Source of the DNA: an uncultured Mycoplasmatota bacterium
GTDB taxonomy: Bacteria > Bacillota_I > Bacilli_A > RF39 > UBA660
Reading direction: 5' to 3'
Length of the DNA stretch: 64,000 nucleotides
NCBI GenBank assembly: GCA_946413985.1
Contig: CAMKMS010000002.1
Coordinates: 42,094 to 106,093, forward strand
Position 1 is the stretch's first letter, and each line of letters begins with the position of its first letter. Both the position numbers and the translations under genes were made by a program. Under the pieces are notes generated by a model. It had not been told where the DNA came from. It ran no database searches and saw only the letters and a list, made by a program, of their open reading frames with translations. This document shows, in pieces, positions 1 through 64,000 of this stretch.

Positions 1-530
1 TATTTGAAAGTGATATATTTGAAAGTGTTGAAAATGTTAATTTTAAAAGTCCATGCTATATGTGTGCTAGAATGAGAAGAGGTTATTTATATAATAAAGC
101 ACGCGAACTTGGATGCAATAAAATTGCTCTTGGACATCATATGGATGATGTAATTGAAACAACTCTTCTTTCTATGTTTTATTCTTCTGAAATAAAAACT
201 ATGATGCCTAAACTTCATAGTGATAATTATAGTGGTATTGAACTTATTAGACCAATGTTTTTAATACGTGAAAAAGATGTTATTGCTTGGGCAAAATCAA
301 ATGAATTATCTTTTATAAATTGTGCTTGTAAATTTACTGAAAGAAGTTTATTAGATGAAAATCTAAGTAAAAGACGTGAAATGAAAAAATTAATTAATGA
401 AATGAGTAAAACTAATCCTAATATAGCAGTTAATATTTTTACTGCACTTGATAATATAAATTTAAATTGTGTTTTAGGAACTAAAAAAGATGGAATATAT
501 AAAAGTTTTTTAGATGATTATGATAAATAG
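1..530 (+). CDS. tRNA 2-thiocytidine/PP-loop ATPase (TtcA-like), 5'-partial; the reading frame is open from position 3
   Basis: The frame is open from the window start. The C-terminal region has CxxC-type Cys motifs (CYMC, CACKF) and resembles the TtcA/TilS PP-loop family. Confidence 0.6.
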   Translation, partial: FESDIFESVENVNFKSPCYMCARMRRGYLYNKARELGCNKIALGHHMDDVIETTLLSMFYSSEIKTMMPKLHSDNYSGIELIRPMFLIREKDVIAWAKSNELSFINCACKFTERSLLDENLSKRREMKKLINEMSKTNPNIAVNIFTALDNINLNCVLGTKKDGIYKSFLDDYDK

Positions 531-567
531 AGTTTATATGATACAATAAAAGTAGGATGGTGATTAT

Positions 568-1008
568 ATGAAATTAGTAGCTTATTTTTCAGCAAGTGGT
601 GTAACAAGAAGTGTTGCAGAAAAACTTAGTGAAAAACTAAATGCAGATTTATTTGAAATTAAACCTGAAGTTTTATATTCAGAAAGTGATTTAAATTGGA
701 TGAATCCACTTAGTAGAAGCAGTAAGGAAATGAAAGATAAAACTAGTAGAGTTGATTTTGTGGATAAGTTAGATAGTATTGATAAGTATGATACTATTTA
801 TGTTGGATTTCCTTGCTGGTGGTATACATGTCCTCATATAGTTAATTCTTTTTTAGAATATTATGATTTTAAAAATAAAGATGTAAAAGTATTTTTTACA
901 AGTGGATCAACTGGTGAAGAACAAGTTAAAAAGTCATTATCAAATTATGAATTTATAAGTGAAGTAATTAGAATTAAAAATGATGAAGATTTAGAAAGGA
1001 TAAAGTAA
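568..1008 (+). CDS. flavodoxin-like protein
   Basis: The N-terminus MKLVAYFSASGVT is flavodoxin-fold-like. The gene is small (146 aa) and has an RBS. Confidence 0.55.
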   Translation: MKLVAYFSASGVTRSVAEKLSEKLNADLFEIKPEVLYSESDLNWMNPLSRSSKEMKDKTSRVDFVDKLDSIDKYDTIYVGFPCWWYTCPHIVNSFLEYYDFKNKDVKVFFTSGSTGEEQVKKSLSNYEFISEVIRIKNDEDLERIK

Positions 1009-1898
1009 TGGAAAAATCAAAAGTATATTTTGTTAAAGAAATTAATGCAGAAAATTTAATTAAAATATATAAAGCATTAGGAGTAGATCTTCCTGGTAAA
1101 GTAGGAGTAAAAGTTTCAACTGGAGAAAAAGGAAGTAGTGGATACTTGAAAGCAGATTTAATTTCTCCTCTTGTAAAACAATTAAATGGAACAATTATTG
1201 AATGTAATACTGCTTATCCTGGTAAAAGAAATAATGCAAAAGAACACATGGAAGTTGCTCGTGAACATGGTTTTACTTCTTTTGCAAATGTAGATATTAT
1301 GGATGCAGTAAGCGAGAAGAAAATACCCGTTAATAAAGGACGCCATTTAAAATATGATATTATTGGATCAAATTTTGATAATTATGATTCAATATTGAAT
1401 CTTGCTCATGGAAAAGGACATGCTATGGGTGGATTTGGAGCTAATCTTAAAAATCAATCAATTGGAATCGCTTCTAGAAATGGAAAAGCTTATATTCATA
1501 GTTGTGGACAAAGTGAAGATCCAGATGAATGTTGGAGTTGTAAATATGAACAAAAAGATTTTATTGAATCTATGGCCGAAGCTGCAGCATCTGTAAGTGA
1601 TTATTTAAAAAGTCAAAATAAACCAATTGTATATATTACTGTTATGAATTATTTATCAGTTGATTGTGATTGTGATAAAAATCAAAGTAAGCCAGTTATG
1701 AGTGATTTAGGAATAGTTGCCTCATTAGATCCAGTTGCTAATGATCAAGCTTTTCTTGATATGGTTTTTAATTCACAAGAAAAAGGTAGTGAAAAATTAA
1801 GAGAGAGAATTGATACTAGAGTAGGAAGACATATAACAGAATATGCTATGAGTCTTGGACTTGGAAGTACTGATTATGAATTAATTAATATAGATTAA
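1008..1898 (+). CDS. DUF362 domain protein
   Basis: This is a 296-aa ORF whose start overlaps the stop of the upstream gene. Cys-rich motifs are typical of the DUF362 family. Confidence 0.5.
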   Translation: MEKSKVYFVKEINAENLIKIYKALGVDLPGKVGVKVSTGEKGSSGYLKADLISPLVKQLNGTIIECNTAYPGKRNNAKEHMEVAREHGFTSFANVDIMDAVSEKKIPVNKGRHLKYDIIGSNFDNYDSILNLAHGKGHAMGGFGANLKNQSIGIASRNGKAYIHSCGQSEDPDECWSCKYEQKDFIESMAEAAASVSDYLKSQNKPIVYITVMNYLSVDCDCDKNQSKPVMSDLGIVASLDPVANDQAFLDMVFNSQEKGSEKLRERIDTRVGRHITEYAMSLGLGSTDYELINID

Positions 1899-1971
1899 TG
1901 TAAAGAAGACTAAAAAAAATAATAAAATTAGTCTTTTTTTGTTATAATTTAAGTATAAAATAGGTGATTGT

Positions 1972-2763
1972 ATGAATACATTAGTTTTTATTGCCGCACT
2001 TCCTGTTGTACTTGTATGTTTATATGTATATAAAAAAGATATAGAAAAAGAACCTAAAAGTTTACTTAAAAAACTTATGTTATGGGGAGTGTTTTCAATT
2101 GTTCCTGTTGTATTAGTAGAATTATTTTTAGATATTTTTTTCAAAGTTACTGGGGAAGAAATAATAATAAAAACATTTTTATATTGTTTTGTTGGAATTG
2201 GATTAATTGAAGAACTTGCAAAATGGATTATATCTTATAAAGTTGTTTACAAAGACAGAGAATTTAATGAAGCTTATGATGCGATTGTATATTCTGTATT
2301 TGTTTCTTTAGGTTTTGCTTTAATAGAAAATATATTATATGTAATATCAAATGGTGCTTTAACTGGATTACTTCGTGCTTTTACATCTGTACCTGCACAT
2401 ACTTGTACTGGTGTTATGATGGGTTATTTTTTAGGAAAAGCTAAAATTGAGGAAACAAATAATAATCAAAGAAGTTCAAATAAATATATGTTATTAAGTA
2501 TATTATTACCTGCAATAATACATACTTTATATGATACTTTTGCATTTAGTAAGATGAATGGCTCAATTGTATTATTTATAATATGTACGATTTTCTTGTA
2601 TGTTATCAGTCTTATATTAATTAAAAAAACATCAAAAAATAATGTTAAGTTTAATAGTAGTGAAATAACTAATGGTTATAATTTTAAATATGCAGTAAAA
2701 AATATTTGTATAGTAGTAGTAATTGCAATTATTATTTCAATTGTAATGGAGGTGACAATGTAG
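1972..2763 (+). CDS. prsW: PrsW-family intramembrane protease
   Basis: The protein is polytopic and carries the EELAKW and FALIEN motifs. Confidence 0.7.
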   Translation: MNTLVFIAALPVVLVCLYVYKKDIEKEPKSLLKKLMLWGVFSIVPVVLVELFLDIFFKVTGEEIIIKTFLYCFVGIGLIEELAKWIISYKVVYKDREFNEAYDAIVYSVFVSLGFALIENILYVISNGALTGLLRAFTSVPAHTCTGVMMGYFLGKAKIEETNNNQRSSNKYMLLSILLPAIIHTLYDTFAFSKMNGSIVLFIICTIFLYVISLILIKKTSKNNVKFNSSEITNGYNFKYAVKNICIVVVIAIIISIVMEVTM

Positions 2764-3450
2764 ATGAAAAAAATAGGTATTATATTTGCTATGAGAGAAG
2801 AATTAGATGAACTATTAAAAAGTGTATCTATCTCTCGTGAAACAACAGTATATGATGTTACATTTTATGAATGTTTGATTAATGATAATCGTTGTATATT
2901 AACAGAAAGTGGAGTTGGAAAAGTAAACTCTTCAAGGGTAACTCAACTATTAATTGATAAAATGAATCCAGATTATATTATTAATGTGGGTGTAGCAGGT
3001 AGTATTTCTAAAAATGTGCTTTTAAAAGATATAGTTGTTGGAACTAAAATGGTTGAACATGATTTTGATATTACTGAATTTAATCATGAAAAAGGTTTTA
3101 TTCCTGGAATAGGAATATATATAAATAATAGTAATGAATTAATAGATATATGTAAAAGTATAAATGAAAAAGATGTTCATTTTGGAGTTATAGCAAGTGG
3201 AGATAAATTTATAACTGATAAAAAAGAAGGAGAGATGATTAGTCAAGCATTTGATGGTCTATGTGTTGAGATGGAAGGGGCTAGTATTTCTCATGTGTGT
3301 TTTTTATGTGCCACTCCTTGTTTAATTATTAGAGGAATATCTGACTCAATTTATAAAGGAAATAGTAAAGAAACATATGATAATCTATTAAGTGAATCAA
3401 GTAATAAAGTATGTGATTATTTATTAAAAATTATAGGGAGAATTAAATGA
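2764..3450 (+). CDS. mtnN: 5'-methylthioadenosine/S-adenosylhomocysteine nucleosidase
   Basis: The N-terminus is MKKIGIIFAMREEL, the length is 228 aa, and the overall sequence is Pfs-like. Confidence 0.85.
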   Translation: MKKIGIIFAMREELDELLKSVSISRETTVYDVTFYECLINDNRCILTESGVGKVNSSRVTQLLIDKMNPDYIINVGVAGSISKNVLLKDIVVGTKMVEHDFDITEFNHEKGFIPGIGIYINNSNELIDICKSINEKDVHFGVIASGDKFITDKKEGEMISQAFDGLCVEMEGASISHVCFLCATPCLIIRGISDSIYKGNSKETYDNLLSESSNKVCDYLLKIIGRIK

Positions 3451-3986
3451 AAATATTAAAAAACAAATTAAAAAGTGAACTTAATATTAGAACTGAAATG
3501 GATTTTCCTACAAAAGGAATTGAATTTATAGATATTAATCCATTAATTATTCAAAAGAAAACATTAAAAGAAATTGTTAAAATATTTGTTCGTGAATTAA
3601 AAGATAAGAATATAGATTATATAGTTGCTCCAGAAGCAAGAGGTTTCTTATTTGGAATGGCAATAAGTGATAACTTAAATTGTGGTTGTATTCCAGTTAG
3701 AAAAAAAGGTAAATTGCCACCATCAACAGTAGCAGCAACATTTGATTATGAAAAAGAATATGGACGCGATACTCTTGAACTTCCTAAATTAGTAAATGAA
3801 GATTATAGTAATAAAAACTTTTATATAGTAGATGATATTTATGCTACCGGTAATACTGTTAATGCTATAAGTGATGCTATAAAAGGACTTGGGGGAAATA
3901 TTATTGGAGTAGGAGCTGTTATAAATATTGTTGAACTAAATAACAATAAAGAAGTATTCTCTTTAATAGATATAAACGAAAGTTAA
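3447..3986 (+). CDS. apt: adenine phosphoribosyltransferase
   Basis: The PRTase motif VAPEARGFLFG is present and the PRPP-binding loop is VDDIYATGNT. The gene overlaps mtnN by 4 nt. Confidence 0.85.
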   Translation: MKILKNKLKSELNIRTEMDFPTKGIEFIDINPLIIQKKTLKEIVKIFVRELKDKNIDYIVAPEARGFLFGMAISDNLNCGCIPVRKKGKLPPSTVAATFDYEKEYGRDTLELPKLVNEDYSNKNFYIVDDIYATGNTVNAISDAIKGLGGNIIGVGAVINIVELNNNKEVFSLIDINES

Positions 3987-3998
3987 TAAAAATAAAAA

Positions 3999-4040
3999 AG
4001 CGTTTTTAAACATTTGGAGAATGTTTACATGCTTTTTTTT
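3999..4040 (+). terminator. putative intrinsic terminator after apt
   Basis: An imperfect hairpin (gcgtttttaaacatt...aatgtttacatgc) is followed by a T8 run. Confidence 0.4.
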
Positions 4041-4076
4041 ATGTGTTAAAATTTATTTGTAGAATAGAGGTATTGT

Positions 4077-7000
4077 ATGAGAAAAGTGGTTAAAAGTTTT
4101 ATATTTATAATGGCATTATTTATTTTATCTTCATGTAATAAAGTAAAAATAACGTTTGATTATAATTGTGATAATGATGATAAACATATATGTGATGTTT
4201 CAAATTCAAAAATTGATTGTATAATACCTACACCTACATGTAAGAATTATGAATTTTTAGGTTGGTATGAAGAAAAAGAAAATGGCAGCCTTGTTGATTT
4301 AACTAAAGATTTTAATGAGAGTATAACATTATATGCTCATTATAGATTAAATGAGCCTATTATTTCGCCAAGCATTTTAAGTGAGTTAAAAGAAATAGAA
4401 TATACAGTTTCTTTTGACTTAAATGGCGGTATGGGAGATTCAATTAATAGCGTTAATGTATTAAATGGTAATGTTATGCCAGAGATTAATAAAAAAGCAC
4501 CAACTAGAAAAGGTTATACTTTTATGGGTTGGTATGATAATATTGATTATTTAAAAGGAATACAATACTATAATTCTAAATGTGAAAGTAAAGTTAAGTA
4601 TACTAAAGAAAGCGATACTATCTTATATGCAGGATGGTCAAAAAATGGAGAAAAGAATTATACTATAACTTATATATCTAATAATGGTACTGAAGATGCA
4701 ATTATTCAAAGTGCTGTAGCAGGAAAAAGTACAATATTAAGTAAAAATACATTTATTAAACTTGGATATCAATTTAAGAGTTGGAATACAAAAGCAGATG
4801 GAAGTGGAAAAAACTATTCTGAAGAATCATCTATAGTTGTTAATAAAGATATAAAAATATATGCGATTTATGAAGCAATTACATATAATATTGAGTATTC
4901 TTTAGATGGAGCTACTTTAGGAAGTAATGCACCAACTAGTGCTGTATATAATAAAATGATTAAGATAGATAATCCAAGCAAAAAGTATACAGTAACTTTA
5001 GATAATAACGGAAGTGGTAGTAATTTAAATATTTCTTCATTAGTTGCTAATCAAACTTTTGTAGGGTGGACTTATAGTAATGGAAATAATCAAACAGCAC
5101 AATATAAAAGTAATAAATCAAATAATAATGTAGATTGGACTAATGAAAATACAAAAGTAAATGCTAATCAATTTAAAAATTTAAGAACAGAAAATGGTAC
5201 AGTAAAACTAATAGCTAATTTTAGTAATAATCTTATAACATTACCAAATATAGCAAAGAATGGATATGTTTGTGGCTATAGCACTAAAACTAATTCAAAT
5301 GAAATTGAATATTTAGGTGGAAATAAATATACTCCAACAAGTGATGTAAAACTATATGTTGTGTGTACAAATACACCCCTAGAAACTAATAAAATACATT
5401 TTGACAAACAAGGCGGAAGTGACGGAAGCACTGATATAGTTGCAACGTATGGAATCACACTTCCAAGTATAGAAGTACCTACAAAGAAAGGATATATATT
5501 TGAAGGGTATTATTCGGGTAAAAATGGTACTAATTTAGAATATTATAATAAAAATGGAATAAGTAATAATAAATGGAACCAAAAAAACGATATAACACTT
5601 TATGCAAAATGGACAGCTAAACAATTAACGATAATCTATTATAAAAATGATACAACAGACAATAATTATTCTGATAATTATATTTATGATGAAAATATGG
5701 ATGATAATTACTTTGCCCCAAAAACTGGAATGGACATAAGAGAAGGTTATACATTTAAAGGGTGGAGTTTTAAAAAAGATGGTTCTGATAATATAAGATA
5801 TAAATTTAAAGATACAATTGGAGATAGTTGGTTTTTAAAGCAAGTCGGAAATGACGTAAAAAAAACTATAAATTTATATGCGATATGGGAACCAATTAAA
5901 ATTACAGTAAAATATGAATGTGGAAGCGGAACTACAGGAAGTGCTCCTGGTAATGCAACTGCCACATTTGGTCAAACGTTTACAACTTCAAAAACAACTG
6001 GTACATGTAAAAAAGCAGGTTATACATTTAGTAAATGGTATGACCCAACAGGAGATCATGGATGGACAAATTGGTCAGGAACATGGAGTTGGGTAAATGG
6101 AAAATATGGAATTGCAAATAATACATTAACACTAACAGCTCAATGGACTAAAAATGAATATACAATAAAATATGATTGTGGTACTGGTGCATCTGGTACT
6201 GCACCAACTAATCAAAAGGTATTATACGAAAACACAGTAACAATAGCTAAAAATGCAGGCAGTTGTGTTAAAACAGGATATTCGTTTAGTAAATGGTATG
6301 ACCCAACAGGAGACCATGGATGGACTAATTGGTCAGGAAAATGGGAATGGGAAAATGGTAAATATGGTATTGCAAATAACGTATTAACTTTAACTGCTCA
6401 GTGGATCCCTAATAAATATACAATAACATTTGATTGTAATGGAGGAACTAAACCAAGTGGAAAATTGGAATCAAAAACAGTTACATATAATCAAAAATAT
6501 ATATTACCAAGTGATTTATGCACAAAACCTGGTTATAAACAAAAGGAATGGAATGATCAAAAAAATATAAAGTGGACTTCAAGCAATACAGTTAATTGGA
6601 CATGGACATATGATTATAATCCGATTTTAAAAGCAGTGTGGGAACCAAAAACTTATAAAATAACATTTGATTGTAATGGTGGAACTAAACCAAGTGGAAA
6701 ATTAGAATCAAAAGAAATAAAATATGGTGAAAAATATACATTACCAAGTGATTTATGTACAAAGAAAGGTAATAAACAAACAGAATGGAGAGATCAAAAA
6801 AACACAAAATGGACTTCAAGCAATACAGTTAATTGGACATGGTCCTATGATTATAATCCAACTTTAAAAGCACAATGGACTGCAGATGAATATACAATAA
6901 AATATGAGTGTGGAGATGGAGTAACTGGGACACCTCCTAGTAATCAAAAAGTATTATATGGAAATACAGTGACAATTGCTAAAAATGCAGCCAATTGTAG

Positions 7001-8327
7001 TAAATCAGGATACAAATTTAATAAATGGTATGATCCAACAGGAGACCATGGATGGACAAATTGGTCAGGAAAATGGGAATGGGAAAATGGCAAATATGGT
7101 ATTAATAATAATACATTAACCTTAAAAGCTCAATGGGAAAAAAATACCGAAACATATACAATTAAGTATTATTGCGATTTTGCAAATTTATCAAATGCCC
7201 CTTATAAAACACAAACAGTATCAGCAGGAGATACAATAGCAATAGTAAAAAATGATTGCCCAAATAATACAGATAATATAGCTAAATGGTATGATCCAAC
7301 AGGAGATAATGGATGGACAAACTGGACAGGAAAATGGACTTATAAAAAGGGTCAATATGGAATAAATGATGATAATGTATTAATACTAACATCAGTTCCT
7401 ACAGGTAGAGTTATAGATTACTATAATAGTAGTACACTTAGATATTGGATTGAAAAGTATGGTAATGCAAATAACAGAACTGCTAATAACAATTATTTAG
7501 TAACTCATGTTTGGGTTAATGATTCTTATAATCAATTGAAAATGGCAATTACTAAAAAGAAAAATGAAAATCAAACAGAAGAAATTCCAAGAACATGGAA
7601 GCTACCAAAAGAAATAATGCAAAATGAAATTAGTGAAAAAAGTTTAAATAGTAAAGGTCTAGTTGCAATAAATACAAGTCCAATGATAGGAGAAAATTTT
7701 GAATATTGTTCAAATTGTACTGATAGAAATTGGATAGGAACAGCTAGAATACCACTTAAAATCCATGATGGCAAAATTATTAGAAATTCTACTAAGCCTG
7801 AAGAAGTCGGTAATGTAACTAATGACATAATTTTATATATGCTAGGCAAAGATGGATATTTAACATATTATTATTTTGCTGGAAGAAAAAAAGATGCATC
7901 AGATTATAATACTATAAAAAATGCAAATGAAGATACATATAATACTATTATTAATACAGTCAAGCCAAAATATACATTTGGATTTGCACCAGCACTATTG
8001 TGGGAAGGTAATAGAACAGGCGCTTCAAAATGCACATCGGATTTTTGTACTATACCAAATCTTCGTCAATCAATATGCCAAATTGATAAAAATAATTTTA
8101 TTACTATTACAACTCTTTCTAATGATCAAAGTAATAGAAGAGGAGGTTTAACAATAGATGCTTTAACTCTTATTATGTTAAGGTACAATTGTAAAGTAGG
8201 TATGAACCTAGATGGTGGAGGCTCAACTTCATATTTCTATAAAAAGAATAATTCAGCATTAAATGAGATTAATGGATCATATTATGGCCGTAAAAATGTT
8301 GAAATGTTATATTTTGTAGAACAATAA
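4077..8327 (+). CDS. large surface lipoprotein with more than 10 Listeria-Bacteroides (Flg_new) repeats and a C-terminal phosphodiester-glycosidase (NAGPA/DUF2233)-like domain
   Basis: There is a lipobox (LSSC). The repeat GYxFxGWY recurs and the C-terminal part contains NLDGGGSTS. Confidence 0.75.
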   Translation: MRKVVKSFIFIMALFILSSCNKVKITFDYNCDNDDKHICDVSNSKIDCIIPTPTCKNYEFLGWYEEKENGSLVDLTKDFNESITLYAHYRLNEPIISPSILSELKEIEYTVSFDLNGGMGDSINSVNVLNGNVMPEINKKAPTRKGYTFMGWYDNIDYLKGIQYYNSKCESKVKYTKESDTILYAGWSKNGEKNYTITYISNNGTEDAIIQSAVAGKSTILSKNTFIKLGYQFKSWNTKADGSGKNYSEESSIVVNKDIKIYAIYEAITYNIEYSLDGATLGSNAPTSAVYNKMIKIDNPSKKYTVTLDNNGSGSNLNISSLVANQTFVGWTYSNGNNQTAQYKSNKSNNNVDWTNENTKVNANQFKNLRTENGTVKLIANFSNNLITLPNIAKNGYVCGYSTKTNSNEIEYLGGNKYTPTSDVKLYVVCTNTPLETNKIHFDKQGGSDGSTDIVATYGITLPSIEVPTKKGYIFEGYYSGKNGTNLEYYNKNGISNNKWNQKNDITLYAKWTAKQLTIIYYKNDTTDNNYSDNYIYDENMDDNYFAPKTGMDIREGYTFKGWSFKKDGSDNIRYKFKDTIGDSWFLKQVGNDVKKTINLYAIWEPIKITVKYECGSGTTGSAPGNATATFGQTFTTSKTTGTCKKAGYTFSKWYDPTGDHGWTNWSGTWSWVNGKYGIANNTLTLTAQWTKNEYTIKYDCGTGASGTAPTNQKVLYENTVTIAKNAGSCVKTGYSFSKWYDPTGDHGWTNWSGKWEWENGKYGIANNVLTLTAQWIPNKYTITFDCNGGTKPSGKLESKTVTYNQKYILPSDLCTKPGYKQKEWNDQKNIKWTSSNTVNWTWTYDYNPILKAVWEPKTYKITFDCNGGTKPSGKLESKEIKYGEKYTLPSDLCTKKGNKQTEWRDQKNTKWTSSNTVNWTWSYDYNPTLKAQWTADEYTIKYECGDGVTGTPPSNQKVLYGNTVTIAKNAANCSKSGYKFNKWYDPTGDHGWTNWSGKWEWENGKYGINNNTLTLKAQWEKNTETYTIKYYCDFANLSNAPYKTQTVSAGDTIAIVKNDCPNNTDNIAKWYDPTGDNGWTNWTGKWTYKKGQYGINDDNVLILTSVPTGRVIDYYNSSTLRYWIEKYGNANNRTANNNYLVTHVWVNDSYNQLKMAITKKKNENQTEEIPRTWKLPKEIMQNEISEKSLNSKGLVAINTSPMIGENFEYCSNCTDRNWIGTARIPLKIHDGKIIRNSTKPEEVGNVTNDIILYMLGKDGYLTYYYFAGRKKDASDYNTIKNANEDTYNTIINTVKPKYTFGFAPALLWEGNRTGASKCTSDFCTIPNLRQSICQIDKNNFITITTLSNDQSNRRGGLTIDALTLIMLRYNCKVGMNLDGGGSTSYFYKKNNSALNEINGSYYGRKNVEMLYFVEQ
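5895..7390 (+). repeat. tandem in-frame coding repeats, each about 240 bp: unit A three times (5895-6154, 6155-6413, 6888-7137), unit B twice (6414-6647, 6648-6887), and one degenerate copy
   Basis: Nucleotide identity is near perfect, for example the stretch aaatggtatgacccaacaggagaccatggatgg...ggaaaatgggaatgggaaaatgg at about 6295-6360 and again at about 7025-7095. Confidence 0.85.
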
Positions 8328-8345
8328 ATTGTTTATAATTATGAA

Positions 8346-8385
8346 AGTATAAATTCATTAATAAATGATTTATACTTTTTATTTT
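8346..8385 (+). terminator. intrinsic terminator after the lipoprotein gene
   Basis: The stem agtataaat/atttatact is followed by a T-rich tract. Confidence 0.5.
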
Positions 8386-8456
8386 ATTTGAATAAAAGAT
8401 ATGTTAAAATAATAGATAGATAAAGGACATATTATGTGTTTAAATAAGGAGTAATT

Positions 8457-10013
8457 ATGTATAGGAATGAAAAATTATTAATTGGTAAAAATGAAAATAA
8501 AGAAGTTTGTATTTTACCAAACATGGCTAATCGTCATGGTCTTATTACTGGAGCAAGTGGTTCTGGTAAAACTGTTACATTAAAAGTGTTATCAGAAAGT
8601 TTTTCTGATGCAGGTGTTCCAGTATTTGTTGTTGATGTTAAAGGTGATCTTGCTGGTATGCCTTTTCAAGGTGAAGCAAGCGAAAGCATATTAAAAAGAG
8701 TTGAAAAATTGGGACTTGAAGATTTTGAACTTAAAAGTTTTCCAACAACATATTATGATGTTTATGGTAAAAATGGACATCCTATTCGTGCAACTGTAAA
8801 AAGCATTGGTTCAAGATTACTATCTCGTATGTTAGATTTAACAGATACTCAAGAAGAAGTACTAGGTGTAACATTTAGAGTTGCTGATGATGAAAATCTT
8901 GAACTTATTGATTTAAAAGATCTTGATGCATTATTAAATCATGTAATTGATAATAGACAACATTATAGTGTTAAATATGGAAATATTTCAACTCAAAGTG
9001 TTACATCAATTAAAAGAGCAGTTCTTAATTTAGAAGATGCTGGAGGAAATTTATTCTTTGGAACTCCTTCATTTGATATAAAAGATTTTATGAAATATGA
9101 TTCTGAAACTGGAAGAGGATATATAAATATTTTAGATGCTCAAAGCTTGTTTAAAAATCCAACAACTTATGTAGTATTAATATTATGGCTTCTAACAACA
9201 TTATTTAATGAATTAGAAGAAGTTGGAGATTTAAAAAAACCAAAACTTGTATTCTTCTTTGATGAAGCACATTTAATATTTAGCGAAATGAAAGAAAATG
9301 TTATTAAGAGTTTAATTCAAATAGTAAAACTAATTAGATCTAAAGGAGTGGGACTATATTTCATTAGTCAAAGCCCTAGTGATATTAATGATGAAATATT
9401 AAGTCAACTTGGAAATAGAGTACAACATGTATTAAGAGCATATACAAAAACTGATGAAAAAAGTATTACTGCAGCAGCAAATGGATTTAGAAGTAATCCT
9501 GAGTTTGATACTGCAGAAATGATTAGACTTTTAGGAACTGGGGAAGCATTAGTATCATTCCAAAATGAAAAAGGTGAACCAGAAATAGTTGAAAAAGTTA
9601 CAATTCTACCACCTCAAAGTAGAATGGGAACTATAACTGATTATGAAAGAGCTGAACTAATTAAGAATAGTAGATTATATGGTAAATATGAAGAGGTAAA
9701 AGATTTAGAAAGTGCTAGTGAAAAATTAGAAAAGCAAAAAGAAGATAAGAAGAGAAAAGAAGAGGAAGAAGCTAGAGAACTTGAATACAAAAAGAGAGAA
9801 GAAGAATTAAAGAAAAGAGAAGAAGAATTAAAATTAAAAGAAGAGAAAATTCAAGCAAAAACATATTCTGCTCCACTTAAAACATCAAGTAAATCTAGTT
9901 CTAAGAAAGGTAAATCAATAACTGAAAAAGTTGGAGATCAACTTGTTAATAAAACAATTGGTAAAGCCACTAGTAAAGTTGTAAATTCTTTGTGGAAAAA
10001 TATATTTAAATAA
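8457..10013 (+). CDS. HerA/DUF853-like P-loop ATPase with a Lys/Glu-rich C-terminal tail
   Basis: The Walker A motif is GASGSGKT and the Walker B motif is VFFFDEAH. The tail contains KREEELKKREEELKLKEEK. Confidence 0.7.
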   Translation: MYRNEKLLIGKNENKEVCILPNMANRHGLITGASGSGKTVTLKVLSESFSDAGVPVFVVDVKGDLAGMPFQGEASESILKRVEKLGLEDFELKSFPTTYYDVYGKNGHPIRATVKSIGSRLLSRMLDLTDTQEEVLGVTFRVADDENLELIDLKDLDALLNHVIDNRQHYSVKYGNISTQSVTSIKRAVLNLEDAGGNLFFGTPSFDIKDFMKYDSETGRGYINILDAQSLFKNPTTYVVLILWLLTTLFNELEEVGDLKKPKLVFFFDEAHLIFSEMKENVIKSLIQIVKLIRSKGVGLYFISQSPSDINDEILSQLGNRVQHVLRAYTKTDEKSITAAANGFRSNPEFDTAEMIRLLGTGEALVSFQNEKGEPEIVEKVTILPPQSRMGTITDYERAELIKNSRLYGKYEEVKDLESASEKLEKQKEDKKRKEEEEARELEYKKREEELKKREEELKLKEEKIQAKTYSAPLKTSSKSSSKKGKSITEKVGDQLVNKTIGKATSKVVNSLWKNIFK

Positions 10014-10023
10014 AAGGTATGTT

Positions 10024-10680
10024 ATGCAAATAATTGACAAAAATGATTGTTATGTTAGTAAAGACGATTTATTATACTTATTTGATAATGATGAGTGTAT
10101 GCCTCTAAGTCTTCAAATAGAATTAAGAAGTGCATTAATAAATAATTCAGATTATGTAAAAGTAAATGATGAAATTGGTTTAGAATACATTTATAATAGT
10201 AGTGTTCCTACATTTAATGATTTATCAAAGTTAAAAATAGCTGAATTAAAAAGAAGAATACATGCTATTATTATTGAAGATATGATTAGAGATAATGAGG
10301 GAGAAAACTTACCTTTAAATGAAGTAATAAGAGAAAAAAGAAATAGACAGTATATGATAAAGCAATTAAAAGAAATGATTGCTTTTAAAAAGAAAAAACC
10401 AAAAGTATTATATCCTGATATTCCATACCCATATTTAACGGGTATTACTAATGGAAATTATAATGCTTGTTCATCATATAATTTTGATAGAGTTATTATT
10501 TATAATATAGATGGAAGTATAGTTAGTGATGTAGATGATATAGAATTTTGTAAAAGTTCATTTAGATTATTAACTTATAATACTAATCCTGATGATGAAT
10601 TAGATATGAATTTTGATGGAAATTACTTTGTTGTAAAAAGTAAACAGAAAAATTTAAAAAGAAAAAGAATAGTTGACTAA
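10024..10680 (+). CDS. hypothetical protein
   Basis: This is a 218-aa ORF with no recognisable motif. Confidence 0.4.
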   Translation: MQIIDKNDCYVSKDDLLYLFDNDECMPLSLQIELRSALINNSDYVKVNDEIGLEYIYNSSVPTFNDLSKLKIAELKRRIHAIIIEDMIRDNEGENLPLNEVIREKRNRQYMIKQLKEMIAFKKKKPKVLYPDIPYPYLTGITNGNYNACSSYNFDRVIIYNIDGSIVSDVDDIEFCKSSFRLLTYNTNPDDELDMNFDGNYFVVKSKQKNLKRKRIVD

Positions 10681-10694
10681 AGTCAACTTTTTTC
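10671..10694 (+). terminator. intrinsic terminator overlapping the stop codon
   Basis: The hairpin agttgact-aa-agtcaact is followed by T6. Confidence 0.55.
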
Positions 10695-10739
10695 TTTTAA
10701 AAACATATAAAATATGTTAGAATATATTAGGAGGATATT

Positions 10740-12452
10740 ATGAATAAAGTAACAGCAATAATAGCACTTGTATTTTTAGTTATTATGGGTTTATTATTTG
10801 TTTTAAGGCTTATTATAAAAAGAAAAAACAAAAATAATATTTCAGCTACTATAGATTATCTTACTACTGAAAAGAATATGATAATATCCGATAGTTTAAT
10901 AACTGAACTAGGAAAAGCTAGTAAATTAGTTAATAATAAGAAAATAGAAAAACAAGTAAGTGATTGGAAAAAGAGATTTGAAGATATTGAAAAAATAGAT
11001 ATGCCAAAATTAACTGATGAATTAATTGAGGCAGAAAATTTAAGTGTTAATAAAGATATTGATGGAGCTTATATAGCACTTCAAAAATGTGAAAAAGATA
11101 TTTTTTTAGTAGAAGCAAAAGCTACTTCTCTTTTGAATGAAATAAGAGATCTTACTGAAAGTGAAGAAAGAAATAGAGAAGCAGTTACAAAATTAAAGAG
11201 TATATATAGAGAAATTATTTTTAAATATAATAAAAATAAAAATGATTATCAAAATGTATCTAATAGAATAGAATTACAATTTGAAAATATAGATAAATTA
11301 TTTAGTGCTTTTGAAACATCAGTTCAGAATAAAGAATATGAAGAATTGTCTAAAATAGTTAAAGTTCTTGATGATATGATAAACAACATAAGCATTGTTA
11401 TAGATGAAGCACCAACTATAGTAATGATGGCAACTATGGTTCTTCCTAAAAAAATGAGTGATATAAAAAGTGTTAGTACTAAGATGACTAAAGATGGTTA
11501 TAATCTAGAATATTTAAATATTGATTATAATATTGAAGAAACAAATAAAAAAATAGAAGAAATAATGGATAGATTAAATGTTCTTAACTTACAAGATTCT
11601 ATTTTTGATTTAAAAACATTAATAGATTATTATGAAGGACTTTATAGTGATTTTGATGCTGAAAAAAGAGGAAAAAAGAATTTTGAAAGAGGAATTATAA
11701 ATGTAGATGAAAGATTAAGAAAAACAACATCTATAGTTAAGAATTTATATTTAGAAATAGGTAATATTAAAGATACTTATGATTTAAGTGATGATGAAGT
11801 AAAAATAGTTGATGAAATAAATAACGAATTAAATGAGGTAAAAGAATCTTTTAAAGCAATAAATGATAGAACTTTGATTAAAGTTATGCCATATTCACGT
11901 CTTTCAAATGAGTGTGAAATGGTCGCTGTAAATTTATCTAAAGTTGAAGATAAATTAGAGACAACACTTAAGAATTTAGGAAGTTTAAAAGAGGATGAGG
12001 CAAGAGCACGTGATCAATTATATGAAATCAAAAATATTATAAATAATTCTAAGTATAAAATTAAAGATTATGATTTACCATTAATTCCTAGTAAGTTTTA
12101 TATTGAATTAAAAGAAGCATATGATGCTGTTAAAGAAATAAATAAAGAAATTGATAAGAAACCAATATCAATTAAAACATTAAACTTAAGAGTTGATACT
12201 GCTCGTGATTTAGCACTTAAATTGTATCAAACGGCTTCAAGTACAACTAAAACTGCAGCTATGGCAGAAATGGCTATAGTTTATGGAAATAGATATAGAT
12301 CAAGTAATAAAGATGTAGAAAAAGGGCTAATTGAAGGAACAAAGGCTTTTGAAAATGGAGACTATACAAAATCTTTAGAACTTGTTTTAGGTGCAATTAA
12401 TATAGTTGAACCGGGAATTCAAAAAAAATTATTAAACATGATGGAAAGTTAG
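10740..12452 (+). CDS. ezrA: septation ring formation regulator EzrA
   Basis: The protein has an N-terminal TM segment and about 550 aa of coiled coil. Its position before ftsK and its length (570 aa) fit EzrA. Confidence 0.75.
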   Translation: MNKVTAIIALVFLVIMGLLFVLRLIIKRKNKNNISATIDYLTTEKNMIISDSLITELGKASKLVNNKKIEKQVSDWKKRFEDIEKIDMPKLTDELIEAENLSVNKDIDGAYIALQKCEKDIFLVEAKATSLLNEIRDLTESEERNREAVTKLKSIYREIIFKYNKNKNDYQNVSNRIELQFENIDKLFSAFETSVQNKEYEELSKIVKVLDDMINNISIVIDEAPTIVMMATMVLPKKMSDIKSVSTKMTKDGYNLEYLNIDYNIEETNKKIEEIMDRLNVLNLQDSIFDLKTLIDYYEGLYSDFDAEKRGKKNFERGIINVDERLRKTTSIVKNLYLEIGNIKDTYDLSDDEVKIVDEINNELNEVKESFKAINDRTLIKVMPYSRLSNECEMVAVNLSKVEDKLETTLKNLGSLKEDEARARDQLYEIKNIINNSKYKIKDYDLPLIPSKFYIELKEAYDAVKEINKEIDKKPISIKTLNLRVDTARDLALKLYQTASSTTKTAAMAEMAIVYGNRYRSSNKDVEKGLIEGTKAFENGDYTKSLELVLGAINIVEPGIQKKLLNMMES

Positions 12453-12462
12453 GTGGTTTTTT

Positions 12463-14727
12463 GTGGCAAAAAGAAAAAGACAAAAAAAAGAGAAAAAAGG
12501 ATTCGCATATGCAAATGAATTAATTGGATTATTACTTATATTATTATCAATAACTGGTCTTGGTTCATTTGGAGTAGTTGGAAATCTAATAAAGAAATTT
12601 GCAATTTTTATGTTTGGAACATGGTCAGTATTATTACTTGTATTAATATTGATTCTTGGAATTGCAATGATAGCTAAAAGAGGTAAAGTTAATTATTTTA
12701 CAGGTAGGCTTCTTGGAGTTTATGCTTTAGTTATTGCTCTTTTATTGTTTTCTCATCTAAATTATATTAGTGATAATGAACTTTCTGGAAAAGAAATAAT
12801 TACTACAACTATGAATAATGTTGAAGTTGCTTTTGATACTGGAAGTGATATAAATACTGGCGGTGGAATGGTGGGATCTGTCATTTCTTGGGCATTTGTA
12901 TCATTATTCTCTACTGAAGGAACAATGGTTGTTATAGTAGCTATAGTAATATTTGGATTAATAATGATATTTGATATTACACTTTCAGATATTGGACATG
13001 CTATTGCTGCTGTTTTCCAAAATAGAGGAAAAGATGATGATGAGGAAGATGAAAAACCAGTTAAACTAGTAAAAGAAAATAAAAATCTTGAGCAAAGGTT
13101 AATTGGTGATATGAATGAAGAAGATGATAAACAAATAGATAAGAGAGTAGTTATCACTTCTGTTGAAGATTTAGAACCTAAAAAAGAAGAAGTAAAAGAG
13201 ATTAAAAATGAAATAAAAGAAGAGAAAATTGATGAGATTAATGAAATATATATTAAGCCACCAATTGATTTATTAGATGCTTCTAAAAATAAAGGTTCTA
13301 AAGCTAATTCAACTGAAATAATAAATCAAAATACTAAAACGATTGAAAGAGTATTTAATGATTTTGGAATGCTTGCAAAAGTAGTAGAAGTTCATGTTGG
13401 ACCAGCTGTTACTCAATATGAAATGACACTTCAAAGAGGAACAAAAGTTAATAAAGTACTTAGTATTTCTCGTGAAATAGCTCTTGCTCTTGCTGCAAAA
13501 GAAGTAAGAATTGAAGCTCCGATTCCAGGAAAAAACACTGTTGGAATTGAAGTACCAAATCAAAATATTATTCCAGTATCTATGAGAGAAATAATGGATG
13601 CTATGTTTAAAAATCACAAATTAGATGATTCAAAATTAGCTGCCCCACTTGGTAGAGATATAATGGGTAATGTTAAATATGTTGAAATTAATAAAACTCC
13701 ACATATGTTAGTAGCTGGAGCTACTGGTAGTGGTAAATCTGTTTGTATTAATAATATAATATTATCAATTATTATGAGAACAACTCCTGATGAAGTAAAA
13801 ATGGTGCTTGTTGATCCTAAAAAAGTTGAATTTAATGTATATGATGGAATTCCACATTTGCTTACTCCAGTTGTAACTGATCCTAAAAAAGCATCTGCTG
13901 CATTACAAAAAATAGTTGTAATGATGGATGATAGATATGAAACATTTAAAAATAGTGGAACAAAGAATATATCAACATATAATGAGTATGTTGAAAAAGA
14001 ACTTAAAAAGAAACCAGATTGTGGTTTAAGAAAGATGCCATTTATTTTGGTTATCATAGATGAGCTCGCTGATTTAATGCTTGTTGCCGCTAAAGAAGTA
14101 GAAGAGTCAATTATGAGAATAACTCAATTAGCTCGTGCTGCTGGTATTCATTTAATAGTTGCAACTCAAAGACCATCAACAGATATTATTACTGGTGTTG
14201 TAAAATCAAATATACCAACTCGTGTATCATTTGCTGTTTCTTCTAGTATAGATTCTCGTACAATACTTGATATGACAGGAGCAGAAAAACTACTTGGTAA
14301 AGGTGATATGTTATATAAACCAATGGATGATAATGCTCCAACTCGTATTCAAGGTTCATTTGTATCAGATGATGAAATAGAAAGAGTAGTTGATTTCATT
14401 AAAGAAAGAAGTCATGGGCCTAGATATAGTGATGAATTTGAAAGAATTAGCTCATCTTCTATAAGTGATGATGAAACATCCAGTGGATCATCAGGAATAA
14501 GTGAAGAAGATAAGAAAGATGTATTATATGATGAAATATTAAATTATGCTATTCGTATGGGACAAATAAGTGCATCATTAATTCAAAGAAAATATTCTAT
14601 TGGATATAATAGAGCAGCACGTATTATGGATATATTTGAAGAACGTGGAATAGTTGGTCCTGCTAAAGGAAGTAAACCAAGAGATGTTCTTGTTAAATAT
14701 GGTGATGAAACAGAAGGAGAAGAATAA
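12463..14727 (+). CDS. ftsK: DNA translocase FtsK/SpoIIIE
   Basis: It has a GTG start after the RBS aggtgg, N-terminal TM segments, and the motif GATGSGKS. The C-terminal FtsK-gamma region is winged-helix-like. Confidence 0.9.
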   Translation: MAKRKRQKKEKKGFAYANELIGLLLILLSITGLGSFGVVGNLIKKFAIFMFGTWSVLLLVLILILGIAMIAKRGKVNYFTGRLLGVYALVIALLLFSHLNYISDNELSGKEIITTTMNNVEVAFDTGSDINTGGGMVGSVISWAFVSLFSTEGTMVVIVAIVIFGLIMIFDITLSDIGHAIAAVFQNRGKDDDEEDEKPVKLVKENKNLEQRLIGDMNEEDDKQIDKRVVITSVEDLEPKKEEVKEIKNEIKEEKIDEINEIYIKPPIDLLDASKNKGSKANSTEIINQNTKTIERVFNDFGMLAKVVEVHVGPAVTQYEMTLQRGTKVNKVLSISREIALALAAKEVRIEAPIPGKNTVGIEVPNQNIIPVSMREIMDAMFKNHKLDDSKLAAPLGRDIMGNVKYVEINKTPHMLVAGATGSGKSVCINNIILSIIMRTTPDEVKMVLVDPKKVEFNVYDGIPHLLTPVVTDPKKASAALQKIVVMMDDRYETFKNSGTKNISTYNEYVEKELKKKPDCGLRKMPFILVIIDELADLMLVAAKEVEESIMRITQLARAAGIHLIVATQRPSTDIITGVVKSNIPTRVSFAVSSSIDSRTILDMTGAEKLLGKGDMLYKPMDDNAPTRIQGSFVSDDEIERVVDFIKERSHGPRYSDEFERISSSSISDDETSSGSSGISEEDKKDVLYDEILNYAIRMGQISASLIQRKYSIGYNRAARIMDIFEERGIVGPAKGSKPRDVLVKYGDETEGEE

Positions 14728-14730
14728 TAT

Positions 14731-15444
14731 ATGTCTACAGTACATATTGGTGCAGAAAAAGGAGATATAGCACCAAGAGTTTTAATGCCAGGGGATCCAA
14801 ATAGAGCATATTATATTGCTCAAAAGTATTTACAAAATCCTCGCCTTGTTAATAAAGTAAGAGGAGAACTTGCTTACACTGGAACTTATAAAGGAGTAAG
14901 TGTAACAGTATTTGCAAGTGGAATGGGTATTCCAAGTATGGGAATATATAGTCATGAATTATTTAAAGATTTTGATGTTGAAAAAATAATTCGTATTGGA
15001 ACTGCTGGTTCATACTTGGAAGATTTAAAAGTTTATGATATACTACTTGCTGATTCTTCTTATTCAGAGTCTACTTTCGACAAACAATCTGGAAGAGAAG
15101 AAATGGATATTATAAATTCATCTACTGAGCTTAATGGCGATATTACTAATACTGCATTATTAAGTGGTATACCACTCAAAGTTGGAAGGGTTCATACAAG
15201 CGATGCATTTTATAATGAAGAAACTATAGGTGATTATAAAAAATATACTGATATGGGATGTATGGCAGTAGAAATGGAAACTTTTGCACTTTTATATAAT
15301 GCAAAAAAATTTATGAAAAAAGCAACTGCTTTAATTACAATTAGTGATAATTTGGTGACACATGAATTAATAGATTCAGAATCTAGAGAAAAGAAACTTG
15401 ATGAAATGATTGTTCTAGCATTAGAGTCAATTATAAAAAATTAA
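14731..15444 (+). CDS. deoD: purine nucleoside phosphorylase, DeoD-type
   Basis: The sequence is similar to the PNP-I family, including a GMGIPS motif. Confidence 0.85.
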   Translation: MSTVHIGAEKGDIAPRVLMPGDPNRAYYIAQKYLQNPRLVNKVRGELAYTGTYKGVSVTVFASGMGIPSMGIYSHELFKDFDVEKIIRIGTAGSYLEDLKVYDILLADSSYSESTFDKQSGREEMDIINSSTELNGDITNTALLSGIPLKVGRVHTSDAFYNEETIGDYKKYTDMGCMAVEMETFALLYNAKKFMKKATALITISDNLVTHELIDSESREKKLDEMIVLALESIIKN

Positions 15445-15460
15445 AGTTTGTAAATAATAA

Positions 15461-15490
15461 AAAAGAAGATTCATCTGTAATCTTCTTTTT
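15461..15490 (+). terminator. intrinsic terminator after deoD
   Basis: The stem gaagatt/aatcttc is followed by T5. Confidence 0.55.
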
Positions 15491-15510
15491 AAAACTATGG
15501 AGGAGTACAA

Positions 15511-16770
15511 GTGGAATATAAAAAAATAATAAAAAATAATATTACATATCATTTAATAAATACAGATAGATTTAAAACAATAACAATTGTATTATTTTTT
15601 ACAAAAGAATTTAATAAAAATGATATTGTTTTTGGTAATTTTTTAACAAATAATTTAGTTTATTCCTCAAAAAAATATAATACAAAAAATAAAATTGCAT
15701 CCTATGGAGAGGATTTATATGGAACTAAAATATCATCATCATTTTTAATAAATGGAAAGTGTGAAACTATTTCTTTTACACTTGAATATATTAATCCAAA
15801 ATATACAGAAAGTAAGTATCAATCATTATCACTTGATTTCTTAAAAGAGATAGTATTAAATCCTAATGTTAAAAATAATGAATTTAATCATGATTATTTT
15901 GAAATAATAAAGAAAGATGCAATTAGTAATGTTAAAAATATAAAAGATAATCCTAATTTATTTGCAAGTATAGAGTATTCCAAAATAATGTATAAAGGTA
16001 CTCCTAATGAATATAGTAGTATTCCTTCTTTAAAAGACATAGAAAAAGTTAATCCTAAAAATCTGTATGACTTTTATAAAGCATTATTTGATGGATCATT
16101 TAAAGTAGATATTTGTATTCTTGGAGATGTAAATAATGATATTGTTGATATTATAAATGATATGTTTTCTTCTATAAAATCAAATAATAAAAAATATGAT
16201 TTTATGATTAAAAGTAAATTTGAGAATAAAGTTACAGAAAAGATAGATAGTTTAGATTTTAATCAATCAAAATTATATATTGGTTACAAATTAGATAAAA
16301 TGAATTATCATGAGTTTAATCATGTATTAAGAGTTTATAATACTATTCTTGGAACAATGAATGATTCAATATTGTTTAATATTGTAAGAGAAGAAAATTC
16401 CCTTTGTTATTCTATTGGCTCTTATGTAACAAGATATAATCCATCACTTACTATTTATGCTGGTATTAATAAAAAGAATTATGATAAAACTATTGAACTT
16501 ATTAAATCATGTGTGAGTAGTATGAGTGATAAAAAAGTATTAGAAAGATTATTTTCTTCTGCTAAAAAGATGATTAATACGTATATTAATAACTATTATG
16601 ATGATAGTGTAGCTCAAATAAATCATTACTTTAATTTAGAATTTGATAGTATTGAAGATGTTGAAGTTACTAGAGAAAAAATAAATGAAGTAACAATAGA
16701 AGAAGTAATAGAACTAAATAAAAAAATACATTTAAATACTATTTATATGTTAAAGGGGGATAAAATGTAA
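15511..16770 (+). CDS. M16-family peptidase-like protein, non-catalytic subunit (no HxxEH)
   Basis: It uses a GTG start and shows pitrilysin-fold similarity without a zinc-binding motif. It is paired with the next gene. Confidence 0.65.
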   Translation: MEYKKIIKNNITYHLINTDRFKTITIVLFFTKEFNKNDIVFGNFLTNNLVYSSKKYNTKNKIASYGEDLYGTKISSSFLINGKCETISFTLEYINPKYTESKYQSLSLDFLKEIVLNPNVKNNEFNHDYFEIIKKDAISNVKNIKDNPNLFASIEYSKIMYKGTPNEYSSIPSLKDIEKVNPKNLYDFYKALFDGSFKVDICILGDVNNDIVDIINDMFSSIKSNNKKYDFMIKSKFENKVTEKIDSLDFNQSKLYIGYKLDKMNYHEFNHVLRVYNTILGTMNDSILFNIVREENSLCYSIGSYVTRYNPSLTIYAGINKKNYDKTIELIKSCVSSMSDKKVLERLFSSAKKMINTYINNYYDDSVAQINHYFNLEFDSIEDVEVTREKINEVTIEEVIELNKKIHLNTIYMLKGDKM

Positions 16771-18035
16771 TGAAAGAGTGTTCATTTGAAAAAGTAGATG
16801 AAAAAGTATATGTTGAAACCCTAAGTAATGGTATAGATGTATATTTATATCCAACTAATAAAACTAAGAATTTTTATATATCAATTTCTGTTAAATATGG
16901 AGCTAGAATTAATAAGTATAAAGTAGGTAATGAAATAGTTAATGTGATACCAGGAAGTGCTCATTTTTTAGAACATAAAGTTATGGCATTAAGTGAAAAC
17001 ATAAGTGTTTCAAAGAGAATAAATGAGTTAGGTAGTCTTGCTAATGCATGGACTAATTATTATGGAACAAATTATAATATTTTTGGCAGTATTAATTTAA
17101 TAGAAAATTTAAAATTATTATTAGACATTTTTTATAATACTGATATCAATGAAAAAAATGTGCTTGAAGAAAAAGGTATTATTGGTGAAGAAATAGATAT
17201 GTACAAAGATGATATAAATAGTTTTATGTACAATAGTTTATTTAACAATTTATTTAATTCTTCTTATGTAAAATCAAGCGTTGTTGGTGAAAGAAGTGAT
17301 ATAGAAAAAATAACTGCTAAAAGTTTAAATAAAATATATGATGACTATTATGTTCCAAATAATACGTTTATTATTGTTACTGGCAATTTTGATCCCGAAG
17401 AGGTAAGTAATATCATTCATGAATATATGGATAGATTAAAACTTAAGAAAAAAAATATACCAGCAAGAATAACAGATAAAGAAAATGAAAATGTGAATGT
17501 TGCATATGAAGAAATTAAAAAAGACTCTGAAAATATTAGAGTTAAGTATGCAATAAAAATGAAAAAAAATAGATTCAATTTTAAAAGTGATGTTTTTTTG
17601 AGATATTATATTAGTATCATTCTTTCATGTAATTTTTCTTCATCATCATCTTTATATGAAAAGTATAAAAATGAAGGTCTTATTATAAGCATGAGTAGTG
17701 GAGTTAATATTATTGATGATTATGTAGTAATAATAGTTAGTGCAACATGTAATGATGGAAATAAATTTATTGAAAGAATTAAAGAAGATATTAAAAAAAT
17801 ATCATTAAATAAAATAGAATTTGAAAGAAAGAAAAAACTTTTCTTAAAATCATATATTTTAGATTTTGATAATATAGAAGACATTGAATATAATATTTGT
17901 GAATCTATATTAATTGATGGTAAAGTAGATTTTAATGAATACTCTCAAATCAAGAATATGAATTATAAAACAGCACTTTCTATATTAAAGTCAATTAAAT
18001 ATGATAATACAAGCATAATTAGAACTATAAAATAG
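16770..18035 (+). CDS. M16-family zinc peptidase (inverted zincin HxxEH)
   Basis: The HFLEH motif is present. The start overlaps the upstream stop by 1 nt. Confidence 0.75.
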   Translation: MKECSFEKVDEKVYVETLSNGIDVYLYPTNKTKNFYISISVKYGARINKYKVGNEIVNVIPGSAHFLEHKVMALSENISVSKRINELGSLANAWTNYYGTNYNIFGSINLIENLKLLLDIFYNTDINEKNVLEEKGIIGEEIDMYKDDINSFMYNSLFNNLFNSSYVKSSVVGERSDIEKITAKSLNKIYDDYYVPNNTFIIVTGNFDPEEVSNIIHEYMDRLKLKKKNIPARITDKENENVNVAYEEIKKDSENIRVKYAIKMKKNRFNFKSDVFLRYYISIILSCNFSSSSSLYEKYKNEGLIISMSSGVNIIDDYVVIIVSATCNDGNKFIERIKEDIKKISLNKIEFERKKKLFLKSYILDFDNIEDIEYNICESILIDGKVDFNEYSQIKNMNYKTALSILKSIKYDNTSIIRTIK

Positions 18036-18046
18036 TTCTTTTTATT
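18021..18046 (+). terminator. putative terminator hairpin overlapping the stop codon
   Basis: The hairpin agaactat-aaa-atagttct is followed by a T-rich run. Confidence 0.45.
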
Positions 18047-18082
18047 TATAAAAAAAGTTGTATAATTAGAATAGGTGATAAT

Positions 18083-19222
18083 ATGAAGAGTAATAAAGGA
18101 TTTACATTAGTAGAACTACTTGCAGTAATAGCAATATTAGCAATATTAGTATTAATAGCTCTTCCAAATACAATTGAAATGTTTAAAGAAGCAAAAAAGA
18201 ATTCATTTTTAACAGAGTGTAAACAAATATATAAAACAGCTCAAAATCAATGGATGAGTGATTCAATGTTTGAAACAAATGATCAACTATATTCAAGATG
18301 TAATGATTGTACAGGAAAAAAATTGAAATTAAGTGGAAGAGAAGAAATAGACTATTATATTAAATTAAATAAGGCTGGAAAAATAACAGATTTTTATATT
18401 ACAGATAATACTTTTCAATATAAGTATAATGGAGCTAACCTTCTTATTACTGATATAACTGAAGCAGAAGAAATAGCTAGTGTTGGAAATGAAGATATAA
18501 TTAAAATAGAAAATAATAATGTATTTAAAGGCACAACTCTTTTAACAAAAGAGAAAAACAGAAAGTTTGATATTATATATCAAGCAACTCCTGGAACTTT
18601 AACACTTGGAGATGAAGTGGCAATTGATACTGAACATTTTATTGTTTTGGAATCTGATTCAAGTAAAACAACAGTAATTGCGAAGTATAATTTAAATGTT
18701 GGGAATTTTTTGGTTACAAGTGCTCAAGAAGGACTCCAAAGCTCTGGTGCTAATGGATATATAAACAATTTTAATAAATATGGTTGTGTTGCATTTTCTG
18801 GTTCAAAATATTGGGAAGGAAAAACTGGTAATAATAAAAAATATCCTGGTAAATTGGGTACTAGTCCATATGCATTTGTTTATGATAATGATTATAAAGA
18901 TGCATCTGGTAGCAATTATAGTGTTGCATATTATGTTAATCAATATATAGATTATTTAAGCGGTTTTGTTTCATTTAATATGGTTGGTAGAATTCCACAA
19001 ATTACTGATTTAGATAAAGGAAGAACTTTAAGATCATATGATAATGTACTAGTTTTTCAAAAACAATGTTTCTTAATGGGGTCTGCTTGGAGTTCTAGTT
19101 ATATTATTGCATATACCCCTTCTGACTATTTTGATAATAATAATACACCAACTGCTTATAATGATAATACAACAGGTGGAGTAAAAGTGGTATTGGAAGT
19201 AGCCACATCATCAATTTTATAA
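18083..19222 (+). CDS. prepilin-type N-terminal cleavage/methylation domain protein (class III signal peptide), a large 379-aa pilin or pseudopilin
   Basis: The N-terminus is MKSNKGFTLVELLAVIAILAILVLIALPNT. Confidence 0.8.
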   Translation: MKSNKGFTLVELLAVIAILAILVLIALPNTIEMFKEAKKNSFLTECKQIYKTAQNQWMSDSMFETNDQLYSRCNDCTGKKLKLSGREEIDYYIKLNKAGKITDFYITDNTFQYKYNGANLLITDITEAEEIASVGNEDIIKIENNNVFKGTTLLTKEKNRKFDIIYQATPGTLTLGDEVAIDTEHFIVLESDSSKTTVIAKYNLNVGNFLVTSAQEGLQSSGANGYINNFNKYGCVAFSGSKYWEGKTGNNKKYPGKLGTSPYAFVYDNDYKDASGSNYSVAYYVNQYIDYLSGFVSFNMVGRIPQITDLDKGRTLRSYDNVLVFQKQCFLMGSAWSSSYIIAYTPSDYFDNNNTPTAYNDNTTGGVKVVLEVATSSIL

Positions 19223-19225
19223 AAT

Positions 19226-19251
19226 AAAAAGGAACTTTAAGTTCCTTTTTT
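19226..19251 (+). terminator. intrinsic terminator after the prepilin gene
   Basis: The hairpin aaaggaact-tta-agttccttt is followed by T6. Confidence 0.55.
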
Positions 19252-19286
19252 GTTTATGATATTGTATAATTAAGTTGGTGAATTTT

Positions 19287-19583
19287 ATGGAAGATAATAT
19301 TGAATTTAAATCTTTGAAAGAATTATATGATAGAGTAAGACCTGCATTATATTCTAAGCAAAAAGAAACAAGAAGGTTAGGACTAAAGTACGTCACTGAA
19401 AAAGATATTTGGAATTATCTTGTTGAAAATGTTTGGAAAAGTAAGGAAAACTTAGAATTGCATGAACTTATTAATGATATTTTGTATGCTAATAATTATG
19501 ATTTAAATGAATATGCCATGAGAAAAGTAAAGGATTATAAAGAAAAAGAAGATTTAATAATGGATAAGGAAGATTTATTTTAG
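19287..19583 (+). CDS. comN: post-transcriptional regulator ComN/YrzD-like
   Basis: A small protein lies directly upstream of secDF, as in Bacillus. The likely start is the ATG at 19287. Confidence 0.6.
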   Translation: MEDNIEFKSLKELYDRVRPALYSKQKETRRLGLKYVTEKDIWNYLVENVWKSKENLELHELINDILYANNYDLNEYAMRKVKDYKEKEDLIMDKEDLF

Positions 19584-19593
19584 GGAGGTAAAC

Positions 19594-21822
19594 ATGAAAA
19601 AAATAATAAAACCATTAATTATACTATTAATATTATTAGTAGGAGGATTATTTTTAATTAAACCAATTATTAATAATATTTCATATGGAATTGATTTACA
19701 AGGAGGATTTGAAATATTATATAATGTTGAACCACTTGAAAAAGATAAAAGTCTTACAAGCGAAGACTTATCAAAAACATATAATGCTATTGTAAAAAGA
19801 ATAGATACTTTAGGTGTAAGTGAACCTGTTATTACTATTGAAGGTGATAATTTAATTAGAGTTCAATTACCTGGAGTATCAAATGAAGATGAAGCAAGAA
19901 GTAGAATTAGTACCACTGCAGTTTTATCTTTTAGAGATACAGAAGATAATTTATTACTAACTAGTGAAGTATTAGGTCGTGGAGGAGCATCTTTAAGTCA
20001 AAATGATAAAACTCTTGCATATCAAGTAAAATTAGATATTAAAGATATTGAAAAGTTTTATAATGTTACAAACAATTTAAGTAAACGTACAAGTGGAAAA
20101 AATATGATGGTTGTTTGGTTGGATTTTGATGAAGCAACAGATAGTTATGAAGGCCAAAACGGGACATGTGGAAGTAAAGGTAATTTAAAATGTATTTCTG
20201 CTGCTTATGTTAATAAAGGTTTGAATAGTAATAATGTTGTCATTGAAGGTAGTTTTACTGAAGAAGAAGCAAAAACATTAGTTGATTTAATAAATAGTGG
20301 ATCTCTTCCAACTAAATTAACAGAGGAATCTACTCCTAAAAGTGTAAGTCCATCATTTGGAGAAGAAACTATTACTAAAACAGGAATCGCAGGATTAATT
20401 ACACTTGCTATTATTTGTTTAATATTAATTTTCAATTACAAATTTAGTGGAATTGTTGGTAGTATTTGTTTATTTGCTTATGTTGTTTTAGTATTTGGAA
20501 TATTTAATATGGTAGGAGGAGTTCTTACTTTAACAGGAATAGCAGCATTAATACTAGGTATTGGTATGGCTGTTGATTCAATTATTATTTCAAATGAACG
20601 TGTTAAAGATGAATTAAATAAGAATTCTAAATTAAATGTTTCATTTAAAGAAGCTAATAAAAATAGTTTAAAATCTATAGTAGATTCAAATATTACAACA
20701 CTTATAGCAGGAATTGTATTATATGTATTTGGTGAATCTAGTGTTAAAGGTTTTGCAACTATGTTAATTATTACAATTTTTGTTACTGCTATTACAACAG
20801 TTATATTGTATAGAATTATTCTTTCTATGACAGTTAAAAGTGGAGTATTTAAAGATAAAACTAATTTATTTGTTGGAAAATTTGTTAATAAGAAAGAAAG
20901 AAATTATGTAAATATAGCGAAATATCCTATGATTGCATCTTTAATAATTATTGCTTTGGGTGTTGGATTTATTATATTTAGAGGATTTAATTTTGGAGTA
21001 GATTTTACAGGTGGAACAAATATTGTATTATCAAGTAAAGATGGTTTTAATTTTGATGATGTTAAAAAAGTAGTATCTAACTATGAAATAGGAGATTATG
21101 ATTATTACTTAGGAAATAAAAAAGAAGGCTATATAAAACTAAATACTATTCTAAATGAGGAAGAAGAAGTAAAAATAAAGAAAGATTTTGAAAAATTAAA
21201 TATTTCAGTTTCAGTAAGTGAAATTAGTAATTTAGTTACTAAAACTTTAACAAAGAATGCAATTAAAGCACTATTATATTCACTTGTTGCAATAATAATT
21301 TATATAACAATTCGATTTAACTTTAATTATGCAATTACTGGCATATTAATGCTTCTTCATGATGTATTAATTATTTTAAGTATATTTGCAGTTCTTCATA
21401 TTAAAGTTGACTTTATAATTGTTGCTGCATTATTAACTATAATTGGTTATTCAATAAATGATACAATAGTCGTATTTGATAGAATTAGAGAGAATAGAAG
21501 TAAACTATACAGAAATAAAAAAGTACTTACTGTTGAAGAATTAAGATCTTTAGTTAATACTTCTTCAGTTCAAACAATTAATAGAAATATTTGGACTAGT
21601 ATTACTACAATAGTATCTGTTTTAACATTAATACTTATTGGTTTAAGTGATATATTTACATTTAATATTGCAGTTTTAATAGGTTTGATAGCTGGTACAA
21701 TTTCTTCATTATTAATTGGTCCAAGAATATGGATTTCACTTGAAAGAAGAAGTATGTTAAAACCTGATGATGATGACGATGATGAAGTACATGAGTTAAA
21801 AATTAAAGGAATTAATGATTAA
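19594..21822 (+). CDS. secDF: protein translocase subunit SecDF (fused)
   Basis: The protein is 742 aa with 12 TM segments and two periplasmic-type loops. Confidence 0.9.
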   Translation: MKKIIKPLIILLILLVGGLFLIKPIINNISYGIDLQGGFEILYNVEPLEKDKSLTSEDLSKTYNAIVKRIDTLGVSEPVITIEGDNLIRVQLPGVSNEDEARSRISTTAVLSFRDTEDNLLLTSEVLGRGGASLSQNDKTLAYQVKLDIKDIEKFYNVTNNLSKRTSGKNMMVVWLDFDEATDSYEGQNGTCGSKGNLKCISAAYVNKGLNSNNVVIEGSFTEEEAKTLVDLINSGSLPTKLTEESTPKSVSPSFGEETITKTGIAGLITLAIICLILIFNYKFSGIVGSICLFAYVVLVFGIFNMVGGVLTLTGIAALILGIGMAVDSIIISNERVKDELNKNSKLNVSFKEANKNSLKSIVDSNITTLIAGIVLYVFGESSVKGFATMLIITIFVTAITTVILYRIILSMTVKSGVFKDKTNLFVGKFVNKKERNYVNIAKYPMIASLIIIALGVGFIIFRGFNFGVDFTGGTNIVLSSKDGFNFDDVKKVVSNYEIGDYDYYLGNKKEGYIKLNTILNEEEEVKIKKDFEKLNISVSVSEISNLVTKTLTKNAIKALLYSLVAIIIYITIRFNFNYAITGILMLLHDVLIILSIFAVLHIKVDFIIVAALLTIIGYSINDTIVVFDRIRENRSKLYRNKKVLTVEELRSLVNTSSVQTINRNIWTSITTIVSVLTLILIGLSDIFTFNIAVLIGLIAGTISSLLIGPRIWISLERRSMLKPDDDDDDEVHELKIKGIND

Positions 21823-21828
21823 AAGGAT

Positions 21829-23958
21829 GTGATAATTATAAAAGATTATACTTATCAAGAATTAATGGATGTATTAAAGTCATACATGGCTGATGAATAT
21901 ATCGAATTTATTAATGGCTATTATGAAAGAGCAACAACTATATATGCTGGTATGAAAAGAGAAACAGGAGTGGAGTATATATTACATCCAATAAATGTTG
22001 CTTATATACTAGCAACTCTTAAAATGGATCCATTAACTATTGGGTGTGCTTTAATTCATGAAGCTATTTCTTTAAAGAAAATGACTTATGAAGAAATTGA
22101 AAATGAATTTGGAACAGAAAGCGCTAATATAGTGAGTGCAGTTACTAAGATAAGCAATTTAAGACAAACTTTTAAAATAAATAATCCTGAAAAATATAGG
22201 AGAATTATAGTTGGACTATGTGATAATCCGGCAACTTTATTTATAAAATTTGCTGATAGACTTCATAATTTAAGAACGCTTAAAGTTCATGATGAAAATC
22301 ATCAGAAATATATAATAGATGAAACACAAAATATTTATATTCCAATGGCACATAGACTTGGAATGAAAAGAATAAAAAGTGAAATGGAAGATTTGTGTTT
22401 GCAATATTCTGATCCAGTTGAATATAATAAAATCTTAGATAGAATAAATGCATCTAAAGCAGAGCTTGAAAAAGCTTTATCAAAAATGAAATTTGAGATT
22501 ATGCAAATACTTGATTTACATAATATAAAATACGAAATATTATCTCGTGTTAAATCAGTTAGAGGTATATATAATAAACTAAAAGCTGGAAAAAAATGGG
22601 ATGATATTTATGATTTACTTGGTATTAGAGTTCTTGTAGATAATATAGAGGATTGTTATAGAGTAATTGGTCTTGTACAATCAAAATATCAACCTATACC
22701 TAATAGATTTAAAGATTATATAGCTAATCCAAAACCAAATATGTATCAAAGTTTACATACTACAATATTTGGTGAAGAAAAGAAAATTTATGAATTGCAA
22801 GTAAGAACTTATGAAATGGATGAGATTGCTGAAAAAGGAATTGCATCTCACTGGAGTTATAAAGAACAAATTGATGGTAGTGTTAAAAATAATTTAGATA
22901 AACTACTTGAACAATTTAGAGTGCTTGTAGAAGTAAATGATATAGAGAAGAATATGAATTTCTTTGTAAATATCAAAGATGAGCTTAAAAAAAGTGAAAT
23001 ATATGTTTATACTCCAAAAGGAGATATTATTGAGTTACCTCAAGGGGCTACTCCAATAGATTTTGCATATAAAATTCATAGTGAAGTTGGTAATACAACA
23101 ACTGGTGCATTAGTAAATTCTAAAATGGTTAAACTTGATTATGAACTATCTGATGGTGATTTAGTAGAATTAATTACTCAAAAAGGACATGCCCCTTCAC
23201 GTGGATGGTTAAAAATAGTTAAAACTGAAGGAGCAAGGTCTAGAATAAAATCCTATTTCTATAAAGCAGAAAGACAAAAATATTTAGATCTTGGTCATGA
23301 AATGTTAGTAGCTGAATGTAAAAAAAGAAATATGGAATTTAGTGAAGTATTTACAGATGAAAATGTTGATATTATTTGTAAAAGCCTTAATTTAGATTCA
23401 CTTGATGATATTTATTTTTCAGTTTCTACTTTAAGACATTTACCTTCAACGATTTTATCTAAATTAGAAATACAAGAGCCAAAGAAAAAACAAGTTATTT
23501 TACCTAAAAAAGGAAAATCAAATGGAAATGGTATTATAATTGCTGGATCTAGTGATATTTTATCCACATTAGCAACATGTTGTAATCCTGTTTATGGAGA
23601 GGAAATAGTGGGTTATATTACTCGTGGATATGGTGTAAAAATACATGCTAAGAATTGTCCAAATATTGATCTTTCTAGTGAAAGAATTATAGAAGCTAAA
23701 TGGGAAGATAATAATGAAAATAAGTATACTGCAAAACTTAAAATATATATTAATGATATTTCAAATATTTTAATGGATATAGTATCAATTGCTACTAAAA
23801 ATGAGGTAAATATTGATTCAATTAATTTAATAAATAGAAATAAAGAATTATTTTATGATACTACTCTTAAAGTAAAAGATATTAATTCATTACATAAATT
23901 TATAGATGATATTAAACTTTTAAATAGTGTATCAAATGTTGAAAGGATTATAATTTAA
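21829..23958 (+). CDS. relA: bifunctional (p)ppGpp synthetase/hydrolase RelA/SpoT
   Basis: It has a GTG start and contains HD, synthetase, TGS and ACT regions. Confidence 0.9.
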   Translation: MIIIKDYTYQELMDVLKSYMADEYIEFINGYYERATTIYAGMKRETGVEYILHPINVAYILATLKMDPLTIGCALIHEAISLKKMTYEEIENEFGTESANIVSAVTKISNLRQTFKINNPEKYRRIIVGLCDNPATLFIKFADRLHNLRTLKVHDENHQKYIIDETQNIYIPMAHRLGMKRIKSEMEDLCLQYSDPVEYNKILDRINASKAELEKALSKMKFEIMQILDLHNIKYEILSRVKSVRGIYNKLKAGKKWDDIYDLLGIRVLVDNIEDCYRVIGLVQSKYQPIPNRFKDYIANPKPNMYQSLHTTIFGEEKKIYELQVRTYEMDEIAEKGIASHWSYKEQIDGSVKNNLDKLLEQFRVLVEVNDIEKNMNFFVNIKDELKKSEIYVYTPKGDIIELPQGATPIDFAYKIHSEVGNTTTGALVNSKMVKLDYELSDGDLVELITQKGHAPSRGWLKIVKTEGARSRIKSYFYKAERQKYLDLGHEMLVAECKKRNMEFSEVFTDENVDIICKSLNLDSLDDIYFSVSTLRHLPSTILSKLEIQEPKKKQVILPKKGKSNGNGIIIAGSSDILSTLATCCNPVYGEEIVGYITRGYGVKIHAKNCPNIDLSSERIIEAKWEDNNENKYTAKLKIYINDISNILMDIVSIATKNEVNIDSINLINRNKELFYDTTLKVKDINSLHKFIDDIKLLNSVSNVERIII

Positions 23959-24404
23959 TGAGAATACTTATTCAAAGAAGTGGAAATAGTAAAGTAACAA
24001 TTGATGGCAAAGTAAATGGTAAAATAGATAAAGGATATGTGTTATTTGTTGGATTTACTGAAACAGATAATGAGAAAATAGTTGATAAGATGATTTCTAA
24101 AACAATTAATCTAAGAATATTTGAAGATGAAAATGGCAAAATGAATAAAAGTATTCTAGATATTGGTGGTAGTATTCTTAGTATTTCGCAATTTACTTTA
24201 TATGCAAATTGTAAAGAAGGAAGACGTCCTTCATTTGTAAGTGCTATGGCTCCAAATGAAGCAACAAAACTATATGATTATTTTAATCAAGAATTAAAAA
24301 AAATCATACATACTGAAACAGGAATATTTGGAGCAGATATGAAAGTAGAAATATATAATGATGGGCCAGCAACAATTCTTTTAGATAGTAATGATATTTG
24401 TTAA
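23958..24404 (+). CDS. dtd: D-aminoacyl-tRNA deacylase
   Basis: It is 148 aa with an SQFTL motif. The relA-dtd arrangement is conserved. Confidence 0.85.
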   Translation: MRILIQRSGNSKVTIDGKVNGKIDKGYVLFVGFTETDNEKIVDKMISKTINLRIFEDENGKMNKSILDIGGSILSISQFTLYANCKEGRRPSFVSAMAPNEATKLYDYFNQELKKIIHTETGIFGADMKVEIYNDGPATILLDSNDIC

Positions 24405-24405
24405 T

Positions 24406-24431
24406 AAAAAGAGGTATAAACCTCTTTTTTT
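24406..24431 (+). terminator. intrinsic terminator after dtd
   Basis: The hairpin aagagg-tataaa-cctctt is followed by T7. Confidence 0.55.
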
Positions 24432-24499
24432 AATAATTATTTAAATATAAAATTGAATTTTTCTTTAAAAAAAATATTAATTGTAATATAATAATTGCT

Positions 24500-27028
24500 A
24501 TGGAAAGAAAAGATGTAAAACTTGAGAGTGTTAGTCCTATGATGAGGGAATATCTCAAAACTAAGGCTGATTATGAAAACGTTATACTTTTTTATAGATT
24601 GGGAGACTTCTATGAAATGTTTTTTGATGATGCAATAACAGCATCACATGAACTAGAACTTACTTTAACTGGTAAAAATGCTGGACTTGAAGAAAGAGTT
24701 CCAATGTGTGGTGTTCCACATCATGCCGTAAATGTATATCTAGAAAAACTTATAGAAAAAGGATATAAAGTAGCAATATGTGAACAAATGGAAGATCCAA
24801 AATATGCAAAAGGTATTGTTAAAAGAGAAGTAATTCAAGTAGTTAGTGCTGGAACTATTACTAATACTGAAATGGTTAATGAAAAAGATTTTAATTTTAT
24901 TGCTAGTATTAGTGATTTATCTTATACATATATTTTATCTTATGCAGATTTATTAAGTGGAAAAGTTTATGCAACATATATTAGTCATGAGGAAGATAAA
25001 TTAATAAGCCATATAGTTAATTTGAATATAAAAGAAGTTGTACTAAGAGATAATTTTGATGTTAGTATTATTCATAAATTAAAAACAAATTATAATATAT
25101 TGATATCATATTACAATGATGATAAAAATTATAAATATAATATATTTGATGGAATAGAGGATGAAAGAATTATTAAAAACACATCATTAGTTTTAAACTA
25201 TTTAGCATCTTCTTTAAAACAGAATTTAAGTCACTTACAACATATAGAAATAGTTGATAATAAATTATTCTTAGAATTAAATAAAGAATGTATTAAGAAT
25301 TTAGAACTTGTTGAAACTATAAGAAATAAAATGCGTCAAAATAGTTTACTTGGATTTATGGATAAAACTAAAACTGCTATGGGAAGTAGATTACTTAAAA
25401 GTTATATTATTTCTCCAAGTGTTAATAAAGAAGAGATTATTAAAAGACAAGATTTAGTAAGTAAATTAGTTGATAAATTTTTAATTAAAAGTGAACTTCA
25501 AGAATTTTTATATCAAATATATGATTTAGAAAGATTAACTGGTAAAGTGGCTTGTTCTTCTTTAAATCCAAGAGATATGATTCAATTAAAAACTAGTTTA
25601 AAAGTACTACCAGATATTAATAATTTAATTAGTGAGCTTTCATTAGAACCTTTAGAAACATTTGATGATTTATATGAATTATTAGAAAAATCAATTATAG
25701 AAGAAGCGCCTATTTCTATAAAAGAAGGCGGAATAATAAAACCTTTATTTAATAGTGAAATAGATGAGTTAAGAAGTATTAAAACTAATGGTAAAGATTT
25801 TATTTCTAAATTTGAAAGTGAAGAAAAAGAAAGAACCGGTATTAAAGGATTAAAAGTAGGATACAATAAAGTATTTGGTTATTATATTGAAATACCAAAA
25901 GGACAAGTTTCTCTTGTAAAAGAAGAATATGGATATGATAGAAAACAAACGTTAACTAATGCAGAAAGATATATTAATCCTTTATTAAAAGAAAAAGAAA
26001 ATCTAATATTGAATGCTGAAGATAAATTAAATACTTTAGAATATGACGTATTTAATCAAATAAAAGAAGAAATAAAAAAATATACTTCTTCGCTTCAAAA
26101 AGTATCAAGTTATATTGCATATTTAGATGTTATTTGTGATTTTGCAACTATTGCAGAAGAACATAATTTTGTAAGACCAACTATTAATGAAAATCATGTT
26201 ATTGAAATAATAGGTGGAAGACATCCAGTAGTTGAAAGTGTAATTGATAAAGAATATATTGATAATGATGTAATATTGGATGAAAATACAAATATTTTAA
26301 TAATAACTGGTCCTAATATGAGTGGTAAAAGTACTTATATGAGACAACTTGGAATTATTGCAATTTTAAATCAAATGGGTTCTTATGTACCAGCCAAAAA
26401 ATGTAATCTACCAATTTTTGATAAGATTTTTACAAGAATTGGTGCTAGCGATGATTTGGTTGGTGGAGAAAGTACATTTATGGTTGAAATGAAAGAAAGT
26501 GCCAATGCTCTTAAGAATGCCACTCAAAATAGTTTGATATTATTTGATGAATTAGGCCGAGGTACTAGTACATATGATGGAATGAGTTTGGCTGGATCAA
26601 TAATAAAATATATTTCAAAAAATATAAAATGTAAGACTTTGTTTTCAACTCATTATCATGAACTTACAGATATGGAATATAAATTAGATAATGTTAAAAA
26701 TGTACATGTTACAATTAGTGAAGAAGGGGAAGATATAACTTTCTTGCATAAAGTATTAGATGGTGCTGTTGATAAGAGTTATGGTATTAATGTTGCAAAA
26801 CTAGCAGGCCTTCCAAATAGTGTAATAGAAGAAGCAAATGAGCTATTAAATGTTTATGAAAGTAAAGAATCACGCCAAGGTAAAAAAGTAAAACAATTAT
26901 CTTTAGATTTTGATAGTGAAAACAAAGATGAATTAAGAGATTATATTAAAGAAATAAATCCTTATGAAGTAACACCAATTGAAGCAATTAATATTTTAGA
27001 TAAAATTAAAAAGCTATCTGATAAGTAG
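24500..27028 (+). CDS. mutS: DNA mismatch repair protein MutS
   Basis: The Walker A motif is GPNMSGKST, the N-terminal mismatch-recognition motif is GDFYE, and the length is 842 aa. Confidence 0.9.
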   Translation: MERKDVKLESVSPMMREYLKTKADYENVILFYRLGDFYEMFFDDAITASHELELTLTGKNAGLEERVPMCGVPHHAVNVYLEKLIEKGYKVAICEQMEDPKYAKGIVKREVIQVVSAGTITNTEMVNEKDFNFIASISDLSYTYILSYADLLSGKVYATYISHEEDKLISHIVNLNIKEVVLRDNFDVSIIHKLKTNYNILISYYNDDKNYKYNIFDGIEDERIIKNTSLVLNYLASSLKQNLSHLQHIEIVDNKLFLELNKECIKNLELVETIRNKMRQNSLLGFMDKTKTAMGSRLLKSYIISPSVNKEEIIKRQDLVSKLVDKFLIKSELQEFLYQIYDLERLTGKVACSSLNPRDMIQLKTSLKVLPDINNLISELSLEPLETFDDLYELLEKSIIEEAPISIKEGGIIKPLFNSEIDELRSIKTNGKDFISKFESEEKERTGIKGLKVGYNKVFGYYIEIPKGQVSLVKEEYGYDRKQTLTNAERYINPLLKEKENLILNAEDKLNTLEYDVFNQIKEEIKKYTSSLQKVSSYIAYLDVICDFATIAEEHNFVRPTINENHVIEIIGGRHPVVESVIDKEYIDNDVILDENTNILIITGPNMSGKSTYMRQLGIIAILNQMGSYVPAKKCNLPIFDKIFTRIGASDDLVGGESTFMVEMKESANALKNATQNSLILFDELGRGTSTYDGMSLAGSIIKYISKNIKCKTLFSTHYHELTDMEYKLDNVKNVHVTISEEGEDITFLHKVLDGAVDKSYGINVAKLAGLPNSVIEEANELLNVYESKESRQGKKVKQLSLDFDSENKDELRDYIKEINPYEVTPIEAINILDKIKKLSDK

Positions 27029-27041
27029 GGGGGGGAAAATT

Positions 27042-27683
27042 ATGGAAGATGAAGATAAAATAATTGATGAAGAAGAACTTGAAGATGAAGAAATTGATTT
27101 TGATGAATTAAATCATTTATTGGCAAGTACTTTTGGTGAATCATATTCAGTTGAAAGCGCTATTGAAATATCAAAACAAGAAAAATCTCAAATAAAAGAA
27201 AGTTTTAAAATTACTAATAGTAATTGCAATAAAACATATATACTTGGAAATATGACATTATTAAAATTAAAACTTATGGAATTTGAAGCATATTTCGCTA
27301 AGTTGGTTTCTATTGTTTTTCAAAATGGACAATTAGAAATAGCTGATGATTTAATAAAAAAAATAAAATATACACAAGAAGAGTATAAAAAACTAAATAA
27401 ACGACTACTTAATATTAAATTATCTCTTCTTAAATTAAAAAAATATAATTCACCACTTTGTAATTCTGAAATTAATTATTTGATTAAATGTATATATGAT
27501 AAAGGGTTTATATTACTTGATATATTAGATAATTATATACAAATGTGTAGACTTTCTACTAAAGGAATTAACTTTTTAGGAACAAATAAAAGCCAAGAGT
27601 CTTTAGAAGATATAAATCAAAAAATAGATGAATCTATAAAAACTCTTGGGTTATCTATTAAAACGTATGGTGATAAACAATAG
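27042..27683 (+). CDS. hypothetical protein with an acidic N-terminus
   Basis: A 213-aa ORF begins 6 nt after a G8 tract. Confidence 0.4.
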   Translation: MEDEDKIIDEEELEDEEIDFDELNHLLASTFGESYSVESAIEISKQEKSQIKESFKITNSNCNKTYILGNMTLLKLKLMEFEAYFAKLVSIVFQNGQLEIADDLIKKIKYTQEEYKKLNKRLLNIKLSLLKLKKYNSPLCNSEINYLIKCIYDKGFILLDILDNYIQMCRLSTKGINFLGTNKSQESLEDINQKIDESIKTLGLSIKTYGDKQ

Positions 27684-27803
27684 AGTTTGTAGTTTATATA
27701 GTTAATAATCAATAATAATTTTAAAATAGAAGTCAAAATGAATGAATAAAAATAAAAAGAAGAGCATTTATCACCAAACGCACTTCAAAAATACAATAAA
27801 TAA

Positions 27804-27846
27804 AAAAGTAAGTCAAACGAGTATTTTTTAATTTTGACTTACTTTT
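27804..27846. terminator. bidirectional intrinsic terminator between convergent genes
   Basis: A perfect 14-bp stem (aaaagtaagtcaaa/tttgacttactttt) with a 15-nt loop is flanked by A and T runs. Confidence 0.6.
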
Positions 27847-27900
27847 TATATTGAATTATTTAATAATTAATTATAGAAAAATATATAATACTTTATATTA

Positions 27901-28839
27901 TTAACTATTTAATATTTTTTCAGTATTTTTGAAATTAATTTTAGTTATTTTATATAATTCTTCTTTTCCATATTTTTTAACTATTTGTTTTCCTATTTCA
28001 TCAACTTTATCATTTGCACCTTTTAAGATTGTAACACCATATTTTTCTGATAATTTGTCCATTTCTTGTAAAAATAGATATCTACTTATAACACTAGCTG
28101 CTGCAACGCTTAAATGTTTACTTTCACCTTTAGTTAAAAATGTAATCTTTGTTACTTTTTCTGTTATTCCTTCTTGTTTTAGATAACTAAAATAACTTCT
28201 TGGACTAGTAAACTGATCAACTATTATTTTATGATAAGCAAATCCTTTATTAGAAAGTTCATATAAAACTTTATTATGTAGGATTGCTTTTATTTTATTC
28301 ATATTAAATCCTTTTTTGGTTAATTCATTAAATTTTGAGTTTGATAAAGTAAATGTAACGTATGGTAATTTTTTCATAAGTATTGGAGCATCTCTTCTAA
28401 TTTTATCGTCAGTCATTTTTTTAGAATCCATTATTTTTAAATCTTCAAGTAATTTTCTTGTTTCTTTTGTTACAAGAGTGGCACTAACTATAATAGGGCC
28501 AAAATAATCACCTGTACCAACTTCATCACTACCAATAGCATCATAGTAATAATATGTTTTATCATTTAATTTTTCATCTTTTTCTTCTATTTCTTTATCA
28601 ATATTTCTATCATTAAAGTGACTTTCTAAATCTTTCCACATATTTGCTTCAATATCAGCACCGATTCCTTGAAACATTACCTTTCCACTTTCATATAATG
28701 TAGTGACACAATCATAATCTTTTACTTGAAAAACACTATATGGTGGTTTACCTGTTACCATATCTTTATAGTAATCAATCATTTTTTCTTTGATATTATC
28801 ACTTACTTTAAATACAATGGTTTTTTGTTTGTTATCCAT
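27901..28839 (-). CDS. rnhC: ribonuclease HIII
   Basis: It is 312 aa with an N-terminal RNase HIII-specific domain plus an RNase HII-like catalytic core (the DEVG motif). Confidence 0.8.
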   Translation of the reverse strand: MDNKQKTIVFKVSDNIKEKMIDYYKDMVTGKPPYSVFQVKDYDCVTTLYESGKVMFQGIGADIEANMWKDLESHFNDRNIDKEIEEKDEKLNDKTYYYYDAIGSDEVGTGDYFGPIIVSATLVTKETRKLLEDLKIMDSKKMTDDKIRRDAPILMKKLPYVTFTLSNSKFNELTKKGFNMNKIKAILHNKVLYELSNKGFAYHKIIVDQFTSPRSYFSYLKQEGITEKVTKITFLTKGESKHLSVAAASVISRYLFLQEMDKLSEKYGVTILKGANDKVDEIGKQIVKKYGKEELYKITKINFKNTEKILNS

Positions 28840-28937
28840 AACTTTATCACCAAATATATTTTAGCATAATAAATAAATATAATCTATTAAAAATAACTAG
28901 TATTTGATATAATATGTATAATGAAAGGATAATAATT

Positions 28938-29228
28938 ATGAAAAAAGTATTGGGCTTTGTTTTCTCTTTAATATTTGTTTATGCAGCTTTTGTATGTATA
29001 GAATGTTTTAGAATTAAAAGTGCTTCTAATATTTGTAAACCAGCTTTAGTTTCATTATCACAAAGTAGTGATGAAGAAGTTTCTTACTTTGGCTATGGAT
29101 ATAAAGTTGTTTATAAAGTTGAAAGAACAATGAAATCATCTGATTTAGAACTTGTAAGTGTAAAAGAAGGATCATTTATTCTATTTGACAGATTTACATT
29201 ATGGACTAAGAAATATGATAATGAATAA
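28938..29228 (+). CDS. small membrane-anchored hypothetical protein
   Basis: It has an RBS (aaagga), begins with MKKVLG, and carries one TM segment. Confidence 0.4.
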   Translation: MKKVLGFVFSLIFVYAAFVCIECFRIKSASNICKPALVSLSQSSDEEVSYFGYGYKVVYKVERTMKSSDLELVSVKEGSFILFDRFTLWTKKYDNE

Positions 29229-29344
29229 TTGTTTTAATTGATATTTACTTTTAAATTTTGTACAATTAATTTAGAGGTAATATTAATGTTAATTATAGAA
29301 AATTTAACATGTTTTACCCATGTTATTTTTTTTAGGAGGGTATT

Positions 29345-30079
29345 ATGAAAAGAGCTAAAATCCTTGTTATTGAAGGAACTGATGGAAGTGGAAAAGAAAC
29401 ACAAAGTAAGAAATTATTAGAATATTTAAAAAATAAAAAAGTAAAAGTAAAGAGTTATTCATTCCCAATATATAATACTCCTACTGGAAAAATAGTTGGT
29501 GGTCCTTATCTTGGTAAAAGTGAAATAAGTGAATCATTCTTTCCTGAAACTAGTGCTAATGTAGATCCTTTGGTAAGTAGTTTATATTATGCTGCTGATA
29601 GAAGATATAATTTTCTTAGTGAAATAGAAAGTGAAATATATAAAAATGATATTATTATTTTAGATAGATACGTTACTTCTAATATGGGACATCAAGCATG
29701 TAAAGCTAAAACAAAAAAAGATAGAGATAAAATATTAAAGTTTATTGAAGAATTAGAGTTCAATTTATGTGAATTACCTAGACCTGATAAAGTAATATTT
29801 TTACATATGCCTTTTGAAGCAGCAAAAGAATTAAGAAAGAGTAGAACTTCTACAGATGGAAATGAAAATAATGAAGAATATTTAAAACATGCTGAAAAGA
29901 ATTATGTTGAAATTGCTAAGTTATATAATTGGCATTATATTAATTGTATTAAATCAAAAAAATATACAAAAATTGAAGATATTAAGTCAATAGATGAAAT
30001 AGGAAAAGAAGTAAGTACTATTGTAGATGAATTATTGAAAGAAACAAGTAGTAAAATTAATAAATTAACTATCTTTTAA
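29345..30079 (+). CDS. tmk: thymidylate kinase-like (P-loop, DRY motif) with a C-terminal extension
   Basis: The P-loop is IEGTDGSGKETQ and the LDRY motif is present. It forms an operon with thyA and folA. Confidence 0.65.
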   Translation: MKRAKILVIEGTDGSGKETQSKKLLEYLKNKKVKVKSYSFPIYNTPTGKIVGGPYLGKSEISESFFPETSANVDPLVSSLYYAADRRYNFLSEIESEIYKNDIIILDRYVTSNMGHQACKAKTKKDRDKILKFIEELEFNLCELPRPDKVIFLHMPFEAAKELRKSRTSTDGNENNEEYLKHAEKNYVEIAKLYNWHYINCIKSKKYTKIEDIKSIDEIGKEVSTIVDELLKETSSKINKLTIF

Positions 30080-30090
30080 GGAGGTTTAAT

Positions 30091-31254
30091 ATGACGGAGT
30101 GGGATAAAGAATATTTAAAATTATGTCAAAAAATATTAAAAGAAGGAATCGAAGTTAAAAATAGAACAGGTGTTAATACTATTAAAATTCCATCATATAC
30201 TTTACATTTTGATTTAAGACAAGAATTTCCAATATTGCAAACAAAGCAATTATTTTCACGTCAAGCTATAATTGAGATGTTGTGGATATGGCAAATGGGA
30301 AGTAATGATGTTAGAGAACTTCAAAATAGAGGTGTTCATATATGGGATGAATGGGAAGTAGATGATGATGGAATATATAGAATATATGAACCATTTAAAG
30401 AATATGATCCAGATAAAGAAGTAGAGGTAATAGATCCTCTAAGTACTCCAGTAGATGATCCATTTGGTATGAGACACAAACTTGAAGTAAAAAAAGATAA
30501 AAAAGGTAATGTTATGAAAGCTAAAAGTTTAATAGAAGGAAAAACTATTAAAATGGCAAAATACTATGGAAAAGAATATGCTCATACGATTGGAAGTGCA
30601 TATGGATTTATAATAAGTAGATATAATCATACTAAAAACTTAATAGATACACTTAAAAATAATCCAGAAGATAGACGTATGGTAAAGTCATTATGGCAGG
30701 ATGAATTTTTAAGAACTGCAGTATTACCATCATGCGTTTGGTCAACAGAATGGGGTGTTACAGGGGATGAATTAAATCTTATGGTTCATCAAAGAAGTTG
30801 TGATGTTCCTCTTGGACTTCCATTTAATGTAACACAATATGCAACACTTTTAAAAATGATTGCTCAAGTTACAAATCTAAAACCAGGAACAATAGATTAT
30901 TCTATTAAAGATGCTCATATTTATGTTAATCAAATTGATATGATTAAAGAACAAATTCGACGTGGAAAGAGATACAAACAAATGTCTAAAATGAGTAAAA
31001 AAGAATTAGAAAAAATAATTAAAGATTCATTATCTAATATGGAAAAAATTGAAGATAAAAAATCAAAAAAGTATCAATATTATGATACAGAAAATAAAAT
31101 TGCAGATTTAGTTTTAAATCCAAGTAAACCTGTTTTAGAATTAGATCCAAGTATAAAAGATTTTTATGATTTTGATAATTCAAAAGACATAAAACACATC
31201 ACTATCAAGAATTATAAACATATGGGGAAACTAAATATCCCTGTTAGTCAATAG
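30091..31254 (+). CDS. thyA: thymidylate synthase ThyA (a long 387-aa form with insertions)
   Basis: The N-terminus and C-terminal core are conserved (LWIWQMG, LPSC..W, HIYVNQ). Confidence 0.85.
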   Translation: MTEWDKEYLKLCQKILKEGIEVKNRTGVNTIKIPSYTLHFDLRQEFPILQTKQLFSRQAIIEMLWIWQMGSNDVRELQNRGVHIWDEWEVDDDGIYRIYEPFKEYDPDKEVEVIDPLSTPVDDPFGMRHKLEVKKDKKGNVMKAKSLIEGKTIKMAKYYGKEYAHTIGSAYGFIISRYNHTKNLIDTLKNNPEDRRMVKSLWQDEFLRTAVLPSCVWSTEWGVTGDELNLMVHQRSCDVPLGLPFNVTQYATLLKMIAQVTNLKPGTIDYSIKDAHIYVNQIDMIKEQIRRGKRYKQMSKMSKKELEKIIKDSLSNMEKIEDKKSKKYQYYDTENKIADLVLNPSKPVLELDPSIKDFYDFDNSKDIKHITIKNYKHMGKLNIPVSQ

Positions 31255-31262
31255 GAGGAATT

Positions 31263-31751
31263 ATGAGTTATTCAATAATAGCTGCAATAGGTAAAAATAA
31301 TGAACTTGGTCGTGATAATAAGTTAATATGGCATTTACCAAATGATTTAAAATTTTTTAAAGAGATGACTATGGGAAAAACTATTATTATGGGAAGAAAA
31401 ACTTTTGAATCTCTTCCTCATATGCTTCCAAATAGAAATCATATAGTTCTTTCTAGTAGTAATGAATTTCCAAGTGAAGTTACAGTATATAAATCAATAG
31501 ATGAATTAAAACGTGCATTAGATAATATAAATGAAGAAGCTTTTATTATTGGAGGTGCATCAGTTTATAAAACATTTATAGATTACTCTGATAAAATGTA
31601 TTTAACTTTAATTGATGAAGAGTGTTTAGATGCAGATGCATATTTTCCAGAGTTTAATGAAAGCGATTGGGATCAAGAATTAATAGATTCTAATGAAGAA
31701 AACAATATTAAATATAAACATATTTTATTTAAAAAGAAAAATAGAGAATAA
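31263..31751 (+). CDS. folA: dihydrofolate reductase
   Basis: The N-terminus is IIAAIGKNNELG and the length is 162 aa. Confidence 0.85.
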   Translation: MSYSIIAAIGKNNELGRDNKLIWHLPNDLKFFKEMTMGKTIIMGRKTFESLPHMLPNRNHIVLSSSNEFPSEVTVYKSIDELKRALDNINEEAFIIGGASVYKTFIDYSDKMYLTLIDEECLDADAYFPEFNESDWDQELIDSNEENNIKYKHILFKKKNRE

Positions 31752-31761
31752 TCTCTATTTT

Positions 31762-31941
31762 TTAGTTGCAATTATTACCATTATTTAAAAATCCAACTCC
31801 AAAAATAATAACTAGTAATATAAATAATACTAATATAAATGCAGCTCCATATCCATAACCATTATAATAATATGTTGGATATGTTGGATATGTCATTGCG
31901 TTTCCTCCTGCATATCCACCATTGTATCCATAATAATACAT
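31762..31941 (-). CDS. YjcZ-like tiny Gly/Tyr-rich membrane protein (59 aa), absent from the ORF track
   Basis: The minus-strand ORF translates to MYYYGYNGGYAGGNAMTYPTYPTYYYNGYGYGAAFILVLFILLVIIFGVGFLNNGNNCN. The RBS ggaggta lies 6 nt upstream. Confidence 0.6.
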   Translation of the reverse strand: MYYYGYNGGYAGGNAMTYPTYPTYYYNGYGYGAAFILVLFILLVIIFGVGFLNNGNNCN

Positions 31942-32022
31942 TATTATACCTCCTTTGATTTCTATATTATTTTATTAATATTAATGTAATGTTGACACTA
32001 TTATTTACTCAAATAATTTACA

Positions 32023-33246
32023 TTGGCTTATTTTTTAATATATAATATATTTGATAATATGAAGAAGAATGCACAAATAAAATATCCTACTTTTAAATTA
32101 TTAAATAAGCCAATTTTGATTATGACTTTAATTTTTTCTATTGGTGGAGCTTTTTTAATACTTGATGCATCAAGTATTTCTGCTGTTTTAACTTATGGCT
32201 TTGATACACCATATTATTATTTAATAAGACAAATTATTTTTATTGTAATTGGTTATATTGCAGCATTATTTATTATTAAATTTCCAACCAAGTATTATAA
32301 GGGTATTAGTTTATTTTTAACAATGATATTTATTGTAACTTTGATTGTTTTATTTATAAAAAATTCACTATTTTCCTCTAGAGTAAGTGAAGTAACTATT
32401 TCTATGTTTGGTGGAAAATTTCAACCCGCAGAGTTTTTAAAAGTGTTTTTAATAATGTATATGGGATCTTTTTATGGATCATGGGCAAATAGAAAAGTAA
32501 CTTCAAAATATTCTTTTATTATACCTTTAGTATTATGTTTTTTATCTGCAGTATTAATACTTCTTGGAGGAGACTTTGGTAGTGCAGCAATAATGGTTGC
32601 TTTATATGCATTAACATTTGTAAGTGTTCCATCAAAAGATAAAAATGTTAAAATAGTAAAATTTTTAGCTGTTTCTGGTTTAGTATGCGCTATTTTAATA
32701 TTAAAATTTGGTTACAAAATTATACCCAGTTCTATTCTTGAAAGCAGTTATAGATTAAATAGACTTGTTTATGCAAATCCATGTGATAGATATGAAGATA
32801 ATTCAGGATATCAGGTATGTAATGGATACATTGCTATAGATAATGGAGGATTATGGGGAGTTAAAATTGGAAATTCTGTACAAAAGTATATGTATTTACC
32901 TGCAAGTCATACTGACTTTATTTTTCCTATAGTAGTTGAAGAATTAGGAGTAGTAGTTGGTGTTATTATTATACTTGCATATATGGCTTTAATATTTTTT
33001 ATATTTAGAGTTGCTGTAAATACTAAAAATCTTCAAAATTCAATTATTTGTTATGGAATTAGTATTTATTTTATGTTACATATTTTTGTTAATTTAGGTG
33101 GAGTACTTGGAATTATTCCATTAACTGGAGTACCACTTCCATTTTTAAGTTATGGTGGAAGTTTCTGTATAACATTAATATGTTCATTTGCTTTAGTACA
33201 AAGAATTAATATAGAAAATGAGATTGAAAGGCTTAAAAATGCTTGA
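32023..33246 (+). CDS. SEDS-family peptidoglycan glycosyltransferase (FtsW/RodA/SpoVE); the true start may be the ATG at 32059
   Basis: It has 10 TM segments and is FtsW/RodA-like. Confidence 0.75.
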   Translation: MAYFLIYNIFDNMKKNAQIKYPTFKLLNKPILIMTLIFSIGGAFLILDASSISAVLTYGFDTPYYYLIRQIIFIVIGYIAALFIIKFPTKYYKGISLFLTMIFIVTLIVLFIKNSLFSSRVSEVTISMFGGKFQPAEFLKVFLIMYMGSFYGSWANRKVTSKYSFIIPLVLCFLSAVLILLGGDFGSAAIMVALYALTFVSVPSKDKNVKIVKFLAVSGLVCAILILKFGYKIIPSSILESSYRLNRLVYANPCDRYEDNSGYQVCNGYIAIDNGGLWGVKIGNSVQKYMYLPASHTDFIFPIVVEELGVVVGVIIILAYMALIFFIFRVAVNTKNLQNSIICYGISIYFMLHIFVNLGGVLGIIPLTGVPLPFLSYGGSFCITLICSFALVQRINIENEIERLKNA

Positions 33247-33349
33247 TATCTTCTTTTTTTTGTGTTATTATCATATTGCTTAATCCGATGTACTTGTATC
33301 CATTATGGATGTATATGATTAAAGAAGCACATAAAGGAGGAATAGAGTT

Positions 33350-33688
33350 ATGAATTTAATCGATAAGATTAATAAGAAACAAATCAACCCAAATGTTCCT
33401 GATTTTCAAGTAGGAGATACAGTAAGAGTTGACGTTAAAATCATTGAAGGTAAAAGAGAAAGAATTCAAGCTTATGAAGGAGTTGTAACTGCTCGTAAAG
33501 GCGGAAGCGTATCTGAAACATTTACAGTAAGAAAGAAAAGTGGTAGTGTAGGAATCAATAGAGTTTTCCCAGTAAATAGTCCACTAATTGATAAAATTAC
33601 TGTTGTTAAAAAAGGAAAAGTAAGAAGAGCTAAACTTAACTTCTTAAAGAATTTAACAGGAAGTTTTAGAATTAAAGAAAGAAATTAG
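33350..33688 (+). CDS. rplS: 50S ribosomal protein L19
   Basis: The motif FQVGDTVRV is present and the length is 112 aa. Confidence 0.95.
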
Positions 33689-33727
33689 GTTTATACCTAA
33701 TTTTTTAATATAAGAAAGGAATAAAAA

Positions 33728-34237
33728 GTGAAAAAATTTTGGGATGCAATTAAAGATTATGTATATATAGTTTTAGCTGTTTTAGTAATTAGAACATTTA
33801 TAGTTACACCAGCTATTGTAAGTGGTGCAAGTATGGATGATACACTAAATGATGGTCAATTAGTTATTATTAATAAATTTATTTATAGATTCAGTGATAT
33901 TGATAGATTTGATATTGTTGTTTTAGATAATGATTTAACAAAAGATAAAATAATTAAAAGAGTTATTGGACTTCCTAATGAAAAAATAGAGTATAGACAA
34001 AATAGATTATATATTAATGATGAATTAATTGAAGTTGATTTTGATTATAAAGAAACAGAAAATTTTTCATTTATGACAGGTGATGGAGAATATTTTGTAC
34101 TTGGTGATAATAGACCAGTATCAAAAGATAGTAGATCATTTGGAGCTTTCAAAAAAGAAGATTTTGTTGGACGAGTAAAATATAGGTTATATCCATTTAA
34201 CAAATTTGGTAATGTTACAAAGAAGAAAGATTTTTAA
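33728..34237 (+). CDS. lepB: signal peptidase I (bacterial P-type, Ser/Lys)
   Basis: The GASM motif is present in a 169-aa protein with a GTG start. Confidence 0.8.
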   Translation: MKKFWDAIKDYVYIVLAVLVIRTFIVTPAIVSGASMDDTLNDGQLVIINKFIYRFSDIDRFDIVVLDNDLTKDKIIKRVIGLPNEKIEYRQNRLYINDELIEVDFDYKETENFSFMTGDGEYFVLGDNRPVSKDSRSFGAFKKEDFVGRVKYRLYPFNKFGNVTKKKDF

Positions 34238-34297
34238 TAATCTTCTTTTTTTATACTATAAATTATGATAAAATTATTAAGATAGGATAGGTGTAAT

Positions 34298-35137
34298 ATG
34301 TATAAGATTTTATATAATAAAAAAATTAGTTCTACTTCATATGAGATTGCAGTAGAAGCACCATTTGTAATAAATAAATGTATTCCAGGACAATTTGCTA
34401 TTGTGATGACATATGAAGATAGTGAAAGAATTCCTTTAACTATATATGACTATGATAAAGAAAAAGGATTATTATATTTAATATATCAAGTAGTTGGAGC
34501 TTCAACATTAGAATTAACTAATGCAAAAAAATATTTATATAGTGTTAGTGGACCTTTAGGAAATTCAAATGAAATTTGTAAAAATCCAGAAAAGTATAAA
34601 GGAAAGAGGATAGTATATGTTGCAGGTGGAGTTGGAATTGCTCCTGTATATCCTCAAGTAAAATATTTAAAAGAACATGGAATAGAATCAGACGTAATAT
34701 ATGGCGCTAGAAGTAGGGATATGCTTATTATTAGAAATAAAATACAAGATGTAGCAAGGAAAGTATATTATGTTACTGATGATGGAAGTTATGGTAAAAA
34801 AGGATTTGTAACAGATGCTTTAAAGAAAAGAATAAAAGATTATGATATATGTGTTTCAATAGGTCCTGTTATAATGATGAAAAATGTTAGTTTATTAACT
34901 AAAGAATATAATGTTAAAACTATTGTTAGTATGAATCCACTAATGGTAGATGGAAGTGGAATGTGTGGAGCATGTAGATGTGAAGTTGATGGAAAAAGCA
35001 AATTTGCATGTACTGATGGTCCAGAATTTGATGGACATAAAGTTAATTTTGATTTAGCTATGAAACGTATGAATATATATAAAGAAGAAGAAAAAATTAA
35101 ACTAGATGAAATGAAAAAGAGGAATGAAAATGGATAA
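34298..35137 (+). CDS. FAD/NAD-binding oxidoreductase subunit with a 2Fe-2S centre (PyrK/NfnA-like)
   Basis: A C-terminal Cys cluster (CGACRC) is present. It is paired with the next gene. Confidence 0.65.
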   Translation: MYKILYNKKISSTSYEIAVEAPFVINKCIPGQFAIVMTYEDSERIPLTIYDYDKEKGLLYLIYQVVGASTLELTNAKKYLYSVSGPLGNSNEICKNPEKYKGKRIVYVAGGVGIAPVYPQVKYLKEHGIESDVIYGARSRDMLIIRNKIQDVARKVYYVTDDGSYGKKGFVTDALKKRIKDYDICVSIGPVIMMKNVSLLTKEYNVKTIVSMNPLMVDGSGMCGACRCEVDGKSKFACTDGPEFDGHKVNFDLAMKRMNIYKEEEKIKLDEMKKRNENG

Positions 35138-36494
35138 TAGTGATAGAGTCAAAATGAGAGTTCAGACTTCAAAAGAAAGAATTCATAATTTTAATGAAGT
35201 TGAACTTGGTTTTAATGATGAAGAAGCATTAAAAGAAGCAAATAGATGTATGCAATGTAAAAATCCTAGATGTATGACTGGATGTCCTGTAAGTATAAAA
35301 ATACCAGAGTTTGTTAAGTATATTAAAGAGGGGGATTTAAAAAAAGCATATGAAATTATAAATGAATCATCAAGTTTAAGTGCAATTTGTGGAAGAGTAT
35401 GTCCTCAAGAACGTCAATGCGAAAGTATGTGTATTAGAGGATTAAAAGGTGAAGCAATAGCTATTGGAGCACTTGAAAGATATGTGTCGGATTATGCTAT
35501 AAATAATAACTTTAAAATTGGTTCTGTTAAAAAGAAGAATGGATTAAAAGTAGCAATAATTGGTAGTGGTCCTGCTGGTCTTACTTGTGCTGGAGATTTA
35601 ATAAAAGCAGGATTTGATGTAACAATTTATGAAGTTTTACATAAAGCCGGTGGTGTATTAACTTACGGAATACCAGAGTTTAGATTACCTAAAAAAATCG
35701 TAGAAAAACAAGTAGAGTCCCTTAAAGAATTGGGAGTAAAAATATTAACTGACATTCCAGTTGGTAATGCAATAACTTTAGATGAATTAAGTAAAAATAA
35801 TGATTATGTATTTATTAGTAGTGGAGCAGGTCTTCCTAAATTTATGGGAATTAAAGGAGAAAGTGCTAATGAAGTGTTTTCTGCAAATGAAATATTAACA
35901 CGTATAAATCTAATGTCATCATATAAAAGTGATAGTAAAACTCCAATAAAAAAAGCAAAAAAAGCTTACGTTATAGGTGGAGGAAATGTTGCAATGGATG
36001 CGGTTAGATGTCTAAAGCGACTAGGAATTGATGCACATTTAATGTATAGAAGAAGTATGGAAGAATTACCAGCAAGAAAAATGGAAGTAAATCATGCATT
36101 AGAAGAGGGCGTTAAATTTGATCTGCTTACTAATCCAGTTGAAATATTAACTGATGAAAACAATAGTGTTATTGGTATGAAAGTTGTAAATATGATACTT
36201 ACAGAGCCGGGCGAAGATGGAAGAAGAAGTGTTATAGAAGACGAAAAATCAATTCATGAAGTTAAATGTGATATGGTAGTAATGGCTCTTGGAACAAGCC
36301 CAAATCATGAGGCATTAAAATATAGTAATATACTTCTTAATGAGAAAGGATTAATTAGTGTAGATGGAACAAAAACTTCACTTGATAATGTTTATGCAGG
36401 AGGAGATGCTGTAACTGGTTCTGCCACTGTAATTCTTGCTATGGAAGCTGGTAAAAAAGCAGCTAGTGAAATAATAAATAAGTCTAAATGTTAA
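35124..36494 (+). CDS. GltD-like NADPH-dependent oxidoreductase (NfnB / glutamate synthase small-subunit family)
   Basis: The 4Fe-4S motif is CMQCKNPRCMTGCP and the Rossmann motif is GSGPAG. Confidence 0.7.
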   Translation: MKMDNSDRVKMRVQTSKERIHNFNEVELGFNDEEALKEANRCMQCKNPRCMTGCPVSIKIPEFVKYIKEGDLKKAYEIINESSSLSAICGRVCPQERQCESMCIRGLKGEAIAIGALERYVSDYAINNNFKIGSVKKKNGLKVAIIGSGPAGLTCAGDLIKAGFDVTIYEVLHKAGGVLTYGIPEFRLPKKIVEKQVESLKELGVKILTDIPVGNAITLDELSKNNDYVFISSGAGLPKFMGIKGESANEVFSANEILTRINLMSSYKSDSKTPIKKAKKAYVIGGGNVAMDAVRCLKRLGIDAHLMYRRSMEELPARKMEVNHALEEGVKFDLLTNPVEILTDENNSVIGMKVVNMILTEPGEDGRRSVIEDEKSIHEVKCDMVVMALGTSPNHEALKYSNILLNEKGLISVDGTKTSLDNVYAGGDAVTGSATVILAMEAGKKAASEIINKSKC

Positions 36495-36532
36495 TTTAAT
36501 GTAAAAATGTTAAAATAAGTTGACACTATAGA

Positions 36533-36561
36533 TTGAAAATAAAAAAATGATATGATAAAAT
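36533..36561 (+). promoter_or_regulatory. candidate sigma-A promoter for the SipW-like operon
   Basis: A -35 box TTGAAA lies 17 nt from an extended -10 TGaTAAAAT. Confidence 0.35.
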
Positions 36562-36589
36562 TAAAATATATGATAGGAGGAATAATAAT

Positions 36590-37138
36590 ATGAGACAAGA
36601 GAAAGGATTACAAAATATTATAATTGTTGTTTTATCAGTAGCAGTACTTGCTATGTCAGTAGGTTTCGCTGTTTATGCTCAACAATTAAATGTAAATGGA
36701 ACTGCAACATTTAGTGCTGCAAAATGGGATGTACATTTTGATACAAGTACATTTAGTGAAACAAGTGTTATTAAAGCAAGCTCTAAGACTGTAGGTAATA
36801 CTGCTATTACTTATTCAGTTACATTACCAAGTCCTGGAGATGAATATTCATTTACAGTAAATGCTAAGAACTTTGGAACAATTGATGCTGCTTTAGAAGG
36901 AATTACATTATCTGGTTTAACAGCTGCTCAACAAAAATATATAAGTTATACTGTTAATTATAATGGAACAGATTATGATGAAACTACAGATGGTTTAGCT
37001 GAAGATTTATTAGTTGATGATTCTCATCCTATGACTGTTACTGTTGCATATTTATTACCAGATGAAGCATCAGACCTACCAGCAACAGATGTTGAAGTAA
37101 ATTTAACAGTTGCATTAGATTATATAACTGTTGATTAA
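36590..37138 (+). CDS. small secreted TasA/camelysin-like protein with a SipW-cognate-type signal peptide
   Basis: The N-terminus is ...LAMSVGFAVYAQQLNVNGTATFS, which resembles the GGTxAxFSD class cleaved by SipW. Confidence 0.55.
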   Translation: MRQEKGLQNIIIVVLSVAVLAMSVGFAVYAQQLNVNGTATFSAAKWDVHFDTSTFSETSVIKASSKTVGNTAITYSVTLPSPGDEYSFTVNAKNFGTIDAALEGITLSGLTAAQQKYISYTVNYNGTDYDETTDGLAEDLLVDDSHPMTVTVAYLLPDEASDLPATDVEVNLTVALDYITVD

Positions 37139-37160
37139 TAAAAAAGAATAAGAATTATAT

Positions 37161-37190
37161 AAGAATTATCCCATTATTGGGGTAATTCTT
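37161..37190 (+). other. stable 12-bp hairpin between the small subunit gene and the peptidase gene, with no U-tract
   Basis: The stem aagaattatccc/ggggtaattctt has one G-T wobble and a 6-nt loop. Confidence 0.45.
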
Positions 37191-37218
37191 ATATTAAAAA
37201 AATAATAGGGTTGATAAT

Positions 37219-38349
37219 ATGAAAAAATACTTAGTATATGGTTTAGAATTATTACTATTTATTTCTGCCATAATATTTAATATATTTTATAAAAGCGAAT
37301 TACTTTTAAAAATATCAATCATTATTATTGGTATAATATATTTATTAGAATATGGATTTCATAAAGATAATTCTTATTTAAAACCACTTGTAACAAGAAT
37401 AGTCATTTCTTGTTTATTGTCATTTTTTATAATAATTTATTCAATAGGATTATTTTTGGGTTTTAATAAAACGGTATTATCTTTTAATTTTAATTATTTA
37501 TTTAATGTTGTTGTCTTAGAAATTGTAGCTATAATTTTGCTTGAATTAATGAGATACATTATATGCAAAAATTTAACAACAACAAAAAAACCAATTGTAT
37601 TTTTTACAATAATAATGATGGCGTTAAATATTATAACAGAGATAAATGGTTACAATCTTGGTGAAGCAGAAGGCATTTTTGTTTTCATTAGTGTTGTTGT
37701 TATACCAGTAGTCTCTAGAGAATTACTATGTTCTTATTTAGCATATAAGGTTAGTTATTTACCAGCTTTGATATTCAAATTAGTTATAGTATTATATGAG
37801 TTTGTTTTACCTATAATACCAAATTTAGGATATTATTTATATGCAACATTTAATTTGTTTTTGGTTTTCTTTATATATTATTTATCAAGTAAAAGTATTG
37901 ATTATGCTGAGAAAGCTAAAGTGTATGTTAATAAGTCTACAAGAAGAGTAATATATTATCCAATTATATTATTGTTATTTATTATAATTGTTCTTATATC
38001 AGGTATATTTAGATACAAAATGATAGCAATTGGATCTAATTCAATGTCTCCTGTTTATGGAAGAGGAGATGCTGTAATTTACAAAAAAGTAGATGCAAAC
38101 GATGTACAATATGGAGATATAATTGTATTTTCAAAAGAAGGAACAATAGTAACACATAGAATTACAAGTATTACTAAAAATGGAAATGTCATTTTAATTA
38201 AAACAAAAGGTGACGCTAATAATACTATTGATAGTTTTACTGTAAATGGTAGCGAGGTTTTGGGAAAAGTAGAATATAGAATCAAATATATTGGTTTTCC
38301 AACAGTTTGGATTAACGAATTGTTTGAGGGAAGGGAGATTAATGATTAA
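37219..38349 (+). CDS. fusion of a roughly 250-aa polytopic membrane domain (about 8 TM) with a C-terminal ER/archaeal-type signal peptidase I (SipW/Sec11, S26B)
   Basis: The C-terminal 110 aa carry IGSNSMSPVYGRGDAV (Sec11/SipW GSxSMxP...RGD) and a THR His motif. Confidence 0.7.
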   Translation: MKKYLVYGLELLLFISAIIFNIFYKSELLLKISIIIIGIIYLLEYGFHKDNSYLKPLVTRIVISCLLSFFIIIYSIGLFLGFNKTVLSFNFNYLFNVVVLEIVAIILLELMRYIICKNLTTTKKPIVFFTIIMMALNIITEINGYNLGEAEGIFVFISVVVIPVVSRELLCSYLAYKVSYLPALIFKLVIVLYEFVLPIIPNLGYYLYATFNLFLVFFIYYLSSKSIDYAEKAKVYVNKSTRRVIYYPIILLLFIIIVLISGIFRYKMIAIGSNSMSPVYGRGDAVIYKKVDANDVQYGDIIVFSKEGTIVTHRITSITKNGNVILIKTKGDANNTIDSFTVNGSEVLGKVEYRIKYIGFPTVWINELFEGREIND

Positions 38350-39383
38350 TGGAAACTAAAGTAAAAATTAATTATACAAAAGTTGTGTTAGTTATTTTAT
38401 TTATTCTTGTTATTATCCTAAACGTCGTTATGTATAAAAAAGGATTCTATAAAACTAATGTTGAAACTATAATGTATAAGGAAAATAATTCGATTCATTA
38501 TAAGGTATATTACAAAAAGAATGATTTTTATGAAACAAAGTTTATAGAAGAAGATAAAACATATATCACGAGTTTGATTAATTATATAAAAGTTTCATAT
38601 AATTATAATATTCAATTTGATAGTGTTGTATCTGGAAGTTATAAGTATTATGTTCTTGCTACAGTAGAAGCTAATAAACCAAATAATGAAGTAGGTAATT
38701 ATTGGACTAAGAATTATAAATTAACCGATGAGAAAAAGATTTCTATCGATAAATCAACCGAATATTCTATTAATCAAGATATTAAGATTGATTATAATAA
38801 ATATAATAATGCATTAAATGAATTTAAAAGTACTTTAGGTATTGCAACTTCTGGTGTATTAAAAGTATATTTAGTTGTTGAATCTGATTTAACATCAAAA
38901 GGAATGAAAGTTGATATACCAAGTTCATTGGTATTAAGAATGCCTTTAAGTGAAAAAACAATAGAAGCAACAATTGATACTTCAGCTAAGAATAATATAA
39001 AAGAAATTACTAGAATTGTTGAAACAAGTGCTCAAAAGAGTAAAAAACTAATTGCATTAGGAATAAGTTTTATTATTGAACTTACTATATTAATAGCATT
39101 AACTTTGATTAATAGAAAAAATAGAATGGCAAATGCTTTCGAAAATACTATTAACAAGTATTTAGATACGTATGATAGTATAATTGTTAATATTGATAAA
39201 TTTCCAACATTAAGTAATTATAATGTTATTGAGGTATCTAGTTTTGATGAGTTATTAGATGCGCATAGTGAAGTAAGAATGCCAATTAATTTTTATAAAT
39301 ATAATAGTAGAACATGTTATTTCATATTGATGAATGATAAAACAATATGGAAATATACAATGAGAAAAAGTGACTTTGATTGA
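38349..39383 (+). CDS. bitopic membrane protein (N- and C-terminal TM); a possible TapA-like assembly or anchor factor
   Basis: Its start overlaps the peptidase stop by 1 nt. It has no enzymatic motifs. Confidence 0.45.
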   Translation: METKVKINYTKVVLVILFILVIILNVVMYKKGFYKTNVETIMYKENNSIHYKVYYKKNDFYETKFIEEDKTYITSLINYIKVSYNYNIQFDSVVSGSYKYYVLATVEANKPNNEVGNYWTKNYKLTDEKKISIDKSTEYSINQDIKIDYNKYNNALNEFKSTLGIATSGVLKVYLVVESDLTSKGMKVDIPSSLVLRMPLSEKTIEATIDTSAKNNIKEITRIVETSAQKSKKLIALGISFIIELTILIALTLINRKNRMANAFENTINKYLDTYDSIIVNIDKFPTLSNYNVIEVSSFDELLDAHSEVRMPINFYKYNSRTCYFILMNDKTIWKYTMRKSDFD

Positions 39384-39402
39384 TTAGAGAGGAGTGAAGA
39401 AC

Positions 39403-41757
39403 ATGAATAATAAGCAAAGACTTATTATTAGTGTGGTTACATTCCTCGCTTTTGCATTAATGAGCGTAGGATTTGCCACATATCGAGTTAGACTTAATGT
39501 TACAGGGGTTGCAACTTTTAGTAAAAATGGTAAAATTGCTATAACCAATGTTAGATTAATTTCATCAAATAATATAACAGACCTACAAGATCCAACATTT
39601 ACTGATGATAGTATAAATTTTAATTTAAATTTTAGCGTTGAAAATCAAAATGAACTTGCTCAAGAGTATTCAGCAACATATGAAATCACTATGACTAATG
39701 ATTCTTTTTATAATTATATATTTGCAAGTAATTTGTTTGTTCCTTCTATAGAAACTACAAATAATGAAAATCTTGATGTTGCTTTTTCAATTGAAGGAAT
39801 TGATATTGGTGATATAATTCCAAGTAAAGACGTAGTGACATTTACTGCAATTCTAGATATGTATCCTAAAGATACTGGGGATTATAATGTTAGTGGGGAA
39901 GTGCAAATTGGTACAGAACAAGGTGATACTCCACCTACATATTCTTTAATGGGTAGTATACCTAAAAACACAACATTAGATTTAACTGGTTCAACTACTA
40001 TGCAAAGTGTTAAATTAACTGTTATCAATACTTATCCAGAAAGTAAAACATTTAATATTTCAAATAGTGGTAATAGTTTTTCTGTTGTTAATAGTAGTGG
40101 AAATGCTTTAGGAACTTTATCAGTTGGAGCTGAAGATACAGAAGAATACTATATATATATAAAGAGAAGGAATGGAGTAACTTTTCCATCTTCTCCACAA
40201 AAAATAAATTTATATTTTACTCCTACTGATGGAAATAGGACTGGACTTGGTTCAATTTCAATTCTTGTTGATGTTGATAATTCCATTCTTGATGATGAAC
40301 CACCAATTATTAGTAATGTTAATGCCGATATTGTTTATGAAGATGGTAAAATTAAAGTTACATGGGATGCTACTGATGATAGTGGAATAGATCATTTTAT
40401 AATAGAAATGTATAATGATAGTGATACTTTACTTAATACTATTACTACTTCTGATTCATCAGAAGAATATACATTTTCATCATTAAGTGCAGGGACTTAT
40501 TATTTTAAAGTATATGGAGTAGATAATTCTTCTAATCATAATAATGGTCAATCCGTTTCAACTACGTGTACTACTTCTGATGGTTATTGTTCAAGGAGTA
40601 CATCATCTTCTTATCAATGGACATTCAATGTAACAAATAGTTGTTCAAACTGTACTTTTACTGGTAATAATAGTGTTTTTATAGGTTCAACTTATACGGC
40701 AACAGTACGAGCATCTAATTGGTATAATTTACCAAATACTATAACTGTAACTATGAATAATACACAATTATCTACTTCTCAATATACATATAATCAAAAT
40801 AATGGTTCAATTAGTATTCCAAATGTAACAGGAAATTTGAATATTCAAGTAACAGCATCATTTGCTTGTTTAGTAAAAGGAACTAAAATTTTACTTGCAA
40901 ATGGAGAATATAAAAATATTGAAAATATTACTTATAATGATTTATTAGCTGTATGGAATTATGAAACAGGAAGTTTAACTTATGAATATCCAATATGGCT
41001 TGAAAACAAAGCATATACTAATAAATATACAAAAACTACATTTAGTGATGGAACATATTTAAAAACTGTTGCTCTTCATGGTTTATTTAGTCCAACTTAT
41101 AATGAGTTTATTTCAGTTAATGATAGTGAAAAGTATAAAGTTGGTACTAAAATACTTAAGATAGTAGATGGTAAATTTAAAGAAGTAACAATCAAAAAGA
41201 TTGAAACAATTAATGAAAAAGTAGAATATTATCATGTTGTTTCAACAAGATATTATAATGTTATTGCTAATGATGTGTTGACTACCGATGGAACTGTAAT
41301 TCTATCAAACCTATATGGTTTTTCTGATAATATTACATGGCCAAGTGTTAGAAATGAAATAATGGCTAGTGGATTATATTCATATAACGAATTTAAAGAT
41401 ATTATGCCTTATTATATGTTTAAAGGATTAAGAGTGGAAGAAGGAAAAGTACTACAAAAATATGGTTATACTAAAGATATTTTTAGATATTATTTACTTA
41501 ATAATCAATTAAATGAACATATGATGAAAAAAATAGACACTTCTATAAATGGCAAAAGATTATGGATGGTTAGCACTTCTTTAGATGAAATTAATGAATT
41601 AAATATGAATAATTTCTTACATGAAGAAGGATCTATGTATAAACTTCCAAATGCTTTGGGTGTAAGAAAGTGGTATTCAACTTCTGAAAATAAATATTAT
41701 AATCCATCTGATACTATAGAAGTAGTTCATGGAATGCATTTTATAGCAATTAAATAG
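39403..41757 (+). CDS. large secreted protein with a SipW-cognate-like N-terminus, an FN3-like domain, a Hint (intein-like) domain, and a 150-aa C-terminal domain of unknown function
   Basis: The N-terminus ...ALMSVGFATYRVRLNVTGVATFS parallels that of the 36590 gene. The Hint module runs from CLVKGTKILLANGE... (block A) through KTVALHGLF (TxxH-like) to YYHVVSTRYYNVIANDVLTT (C-block). Confidence 0.6.
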   Translation: MNNKQRLIISVVTFLAFALMSVGFATYRVRLNVTGVATFSKNGKIAITNVRLISSNNITDLQDPTFTDDSINFNLNFSVENQNELAQEYSATYEITMTNDSFYNYIFASNLFVPSIETTNNENLDVAFSIEGIDIGDIIPSKDVVTFTAILDMYPKDTGDYNVSGEVQIGTEQGDTPPTYSLMGSIPKNTTLDLTGSTTMQSVKLTVINTYPESKTFNISNSGNSFSVVNSSGNALGTLSVGAEDTEEYYIYIKRRNGVTFPSSPQKINLYFTPTDGNRTGLGSISILVDVDNSILDDEPPIISNVNADIVYEDGKIKVTWDATDDSGIDHFIIEMYNDSDTLLNTITTSDSSEEYTFSSLSAGTYYFKVYGVDNSSNHNNGQSVSTTCTTSDGYCSRSTSSSYQWTFNVTNSCSNCTFTGNNSVFIGSTYTATVRASNWYNLPNTITVTMNNTQLSTSQYTYNQNNGSISIPNVTGNLNIQVTASFACLVKGTKILLANGEYKNIENITYNDLLAVWNYETGSLTYEYPIWLENKAYTNKYTKTTFSDGTYLKTVALHGLFSPTYNEFISVNDSEKYKVGTKILKIVDGKFKEVTIKKIETINEKVEYYHVVSTRYYNVIANDVLTTDGTVILSNLYGFSDNITWPSVRNEIMASGLYSYNEFKDIMPYYMFKGLRVEEGKVLQKYGYTKDIFRYYLLNNQLNEHMMKKIDTSINGKRLWMVSTSLDEINELNMNNFLHEEGSMYKLPNALGVRKWYSTSENKYYNPSDTIEVVHGMHFIAIK

Positions 41758-41780
41758 TCTAGAAATAGACTATTTTTTTT
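41755..41780 (+). terminator. intrinsic terminator ending the SipW-like operon
   Basis: The stem tagtcta-gaaa-tagacta has a GNRA loop and is followed by T8. Confidence 0.55.
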
Positions 41781-41806
41781 ATTATAATAAGTTTAGGTGA
41801 TTAATT

Positions 41807-42820
41807 ATGAAATATCCAAATTTTATTTCAAAAAATAGTTGTATTGGTATTATCGCTCCATCAAGTGGAGCAAACAAAGAAACTAGAATAAATAAATTTC
41901 AAAATGCAATAAAAAGATTTGAATCTTTAGGTTTTAAATTAAAAGTATCTAAGTATTTGTTTAATTGTGTTAAAGGTAGAAGTGGTAGTGCTATTAATAG
42001 AGCTAAAGAGTTCAATGAAATGTTAAAGGATAAAGATGTTGATTTAATTTTGTGTGCAACAGGAGGGGATTTTTTAGTAGAAATATTACCTTATATAGAC
42101 TTTGAATTAATTAATAATAATTTAAAATATGTGTGTGGTTTTTCTGATCCAACAGGCATTTTATACCCATTAACTACAAAGTATGATGTATCGACTATTT
42201 ATGGTCAAAATTTTAGTCCTTTTGGAATGAGAGATTTACATAAATCACAAGAAGACTTTTTAGACATTGTAACTGGTAAAAAGCTTTATGAAGAAGGATA
42301 TCCATTATATGAAAATGAAGATAGAATAGAATTAACAGGTCTAGAAAACTATAATTTAACAACTAAAGTAAAATATAATTCTCTTGATAATAAGAATGTT
42401 AATACTTATGGAAGAATAATTGGTGGATGTATGGATATTATTGCTGAACTTGCTGGTACTAAATATGATGGAATAAATGAATTTAACCAAAAGTATAAAA
42501 AAGATGGAATTATATGGTATTTTGATAATTGTGAACAAAGTTACGATGAAGTAATAAGATTATTATGGAGATTTAATGAACTTGGGTATTTTAAATATAC
42601 AAAGGCAATAATATTTGGTAGATTTGGTTTAGAAGTATCAAATTATGAATATGATATTGTTTCTTGTTTAAAAGATAGTGTTTTAGGACAATTAGATATT
42701 CCAGTTATATATGGCGCAGATATTACTCATAAATCACCTTGTCTTACAATTATAAATGGTAGTATCGCTAATATTAAACTTGAAGATAATGAATTTAGTA
42801 TTAATTTTGAATTAAAATAA
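41807..42820 (+). CDS. S66-family LD-carboxypeptidase (LdcA/MccF-like)
   Basis: The Ser nucleophile motif is CGFSD, and the N-terminus is IGIIAPSS. Confidence 0.7.
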   Translation: MKYPNFISKNSCIGIIAPSSGANKETRINKFQNAIKRFESLGFKLKVSKYLFNCVKGRSGSAINRAKEFNEMLKDKDVDLILCATGGDFLVEILPYIDFELINNNLKYVCGFSDPTGILYPLTTKYDVSTIYGQNFSPFGMRDLHKSQEDFLDIVTGKKLYEEGYPLYENEDRIELTGLENYNLTTKVKYNSLDNKNVNTYGRIIGGCMDIIAELAGTKYDGINEFNQKYKKDGIIWYFDNCEQSYDEVIRLLWRFNELGYFKYTKAIIFGRFGLEVSNYEYDIVSCLKDSVLGQLDIPVIYGADITHKSPCLTIINGSIANIKLEDNEFSINFELK

Positions 42821-42859
42821 TATTTATATGATATAATATTTTTTGGGAGATGAATTATT

Positions 42860-44449
42860 ATGAAATCAAAAATAATTAGTATTGTTATTACACTTGTATT
42901 TGGATTTGTTTATTTTTATATAGCACTTCCTGCGTTAAACATTCATACAAATGAATTCTGGTTTTTTATTGTATTACTAATACTATGTTATTTATTAATT
43001 ACAAATATTAGTAGTACGAAAGAAGTTGTTACAGGTAAAATTACTTTAGCAAGAGCCGTTAAAAAGAATAAAGTACTTTTAATTATACCAACTATATTTG
43101 TTTTAATAGCTATACTTGACTTTTTTGGTAGTCCAATTTTTAATGCTAAAAAATATGCAAGTAGGATTACAATTGATGAAGCAAACTCTTTTACTGAAGA
43201 TGTTGAAAAGGTAGATTTTTCTAAATTACCATTACTTGATAAAGATAGTAGTCAACAATTAGGTGATAGAGTAATGGGTCAAATGAGTGATTTAGTAAGT
43301 CAATTTAATGTTTCTAATCTTTATACTCAAATAAATTATAATGGTAAGATTGTTAGAGTTACTCCTCTTGATTATGCTGATTTTATTAAATGGATTACGA
43401 ATAGAAAAGAAGGGGTAAAAGGATATATCACAGTTAATAGTACATCTGGAGAAAGTAATCTTGTAAGACTAGATAAAGGAATGAAATATGTTGAAAGTGG
43501 ATACTTTAATGATAACTTATATAGAAAACTTAGATTTGATTATCCATTTGATTCTTTTGGTAGAATTTCTTTTGAAATAGACGAAGAAGGTCATCCTTAT
43601 TGGATTATTCCAGTTATTAAATATAGATTAATTGAATTAAGACGTGAAGTAAGTGATATTATTATTTTAGATCCTATAACTGGAGAAAGTAGTAAAAGAA
43701 AAGTAAGCGAAGTTCCTTCTTGGGTAGATATGGTATATCCTGCCGATTTAATTATTGAGGAAGTTGATGATTGGGGAACTTATAATAAAGGATATTTTAA
43801 TAGTATATTTGGTCAAAAAAATGTTGTAAATACAACTGAAGGTTATAACTATTTGGCTTATAATGATGATATTTATTTATATACAGGTATTACATCTATT
43901 GTTGCTGATGAATCTAATTTAGGTTTTATACTTACAAATATGAGAACAAAAGAAACAACATTTTATAAAGTACCTGGTGCTGAAGAATATAGTGCTATGG
44001 CTAGTGCAGAAGGAGCAGTACAACATTTAGGATATACTTCAACATTCCCACTTTTGATTAATCTAAATAATAAACCAACTTATTTGGTAAGTTTAAAAGA
44101 TGCAGCAGGTCTAGTTAAAATGTATGCATTTGTTGATGTAACAGATTATCAAAGAGTTGTTGTAACAGACTCTTCAAAAGGAATTTTAGAAGCTGCTCAT
44201 AATTATTTGGGTGATAAAAAGCATACTCTTTCAAATGAGGAATTAAATACTAAAGATATAACTATTAAAAGAATAAGTAGTGCTATTATTGAAGGAAATA
44301 CATATTACTATATAATTGATAGTAATAATAAAAAGTATAAAGTTTCAATTAATGTGAGTGATGATTTACCATTCTTAGTTAGTGGAAATAAAATCAGAAT
44401 TGGTTATGCTTTAAATGAAAATATAACAATTATAAATAAAATATATTAA
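42860..44449 (+). CDS. membrane protein with 2 N-terminal TM segments and a large extracytoplasmic domain, function unknown
   Basis: A 529-aa ORF with no motif recognised. Confidence 0.45.
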   Translation: MKSKIISIVITLVFGFVYFYIALPALNIHTNEFWFFIVLLILCYLLITNISSTKEVVTGKITLARAVKKNKVLLIIPTIFVLIAILDFFGSPIFNAKKYASRITIDEANSFTEDVEKVDFSKLPLLDKDSSQQLGDRVMGQMSDLVSQFNVSNLYTQINYNGKIVRVTPLDYADFIKWITNRKEGVKGYITVNSTSGESNLVRLDKGMKYVESGYFNDNLYRKLRFDYPFDSFGRISFEIDEEGHPYWIIPVIKYRLIELRREVSDIIILDPITGESSKRKVSEVPSWVDMVYPADLIIEEVDDWGTYNKGYFNSIFGQKNVVNTTEGYNYLAYNDDIYLYTGITSIVADESNLGFILTNMRTKETTFYKVPGAEEYSAMASAEGAVQHLGYTSTFPLLINLNNKPTYLVSLKDAAGLVKMYAFVDVTDYQRVVVTDSSKGILEAAHNYLGDKKHTLSNEELNTKDITIKRISSAIIEGNTYYYIIDSNNKKYKVSINVSDDLPFLVSGNKIRIGYALNENITIINKIY

Positions 44450-44494
44450 GATTGTAATTATACAATCTTTTTTCTAAATATGAGGTGAAGTATC

Positions 44495-45385
44495 ATGAGT
44501 ATTTTTAATAATATTATTAAAGAAATATGCAAAGAGGAAAAAATAGAATATAATATACTTTCAAAAGATTGGGTAATTATGTTAAGAAAGGATAATACTA
44601 ATAGATTTATTATTGGCAATAAATTTGATTTAAATACTCATGCTAGTGGACTTGTATTTGATGATAAATATGCAACATATGAGGTTCTAAAAAAACTAGA
44701 TATTCCTGTAATTGAACATAATATTATATATAAGGGTGATGAAAAAATTTGTTATGAATATTTTTCAAATCATAAAAAAAGTATTGTTATAAAGACAAAT
44801 ACTGGTACATGTGGAAATGGGGTTTATCATATTAATAAAAAGTCTGAAATAAATAAACTATTAAAAAAACTATTTGTTAAAAATCACTCTTTAAGTATTT
44901 GTCCATTTTATAATATAAAAAATGAATATAGATTAATTATGCTTAACAATGAATGTGTTTTACTATATGGAAAGAATAGACCAATTGTTTATGGAGATGG
45001 AATTTCTTCAATAAAAGAATTATTAATTAAGTTTAATATTAATTACTTTAAAGATATATTAGATAGTGAAGAATATAATAAAGTACTTAAAAATGGTGAA
45101 AAATATGAATATGGGTGGCAATTTAATTTATCTAAAGGAAGTATGCCATTTGAAGTAAAAGATATTGAGTTTAAAAATAAACTATTAGATTTTTGTAAAA
45201 GTATTACAAAAAAATTAGATTTAAATTTTTGCAGTTTAGATATTATTGATACAGATGAGGGATTATTTGTAATAGAAATAAATAGTGGAATAATGATGAA
45301 AAATTATATGGAAATTGTTCCAAATGGAAAAAATATTGCTAAGAATATTTATAAAAGAGCAATAAAAAGTATGTTTAATATATAA
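44495..45385 (+). CDS. ATP-grasp fold protein (RimK-like ligase superfamily)
   Basis: It is 296 aa with Gly-rich loop region TGTCGNGVYHI. Confidence 0.4.
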   Translation: MSIFNNIIKEICKEEKIEYNILSKDWVIMLRKDNTNRFIIGNKFDLNTHASGLVFDDKYATYEVLKKLDIPVIEHNIIYKGDEKICYEYFSNHKKSIVIKTNTGTCGNGVYHINKKSEINKLLKKLFVKNHSLSICPFYNIKNEYRLIMLNNECVLLYGKNRPIVYGDGISSIKELLIKFNINYFKDILDSEEYNKVLKNGEKYEYGWQFNLSKGSMPFEVKDIEFKNKLLDFCKSITKKLDLNFCSLDIIDTDEGLFVIEINSGIMMKNYMEIVPNGKNIAKNIYKRAIKSMFNI

Positions 45386-45427
45386 AATAATAAATATTTT
45401 TGATAAAATAAATATTGAGGTGTTATT

Positions 45428-46651
45428 ATGGATAGCAAATTAAAGAGTGCATTATTAAAAGAAAAAAGAAGACAACAAAATAATATAGAATTAATAGCAA
45501 GTGAAAACTACGTATCTAAAGATGTTTTAAAACTACAAGGAAGTATTTTAACAAATAAATATGCTGAAGGATATCCATCTAAAAGATATTATGGTGGATG
45601 TGAATATATAGATATTTTTGAAAGTAAAGCAATAGAATATGCTTGTAAATTATTTAATGCTAAATATGCAAATGTTCAGCCTCACAGTGGAAGTAGTGCT
45701 AATATGGCAGTATATAGAGCTCTTTTAAATAGAGGGGATAAAGTACTTGGAATGAGTTTATCTCAAGGAGGACATCTAACTCATGGAAGTAAAGTAAACT
45801 TTAGTGGAATAGATTATGATGTTATTGGTTATGAATTGGATCCAAAAACTGAAACTTTAGATTATGATAAGATTGAGAAGTTAGCTATAGAAGAAAAACC
45901 TAAAATGATTATAGCTGGTTCTAGTGCATATTCAAGAAGTATTGACTTTAAAAGATTTAGAAGTATTGCTGATAAAGTTGGGGCATATTTAATGGTAGAT
46001 ATGGCTCATATAGCAGGTTTAGTAGCATCAAATCTTCATATGAATCCAGTAGAATATGCTGATGTAGTAACATCTACGACTCATAAAACTTTAAGAGGTC
46101 CAAGAGGTGGATTAATTCTTACTAATAATGAGGAAATAATTAAAAAAATAAATAAAGTTATTTTTCCAGGGATTCAGGGAGGTCCATTAATGCATGTTAT
46201 TGGTGCTAAAGCTCAATGTTTTTATGAAGCGCTTGGTAGTGATTTTAAAAAATATTCAAAAAGAGTTATTGATAATGCATCAAGTATGGCAGATGAATTT
46301 ATGAAAAATAATGTAAGAGTAGTATCAAATGGAACTGATAATCATCTAATGCTAATTGATGTTAAAACGAGCTTTAATATTACTGGAAACATAGCTGAAA
46401 AAGTTTTAGATAGTATTTGTATAACAGTAAATAAAAATACTATTCCATTTGATACAGAAAAGCCTAATATTACAAGCGGAATTAGACTTGGTAGTCCGGC
46501 TATGACTACAAGAGGACTAAATGAAAATGATTTTAGACATATTGCAAGAATTATAATAAAAGCATTAAATAACTATGAAAATAAAGAAGTTTTAAAAGAA
46601 TTAAAACAAGAGGTTTTATTAATTACGAAAAAATATCCTTTAAAGTATTAA
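45428..46651 (+). CDS. glyA: serine hydroxymethyltransferase
   Basis: The motif IASENY is present, and the PLP Lys lies in the [12 protein letters not shown] context. Confidence 0.95.
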
Positions 46652-46692
46652 TAAAATGTGATATAATATGAAAACTGTTAAAGGGGGATATT

Positions 46693-47205
46693 ATGAAAAT
46701 AGTATGTAATGATAAAGTATACGTTCAAAATAAAGATTTAATGAAAACAATGATCGGAAGTATTATATATAAAGTAGGAATACCTTATGATGTAGTTTCC
46801 AAAGTATTTACTGATTCATTTGTTGTTAATAATGATAATATGGATGAATTTGTATGTTTTGAAGGTCAAGATAATATAGATTTCTTCAAGAAATTAGCAT
46901 TTATTGTTGACTATAATAGATATAGAAGACTTTCTAAAAGAGAAATAATTTCTGCTATTAATGAAACAATGGCTGTCGTTAGTAAGGTATCATCAGATTA
47001 TAATACTTCATTAAATAAAACCAAAGATTATTCATATAATACTCTTGCAATAATTCAATTAATGGAACATAAATTTCATGATTTAAGAACAATTTTATGG
47101 GAAAAGCAAGGACATATTATAATAAAAAAACCAGATGAATTTACAGATGCAAATAGAGTTATAAATGCATTTATTAGAAGGAAAAGAAATAATTACTTGA
47201 AATAG
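46693..47205 (+). CDS. hypothetical protein
   Basis: This is a 170-aa ORF with an RBS (aaggggga). Confidence 0.4.
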   Translation: MKIVCNDKVYVQNKDLMKTMIGSIIYKVGIPYDVVSKVFTDSFVVNNDNMDEFVCFEGQDNIDFFKKLAFIVDYNRYRRLSKREIISAINETMAVVSKVSSDYNTSLNKTKDYSYNTLAIIQLMEHKFHDLRTILWEKQGHIIIKKPDEFTDANRVINAFIRRKRNNYLK

Positions 47206-47231
47206 TAATTATTTTTAATATATGATATAAT
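47188..47231 (+). promoter_or_regulatory. terminator hairpin plus extended -10 promoter module, copy 3
   Basis: The hairpin aataattact-tgaaat-agtaattatt sits on the stop codon and is followed by TGATATAAT at 47223-47231. Confidence 0.45.
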
Positions 47232-47251
47232 TACCTTAGGAGGATATGCAT

Positions 47252-47476
47252 ATGGATGAAGTAAGAGAAAATAGATTTGGATATTTAAGAGTATTAACTT
47301 ATGAAGAAAAAGTAAATATGATTAATGAATTAGAAGATGATATTAAATCATTAAAAGATATAATAGCAGATCCTAACATTTCAAGTGAACAAAGAAGTGA
47401 ATCATATAGTGAAATTACATATGATCAAGAAAGAATAGATTATCTAAAATCAATTCTTAATGAAAAGGTAATGTAA
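47252..47476 (+). CDS. small hypothetical protein (about 74 aa)
   Basis: The RBS aggagg suggests a start at 47252. Confidence 0.4.
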   Translation: MDEVRENRFGYLRVLTYEEKVNMINELEDDIKSLKDIIADPNISSEQRSESYSEITYDQERIDYLKSILNEKVM

Positions 47477-47498
47477 GTCTAGGATAATATGGAAATAT

Positions 47499-47548
47499 AA
47501 AAAAACAAATTACAAAATATAGTAATTTATTTTTTTATTTGATATAAT
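47499..47548 (+). promoter_or_regulatory. terminator hairpin plus extended -10 promoter module, copy 1
   Basis: The hairpin aaattac-aaaatata-gtaattt is followed by a T-run and then TGATATAAT at 47540-47548. Confidence 0.5.
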
Positions 47549-47583
47549 ATAAAGTAGAATAAAGAATTGTAAGAGGTATTTAT

Positions 47584-48621
47584 ATGAACGAGCAATTAAA
47601 AAAAGCATATCCGTTTAGTGGAATGTTAGTTATTACAATATTATTAATATTTGGATTTTTTATGCTATATTATACGGGATGTTTTGAAATAAAGTCTTTT
47701 AAAGAATTAGGAAATTTTCTATATTATCATTGTTTTGAATTTATTGTTAGTTTTGTGTTTATCATATCTTCAATATATGTATGGATTTCATATATTAAGG
47801 ATGCATATATTACTCCTAAAACAGATGTTGTTTATTTGAAAAATTTTGAGGATAATAAATATGAATTTGTTGATAAAAAAGGTAAAAGCTTCTTTATAGA
47901 AAGTAAAGAAAAATATGATGTTAATAGTTATTATGAAGTTTTAAAATCATCAAATATTATATATGAGGTTATTGACGAATCAGATGATAAGTTTAAATTA
48001 AAAAAAGGAAAAAATTATTGGTTAAATTTATATTCACCAGTTGGTAATTATGAAAATATGCTTATATTACCAGCTTTATATGTAATAATAATACCTGGAT
48101 TGATAGCATTTTTTATGTCTGTTGGGTTCTACAAATTATTTGCAATAATATGGATATTTATTCCAATTTATTTTATAGCATATGATTATATATATAAATT
48201 GAAATTAAAAGATGACAAAATTAATAAAAAAGAAAAAATAGAAATAGCCAATATGGAAAAAAGATTTTTCTCTATTGTTAATATATTAAAACTATGTTGT
48301 GCATTAATACCATTATTATTTATGATATTAATATATAGAGATTTTAGTGATTTTATTGGAAGACTAATATTTACCCCAATAGTTATACTTGGAATTTGTG
48401 TACTTGGATATGTTTTCTGTGAAATAACTAATAAAGAGCATGGAAAAAGGACATTTGAAAAAGGCTATGTTGTTGTTTTCTTATTATATTGGTTTGGAAC
48501 ATTAACATATTTTACAATAAAAACTATAATTCAGAAAGAAAGCTTTATACTTATATTATCAACAATTCCATTTTGGATAGTAGGAGTATTATTTGCTTAT
48601 TATAATATAACAAAAGAATAA
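47584..48621 (+). CDS. polytopic membrane protein, function unknown
   Basis: It is 345 aa with multiple TM segments. Confidence 0.45.
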   Translation: MNEQLKKAYPFSGMLVITILLIFGFFMLYYTGCFEIKSFKELGNFLYYHCFEFIVSFVFIISSIYVWISYIKDAYITPKTDVVYLKNFEDNKYEFVDKKGKSFFIESKEKYDVNSYYEVLKSSNIIYEVIDESDDKFKLKKGKNYWLNLYSPVGNYENMLILPALYVIIIPGLIAFFMSVGFYKLFAIIWIFIPIYFIAYDYIYKLKLKDDKINKKEKIEIANMEKRFFSIVNILKLCCALIPLLFMILIYRDFSDFIGRLIFTPIVILGICVLGYVFCEITNKEHGKRTFEKGYVVVFLLYWFGTLTYFTIKTIIQKESFILILSTIPFWIVGVLFAYYNITKE

Positions 48622-48666
48622 AAAACAAATTACTAAATAGTAATTTGGTTTTTTATTTGATATAAT
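48620..48666 (+). promoter_or_regulatory. terminator hairpin plus extended -10 promoter module, copy 2
   Basis: The hairpin aaattacta-aa-tagtaattt is followed by T6 and then TGATATAAT at 48658-48666. It is about 90% identical to copy 1. Confidence 0.5.
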
Positions 48667-48739
48667 TTTTAATGGAAGTAATTAATACTATAAAAACAAA
48701 TGGAAATTATAGTAAATTTATATAATTAAGAGGTTATAA

Positions 48740-49102
48740 ATGAATAATAAAGAAAAAAAATTAGCTATTTTTTTTGATAATTTAGCTCATGCTACAATTA
48801 ATGTTTATTTTTATTTCTATTTTGTAATATCTATATTGATAATAATTACTTATTTTTTAGGATTAATTACATTATTTAATGTATTATCAATTATAATGTT
48901 TGTTATTTATATGTTTGAATTGTTTGTAGGATTTGATAGAAATCTAATTGGAATAACGGGTGTTATATTTCTAGGGATTATTGGATACTTAATTTTTAAT
49001 GATAAAAATGGGGTAATACTTGGAATAACAATTGGTATTTTTATAGTTAATGCTTTAAAAGTAATATTAAATATTTTTATAAATAGGAGATTAAATAAAT
49101 GA
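48740..49102 (+). CDS. small membrane protein (3-4 TM)
   Basis: It is 120 aa and hydrophobic. Confidence 0.4.
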   Translation: MNNKEKKLAIFFDNLAHATINVYFYFYFVISILIIITYFLGLITLFNVLSIIMFVIYMFELFVGFDRNLIGITGVIFLGIIGYLIFNDKNGVILGITIGIFIVNALKVILNIFINRRLNK

Positions 49103-49614
49103 TTATGAGGGTAATAAAAGATGATATAACAGCATTAGATGTTGATATAATTGTAAATGCTGCAAATAAGAGTTTACTTGGTGGAGGAGGAGTAGATGGG
49201 GCTATTCATAGAGCATCTGGCCCTAAACTTTTAGAAGAATGTAGAAGTCTTAATGGATGTAATACAGGCGAGTCTAAAATGACGGATGCATATAATTTAC
49301 CATGTAAGAAAATAATACATACTGTTGGTCCAATTTACTATTATGATAAAGAAAACTCAAAAGAATTACTTGAAAACTGTTATAAATCATCAATGTCTTT
49401 AGCTGAAGAATATAGAATAAATAACAACTTAGAAAAAATTACTATAGCATTTCCATGTATTTCAACAGGAGTATATGCTTATCCTAAAAAAGAAGCATGC
49501 AAAATTGCTATTAATACAATTAAAGAAATTAATAATGATAATATTGAAGTAATATTTGTTTGCTTTGATCTAGAGAATTATAATATATATATGGAGGAAT
49601 TAAAAAATGAATAA
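49099..49614 (+). CDS. macro domain protein (O-acetyl-ADP-ribose deacetylase, MacroD/YmdB-like)
   Basis: The motifs [15 protein letters not shown] and [11 protein letters not shown] are present. Confidence 0.8.
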
Positions 49615-49852
49615 GTTAAAAATTAAAGGAGTTTATAAACATTTTAAGGGAGATTATTATATAGTAGAAGATGTCGCTAAGTACTCAGAAACTTTAGAAG
49701 ATTTAGTTATTTATAGAGCTTTATATGGAGATAACACTTTATATGCAAGACCTAAGGATATGTTTTTAAGTGAAGTAGATCATAAAAAATATCCTGAAGT
49801 TAAACAAAAATATAGATTTGAGCTTCAAAAAATAAAAAGTGTAAAAGAATAA
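49607..49852 (+). CDS. DUF1653-like small protein
   Basis: Conserved aromatic pattern ([12 protein letters not shown]) typical of DUF1653. Confidence 0.45.
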
Positions 49853-50523
49853 TGAATATAGAAGAAGAAGTATTTAAAAAATCAATATTTAATTTTGAAA
49901 AACTATTAGATTATGGATTTATAAAAAATAATAATACATACTATTATAGTAAGAATATATTAAATGATTCTTTTAAAATAGAAGTAATTATTGATAAGAA
50001 TAAAGTTAAAATTAAAGTAATAGATTTAATAGTTAAAGAAGAATATATATCTTATAGAATTAGTGAACAAAATGGAAAGTTTGTAGATGATATAAGAAAT
50101 ACTATAAAAGAGTTGTTAATTGATATTAAAAATAAATGTTGTATTAATAATCTATTTGTTTTTGATCAAACTAATAGGATAGTTGATTATATTTATAAAA
50201 AATATAATGATAAACCACTATTTTTATTTGATGATTCTTCTGACTGTGGAGTATTTAAGAATTTAAAAAATAATAAATGGTATGGAATTATAATGACTAT
50301 TGATAAAAGTAAACTTGATAAAAATAATAATGGTAAAGTTGAAATAATAAATCTAAAAATCGATAGTGAAGAAATAAAACAATTATTATTAAAGAAAGGT
50401 TTTTATGAAGCATATCATATGAATAAAAAGTATTGGATAACTCTAATATTAGATAATTCTATTAATGATGAAGAGATAAAAAGATTAATAGATGAAAGTT
50501 ATAATAATATTTTAAAAAAGTAA
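49852..50523 (+). CDS. hypothetical protein
   Basis: A 223-aa ORF translationally coupled to the upstream gene. Confidence 0.4.
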   Translation: MNIEEEVFKKSIFNFEKLLDYGFIKNNNTYYYSKNILNDSFKIEVIIDKNKVKIKVIDLIVKEEYISYRISEQNGKFVDDIRNTIKELLIDIKNKCCINNLFVFDQTNRIVDYIYKKYNDKPLFLFDDSSDCGVFKNLKNNKWYGIIMTIDKSKLDKNNNGKVEIINLKIDSEEIKQLLLKKGFYEAYHMNKKYWITLILDNSINDEEIKRLIDESYNNILKK

Positions 50524-50636
50524 TTATTAAATAAAACTATAATTATTTTTTTAATGGAAATCTATTCTTGACAAAACAAAACTAAATCTTTATGATTATT
50601 TAGTGAGGGAATGAAATTATAAGAAAGGGTGAATGT

Positions 50637-52655
50637 ATGAAAAATCTTGTTATAGTAGAGAGTCCCAGTAAGAGTCATACTATTGAGAAATATTTAGGTA
50701 GTGACTATAAAGTACTTAGTTCAAAAGGACATATTCGTGATTTATCAACAACTGGTAAATATGGACTAGGAATTGATTTAGAAGATAATTATAAACCAAA
50801 TTATATATTGATGAAAGGTAAAGGAAAACTAGTTAGTGATCTTAAAAAAGAAGCATCAAGCGCTGATAATGTAATACTAGCAACCGATCCAGATAGAGAA
50901 GGAGAAGCTATTAGTTGGCACTTAAAAGAAGCTTTAAAGTTAAATGATAATAATTATGGTAGAGTTGTTTTTAATGAAATAACAGAACCAGCAATTAAAG
51001 AAGCTTTTCTTCATCCAAGAAAAATAGATATGAATCTTGTTCATAGTCAAGAATCAAGAAGAATATTAGATAGAATTATAGGTTTTAGATTAAGTAAACT
51101 TATGCAATCTAAAACAGATGGAAAAAGTGCCGGAAGAGTTCAAAGTGTAGCATTAAAATTAATTGTTGATAGAGAAAGAGAAATTGAAGCTTTTATTCCA
51201 GAACAATATTTTACTATAGAAGCTGATTTTAAGGATTTTAAAGCAGAACTAAAAAAATATCAAGGAAAAGATATTGAAATTAAAACTAGTGTTGAGGCTG
51301 ATGAAATATTATCAAAATTATCAAATGCATTTAATATTGATAATGTTGAAACTAAAGTAAAGGAAAAACCAAGTAAACTTCCATTTACTACAAGCACTCT
51401 TACACAAATGGCATCAACTAGACTAAACTATCCTTCATCAAAAACAATGAGTATTGCTCAAAAACTATATGAAGGTATTAATATTGGTAGTGAAACTGTA
51501 GGTTTAATTTCATATATGAGAACAGACTCTATTAGACTTTCTGATATTTTTGTTAATGATACTAAAAAATATATAGCTTCTAATTATGGAAAAGAATATA
51601 TTGGATATACTAAAACTAGTAAAAAGACAGATAATGTTCAAGATGCTCATGAAGCAATTAGACCAACTAGTATTTATAGAACGCCTGACTCTATTAAAAA
51701 GTATTTAACTCCTGAAGAGTATAAATTATATAATTTAATATATATTAGAACTCTAGCATCCTTAATGGCTGATGCTAAAGTAAATCAAACTATTGTTGAT
51801 TTAGAAAATAAGGGTTATATTTTTAAAGCGACTGGACAAATATATATATTTGATGGATATTTAAAAGTATATAAAGACTACGAAGAAGTAGACGATGTTG
51901 TACTTCCTGATTTTGCAAGTTATAAATCAAAAGTAATAGTTTGTAGCAGTATTAAGAAATTAGAACACTATACTGAACCTAAGCCTAGGTTTACAGAAGC
52001 TAAATTAATTAGTGAAATGGAAAAGCTTGGAATAGGTAGACCTAGTACGTATGCAAAAATAATTTCCTTGCTAAAAGAAAGAAAATATGTTATAATCAAG
52101 GACAAGAAATTTTTCCCTACAGATGTGGGAGTAAAAGTGACTGATAAATTACAAGAATTCTTCTCTTCATTTATCAATGTTAACTATACAGCTGGTATGG
52201 AAAAAGATCTTGATTTAATTGCTGATGGTAATCTAGTTTGGTACAACGTAGTTGATGAATTTTATAAAGATTTTGAACCATTATTAAAAGTTGCATTTAA
52301 AGAAATGGAAAAAGATGCTCCAGAAGAGACTGGGGAAGTTTGTCCAAATTGTGGAAAACCATTAGTAATAAGAAATGGAAAATTTGGAAAATTCACAGCA
52401 TGTTCAAATTATCCTGAATGTAAATATATAAAAAAAGAAGAAAAAAAGATCATTGAAATATGTGATTGTCCTAAATGTGGACACAAGATAATTGAAAAGA
52501 AGTCTAAAAGAGGAAAAGTATTTTATGGATGTAATAACTATCCAAAATGTGATTTTGCTCTTTGGGATAAGCCAACTGGAGAAAAGTGTAGTGAATGTGG
52601 TGGATTAATTGTTGAAAAAAAGAATAAAAAATATTGTTCTGAGTGTGGAAAATAA
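50637..52655 (+). CDS. topA: DNA topoisomerase I
   Basis: It has a Toprim N-terminus (VIVESPSK), the active-site Tyr region, and three C-terminal C4 zinc ribbons. Confidence 0.9.
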   Translation: MKNLVIVESPSKSHTIEKYLGSDYKVLSSKGHIRDLSTTGKYGLGIDLEDNYKPNYILMKGKGKLVSDLKKEASSADNVILATDPDREGEAISWHLKEALKLNDNNYGRVVFNEITEPAIKEAFLHPRKIDMNLVHSQESRRILDRIIGFRLSKLMQSKTDGKSAGRVQSVALKLIVDREREIEAFIPEQYFTIEADFKDFKAELKKYQGKDIEIKTSVEADEILSKLSNAFNIDNVETKVKEKPSKLPFTTSTLTQMASTRLNYPSSKTMSIAQKLYEGINIGSETVGLISYMRTDSIRLSDIFVNDTKKYIASNYGKEYIGYTKTSKKTDNVQDAHEAIRPTSIYRTPDSIKKYLTPEEYKLYNLIYIRTLASLMADAKVNQTIVDLENKGYIFKATGQIYIFDGYLKVYKDYEEVDDVVLPDFASYKSKVIVCSSIKKLEHYTEPKPRFTEAKLISEMEKLGIGRPSTYAKIISLLKERKYVIIKDKKFFPTDVGVKVTDKLQEFFSSFINVNYTAGMEKDLDLIADGNLVWYNVVDEFYKDFEPLLKVAFKEMEKDAPEETGEVCPNCGKPLVIRNGKFGKFTACSNYPECKYIKKEEKKIIEICDCPKCGHKIIEKKSKRGKVFYGCNNYPKCDFALWDKPTGEKCSECGGLIVEKKNKKYCSECGK

Positions 52656-52687
52656 TAATTTGATTAAAAAAGGGGGATAAGATTATT

Positions 52688-53209
52688 ATGTTTGAAGAAG
52701 AGGTAATAGGGTTCTTTAAAAGACACAATTTATATGAAGAAAAAATGTTTATGTATCTAAAAGATCATATTGATATGATTGACTATAATGATGAAGATCT
52801 AAGAGTATTAATTGGAACAGCATATGCTGTTAATAAAAAAAACAGAAAAATAATTAATATGAGAATTTGTATTCCATATTGTCAGGATGAAATTACTGCA
52901 TTAATTTGTATTCATGAAATAGCACATGGTATATATGGTTATAAAAAATTAAACAAAAAATATAATCCACTTGAAATAGAATTGTTACCAATGATTTTAG
53001 AAAGAATATACATAGAAGAAAAACAATCAAATAATTTAAAAAAGTACGCCGATTTTTTAGATAGTATAATTGATGAAGAATCTGATGAGAAATATAGATT
53101 TGGACTTGAAAATAGAGGCTCTTTAGAAGAAAGAGACTTAAGAAATTTTAAATCAATAGACCGTTCAACAAGAAAATTAGCAAGAAGATGGAAGAGAAAT
53201 AATAGGTAA
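52688..53209 (+). CDS. hypothetical protein with an HExxH motif (putative small zinc metallopeptidase, ImmA/SprT-like)
   Basis: The motif HEIAH is present in a 173-aa protein. Confidence 0.35.
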   Translation: MFEEEVIGFFKRHNLYEEKMFMYLKDHIDMIDYNDEDLRVLIGTAYAVNKKNRKIINMRICIPYCQDEITALICIHEIAHGIYGYKKLNKKYNPLEIELLPMILERIYIEEKQSNNLKKYADFLDSIIDEESDEKYRFGLENRGSLEERDLRNFKSIDRSTRKLARRWKRNNR

Positions 53210-53255
53210 AAATGTAATTTTTTACCTATTATTATTTAAAAAATCACTAAAATGC

Positions 53256-53283
53256 TTGCTTTTTTCAGTAGTTATGCTACAAT
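53256..53283 (+). promoter_or_regulatory. candidate strong promoter for hup
   Basis: A -35 box TTGCTT lies 16 nt from an extended -10 TGcTACAAT. Confidence 0.45.
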
Positions 53284-53340
53284 TAATATGTAAGCATCGT
53301 ATGTCCAAAATGATGCTAAAAAAATGGGAGGTAATTTACG

Positions 53341-53613
53341 ATGAGTAAAACTGAATTAGTAGAATTCGTTGCTGCTAAAGCCGGATTAACTAAAGCTGAT
53401 GCAGGAAGAGCATTAGATGCTGTTTTAGAAGGAATCACAAGCGGACTTAAGAAAGAAGGAAAAGTTACATTTGTTGGATTCGGAACTTTCACAGCTAAAA
53501 AAAGAGCTGCAAGAGAAGGAATCAATCCTTTAACTAAAGCAGCTATCAAAATTCCTGCAAAAGTTGTTGCTGGATTTAAAGCTGGAAGCAAATTAAAAGA
53601 TGCTTTAAATTAA
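53341..53613 (+). CDS. hup: DNA-binding protein HU
   Basis: The motifs GFGTF and AAR.GINP are present in a 90-aa protein. Confidence 0.95.
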   Translation: MSKTELVEFVAAKAGLTKADAGRALDAVLEGITSGLKKEGKVTFVGFGTFTAKKRAAREGINPLTKAAIKIPAKVVAGFKAGSKLKDALN

Positions 53614-53615
53614 TG

Positions 53616-53637
53616 AAAAGCCATTAAGGCTTTTTTT
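53616..53637 (+). terminator. putative terminator after hup
   Basis: The hairpin aaaagcc-attaa-ggctttt is followed by T7. Confidence 0.4.
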
Positions 53638-53674
53638 AATGCAATTTATTTATATTTGTGGTAATATATATATT

Positions 53675-54724
53675 ATGAAAGAAATAATGGAAATATTGAA
53701 TAAAAATGGTTATTTAGCGTATATAGTTGGAGGATATGTTAGAGATTATCTTCTTGGTATTACGTCTTTTGATGTAGATATTTGTACTAACGCCCCAATA
53801 AGTGAAATTGTTAAAATGTTCGATGGTAGAGGTAAGGCTTATCCACAATATTATGCTTATCATATTTCAGAAGGTGATTATGAGTATGATATAACAACTT
53901 TTAGACGTGAACTTAGATATAAAAAAAATAAACCTGTTGAACTAAAGATTGCAAAAAATTTAAAAGAAGATTTATTAAGAAGAGATTTTACTATAAATAC
54001 ATTTGCAATGGATAAGAATGGATATTTTATTGATTTGCTTAATTCAAAAAAAGATTTAGATAGTAAAATTATAAAATGTGTTGGAGATACAGAAAAGAAA
54101 TTTGAAGAAGATAAAACTAGAATAATTAGAGCATTAAGATTTGCATGTACGCTTGATTTTGAATTATCTGATGAAATAATAAATTTTATATCTAAAAAAG
54201 CTTACATATTAAATGATGTACCAAAAGAGTTCAAACGTAAAGAATTAGATAGAATATTTGATAGCGCTGGATTGGATAAATTTTTATATTATGTCAGAAG
54301 ATTTGAAATTCAAAAATACTTTAATATTGATTTTGTTAGAGTTATTCATTCTTATAATAAATATGGAATATGGGCACAAATGAATTCTGATTTACCATTT
54401 TCAAAAAATGAATTAAGAATTATTAATTCAATAAGAAGTATCATTTCAAAAGGAAATATTACAATGGATGATATAAAAAATAATAGTGAAGAAGTATTAT
54501 TGAATGCATCATTTATTTTAAATCAAGTAGACAGATTAAAAGTATTAATGGAAATTAGTAAGTTACATAGCTTTATTGATATGGATGCTGATATAGATTT
54601 ATTTTTTAAATATGTAAATACTAATGATGTAGTAAAAACATATAGAATTGTGGAAAGAAGAATAATTGAAGGGTATTTAAATAATGATATGTTAGATATA
54701 GAAGAGTTTTTAAGGAATTTGTAA
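53675..54724 (+). CDS. cca: CCA-adding tRNA nucleotidyltransferase
   Basis: The motif GGYVRD is present. The start was chosen at MKEIMEIL, downstream of the hup terminator. Confidence 0.8.
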   Translation: MKEIMEILNKNGYLAYIVGGYVRDYLLGITSFDVDICTNAPISEIVKMFDGRGKAYPQYYAYHISEGDYEYDITTFRRELRYKKNKPVELKIAKNLKEDLLRRDFTINTFAMDKNGYFIDLLNSKKDLDSKIIKCVGDTEKKFEEDKTRIIRALRFACTLDFELSDEIINFISKKAYILNDVPKEFKRKELDRIFDSAGLDKFLYYVRRFEIQKYFNIDFVRVIHSYNKYGIWAQMNSDLPFSKNELRIINSIRSIISKGNITMDDIKNNSEEVLLNASFILNQVDRLKVLMEISKLHSFIDMDADIDLFFKYVNTNDVVKTYRIVERRIIEGYLNNDMLDIEEFLRNL

Positions 54725-54727
54725 GTT

Positions 54728-55330
54728 ATGAGTGATTTAAGAAAAATATTTGAAACTAAGGATTTTATTATTAATACCAATATTATTAAGAATATTAGTC
54801 ATCTAGATATAGATTTAGATGAGTTTTTGCTTATTTTATATTTTATTAATATTTCATGTAATTTAAATACTGATGATATAAAAGAAAAATTATGTTTTGA
54901 TGAAGAAAAAATTAGTAATACTTTTACTAAATTAGTTAATAAGAAATATATTGAAATGATTGTAACAAATAAAAATGGAGAAGTTATAGAACAAATTAAT
55001 TTAGATCCTTTTTATGATAGATTATTATTAAATAGTGAAGTTGAATCAAATAAGAAAGAAAAAGATTTATATTTCTTATTTGAAAGTGAACTTGGAAGAA
55101 CTCTTAGTTCTTTTGAATATGAATTAATTAATAAATGGTTAGAAAATGGTGTAAGCGAAGAAACAATAAAAAGAGCTCTAAAAGAGGCAATATTAAATAA
55201 TGTGAGGAATTTTAAGTACATTGATAAAATAATCTATGAATGGTCTAAAAATGGCTTTAAAAGTCGTAATAAAGATGAAAAATCTTTAGAAGAAATGTTT
55301 GAATATGATTGGTTAGATGATAATGAATAA
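54728..55330 (+). CDS. dnaD: DnaD-domain replication initiation protein
   Basis: It has a C-terminal DnaD-like domain (YIDKIIYEW) and lies upstream of nth, as in B. subtilis. Confidence 0.6.
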   Translation: MSDLRKIFETKDFIINTNIIKNISHLDIDLDEFLLILYFINISCNLNTDDIKEKLCFDEEKISNTFTKLVNKKYIEMIVTNKNGEVIEQINLDPFYDRLLLNSEVESNKKEKDLYFLFESELGRTLSSFEYELINKWLENGVSEETIKRALKEAILNNVRNFKYIDKIIYEWSKNGFKSRNKDEKSLEEMFEYDWLDDNE

Positions 55331-55931
55331 AGAAAGTATAACAAGTTATTTAGATTCATTATTTGAAGATCCAATTTGCGAATTAAACTATACAAAAGAT
55401 TATGAACTTGTTTTATCAGTTATGCTTTCTGCTCAAACTACAGATAAAGGTGTTAATAGAGTAACAAAAGAATTGTATAAAAAATATGATTCACTTGAAA
55501 AATTAAATACTTTAAGTGTAAAAGAGATAGAAAGTTATATTAAAAGTATTGGATTCTATAGAAATAAATCATTGAATTTTAAAGGTATTGTTGAAAGATT
55601 ATTAGAAATTGGATATGTTCCTAATGATAGAAAGTTTTTAGAAAGTTTACCTGGAGTTGGTAGAAAGACAGCTAGTGTTGTTTTAGCTCATTTATTTAAT
55701 GAACCATCTTTCGCAGTAGATACACATGTTTATAGAGTATCTAAAAGACTTGGTATTACGAAGGAAAAAGATGATGTATTAAAAACAGAAGATAAATTAA
55801 AAAAGTTCTTTAATAAAGATGAATGGAATAGGGTTAATAGTCAATTAGTATTATTTGGAAGATATTATTGTACTAGTAAGAAACCAAAATGTGATAGATG
55901 TCCTTTTAATAATAAATGTAAAAAAAGATAA
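55317..55931 (+). CDS. nth: endonuclease III
   Basis: The HhH-GPD motif LPGVGRKTA is present with a C-terminal 4Fe-4S Cys cluster. Confidence 0.9.
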   Translation: MIMNKESITSYLDSLFEDPICELNYTKDYELVLSVMLSAQTTDKGVNRVTKELYKKYDSLEKLNTLSVKEIESYIKSIGFYRNKSLNFKGIVERLLEIGYVPNDRKFLESLPGVGRKTASVVLAHLFNEPSFAVDTHVYRVSKRLGITKEKDDVLKTEDKLKKFFNKDEWNRVNSQLVLFGRYYCTSKKPKCDRCPFNNKCKKR

Positions 55932-55949
55932 TCAACTTGATTATCTTTT

Positions 55950-58787
55950 TTATTCTACTATAACAGTTTGTTCCATTAACTTATTAATATAAGCACCATT
56001 GTATACAAATGATACAGTATATGCTATTATGTAAGTTCCTGGATTTTGTGTTAAATCATTAGGTGTTATCGTTGATAATTCTCCATCTTTAGAAATACTA
56101 GAGAGTATCACATTTAAATTTGTTATGCTTTGTTTTATTTCAACTCCATCATATTTAATACTTGTAACTGATGAATCATTAAGTTCATTAAAGTCTGAAT
56201 CTTTAGTTAGATTTAAGTTTAAATCTTTCATAGAAATTGTAATTTTTTCTTGATCAACATTTTCTCCTGATGGAGCATAGTCAAATACTACCTTATATCC
56301 ATCACTAGCATTTTTCTTAAATCTTGAGTAAACACTTTTTACTATAACGCCATCATATATTCCATTATATTTTGTAGTATCAATTGAATATGATGTTTTT
56401 TTAGTCCATCCAACATATGTTGTTTTAGTTCCTGATGTCAAATAAACATTAAATCCAAATGTACCCATTTTACTTCTGTTATATGAAATTCTTTCTTTTA
56501 AATATTTCTCTGGTTTAATCTTCCAATTATCATTAAAATAATTTGTTAAGTATTCTACATCTACAGCACTTGGTGTTCCTGGTGAAGCCCAAGATAAATT
56601 AATAGAATTAGTACCAAATGAATATGTAACATTGCTTGGATTAGATAATTTACTAAATCTTTGAGATACTTCAGATGGTCCAGTATTTCCAACAAACATA
56701 AATGTTCCAATTAAACTATCTGGAGTATATGCACTAGGTTTCTGTGCAGGTATTGTCTCAAGTTCTACTTTAGCTGTTGTTAATCCTGCAGGTCTTGTAA
56801 ATGTTGAATTTTCTTCATATATTGCTTTTGATAATTCAGCTTGAATAGTAATTCTTTCTGTGATTGATGGACTATTAACTAAATAATATTTTTTCTTAAC
56901 ATTTTCTTTTGATAAGCTATCAGTATATCCATACCATATTGACATTGAATAATCTTTTGTGAATCCTGCAGTCCACATATCTGGAATAACTGTATCATTT
57001 AATCCATATTTTCTAAGTTGTGAATAATCATATGAAGTAGTTCCTGTCTTTGTAGCAATTTGAGTACCACTTACTTTAACTCTATATGAAGTAGCGTTTG
57101 TTAAAATACTTGCAATCATATAAGCAGTTGTTGGTTTCATTACTTGTTCTGATTTTATATTTTTCTTTACAACTTCTTCTGTTTCTCTATAAACAATTTT
57201 TGTATATGTATGAGGTGTATATCTTTTTCCATTATTACCAAAGGCTGAGTATGCACTAGCAAGTTGAATAGGTGAGACACCATTAAATGCACCTATTGAG
57301 TAAGATTCTGGAAGTTCAGTTTTTCCTTCAGGTAATATGTCATTTACATAATCTATTCCAAGTTTTAAACCAAACTCAATTTTTTGTTCATTTGTAGTTA
57401 ATCTAAATGCTTGAAGAGCACATGTATTCATTGATTGTTGTAAGCAATCTTTCATTGTCATAAATCCACTATATGAGTTATTAAAGTTTTTAATTACTCC
57501 ACCACCATATGGTGTTTCATCATTTATAAATGGTCCATATGTACTTAAATTTGTATATTCAATAGCAGGTCCATAATCAATAATAGGTTTAATAGTTGAT
57601 CCTGGTTGACGTTTAATTTGTCCACTAAATGTTGCTACGTTTAATGTCATTGCTTTCTTTTTATAACGTCCTGCACCAACTGCAATAACTGCTCCAGTAT
57701 CATTATCTATTACACCAACACCAACTTCAACTTTTTTATCTTTAAAGTCATGTGTTTTATAAAATTTATTAATGGCATTTTGTTTCTTTGTGACCATTGT
57801 TGTATATATATCCATTGGTACTTCATATGGATTATTATCTGTATCATCTATTATTTCTTGTACAACTGTATCAATAAATCCTTGATATTGGTTAGATGAT
57901 TCAGAACCCACATCTAAGAAATCTTTAATATGTACAGCAATTCCTGCCTGATATTGTTCATCAGTTATATAACCGTGTCTTTTCATAAGATATAATACAG
58001 TGTTTTTTCTTTCATTTGCATCGTCAGGATAAACATAAGGATTATATCCATTTGGAGATTGGAACATTCCGGCAAGTTGAGCTGCTTCAACTAAATTTAA
58101 ATCTCCAACTTTTTTATTAAAGTAATATTTACTAGCAGCACTAACACCATATATATTTCCACCTAAACAAGGGTTATTAATATAATATTCAAATATTTCT
58201 TCTTTTGTAAGATTTTTTTCCATTTTGAATACTGACATATAGATATCTCTAAATTTTCTTACAATTCCTTCAATTCCAGATGCCTCTGTAGAAGTGAATG
58301 CTAATTTAGATAGTTGCATTGTTAGAGTAGAAGCACCACCACCACCACGACCCATTACTTGGCTAATAGAAGCTTTTATAAATCTTGGAGCATCAAATCC
58401 ATTATGCTGAAAAAATCTTGAATCTTCTGTTGCTATAATTGCATCTATTAAAACTTGAGGTAATTCATCATATGTTATTTTTTCTCTTTGTTCTGTTCCA
58501 AGTGTCGCAAATAGTTTTCCTTTTGAATCAAATAATCTTGATGGTTCTTTTTCAAACATTTTTTCTATATTATATTCAGGTGCACTTTTAACAATATAGT
58601 AGCAAAAACCTACGCCTCCAATAAATAGAGCAATTGCAAATAATACAATTAATACAAGTAACCAGTAAAAAAATCTAAATCTTCTTCTTCTGCGTTTTTT
58701 TACTTTTTTGGTATTAGTATTTATTACTAAATCATTTTTTTTCTTTTCAGATTCTTTTTTAACCTTTTTAAAATTTATTTTTTTCAT
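55950..58787 (-). CDS. ponA: class A penicillin-binding protein 1A (bifunctional GT51 glycosyltransferase/transpeptidase) with a C-terminal extension
   Basis: The GT51 motifs EDSRFFQHNG and GASTLTMQL are present, and the transpeptidase motifs are STIKP and KTGT. Confidence 0.9.
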   Translation of the reverse strand: MKKINFKKVKKESEKKKNDLVINTNTKKVKKRRRRRFRFFYWLLVLIVLFAIALFIGGVGFCYYIVKSAPEYNIEKMFEKEPSRLFDSKGKLFATLGTEQREKITYDELPQVLIDAIIATEDSRFFQHNGFDAPRFIKASISQVMGRGGGGASTLTMQLSKLAFTSTEASGIEGIVRKFRDIYMSVFKMEKNLTKEEIFEYYINNPCLGGNIYGVSAASKYYFNKKVGDLNLVEAAQLAGMFQSPNGYNPYVYPDDANERKNTVLYLMKRHGYITDEQYQAGIAVHIKDFLDVGSESSNQYQGFIDTVVQEIIDDTDNNPYEVPMDIYTTMVTKKQNAINKFYKTHDFKDKKVEVGVGVIDNDTGAVIAVGAGRYKKKAMTLNVATFSGQIKRQPGSTIKPIIDYGPAIEYTNLSTYGPFINDETPYGGGVIKNFNNSYSGFMTMKDCLQQSMNTCALQAFRLTTNEQKIEFGLKLGIDYVNDILPEGKTELPESYSIGAFNGVSPIQLASAYSAFGNNGKRYTPHTYTKIVYRETEEVVKKNIKSEQVMKPTTAYMIASILTNATSYRVKVSGTQIATKTGTTSYDYSQLRKYGLNDTVIPDMWTAGFTKDYSMSIWYGYTDSLSKENVKKKYYLVNSPSITERITIQAELSKAIYEENSTFTRPAGLTTAKVELETIPAQKPSAYTPDSLIGTFMFVGNTGPSEVSQRFSKLSNPSNVTYSFGTNSINLSWASPGTPSAVDVEYLTNYFNDNWKIKPEKYLKERISYNRSKMGTFGFNVYLTSGTKTTYVGWTKKTSYSIDTTKYNGIYDGVIVKSVYSRFKKNASDGYKVVFDYAPSGENVDQEKITISMKDLNLNLTKDSDFNELNDSSVTSIKYDGVEIKQSITNLNVILSSISKDGELSTITPNDLTQNPGTYIIAYTVSFVYNGAYINKLMEQTVIVE

Positions 58788-59317
58788 ACAGTCTCCTTAA
58801 AATAAGCTTCATCTACAGTATCTAAGTATTTAAGTCTTGGTAAGTAGCTTTCTTTAATCTTATATCCTTTTTCCTTTATATATTCAAATCCTATTGATTT
58901 TTTATCGCTATTATTTATATATTCAATTATATCATTTCCTTTAAGTAAATAAAATTCATTATTCATATATATTATTAAAAAAACAATTCCTTTTTGTTTT
59001 ATAACACTTTTTATGTGTAAAAGTTGGTGATTTTTGATATTTGAAAGAGGAAAAGATGTTTTTGAGTGACATTCTTTTGCATCAAATTCAATATATTTTT
59101 CTCTATATATTCCATTATAATCTAATGTAGAAATACTAGAATATACAGCTTTGTCGATTAAATGAGAATTATTATTTGGATAAGTAACATTTAATACTTT
59201 AACTGGAGTAGGTTTTTTAAATATAAGACACTTTTCAATACCATTATAATAAGTATTTGATTCGTTTATTATATTTTCTAAAAACATACCTCTATTTGAG
59301 AATGATTTGTTTTTCAT
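58784..59317 (-). CDS. recU: Holliday junction resolvase RecU
   Basis: It is 177 aa and is translationally coupled upstream of ponA, the classic recU-ponA arrangement. Confidence 0.75.
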   Translation of the reverse strand: MKNKSFSNRGMFLENIINESNTYYNGIEKCLIFKKPTPVKVLNVTYPNNNSHLIDKAVYSSISTLDYNGIYREKYIEFDAKECHSKTSFPLSNIKNHQLLHIKSVIKQKGIVFLIIYMNNEFYLLKGNDIIEYINNSDKKSIGFEYIKEKGYKIKESYLPRLKYLDTVDEAYFKETV

Positions 59318-59445
59318 TTCTTCACCAATAATATTATACTATATTTATATATATTTTTCCAATTAATGATATTTTTGTTGTAAAGTATCTTTCAATTAAT
59401 AGCAGAATATGTTATTATATTATCGTAGATAGTAGAGGAGTTTAT

Positions 59446-61050
59446 ATGAAAAAGAATTTGATTATTTTTTATATTTTATTGATTATGTTTTCTTTTTTTG
59501 CTTATACATTAAGTGTAGATGCATCTGAACAAGATTGTTCAAATTTTAAAAGTAGCGCTGCTAAAAACGCATGTATTAATGTTGAAAGATATTGTTCTCA
59601 GGGTGTAGATGCTGTAGGAGGTTGTCAGTATGATAAGAATAATACATTATACACTCGTGCAAAAACTAAAGCTTGTTATGGAACTAATTGTATAACATTA
59701 GAAGGAACGTTAACAAGAGGATATCAAGCTGTAGATAAAAATGGAAAAGCAGCTTTTGCTGGTTGTTATAAAGTTGAATATGCAGGAAATACTACTTCAG
59801 AAAACAAAAGATTTTCTAAAGGAACATATTATATTTTTAAAATTTTATCACCAGCAAAAGATTGTAAAGAATCAAAAGCATATTATGATATAGTACCTCC
59901 AAATAATATTGCTGGTTATGACGGAAAGAATGCAATTGGAGGAGATTCAGCAACATATAAATGGGTGGCTAAAAATAATGGTAATTGTCCTGTTATGTTT
60001 GGTTTAACTGGAAATACTACTTTTTGGACTGCTAAAAGGAATACTTATGTATTTGCTGATAATGAAAATGATTTGAAATTAGATAAAGCTCAATTTAGAA
60101 TATTTTTTTGGAATAGTGAAAAATATGAGACTTCAGCTGGATGTACTGTTCAAGATAAAGAAGGATTTGAACAAGCAATTAAGTGTTATGATGACACAAT
60201 AACAATTCTAAATGATGATAATCAAACAAAGTGTCCACCAGATTTTAAAGATTTGGCTGCATATAAAGAAAAATTAAATGGTTTGGCAGATAAATGTGGA
60301 CCTGAAATCGAAAAACTATATAGAATTACTTACTTAAAGGAAAATGCAGAAATATTTACTACAAAACTAAAAGAAGCAGTAAATAAGAGATTAACTTCTT
60401 GTCAATTTGGAAATTGTAATTTAACTGAAACTGAAACAAATTGTATAAATAATGAAATTAAAAAACAGAATTGTCCAAATGGATGTTCTGGTAAAACTGG
60501 AACAGAATATGATGCTTGCTTTAATTGTTTAAAAGGTGTTTATGAATCTAGTACTTGTAAACTTGGATCTACAAAATCTCAATGTTTAATTGATTCACAA
60601 AAACAAAAAGATGAAGCTGTTACAGAATTAGGTGAAGGAGTATCTCAAGATCAACAAGAACATGTTGAGCATGAACAACAAGAAAGTGAGCAAATTAGAC
60701 ACAGTTTATATTCAACTTATGCAACTCAACCACTTGACATTGAAGTACCAGAAATGCCTGGAGAAGGTGGAGGAGAAATATCTGAGTGCGATAAAATATT
60801 GGGATCTGATTTAACTGCTGTTGTAAAAGCAAGTATTACAATACTTCAAATCGTAGGAGCAATTATTGCAGTTGTAAAAGGTATGATGGTATTAATACCT
60901 CCAGTATTAGCAAAAGATGCAGATGCACTTAAAAAAGCATCTAAAACTCTTGTTACAATGGCTATAATATTAGTTGTAATCTTCTTATTTAGACCATTAT
61001 TAAGATTCTTAGGAAGTATTCTTGATTTTGATACATCATGTATATTATAG
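59446..61050 (+). CDS. secreted cysteine-rich protein (about 24 Cys) with a C-terminal VirB2/TrbC-pilin-like two-helix membrane module
   Basis: It has a signal peptide and a Cys-rich ectodomain of about 400 aa, then an acidic linker, then ...CDKILGSDLTAVVKASITILQIVGAIIAVVKGMMVLIPPVLAKDADALKKASKTLVTMAIILVVIFLFRPLLRFLGSILDFDTSCIL. Confidence 0.6.
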   Translation: MKKNLIIFYILLIMFSFFAYTLSVDASEQDCSNFKSSAAKNACINVERYCSQGVDAVGGCQYDKNNTLYTRAKTKACYGTNCITLEGTLTRGYQAVDKNGKAAFAGCYKVEYAGNTTSENKRFSKGTYYIFKILSPAKDCKESKAYYDIVPPNNIAGYDGKNAIGGDSATYKWVAKNNGNCPVMFGLTGNTTFWTAKRNTYVFADNENDLKLDKAQFRIFFWNSEKYETSAGCTVQDKEGFEQAIKCYDDTITILNDDNQTKCPPDFKDLAAYKEKLNGLADKCGPEIEKLYRITYLKENAEIFTTKLKEAVNKRLTSCQFGNCNLTETETNCINNEIKKQNCPNGCSGKTGTEYDACFNCLKGVYESSTCKLGSTKSQCLIDSQKQKDEAVTELGEGVSQDQQEHVEHEQQESEQIRHSLYSTYATQPLDIEVPEMPGEGGGEISECDKILGSDLTAVVKASITILQIVGAIIAVVKGMMVLIPPVLAKDADALKKASKTLVTMAIILVVIFLFRPLLRFLGSILDFDTSCIL

Positions 61051-61064
61051 TTGAAATTAAATAC

Positions 61065-61093
61065 AAAGCATGTTAATATATACATGCTTTTTT
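61065..61093 (+). terminator. intrinsic terminator between the two paralogues
   Basis: The hairpin aaagcatgt-taatatat-acatgcttt is followed by T6. Confidence 0.5.
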
Positions 61094-61108
61094 ATTAGGA
61101 GGAATTTA

Positions 61109-61483
61109 ATGAAAAAAAAGTATTTTAAAGTAATTATTTTTGTTTTATTATTATTCTTATTCTGTACTATAAGAGCAGAAGGTATTGAAGTTCCAACTAT
61201 TCCAAGTGGTGAATTGAGTTCATGTGAAGAAATATTGGGCCACGATTTAGCAGCAATTGTAAAAGCAGGAATAACTATTATTCAAATAGTAGGTGCAATA
61301 ATAGCAATAGTAAAAGGTATGATGGTATTAATACCTCCAGTATTAGCAAAAGATGCAGATGCACTTAAAAAAGCATCTAAAACACTTGTATCATTAGCAA
61401 TAATATTAATTGTTATATTTTTATTTAGATCAATACTTATGTTTTTGGGAAATATATTAGATTTTGATACTTCTTGTATTTAA
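61109..61483 (+). CDS. small secreted VirB2/TrbC-pilin-like protein, paralogue of the C-terminus of the preceding gene
   Basis: The RBS aggagg supports a start at 61109. It has a signal peptide followed by the same roughly 95-aa module, which is more than 85% identical. Confidence 0.6.
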   Translation: MKKKYFKVIIFVLLLFLFCTIRAEGIEVPTIPSGELSSCEEILGHDLAAIVKAGITIIQIVGAIIAIVKGMMVLIPPVLAKDADALKKASKTLVSLAIILIVIFLFRSILMFLGNILDFDTSCI

Positions 61484-61638
61484 TAATAAATTTCTCTTTT
61501 TTTTTATAAAAAAATGTGTTAAAATAAGTTGGCTTTAAGAAAAAAGACATGCATATTGATTTAATATTCTAGTGCTATTTATATAGTGGATATTAATTTA
61601 AAGGTATGCAGAAGAAAAAAACGAAAGGAGAGAGAATT

Positions 61639-62568
61639 ATGGCAGTTATTGCAAAAAGTTATTTATTAGAAGCAGGTGTTCATTTTGGACATCAAGCAAA
61701 AAGATGGAATCCTAAAATGAAGGAATTTATCTTTACTACAAGAGATGATATTCATATTATCGATTTACAAAAAACTGTTGAAAAAATTGAAGAAGCTTAC
61801 GCTGAACTTCTTAAAGCATGTGAAAATGGTGGTAAGGTTCTATTTGTTGGTACTAAAAAACAAGCTAAAGAAGCTTGTCAAGAAGAAGCAACAAGATGTA
61901 ATAGTTTTTATGTAACAGAAAGATGGTTAGGAGGTACTTTAACTAATTTTAGAACAATTAGAGAAAGAATTAAAAAACTATCTGAAATCGAAGAAATGGA
62001 AAAATCTGGAAAATTTGAATTACTTCCTAAGAAAGAAGTAGCTAAGTTACAAAAGGAATATAACAGATTAAATACATTACTTTGTGGTATAAGAGAAATG
62101 GATAAATTACCAAAAGCAGTTATTATAGTTGATCCAAGAGTAGAAATTAATGCTATTAAAGAAGCTAGAAGACTACATATTCCAGTATTTGGAATTGTTG
62201 ATACAAACTGCGATCCAGATGATGTAGACTATCCAATTCCATCAAATGATGATGCTGTTAGAAGTGTTAAAGTTGTTTTAGGAGTTTTAGCTAATGCTGT
62301 TTGTGAAAGTAATGGACTTCCTATAGTTGATTATGTAACTGAAGATGAAACTACTGCAAAAGCAGCAAAAGAGATTAAAGTTGAAACTAAAGTAGTTGAA
62401 TTAGATGATTTTAGTGAAGAACAAATCGAAGAAGTTAAAAAAGAAAAAGAAGAAGCTGTTGATTATAGTAAAATGACAGTTGCTGAACTAAAAAAACTTG
62501 CTAAAGAAAAAGGAATATCTGGATATTCAACTATGAAAAAAGATGAATTAATTTCATCATTAAATTAG
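61639..62568 (+). CDS. rpsB: 30S ribosomal protein S2
   Basis: The RBS aaaggagag and the start [19 protein letters not shown] were preferred over the upstream ATG at 61606. Confidence 0.9.
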
Positions 62569-62578
62569 GAGGTAGACC

Positions 62579-63451
62579 ATGAATATTACGGCTAGTATGG
62601 TTAAAGACTTAAGAGAGAAAACTGGTGCTGGAATGATGGATTGCAAGAAAGCTCTTGTTGAAAGCAATGCAGATATGGATAAAGCAATCGATTATTTAAG
62701 AGAAAAGGGAATCTCTAAAGCAGCAAAGAAAGCAGAAAGAATTGCTGCTGAAGGTCTTGCCAATATCTATTTAAAAGGTAATGATGCAGTTGTTTTAGAA
62801 TTAAACTCTGAGACTGATTTTGTTGCTAAAAACGCTGAATTTAAAGAATTACTTGATAAAATAGGAAATGCTATTTTAAAAGGTAAAGCAAATGATTTAG
62901 AGGGTGCTTTAGCACTTAAAGTTGGTAAAGAAACTGTTAATGATTTAATAGTTAATGCTACAGCTAAAATCGGTGAAAAAATTAGTCTAAGAAGATTTGA
63001 AAAAGTTACTAAATCAAAAAGTGAAGTATTCGGTACTTACTTACATATGGGTGGTAAAATTGCTTCTTTAACAGTAGTTCTTGGTAGTGATGAAGTTGTT
63101 GCAAAAGATGTAGCAATGCAAGCAGCAGCTATGAGACCACTTTATACAACAATTGAAAGTGTTCCAGAGAGTGACTTAGAACATGAAAAATCAGTAATTA
63201 GAGAACAAGTTATTAATGAAGGAAAGAAACCAGAATTTGCTGATAAAATTGTAGAAGGTAGAATTAGAAAATTCTATGAAGAAACAGTTTTAGAAGAACA
63301 AGCATTTATTAAAGATTCTAATGTTACTGTTAAAGGATATTTAGAAAATAATAAATCTAAACTTGTTAAACTTGTAAGATATGAAGTAGGCGAAGGTATG
63401 GAAAAGAGAAATGATAACTTTGCTGAAGAAGTAATGAGTCAAATTAAATAA
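62579..63451 (+). CDS. tsf: elongation factor Ts
   Basis: The motif LREKTGAGMMDCKKAL is present in a 290-aa protein. Confidence 0.95.
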   Translation: MNITASMVKDLREKTGAGMMDCKKALVESNADMDKAIDYLREKGISKAAKKAERIAAEGLANIYLKGNDAVVLELNSETDFVAKNAEFKELLDKIGNAILKGKANDLEGALALKVGKETVNDLIVNATAKIGEKISLRRFEKVTKSKSEVFGTYLHMGGKIASLTVVLGSDEVVAKDVAMQAAAMRPLYTTIESVPESDLEHEKSVIREQVINEGKKPEFADKIVEGRIRKFYEETVLEEQAFIKDSNVTVKGYLENNKSKLVKLVRYEVGEGMEKRNDNFAEEVMSQIK

Positions 63452-63463
63452 TTTAAATCTAAT

Positions 63464-63494
63464 AAAAAAGCCTTATCAATTGATAAGGCTTTTT
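63464..63494. terminator. bidirectional intrinsic terminator (tsf / convergent serpin)
   Basis: A perfect palindrome gccttatcaattgataaggc is flanked by A6 and T5. Confidence 0.6.
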
Positions 63495-63500
63495 AATATC

Positions 63501-64000
63501 TTAATTTTTACAAGAATCTTTATTATCTTCCCATTTAATTGGTTCATATACTGTTCCAAAGAACCATATATTATCTGAATTCTTTTCTTTAATTATGTAA
63601 ATAAATGGTTTGTTAAATTCAATTCTAATTGTATTTTTTTCTCCAATGAATGCACTATTTTTTTCTATTAAGAATGCTGTAACAGCTGCTGCTTTAGTTC
63701 CATTTTCAGAAAGTTCAATATGAGTTTTATGAATAGATTTACTTACAAATAATTGTAATAATGAATTACTATTAAGCATTTTTTTGAAATTCGCATTGTC
63801 TCTATTAAATGCCTCATTCATTCCTAAATTATTTAACATTTTTTGAAAATCATCATATGTATAATCATAAGTATATTTTGGTAAAGAATAATAAATATCT
63901 GTATTAGAATCACTTCTTTTTTGAGTTTTAAGTAAATTATTTAATTCTTTATCATCAAATGTTTTTAAATATTCACTTACATCTTTATTTGGTAATATTG
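63501..64000 (-). CDS. serpin (serine protease inhibitor), C-terminal portion; the gene continues beyond the window end
   Basis: The reactive-centre-loop hinge is ENGTKAAAVTAF, the serpin signature is FNKPFIYII, and the frame stays open through 64000. Confidence 0.65.
   Translation of the reverse strand, partial: ILPNKDVSEYLKTFDDKELNNLLKTQKRSDSNTDIYYSLPKYTYDYTYDDFQKMLNNLGMNEAFNRDNANFKKMLNSNSLLQLFVSKSIHKTHIELSENGTKAAAVTAFLIEKNSAFIGEKNTIRIEFNKPFIYIIKEKNSDNIWFFGTVYEPIKWEDNKDSCKN

What the first reader, a model, noticed from the sequence alone, without database searches (positions are those of the whole stretch)
39403..41757. Secreted SipW-leader protein carrying a Hint/intein-like autoprocessing domain and an unknown C-terminal domain
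After the leader there is a beta-rich region and an FN3-like domain. A Hint module follows, starting at a Cys (CLVKGTKILLANGE...), with a TxxH-like block (KTVALHGLF) and a C-block (YYHVVSTRYYNVIANDVLTT). About 150 aa of unknown function follow. In polymorphic toxins and Hedgehog-type proteins, Hint domains auto-cleave or ligate the flanking domain. This suggests the C-terminal domain is released, or the N-terminal part is covalently attached to a target after export. That would be unusual for a TasA-pathway substrate.
Basis: partly seen in the sequence, partly recalled or inferred. Interest (0 to 1): 0.7.

Follow-up and report, generated by a model that had tools for sequence, protein, structure and literature searches.

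The report
Self-cleaving Hint tail on fibre protein
The last gene of a TasA/AbpX-type biofilm-fibre operon in an uncultured gut Firmicute ends in a Hedgehog/intein-type self-cutting domain plus a new 155-residue tail, and this undescribed module also caps many other surface proteins in related bacteria.

Summary
ORF 39403-41757 (784 aa) has an export leader, pilin-like and FN3/Ig-like beta domains, a true HINT-fold domain starting at Cys489, and a conserved ~155-aa tail.

- **Hint domain:** family profiles hit solved Hint domains (E 8e-6). A confident model (pLDDT 94) matches BIL, Hedgehog and intein structures. Cys1 and the block-B His are present in every distant relative checked.
- **Not an intein:** there is no C-terminal His-Asn and no +1 nucleophile. 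Natural short homologues in the same operon stop just before the Cys.
- **Operon:** it has the composition of the recently described AbpX/TasA-superfamily fibre locus: an AbpX-like pilin, a ~10-TM dedicated signal peptidase I and a DUF5305 accessory protein. The Hint sits where other bacterial loci carry SLH or LPXTG anchors.
- **Tail:** a helical sub-domain with no known relative, plus an InlB-B-repeat-like beta sub-domain. Some relatives replace the beta sub-domain with a membrane helix.
- **Distribution:** Hint plus tail is rare (226 clusters at 50% identity among 1.84 billion representatives), at or near the C-terminal end, and also caps LRR, repeat and pilin-like proteins.

Most likely the module cuts at Ala488|Cys489 after export. 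Whether water or a specific acceptor resolves the thioester is undetermined.

The parts
36590..37138 (+). Small (182 aa) AbpX-like pilin, the putative major fibre subunit. It has the same leader and 'LNVxGxATFS' strand as the large protein.
   Evidence: hhalign of family profile A4 against P. abyssi AbpX: E 1.1e-4, probability 57%, 117 collinear columns. Weak PDB hits to AbpX 9sj2/9rhp, E 0.16-0.23. DUF11 hits in 8 of 23 members. Conserved first gene of the cassette in 44 of 80 loci.
37219..38349 (+). Dedicated SipW/archaeal-type signal peptidase I with a polytopic (about 9-10 TM) N-terminal extension.
   Evidence: TIGR02228 E 3.1e-25, 88.9 bits against a cut-off of 51.85. Peptidase_S26 25.3 bits against 22.9. 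Hydrophobic segments and SNSMSP / THRI / GDANN motifs. Matches the '10-TM SPase I' of AbpX loci.
38349..39383 (+). DUF5305 protein (2 TM, extracellular domain, cytoplasmic C-domain), the putative SPase I accessory subunit.
   Evidence: PF17231 E 4.8e-15, 56 bits against a cut-off of 29. TM segments at 10-28 and 234-252. Role as proposed.
39403..41757 (+). The 784-aa large protein (whole CDS including the stop codon).
   Evidence: 90 homologues found.
39403..39486 (+). Export leader (residues 1-28). Cleavage is predicted around ...GFATY/R/V... by analogy with AbpX TYA|QW.
   Evidence: The exact site is inferred, not determined.
39487..40278 (+). Pilin-like N-terminal region (residues 29-292): donor-strand-like VRLNVTGVATFSK followed by beta-sandwich domains.
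   Evidence: hhalign of pilin profile A4 against N-region profile A5: probability 97.8%, E 8.5e-13, over residues 7-113. The local HMM also hits residues 195-268.
40300..40557 (+). FN3-like domain (residues 300-385).
   Evidence: PF00041 E 1.2e-4, sub-threshold. PF00041 is precomputed in many homologues.
40594..40860 (+). Further beta-rich domain (residues 398-486) that ends where the natural short forms end.
   Evidence: Alignment A1. Domain type not determined.
40867..40869 (+). Cys489 codon: Hint position 1, the predicted nucleophile. The scissile bond is Ala488|Cys489.
   Evidence: Invariant in 47 of 47 long homologues and in all 97 distant representatives that cover the site. About 12 short homologues terminate immediately before it.
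40867..41289 (+). HINT-fold domain (residues 489-629), including Glu534 (41002-41004), His559 (41077-41079) and a block F/G equivalent ending Thr-Thr-Asp629.
41290..41517 (+). Tail sub-domain 1 (residues 630-705): aromatic-rich, 4-5 helices. It is the constant companion of the Hint.
   Evidence: Models. No relative found. Retained in all variants, including those lacking sub-domain 2.
41542..41754 (+). Tail sub-domain 2 (residues 714-784): small beta domain resembling the InlB B-repeat / MucBP beta-grasp. Exchangeable.

Best explanation
The gene encodes the large, pilin-headed accessory subunit (tip, nucleator or anchor class) of an AbpX/TasA-superfamily donor-strand fibre operon. It is made as a precursor with a self-processing C-terminal module.

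Proposed sequence of events:
1. The protein is exported by Sec.
2. The dedicated multi-TM signal peptidase, working with DUF5305, removes the long leader. This exposes the N-terminal strand shared with the small pilin.
3. Outside the cell the C-terminal Hint domain folds together with its helical tail.
4. Cys489, assisted by His559, attacks the Ala488 carbonyl in an N-to-S acyl shift.
5. The resulting thioester is resolved. The mature N-fragment (about residues 29-488, the same extent as the natural short homologues) separates from the Hint-tail fragment.

There is no splicing and no conserved second cleavage.

My committed reading is that the default acceptor is water, i.e. autoproteolytic maturation. 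In this reading the tail's last sub-domain (a beta-grasp here, a membrane helix in some relatives) holds the precursor at the cell surface until the cut is made.

Shown: the fold, the catalytic residues, the domain boundary, the operon type, and the modular distribution. Inferred: that cleavage occurs, its timing, the acceptor, and the retention role.
For: HINT fold and motifs:
- Profile against PDB sequences, E 8e-6, full length; member Pfam hits; AF2 pLDDT 93.9; Foldseek E 2e-9 to BIL2, 1.7e-8 to Hedgehog, then inteins.
- Cys1 is present in 47 of 47 close homologues and in all 97 distant representatives covering the site. The block-B His is present in 95 of 95.

Domain boundary:
- About 12 homologues of 490-534 aa end just before the Cys. 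The two whose context was fetched (P0084, P0076) sit in the same four-gene cassette with no downstream Hint gene.

No splicing:
- The Hint ends T-T-D then G. There is no His-Asn and no conserved +1 Cys/Ser/Thr.

Operon identity:
- TIGR02228 SPase above cut-off with about 10 TM segments; DUF5305 above cut-off; pilin profile related to AbpX; N-terminus of the large protein homologous to the pilin.
- Collinear cassette in 44 of 80 genomic loci.
- Same composition as published AbpX loci.

Tail as part of the module rather than cargo:
- pTM 0.90 for Hint plus tail.
- In full-length hits the tail lies at or close to the C-terminal end (mostly within a few residues).
- In the 14 carriers examined in detail, with unrelated N-terminal parts (LRR_5, Flg_new, N_methyl), a Hint precedes the tail.
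- The last sub-domain is swapped for a TM helix plus charged tail, or is absent, in variants.

BIL-type Hint domains lacking the C-terminal motif are reported to self-cleave at their N-terminus (review PMC7765530).
Against: - No experiment or proteomic data show cleavage.
- The canonical block-B Thr and block-F Asp are not conserved, so the acyl shift could be slow or need a cofactor.
- A 300-aa module kept only to remove itself is costly. Other C-terminal sorting modules (LPXTG and T9SS-CTD; PGF-CTERM from my own knowledge) end in transfer to an anchor, not in hydrolysis.
- The rigid, conserved tail looks more like a Hedgehog-style acceptor-recognition region than a mere tether.
Confidence: 0.45

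Rival explanations
1. Self-contained anchoring, like a sortase or Hedgehog. The same thioester forms at Ala488, but the tail recruits a cell-envelope nucleophile such as a peptidoglycan stem-peptide amine, lipid II, a teichoic acid or a membrane lipid. The N-fragment, and the fibre it heads, then becomes covalently attached to the producer's surface while Hint-tail is discarded.
For: - The architecture is Hog-like: variable N-terminal cargo, constant Hint, and a conserved tail packed on it (pTM 0.90).
- In other bacterial AbpX loci the pilin-headed accessory proteins carry SLH or LPXTG anchors at this same C-terminal position.
- A variant carries a hydrophobic helix plus charged tail after the Hint and helical domain, like a cell-wall sorting signal.
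- Ser-rich or Pro-rich linkers precede the Cys in some carriers.
- The organism has peptidoglycan: a class-A PBP and a SEDS polymerase.
- Invariant Glu534 sits at Cys+45, numerically the position of the Hedgehog general base.
Against: - Short forms with no anchor occupy the same operon slot.
- Several carriers already have N-terminal anchors: a lipobox or an N-methyl pilin helix.
- At least one carrier genome has LPXTG proteins and a sortase next door, so sortase is not missing from these lineages.
- The tail shows no similarity to the Hedgehog sterol-recognition region or to known wall-binding domains.
- The Glu534/Asp46 equivalence could not be tested.
Confidence: 0.22
2. Covalent 'harpoon' adhesion or ligation. 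The Hint-tail sits at the distal free end of fibre, pilus or adhesin proteins. The tail binds an external ligand (a host glycoprotein or another cell's surface), and a nucleophile on that ligand resolves the thioester, tying the fibre covalently to its target.
For: - Carriers are adhesin-like proteins (BspA-type LRR, Listeria-Bacteroides repeats, modular type-IV-pilin-like proteins) whose N-termini are the attachment ends.
- The closest solved structure is the Tetrahymena BUBL BIL2 domain, which from my own knowledge ligates its N-terminal partner to target lysines.
- The beta sub-domain resembles InlB B-repeat / MucBP folds found in host-binding proteins.
Against: - It is purely architectural inference and no ligand is indicated.
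- The variant with a C-terminal membrane helix places the module at the producer's own membrane, not at a distal tip.
- Hint thioesters are transient.
Confidence: 0.1
3. Catalytically silent module. The Hint fold and tail persist as a structural or binding domain at the C-terminus, and the protein functions uncleaved.
For: The canonical block-B Thr, block-F Asp and C-terminal His-Asn are absent. Non-catalytic Hint-fold domains exist: weak AXH hits appear in 25 of 34 members.
Against: Cys1 and the block-B His are present in every representative checked among proteins less than 50% identical to each other. That is hard to explain without catalysis. The natural truncations lie exactly at the Cys.
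Confidence: 0.12
4. Polymorphic-toxin style cargo release (PT-HINT). The Hint frees the C-terminal 155 aa as a toxin or effector.
For: Hint domains in secreted bacterial proteins often precede toxin domains, for example MafB.
Against: - No PT-HINT (PF07591) or Hint_2 hit at E up to 0.1 in 34 members.
- The tail is conserved rather than polymorphic and packs rigidly on the Hint.
- There is no cleavage motif between Hint and tail.
- The downstream genes are housekeeping and differ between loci (LdcA here, NifU and others elsewhere), with no gene resembling an immunity gene.
Confidence: 0.03
5. A true intein that splices the N-terminal part to the tail.
For: Intein N-terminal block A is present, and 8 of 34 members hit Intein_splicing.
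Against: There is no terminal His-Asn and no +1 nucleophile. The short forms show that the 'extein' ends at the Cys. The tail occurs only together with the Hint.
Confidence: 0.01

Closest known systems
Hedgehog / Hog proteins (Hint plus sterol- or adduct-recognition region)
   Same: - Secreted precursor with a variable N-terminal 'cargo', then a Hint starting with Cys, then a conserved C-terminal extension.
- No C-terminal His-Asn, so only the N-terminal junction is processed.
- Structural match to 1at0 (E 1.7e-8); PF01079 hits in 12 of 34 members.
   Different: - Bacterial, and exported by Sec with a pilin-type leader.
- The tail (helical plus beta-grasp, 155 aa) has no detectable similarity to the sterol-recognition region.
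- The junction is not Gly-Cys-Phe, and the acceptor is unknown.
- The window protein itself does not reach the PF01079 threshold.
B-type bacterial intein-like (BIL) domains (Amitai 2003 and Dassa 2004, as summarised in PMC7765530)
   Same: A Hint in a secreted, variable bacterial protein. It has the intein N-terminal motifs but lacks the C-terminal splicing motif, and N-terminal autocleavage is expected. A C. thermocellum BIL structure is among the fold hits (2lwy).
   Different: [quoted passage not shown] No B-type BIL model was available, so membership was not tested.
Tetrahymena BUBL BIL2 domain (PDB 6tmm / 6y75)
   Same: Best sequence-profile hit (E 8e-6) and best structural hit (E 2e-9, TM 0.78-0.80).
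   Different: It is eukaryotic and intracellular, flanked by ubiquitin-like domains, and has a C-terminal Asn (the crystallised mutant is C1A-N143A). Identity is about 20%.
AbpX / TasA-superfamily fibre loci with SLH or LPXTG anchor proteins (bioRxiv 10.64898/2026.01.04.697558); Bacillus tapA-sipW-tasA
   Same: - Pilin with a long leader and donor strand, a TIGR02228 multi-TM SPase I, a DUF5305 accessory protein, and a larger pilin-headed accessory protein in one operon.
   Different: - The accessory protein ends in Hint plus tail instead of SLH or LPXTG. No Hint is mentioned in that study.
- The hosts are uncultured, 26% GC gut and rumen Bacilli rather than Clostridia or archaea.
- Direct similarity to B. 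subtilis TasA was not significant (TasA sequence recalled from memory).
PT-HINT modules of polymorphic toxins (e.g. MafB)
   Same: A Hint in a secreted, filament- or adhesin-like bacterial protein.
   Different: The polarity is opposite. There the C-terminal part is the variable toxin cargo and has an immunity gene. Here the C-terminal part is constant and the N-terminal part varies. There is no PF07591 hit.
Sortase/LPXTG sorting signals; FrpC-type 'clip-and-link' self-processing module (the latter from my own knowledge)
   Same: A C-terminal element on diverse surface proteins whose removal goes through an acyl intermediate that can be passed to an amine. The variant with a hydrophobic helix plus charged tail mimics a sorting signal.
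   Different: The catalyst is built into the substrate. The chemistry is a Hint N-to-S shift, not a separate transpeptidase or Asp-Pro cleavage. Transfer has not been demonstrated.

Membership tests
HINT superfamily | Horseshoe-like Hint fold | tested here: met
   AF2 pLDDT 93.9. 61 PDB matches at E up to 0.001, and all 50 listed top hits are Hint, intein or Hedgehog structures, with TM on the target up to 0.82.
HINT superfamily | Nucleophile (Cys/Ser/Thr) at position 1 and a conserved block-B His | tested here: met
   Cys489 and His559 are invariant in family alignments A1/A2. Among distant representatives, Cys is present in all 97 that cover the site and His in 95 of 95.
Intein (class 1) | C-terminal His-Asn followed by Cys/Ser/Thr at +1, allowing splicing of two exteins | tested here: not met
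   The Hint ends Thr-Thr-Asp629 then Gly630. The triplet varies (TDG, TDD, TYE, TSD and others).
Intein (class 1) | Inserted within a host protein that is contiguous in intein-less homologues | tested here: not met
   Homologues without the Hint simply end before the Cys. The tail never occurs without the Hint.
Hog / Hedgehog-type autoprocessing domain | Secreted precursor with N-terminal cargo, then Hint, then a conserved C-terminal recognition region, processed only at the N-terminal junction | tested here: met
   Architecture shown. This is an architectural test only.
Hog / Hedgehog-type autoprocessing domain | Membership of Pfam Hint PF01079 above the gathering score | tested here: inconclusive
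   The window protein has no PF01079 hit. 12 of 34 relatives hit it, best E 9e-8, and it is precomputed for 5 homologues.
Hog / Hedgehog-type autoprocessing domain | Acidic general base (Hh Asp46) and transfer of the cargo to a sterol or other adduct | not testable with these tools
   Invariant Glu534 lies at Cys+45, but the alignment to Hh-C was uninformative. Transfer needs biochemistry.
A-type BIL | Conserved C-terminal His-Asn | tested here: not met
   Feature definition from PMC7765530.
B-type BIL | Intein N-terminal motifs without the C-terminal motif, in variable secreted bacterial proteins | tested here: met
   Feature definition from PMC7765530.
B-type BIL | Match to the family's own sequence motifs or profile | not tested
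   No B-type BIL profile exists in the libraries offered.
PT-HINT / polymorphic toxin | PF07591-type Hint followed by a variable toxin domain, with an adjacent immunity gene | tested here: not met
   No PF07591 hit in 34 members. The tail is conserved. Downstream genes are unrelated housekeeping genes.
AbpX-type TasA-superfamily fibre locus | Dedicated TIGR02228 SPase I with a multi-TM extension, plus a DUF5305 accessory gene | tested here: met
   TIGR02228 88.9 bits against 51.85; about 9-10 TM segments; PF17231 56 bits against 29. Description.
AbpX-type TasA-superfamily fibre locus | Pilin homologous to AbpX/TasA, with a leader and an N-terminal donor strand | tested here: inconclusive
   Against AbpX: hhalign E 1.1e-4, probability 57%, collinear; HMM E 0.16. 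Against TasA: not significant.
AbpX-type TasA-superfamily fibre locus | Polymerisation by donor-strand complementation | not testable with these tools
   Needs multimer modelling or cryo-EM.
Bacillus SipW-cognate signal peptide | Match to an NCBIfam SipW-type signal-peptide model | tested here: not met
   No such family matched at E up to 1 for either leader-bearing protein. The SPase scores 59.8 against 190 for the Bacillus SipW equivalog.
Sortase substrate | C-terminal LPXTG motif, hydrophobic segment and charged tail | tested here: not met
   None in this protein or its family. A TM helix plus charged tail, without LPXTG, occurs in the 'Saccharibacteria'-labelled variants.

The most novel reading that the evidence does not exclude
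Hint plus tail is a self-contained C-terminal 'sorting and ligation' signal, a bacterial counterpart of the Hedgehog Hog domain. The tail would recruit a specific non-water nucleophile (a peptidoglycan or lipid component of the producer, or a ligand on a target surface). The Hint would then transfer the C-terminus of TasA/AbpX-type fibre subunits, BspA-like LRR adhesins and modular pilins onto that nucleophile, with no sortase-like enzyme involved.
Probability: 0.3. Interest if true: 0.9.

Novelty: new variant of a known kind. Interest (0 to 1): 0.68.

Why it matters
Hint domains are known to drive protein splicing, Hedgehog cholesterol attachment and toxin release. They have not been tied to TasA-superfamily biofilm fibres or described as a general C-terminal module of Gram-positive surface proteins.

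This family offers an unusually clean natural experiment:
- With-module and without-module homologues differ exactly at the catalytic Cys.
- The tail is constant while the N-terminal partners vary.
- One variant swaps a sub-domain for a membrane helix.

If the thioester is passed to an envelope or target molecule, this would be an enzyme-free alternative to sortase anchoring and the first bacterial functional analogue of Hedgehog lipidation. It could also serve as a compact self-ligating tag for protein engineering. If it only hydrolyses, it still defines a new maturation step for fibres made by abundant, uncultured gut and rumen Bacilli.

Tried and rejected
- **Single-sequence searches** were nearly blind. 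Pfam gave only a 25-residue Hom_end_hint match, NCBIfam gave intein_Nterm at E 0.4, and phmmer against the PDB gave only spurious acetyltransferase hits. Family profiles were needed.
- **The search for related loci** with the whole-protein alignment failed for lack of a conserved stretch. The Hint-tail alignment worked.
- **TasA homology** of the small protein: hhalign probability 0.8%, with only the 'PGD...N.G' motif aligning (TasA sequence recalled from memory).
- **Hedgehog Asp46/His72 equivalence:** hhalign against Hh-C (sequence recalled from memory) gave a meaningless local alignment, so the point is left open.
- **N-region profile** against PDB sequences: nothing.
- **Promoter scan** was uninformative in this AT-rich DNA: 54 found against 51 expected.
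- **'Sortase is missing, so the Hint replaces it'** was rejected as an argument. L011 has LPXTG proteins and a sortase beside a carrier. Genome-wide absence could not be tested.
- **'Wall-less mollicute, so lipid anchoring'** was rejected. The window encodes a class-A PBP, a SEDS polymerase and EzrA.
- **Toxin-cargo and true-intein readings** were rejected (see rival explanations).
- **A conserved helper gene** next to carriers of other architectures was looked for and not found.
Full report
**1. Observation**

The ORF at 39403-41757 (+) is real and encodes 784 aa. ATG 39403 is preferred over the upstream GTG for two reasons: an AGGAG lies 9 nt upstream, and homologues begin MNNKQRL....

On the single sequence, library searches are almost silent.
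- Pfam gives a sub-threshold fn3 (E 1.2e-4, residues 305-383) and a 25-residue Hom_end_hint match at 489-513 (E 0.0096).
- NCBIfam gives intein_Nterm at E 0.4.
- phmmer against the PDB gives nothing relevant.

**2. The family settles the Hint question**

A search of 5.8 billion proteins found 90 relatives, none carrying an informative name. Most are 760-830 aa, some are 1050-1120 aa, and about 12 are 490-534 aa.

That Cys is invariant in all 47 long forms within a CLxxGTxI block. A His (His559) and a block F/G-like YYxVxSTxYYNxIANxxLTTD are also conserved. The Hint ends Thr-Thr-Asp then Gly rather than His-Asn then Cys/Ser/Thr.

Evidence from a profile of residues 483-784 (34 sequences):
- It hits the solved BIL2 Hint of the Tetrahymena BUBL locus at E 8e-6 over the entire module.
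- 30 of 34 members hit Hom_end_hint, 12 of 34 hit the Hedgehog-type Hint PF01079 (best E 9e-8), and 8 of 34 hit Intein_splicing. None hit PT-HINT or Hint_2.
- An AlphaFold model of Hint plus tail is very confident (pLDDT 93.9, pTM 0.90).
- Foldseek places its first ~150 residues with BIL2 (E 2e-9), Hedgehog 1at0 (E 1.7e-8), many mini-inteins and a C. thermocellum BIL, at TM 0.7-0.8 on the target.

I then checked the 143 representatives listed by an exhaustive search; these are less than 50% identical to each other. Ninety-eight cover the Hint. All 97 that include the site have Cys at position 1, and 95 of 95 have the block-B His.

The Hint is therefore real and looks catalytically competent for the first step, the N-to-S acyl shift. 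It lacks what is needed for splicing.

**3. The tail**

Residues 630-784 are conserved (49% mean column identity). They have no Pfam family and no PDB sequence relative.

Modelled alone (pLDDT 90), the tail is a 4-5-helix, aromatic-rich sub-domain followed by a small beta sub-domain.
- Foldseek finds nothing.
- The helical part has no relative.

The pTM of 0.90 for Hint plus tail indicates that the two pack as one unit.

**4. What operon this is**

The three upstream genes are as follows.
- A 182-aa secreted protein.
- A 376-aa signal peptidase I: TIGR02228 at 88.9 bits against a 51.85 cut-off, with SipW-type Ser/His motifs preceded by about 9 hydrophobic segments.
- A DUF5305 protein: 56 bits against a 29-bit cut-off, with two TM segments.

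The genes are 0-80 nt apart with no internal terminator.

DUF5305 occurs in only four papers of the library, all on TasA-like archaeal and bacterial bundling fibres. A January 2026 preprint describes AbpX loci as a pilin, a distinctive ten-TM SPase I, a DUF5305 SPase accessory protein, and minor or tip subunits. In bacteria these loci also carry pilin-headed SLH or LPXTG anchor proteins.

Evidence linking this window to that locus type:
- AbpX's own leader/donor-strand junction (...AIGLTYA|QWSETLSLSATISTG) resembles ...SVGFAVYAQQLNVNGTATFS in the small protein and ...SVGFATYRVRLNVTGVATFS in the large one.
- The small-protein profile aligns collinearly with AbpX (hhalign E 1.1e-4, probability 57%; HMM E 0.16). 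It does not align significantly with TasA.
- The first ~110 residues of the large protein are homologous to the small protein (hhalign 97.8%, E 8.5e-13; BLASTP of the leaders E 9e-8).

Among 80 loci fetched from one-genome-per-species collections, 44 show the collinear four-gene cassette. About 11 more have the SPase and DUF5305 genes beside the large gene. Outer flanks are conserved only in the closest relative.

The hosts are uncultured gut and rumen MAGs labelled Bacilli, 'Tenericutes', Erysipelotrichaceae and similar. The window itself is 25.7% GC and encodes a class-A PBP, a SEDS polymerase and EzrA, so the organism is walled.

**5. The module is optional, modular and autonomous**

- **Optional.** The two short forms whose context was fetched (P0084, P0076) lie in the same cassette and are followed by unrelated genes. 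The operon therefore exists with and without Hint-tail, split at the Cys.
- **Rare and C-terminal.** A profile of the tail searched against 1.84 billion representatives finds only 226 proteins. In full-length hits the match lies at or close to the C-terminal end.
- **Modular.** In the carriers examined, a Hint starting with Cys directly precedes the tail. Carriers include the following:
  - 924-2470-aa proteins with BspA-type LRRs (LRR_5 E 1e-132);
  - Listeria-Bacteroides repeat proteins (Flg_new E 1e-65), one with a lipobox leader;
  - proteins with type-IV-pilin N-methyl motifs;
  - a Cys-rich protein.
- **Exchangeable last sub-domain.** In MAGs labelled Saccharibacteria/Nanosyncoccus, ~1090-aa proteins keep the Hint and helical sub-domain but replace the beta sub-domain with a linker, a C-terminal TM helix and a charged tail. 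Others end right after the helical sub-domain.
- **Autonomous.** Carriers of other architectures share no neighbour gene, and no gene resembling an immunity gene follows.

The pattern is constant Hint plus helical domain, an exchangeable last element, and variable N-terminal partners.

**6. Mechanism**

Shown: a Hint fold with invariant Cys1 and His; no splicing motifs; a domain boundary at the Cys marked by natural truncations; membership of a Sec/SPase-dependent fibre operon.

Inferred: after export and leader removal, the Hint performs an N-to-S acyl shift at Ala488|Cys489, and the thioester is resolved. This separates a mature N-fragment, equal in extent to the short forms, from Hint-tail. 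The inference is consistent with the reported N-terminal self-cleavage of BIL domains that lack the C-terminal motif (PMC7765530).

I put about 0.75 on Cys489-dependent processing of some kind. The acceptor is not determinable here.
- I commit to hydrolysis, with the last tail element acting as a surface-retention device, as the single most likely version (0.45).
- Transfer to an envelope nucleophile follows at 0.22.
  - For: the Hog-like architecture; the position where SLH or LPXTG anchors sit in other AbpX loci; the variant with a TM helix plus charged tail.
  - Against: the anchor-less short forms; the N-terminal anchors already present on several carriers; a sortase cluster beside one carrier.
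- Ligation to an external target follows at 0.10.
- A silent structural module (0.12) is disfavoured by the invariance of Cys and His.
- Toxin release and true splicing are effectively excluded.

**7. Comparison and novelty**

In function the module works like a Hog domain or a B-type BIL. In context it sits where cell-wall anchors sit in related fibre operons.

It is a member of the HINT superfamily (fold and catalytic residues tested and met). It is not an intein, an A-type BIL or a PT-HINT, because defining features were tested and not met.

No paper in the library links Hint domains with TasA-type systems, and the AbpX locus survey does not mention one.

I rate it a new variant of a known kind: a distinct Hint-plus-tail C-terminal module, with a structurally unprecedented helical companion domain, attached to fibre accessory subunits and adhesin-like proteins of uncultured gut Bacilli.

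Noticed in passing
window 33728-34237 (+): A second, conventional LepB-type signal peptidase I (PF10502 E 2.8e-42) lies 2.4 kb upstream of the dedicated multi-TM SPase. The genome therefore keeps a housekeeping SPase and a fibre-specific one close together.
   Followed up: partly
window 4077-8327 (+): A 1416-aa protein with a lipobox-like leader (...LSSC), six Listeria-Bacteroides (Flg_new) repeats and a C-terminal NAGPA phosphodiester-glycosidase domain. It is a large surface protein without the Hint-tail.
   Followed up: partly
window 18083-19222 (+): A 379-aa type-IV-pilin-like protein (N_methyl E 2.4e-8). Relatives of this class elsewhere carry the Hint-tail (P0141, P0210, L011), but this one does not.
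   Followed up: partly
window 32023-33246 (+), 55950-58787 (-), 10740-12452 (+), 41807-42820 (+): A SEDS FtsW/RodA, a class-A PBP, EzrA and an LD-carboxypeptidase. Despite the 'Tenericutes/Mycoplasma' labels on related MAGs and 25.7% GC, the organism makes peptidoglycan.
   Followed up: yes
L011 3141-10894: Two LPXTG proteins and a class-C-like sortase lie directly upstream of a 776-aa N-methyl (pilin-like) protein that ends in Hint plus tail. This juxtaposes sortase-dependent and Hint-bearing surface proteins.
   Followed up: partly
L057, L059, L062, L063 (about 1090-aa ORFs); L068, L069: In MAGs labelled Saccharibacteria/Nanosyncoccus, the Hint and helical domain are followed by a Cys-x-Cys linker, a low-complexity stretch, a C-terminal TM helix and a charged tail, or the protein ends right after the helical domain. 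These proteins have an ordinary signal peptide and no fibre cassette nearby. The taxonomic labels were not verified.
   Followed up: partly
P0124 (1096 aa), C-terminal about 60 residues: A near-exact internal duplication within the beta sub-domain (...Y[IV]YTLKEPKSVKTKEFVGWFNT twice). This may be an assembly artefact or a real tandem duplication.
   Followed up: no
L013, L020, L028, L032, L033: The cassette is rearranged: the SPase and DUF5305 genes lie downstream of, or on the opposite strand from, the large gene. The linkage is kept but the gene order is not.
   Followed up: no
window 39403-41757, residues 389/396 and 414/417: Two conserved Cys pairs (C.T..GYCS and NSCSNC) lie in the N-fragment just upstream of the Hint. 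If they form extracellular disulfides, Cys489 must nevertheless stay reduced to be active.
   Followed up: no
window 41002-41004 (Glu534): There is a conserved Glu at Cys+45: invariant in alignment A2 and present in 82 of 95 distant representatives. The position is numerically the same as the Hedgehog general base Asp46. Structural equivalence could not be tested.
   Followed up: partly

Follow-up and report, generated by a model that had tools for sequence, protein, structure and literature searches.

What do two neighbouring genes whose products end in the same two-helix module do in an uncultured Mycoplasmatota bacterium? The genes (Table 1) lie in the window, the whole 64-kb stretch of DNA analysed here, with recU-ponA upstream and rpsB-tsf downstream. 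This setting was reported in an earlier note on the same DNA, and both the ORF list and the loci of relatives agree with it. The earlier note also took the module for a VirB2/TrbC-like pilin, and we asked whether the module is a pilin, a membrane anchor or something else.

Two paralogues share a C-terminal hairpin

The short gene lies 3' of the long gene, also on the + strand. Its start is most likely ATG 61109, 7 nt past AGGAGG; the resulting 124-aa product is 100% identical to the database protein P0001. An alternative ATG at 61070 falls within the intergenic hairpin.

Table 1. Features of the gene pair (positions in the window).
Feature	Position	Strand	Basis or content
Shine-Dalgarno GAGGAG, long gene	59435..59440	+	direct sequence reading; 5 nt before ATG 59446
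Long form, 534 aa	59446..61050	+	signal peptide, Cys-rich ectodomain, helical stalk, flexible linker, C-terminal hairpin module
Predicted Sec signal peptide, long form, aa 1-26	59446..59523	+	predicted cleavage after V-D-A
Ectodomain core, aa 27-373	59524..60564	+	AlphaFold2 secondary structure
Long acidic helix, aa 374-423	60565..60714	+	continuous helix in model; read as stalk
Flexible linker, aa 424-447	60715..60786	+	includes lead-in IEVPxMPGxxxxISE before first invariant Cys, C448
C-terminal module, long form, aa 432-534	60739..61047	+	BLASTP against short form; profile matches; model helices
Identical tract, long copy, 74 nt	60874..60947	+	codon-by-codon comparison
Conserved intergenic element, three overlapping parts	61051..61096	+	consensus scan
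Intergenic -35 TTGAAA	61051-61056	+	consensus scan
Terminator-like hairpin	arms 61065-61073 and 61082-61090	+	followed by U-run 61091-61096
Extended -10 TGtTAATAT	61071-61079	+	hexamer TAATAT 61074-61079 inside hairpin loop
Shine-Dalgarno AGGAGG, short gene	61097..61102	+	direct sequence reading
Short form, 124 aa	61109..61483	+	identical to P0001; AlphaFold2 model; family alignments
Identical tract, short copy, 74 nt	61310..61383	+	codon-by-codon comparison

The intergenic hairpin folds in six relatives. In the six-genome alignment of the element, 96.3% of cells pair, compensatory changes occur in three pairs, and the score was reached by 1 of 500 shuffles; two parts of the promoter-like sequence, TTG in the -35 and the TG preceding the -10, are invariant. 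Read from the sequence, the element is probably a terminator combined with a promoter for the short gene, which appears to be driven by its own strong promoter. A terminator between the genes would also fit simple independent regulation, and need not imply any particular stoichiometry.

BLASTP aligned the ends of the two proteins over 102 residues, 79 of which are identical (77%, E 2e-52; residues 432–533 of the long form and 39–137 of the short form, the latter in ORF-caller numbering). Thus, the genes are indeed a paralogous pair with a common terminal module, as described earlier. In the long form, a lead-in and Cys448 are followed by a helix (449–489), a basic turn in the AKDADALKKASK region, a second helix (492–526) and a D-x-S-C532-I-L end. 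The short form runs from a signal peptide (aa 1–23, with predicted cleavage after I-R-A) through a 15-residue lead-in, Cys39, a helix (45–79), a turn and a second helix (83–116) to a terminal DFDTSC123-I. The AlphaFold2 model of the short form has a mean pLDDT of 72.7 (about 79–86 over the helices), and confidence in the hairpin is moderate (pLDDT 65–86). The two-helix architecture read earlier was recovered by AlphaFold2 in both proteins, as a hairpin that depends on a signal peptide.

Across the family, the module spans about 100 aa. A short, presumably extracellular lead-in runs up to an invariant Cys, after which the first helix takes up about 35 residues and the second about 34, with a basic turn (AKDADALKKASK) between them; the invariant D-x-S-C stands 1–3 residues before the C-terminus. 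None of the 205 aligned members lacks either module Cys, P50, D94 and L74 show essentially no variation in the module alignment, and about 25 positions are at least 80% identical across more than 200 aligned members. The predicted topology places the N-terminus outside, the turn in the cytoplasm and the C-terminus outside. The two invariant Cys would therefore be adjacent on the outer face, and a disulfide between them probably closes the hairpin.

The module ends a large family of predicted surface proteins

Searching 1.84 billion proteins with a module profile yielded 1030 cluster representatives at E ≤ 1e-3 (216 at E ≤ 1e-10). The module lies at the extreme C-terminus in all profile matches listed, in proteins of 89–966 aa. 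Among the matches listed, the ectodomains of those with a sizeable one fall into 19 or more groups that are distinct by BLAST, and bare short forms account for 71 of the 212 members listed. Pfam recognised GDSL-lipase and LytR_cpsA_psr ectodomains among 140 members scanned. When a diverse module profile was used in a word-indexed search for homologues, all matches were short forms and none was a relative with a Pfam annotation. Every locus recovered belongs to uncultured Bacilli of low GC content from the gut or rumen.

In every relative examined, the recU-to-rpsB slot contained one family member or more, and its contents varied: a short form alone, class B alone, a long form alone, a long and a short form together, or a short form with two long ones, in either order. 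In some genomes the sole family member in the slot is a short form.

Is the module then a generic tail anchor shared by a multitude of otherwise unrelated surface proteins, the outcome that the earlier note had set against its own reading? To a large extent this is what we see, since the module ends more than 1000 cluster representatives that carry many unrelated ectodomains. The hairpin could accordingly be a plain membrane anchor or sorting tag of this lineage's extracytoplasmic proteins, with a short form that has no role in assembly and is a remnant, a decoy or a small sorting regulator. Such a tag would explain why the module terminates hundreds of proteins with unrelated ectodomains, GDSL lipases and LytR_cpsA_psr domains included, and why its position is always at the extreme C-terminus, like that of known C-terminal sorting domains. 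However, the conserved positions, the two invariant Cys and the invariant Pro and Asp of over 200 members exceed by far what a passive transmembrane anchor needs; together with its frequent stand-alone occurrence, this conservation suggests that the module is far too conserved for that role. The bare short forms are moreover numerous, syntenically conserved and sometimes alone in the slot, and the ribosome-binding site and promoter-like element of the short form are conserved in six genomes. We therefore consider a plain anchor unlikely.

The long form carries a Cys-rich ectodomain

The long form has 30 homologues, all of identical architecture. In its signal peptide, an n-region of basic residues leads into a hydrophobic core and an AXA-like site; the segment is modelled as a helix, with low confidence over residues 20–26. 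In the AlphaFold2 model of the whole protein (mean pLDDT 81.5, pTM 0.70), the ectodomain core, mostly at pLDDT 85–96, comprises two N-terminal helices, a beta-rich domain (about aa 57–237) and a helical domain. The acidic helix that follows is E/Q-rich and variable across the family alignment; residues 429–450 of the linker region fall below pLDDT 50, and the lead-in motif there is common to the short form.

The long form is thus a fusion of the module with a Cys-rich ectodomain of residues 27–431, about 405 aa, close to the 400 aa proposed earlier. The 24 or so Cys previously placed before the module are the whole-protein total: 22 precede it and two lie inside it. Most of the 22 sit in the core (aa 27–373), and among 23 homologues 12 Cys columns are invariant and four nearly so, the two module Cys included.

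The ectodomain had no match in Pfam, NCBIfam, PHROGs or PDB sequences. Foldseek comparison of the long model with PDB and BFVD returned nothing below E 0.05, only long-helix matches; in these sequence and structure searches the ectodomain resembled no known adhesin or other fold. A fusexin or viral-glycoprotein-like ectodomain was rejected because no structural match to one appeared in PDB or BFVD, and a lipoprotein anchor because the sequence has no lipobox.

The top Foldseek matches, weak ones (E ≥ 0.39), were the alpha-pore-forming toxins ClyA, SmhA and NheA. Might the proteins be membrane-active effectors, such as a toxin–immunity or bacteriocin-like pair in which a holin-like or pore-forming hairpin is targeted by the Cys-rich domain? 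Holins and immunity proteins are typically small two-helix membrane proteins, which agrees with this. However, the toxin matches are matches of long helices with TM-scores near 0.1, and PHROGs, Pfam and the phage and plasmid collections gave no significant match. The core chromosomal position amid housekeeping genes in all relatives and the many unrelated ectodomains are also ill-suited to a dedicated toxin pair, and we regard an effector as very improbable.

Resemblance of the module to T4SS pilins

With the threshold relaxed to E ≤ 10, neither window protein had a match to PF18895 or PF04956. Scanning the two against Pfam, NCBIfam and PHROGs gave nothing meaningful and no pilin family, the sole NCBIfam trace being a signal-peptide match (E 1.5). 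Five divergent members did match the T4SS_pilin profile PF18895, collinearly on the module over profile positions 3–71 of 71. The best was P0177 (23.3 bits, E 6.7e-5) and the others scored 18.9, 17.8, 16.8 and 14.7 bits, all below the gathering cutoff of 26.6 bits; this placement comes from ten hand-picked members scanned one by one. Among the 140 members scanned, four matched PF18895 at E ≤ 0.01, and PF04956 was absent from the families matched at that threshold. The likeness to PF18895, confined to one sub-branch, could reflect the composition of two transmembrane helices. The genomic contigs of the best-matching members span only 1–2 kb.

Comparison of the module profile with Agrobacterium VirB2 by hhalign gave a probability of 0.26% (E 0.23, 17 columns). 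A Foldseek search of PDB with the moderately confident short-form hairpin returned no pilin and indeed no match, and PDB sequence-profile searches with three alignments retrieved at most GPCR helices and a de novo designed helical protein. Thus, the VirB2/TrbC pilin label proposed earlier fails in the Pfam comparisons of the window proteins, keeps the sub-threshold PF18895 matches of five divergent relatives, and is weakly supported for the module.

Could the proteins nonetheless be true T4SS-type pilins, the short form a major filament subunit and the long forms modular minor pilins with an adhesin, polymerised by a VirB4 machine encoded elsewhere? In addition to the PF18895 matches, the AlphaFold2 models have the architecture of this pilin type, a signal peptide and two hydrophobic helices joined by a short polar, basic loop. 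The tandem arrays of two or three divergent copies recall those of Patescibacteria, the putative disulfide joining the module's ends would mimic the head-to-tail cyclisation of TrbC/VirB2, and a strong promoter-like element of its own precedes the short gene. Against this stand the low PF18895 scores, the lack of PF04956, VirB2 and Foldseek matches described above, and the enzyme ectodomains of several members, which suit an anchor better than a pilus subunit.

The genomic surroundings also speak against T4SS pilins. No VirB4, VirB6, VirD4 or relaxase gene was found within about 6–10 kb of the family at about 25 loci from at least six genomic contexts, and no virB4, virB6, virB3, virB8 or T4CP gene appeared in the 64-kb window or over that distance at the related loci. 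Housekeeping genes make up the large ORFs of the window, and neither VirB4 nor VirD4 is among them. The earlier statement that no T4SS or mobile-element genes are nearby therefore holds in the window and at the 25 or so loci. Searching 72,556 plasmids and 50,697 phages with tblastn gave no match, nor did a tblastn search of the plasmids with the most pilin-like module, and a scan of IMG/VR viruses found no relative. Homologues thus occur outside mobile elements, a point that the earlier note had left to be checked: their core-gene synteny is conserved and the plasmid and phage collections are empty of them. Taken with the profile comparisons, these results make true T4SS pilins quite unlikely. 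The module may be a distant descendant or relative of VirB2-like pilins (PF18895) that is used outside a type IV secretion context.

The only secretion-type neighbours of the family are type IV pilus genes, namely those for PilC, PilD, prepilins and a PilB-type ATPase. At loci L014, L015 and L042 the long form is flanked by a prepilin and a PilB-type ATPase, and PilC and PilD lie 4 kb upstream at L032, L035 and L036. Because prepilin genes are very numerous in family-bearing genomes, a specific link to type IV pili is no more than possible. The type IV prepilin motif G-F-T-L-x-E (N_methyl, PF07963) is absent from both genes, whose products have ordinary signal peptides; a motif scan found true prepilins elsewhere, at 18083–19222 of the window and at several loci. 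Both proteins also lack an LPXTG motif with a single helix and basic tail and end in ...LDFDTSCI(L) after two helices.

Gene conversion and divergence

The identical DNA core of the two modules had been reported as 72 bp and ascribed to recent duplication or conversion; its length is 74 nt, and conversion is supported. Of the other 62 codons compared, 39 differ (24 synonymously, 15 non-synonymously), so that the unchanged run of 24 codons is not due to chance. The tract region shows synonymous differences between genomes, and its identity in this genome is therefore not explained by constraint at the nucleotide level. Modules are closer within a genome than between genomes, two paralogue pairs having 100% and 97% nucleotide identity. 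These comparisons support a recent gene-conversion tract in the window pair. Judged by sequence identity, the ectodomain is fast-evolving: it is only 30–54% identical to those of the four closest relatives, as against 77–92% for the flanking housekeeping proteins.

A proposed mechanism

How might the two proteins act together? Our best reading, which as a whole we hold to have an even chance of being right, is that the pair belongs to a large, unannotated, lineage-specific family of Sec-exported membrane proteins, in which the hairpin anchors variable surface proteins and self-associates and the short form is the common partner. Both proteins would be exported by Sec into the membrane, where the hairpin would serve at once as anchor and as self-association unit. 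By means of the hairpin, the long protein would display its disulfide-rich 405-aa ectodomain on a helical stalk, possibly as a variable surface protein that acts in adhesion or receptor binding. As a bare hairpin, the short protein would be the partner with which the ectodomain-bearing forms co-assemble, and gene conversion among the copies of one genome would keep the hairpins mutually compatible.

A bolder proposal, to which we assign a low probability, is that a VirB2-like hairpin was recruited throughout a lineage of gut Bacilli with reduced genomes as a polymerising or co-assembling scaffold with bare and modular subunits, giving a decorated array or filament that needs no VirB4 or uses an unrecognised machine. 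The large disulfide-rich ectodomains would then occupy the N-terminal, outward-facing end of modular pilins, and one candidate for the machine would be the products of type IV pilus assembly genes, which adjoin the family in two independent genomic contexts.

Returning to the anchoring and co-assembling hairpin that we prefer, we predict that the hairpin is closed by a disulfide, that short and long forms co-assemble and that the ectodomain is under diversifying selection. VirB2-type pilins have been thought to be missing from Gram-positive bacteria, the recently described Patescibacteria excepted, and reviews know of no VirB2 homologue in other Gram-positive T4SSs (PMC12857230). A family of a thousand clusters either extends the VirB2 superfamily to a new role or defines a new C-terminal anchoring or assembly domain. 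Either way, the module would mark the major variable surface proteins of abundant uncultured rumen and gut bacteria, and offers annotators a domain that Pfam, NCBIfam and PHROG models all miss.

Comparison with known systems

In Patescibacteria, pilin genes lie near virB4 in only 1,135 of 1,948 assemblies (10.1101/2025.01.22.634366), and chromosomal pilin arrays have been proposed to be polymerised by a VirB4-based machine encoded elsewhere in the genome. Like the short form, these VirB2-like pilins are small and Sec-dependent, have two hydrophobic helices connected by a short basic loop, and are encoded in chromosomal tandem arrays of divergent paralogues in monoderm hosts with reduced genomes. 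Unlike them, our family has no virB4, virB6 or virB3 neighbourhood in the loci seen, matches PF18895 below threshold, usually ends a large ectodomain with its module, and has two invariant Cys and a D-x-S-C end.

The conjugative TrbC/VirB2 pilins of Gram-negative bacteria (PF04956; Agrobacterium VirB2, RP4 TrbC) are also two-helix hairpins with both termini outside, as we infer here. The two ends of VirB2 and TrbC pilins are covalently joined by head-to-tail cyclisation, to which the putative disulfide would correspond. The hhalign alignment with Agrobacterium VirB2 shows C-x-x-I-L-G-P before helix 1 in both; however, the helices and loop are longer here and a T4SS operon is absent.

LPXTG/sortase and PEP-CTERM tags likewise place a conserved domain at the extreme C-terminus of unrelated secreted proteins within one lineage. 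Each of those tags combines a single helix with a short motif and a basic tail and is removed or transferred, whereas the module here comprises two long helices in about 100 aa, has no LPXTG and also occurs free-standing.

Mycoplasma Vsp and Vlp proteins are variable surface lipoproteins with an N-terminal lipid anchor. We saw none of their repeats or phase-variation switches; yet they resemble this family in combining a conserved anchor with a fast-diverging exposed region, in forming a multigene family with gene conversion, and in a copy number that varies at a fixed chromosomal site.

Finally, modular type IV pilins, such as PilB and PilC of Streptococcus sanguinis, join a conserved pilin module to a large functional domain. 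In type IV pilins a class III signal peptide and one helix stand at the N-terminus, whereas in the proteins described here the signal peptide is of the ordinary kind and the two-helix module is C-terminal. The logic is nonetheless alike: a plain short subunit stands beside larger paralogues that share its assembly module and add an adhesive domain, the parts that the hairpin and the Cys-rich ectodomain would play here.

A paralogous gene pair with a common C-terminal module

Two co-directional genes, flanked by recU-ponA (minus strand) on one side and rpsB-tsf (plus strand) on the other, as the earlier note had placed them, encode a long and a short protein whose similarity is restricted to their C-terminal ends (BLASTP, 79/102 identities, 77%, E 2e-52). 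The DNA of this module is 81% identical between the two genes and contains an identical core of 74 nt, not 72 as first counted (60874-60947 equals 61310-61383); in the 62 codons compared outside this run, 24 carry synonymous and 15 non-synonymous differences. The long protein does have 24 Cys, of which 22 precede the module and two lie inside it. The start of the short gene is almost certainly ATG 61109, directly 3' of the consensus ribosome-binding site AGGAGG (61097-61102); translation from there yields 124 aa, exactly the sequence of database protein P0001, and the ATG picked by the ORF-caller (61070) falls within an intergenic hairpin. Thus, the original observation holds with small corrections.

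The 58-nt spacer between the two genes is conserved in six genomes. A -35-like TTGAAA stands at its start, immediately after the long gene's stop codon, and seventeen nt further lies an extended -10 (TGnTAATAT or TGnTATAAT across genomes, TGtTAATAT in the window) whose hexamer is enclosed in the loop of a 9-bp hairpin, with a U-run next. Pairing holds in 96.3% of cells across the six genomes, with compensatory changes in three pairs; the observed hairpin score was reached by 1 of 500 shuffles, and pairing fell to 37-70% when the partners were slid. The element is best read as a terminator of the long gene that overlaps a strong promoter of the short one. On this reading, expression of the short form would be independent and probably stronger.

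Coordinates and genomic contexts of the module-bearing genes, segments of the long-form model and other genes noted (L numbers, related loci in other genomes; class B, members with an ectodomain differing from that of the long form)
Feature	Position	Strand	Description	Locus or source
Long ORF	59446-61050	+	534 aa	window
Short ORF as called	61070-61483	+		window, ORF scan
Intergenic element	61051-61096	+	promoter-like element embedded in terminator-like hairpin with U-run	window
Long-form model	N-terminus		two helices	AlphaFold2
Long-form model	about residues 57-237		beta-rich domain	AlphaFold2
Long-form model	after beta-rich domain		helical domain	AlphaFold2
Long-form model	residues 374-423		single long acidic helix	AlphaFold2
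Long-form model	residues 429-450		disordered linker	AlphaFold2
Long-form model	residues 449-489, 492-526		two long helices	AlphaFold2
recU-rpsB slot			long and short	window, L001, L008, L011, L012, L018, L030, L031
recU-rpsB slot			two long and short, either order	L004, L006, L010
recU-rpsB slot			short alone	L020, L037
recU-rpsB slot			class B-like ectodomain member alone	L027
recU-rpsB slot			long alone	L016
Other context			adjoining ddl/murF	L009
Other context			glmS-[short]-CotH	L013, L040, L041
Other context			PBP2 and PilB-type ATPase (the ATPase divergent, upstream), [long], prepilin gene (directly 3')-proS	L014, L015, L042
Other context	1353-10279 (L035)		PilC (T2SSF)-PilD (prepilin peptidase)-ileS-[two tandem members, 450 and about 470 aa]	L032, L035, L036
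Other context			RmuC-[member]-WecG	L038
Prepilin-like gene	18083-19222	+	379 aa, large for a pilin	window
Prepilin-like genes	18448-19622; 19274-20369; 6349-6753; 6338-6724; 231-458			L001; L006; L014; L015; L020
Ribosomal protein S2	61606-62568	+	C-terminal extension resembling Rho N-terminal (SAP-like) domain	window
Serpin	63501-64000	-	C-terminal part only, running off the end	window
Serpin	12404-13681			L001
Serpin	12378-14925		two tandem copies	L004
NAGPA-domain protein	4077-8327	+	1416 aa, five Listeria-Bacteroides (Flg_new) repeats and phosphodiester glycosidase domain	window
Large ORFs	39394-41757; 42860-44449	+	787 and 529 aa; no Pfam family at E<=1e-5	window
HerA_C/DUF853-type P-loop ATPase	8457-10013	+	518 aa, E 2.5e-177	window
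Sortase-like protein	2152-2847	+	TLSSC motif, read by eye; 2 kb upstream of class B member	L009
mTERF-domain proteins	10687-13645	-	adjacent, 487 and 509 aa; E about 1e-57	L035

Topology and conservation of the hairpin

Each protein starts with a Sec signal peptide of the ordinary kind, predicted to be cleaved after VDA26 (long form) and IRA23 (short form). Modelling of the long form on a 23-sequence alignment was confident (mean pLDDT 81.5, pTM 0.70), and the short form was modelled as the same hairpin (helices 45-79 and 83-116, pLDDT about 79-86 across the helices). Because the inter-helix turn, AKDADALKKASK, is basic and the N-terminus is exported, the positive-inside rule suggests an N-out, loop-in, C-out topology. 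When the 207 most complete module sequences were aligned to the profile, P50, L74 and D94 were essentially invariant and about 25 positions were at least 80% conserved. Both module Cys, of which the first shortly precedes helix 1 and the second is two or three residues short of the C-terminal end, were found in 205/205 members having residues at both columns. Since they would be neighbours on the outer face, they are most naturally read as forming a disulfide that closes the hairpin. A membrane hairpin might also belong to a holin- or toxin-like system, but nothing speaks in favour of this and we consider it highly improbable.

A large family with variable ectodomains

Word-indexed searches returned only about 30 relatives per protein, none annotated. 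Many more emerged when 1.84 billion cluster representatives were searched exhaustively with a profile: 1030 proteins matched at E<=1e-3, 216 of them at E<=1e-10 and 40 at E<=1e-30. In 150/150 matches listed (protein lengths 89-966 aa), the module forms one uninterrupted segment at the very C-terminal end, and the protein ends exactly where the profile does in 162/196 sequences. The window pair is one instance of a large, unannotated family, a real finding and a wider one than first supposed.

Bare short forms make up 71 of the 212 module-bearing sequences in hand; another 133 carry a sizeable ectodomain, falling into at least 19 BLAST-distinct groups, all with Cys. A Pfam scan of 140 members also found GDSL-lipase and LytR_cpsA_psr domains. 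Thus, the module is common to many unrelated extracytoplasmic proteins, and the alternative named at the outset as refuting a pilin reading, a generic tail anchor, is half right: the module ends many unrelated proteins, but its conservation is far above that of a passive anchor and it very often stands alone. A purely passive anchor is unlikely, being hard to reconcile with this strong conservation and with free-standing, syntenically conserved short forms. Elsewhere in the window, the 1416-aa NAGPA-domain protein is probably another large surface protein.

How do the two parts of the long form evolve? When the window was compared with its four closest relatives, identity was 77-92% for Nth, PonA, RecU, RpsB and Tsf and 70-83% for the module, in contrast to only 30-54% for the ectodomain. 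The exposed part thus either changes far more rapidly than what surrounds it or is exchanged. Module similarity is higher within than between genomes: nucleotide identity is mostly 0.75-0.90 within a genome (0.72 in two more divergent genomes), with maxima of 1.00 for two long forms in L004 and 0.97 for two in L014, and 0.75-0.84 between close relatives. The L004 pair (6383-8275 and 8339-10255), tandem paralogues with divergent ectodomains and module DNA 100% identical over 86 codons compared, is the clearest example of concerted evolution in the family. Because of this within-genome similarity, and because long identical tracts shift position from genome to genome and the window's 74-nt tract shows synonymous differences between genomes, the pattern is that of repeated gene conversion and not of nucleotide-level constraint.

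Most likely, the hairpin is a lineage-specific module for membrane anchoring and self-association, probably clamped by the disulfide on its outer face. Members with an ectodomain, including the window's long form, would display fast-evolving, disulfide-rich and perhaps adhesive domains on a stalk. The short form, as the bare module, would co-assemble with them as a common partner, and gene conversion would maintain compatibility among the copies of one genome.

Genomic context

All loci recovered belong to low-GC Bacilli, uncultured inhabitants of the rumen and of animal guts (labelled 'uncultured Tenericutes', 'Erysipelotrichaceae RUG', 'Bacilli bacterium' and, for one MAG, 'Clostridia'). In every relative examined, the recU-rpsB slot is occupied by one or more family members, with varying content, and the other contexts are likewise chromosomal. 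No relative was found in plasmid, phage or viral-contig collections. Beside the slot, relatives of the window S2 are annotated PF00318 plus PF07498, and all close relatives have a serpin gene a short way downstream of tsf.

Family members adjoin type IV pilus assembly genes in two independent contexts. We do not regard this link as established, because prepilin genes are very numerous in these genomes. The lineage has an unusual abundance of type IV prepilin-like genes, recognised by an N-terminal KGFTLVE motif. One of the PilC loci, L035, also encodes two proteins with strong matches to mTERF, a family known mostly from organelles. On the reading that the L009 protein is a sortase, the lineage would have sortases, and the hairpin would therefore not substitute for a missing sortase system.

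Relation to VirB2-like pilins

Is the module a pilin? With the threshold relaxed to E<=10, neither window protein matched PF18895 (T4SS_pilin) or PF04956 (TrbC/VirB2). In the scan of 140 members, PF04956 was absent from the families matched at E<=0.01 and PF18895 was matched by four. When the module profile was aligned by hhalign to Agrobacterium VirB2, a sequence confirmed against annotated Ti plasmids, only a common C-x-x-I-L-G-P motif was aligned (0.26% probability), and Foldseek with the hairpin model found no pilin. Scanning likely candidates one by one located a sub-branch whose top Pfam match is PF18895, aligned precisely to the module over profile positions 3-71 of 71: P0177 (23.3 bits), P0173 (18.9), P0166 (17.8), P0175 (16.8) and P0182 (14.7), all under the 26.6-bit cutoff. 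The VirB2/TrbC-pilin label of the earlier note has only faint support.

T4SS context, a defining feature of VirB2-like pilins, was looked for and not found: consistent with the earlier note, VirB4, VirB6, VirD4, relaxase and integrase genes were seen in none of the loci examined and not among the window's large ORFs. The window's HerA_C/DUF853-type ATPase has a weak TrwB-like match and is not VirB4 or VirD4. A genuine T4SS pilus whose minor pilins are modular would require a machine encoded elsewhere and is quite unlikely.

PF18895 is the model used for detecting the VirB2-like pilin arrays of Patescibacteria (10.1101/2025.01.22.634366), and according to a recent review VirB2 homologues are not found in Gram-positive T4SSs except in Patescibacteria (PMC12857230). 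Remote homology of the module to the VirB2-like superfamily is plausible, with the chances roughly balanced, which leaves the module a candidate and not an established member. The most interesting possibility raised by the family is that a VirB2-like hairpin may have been put to a new use outside type IV secretion, in which it would serve variable surface proteins as a scaffold for assembly.
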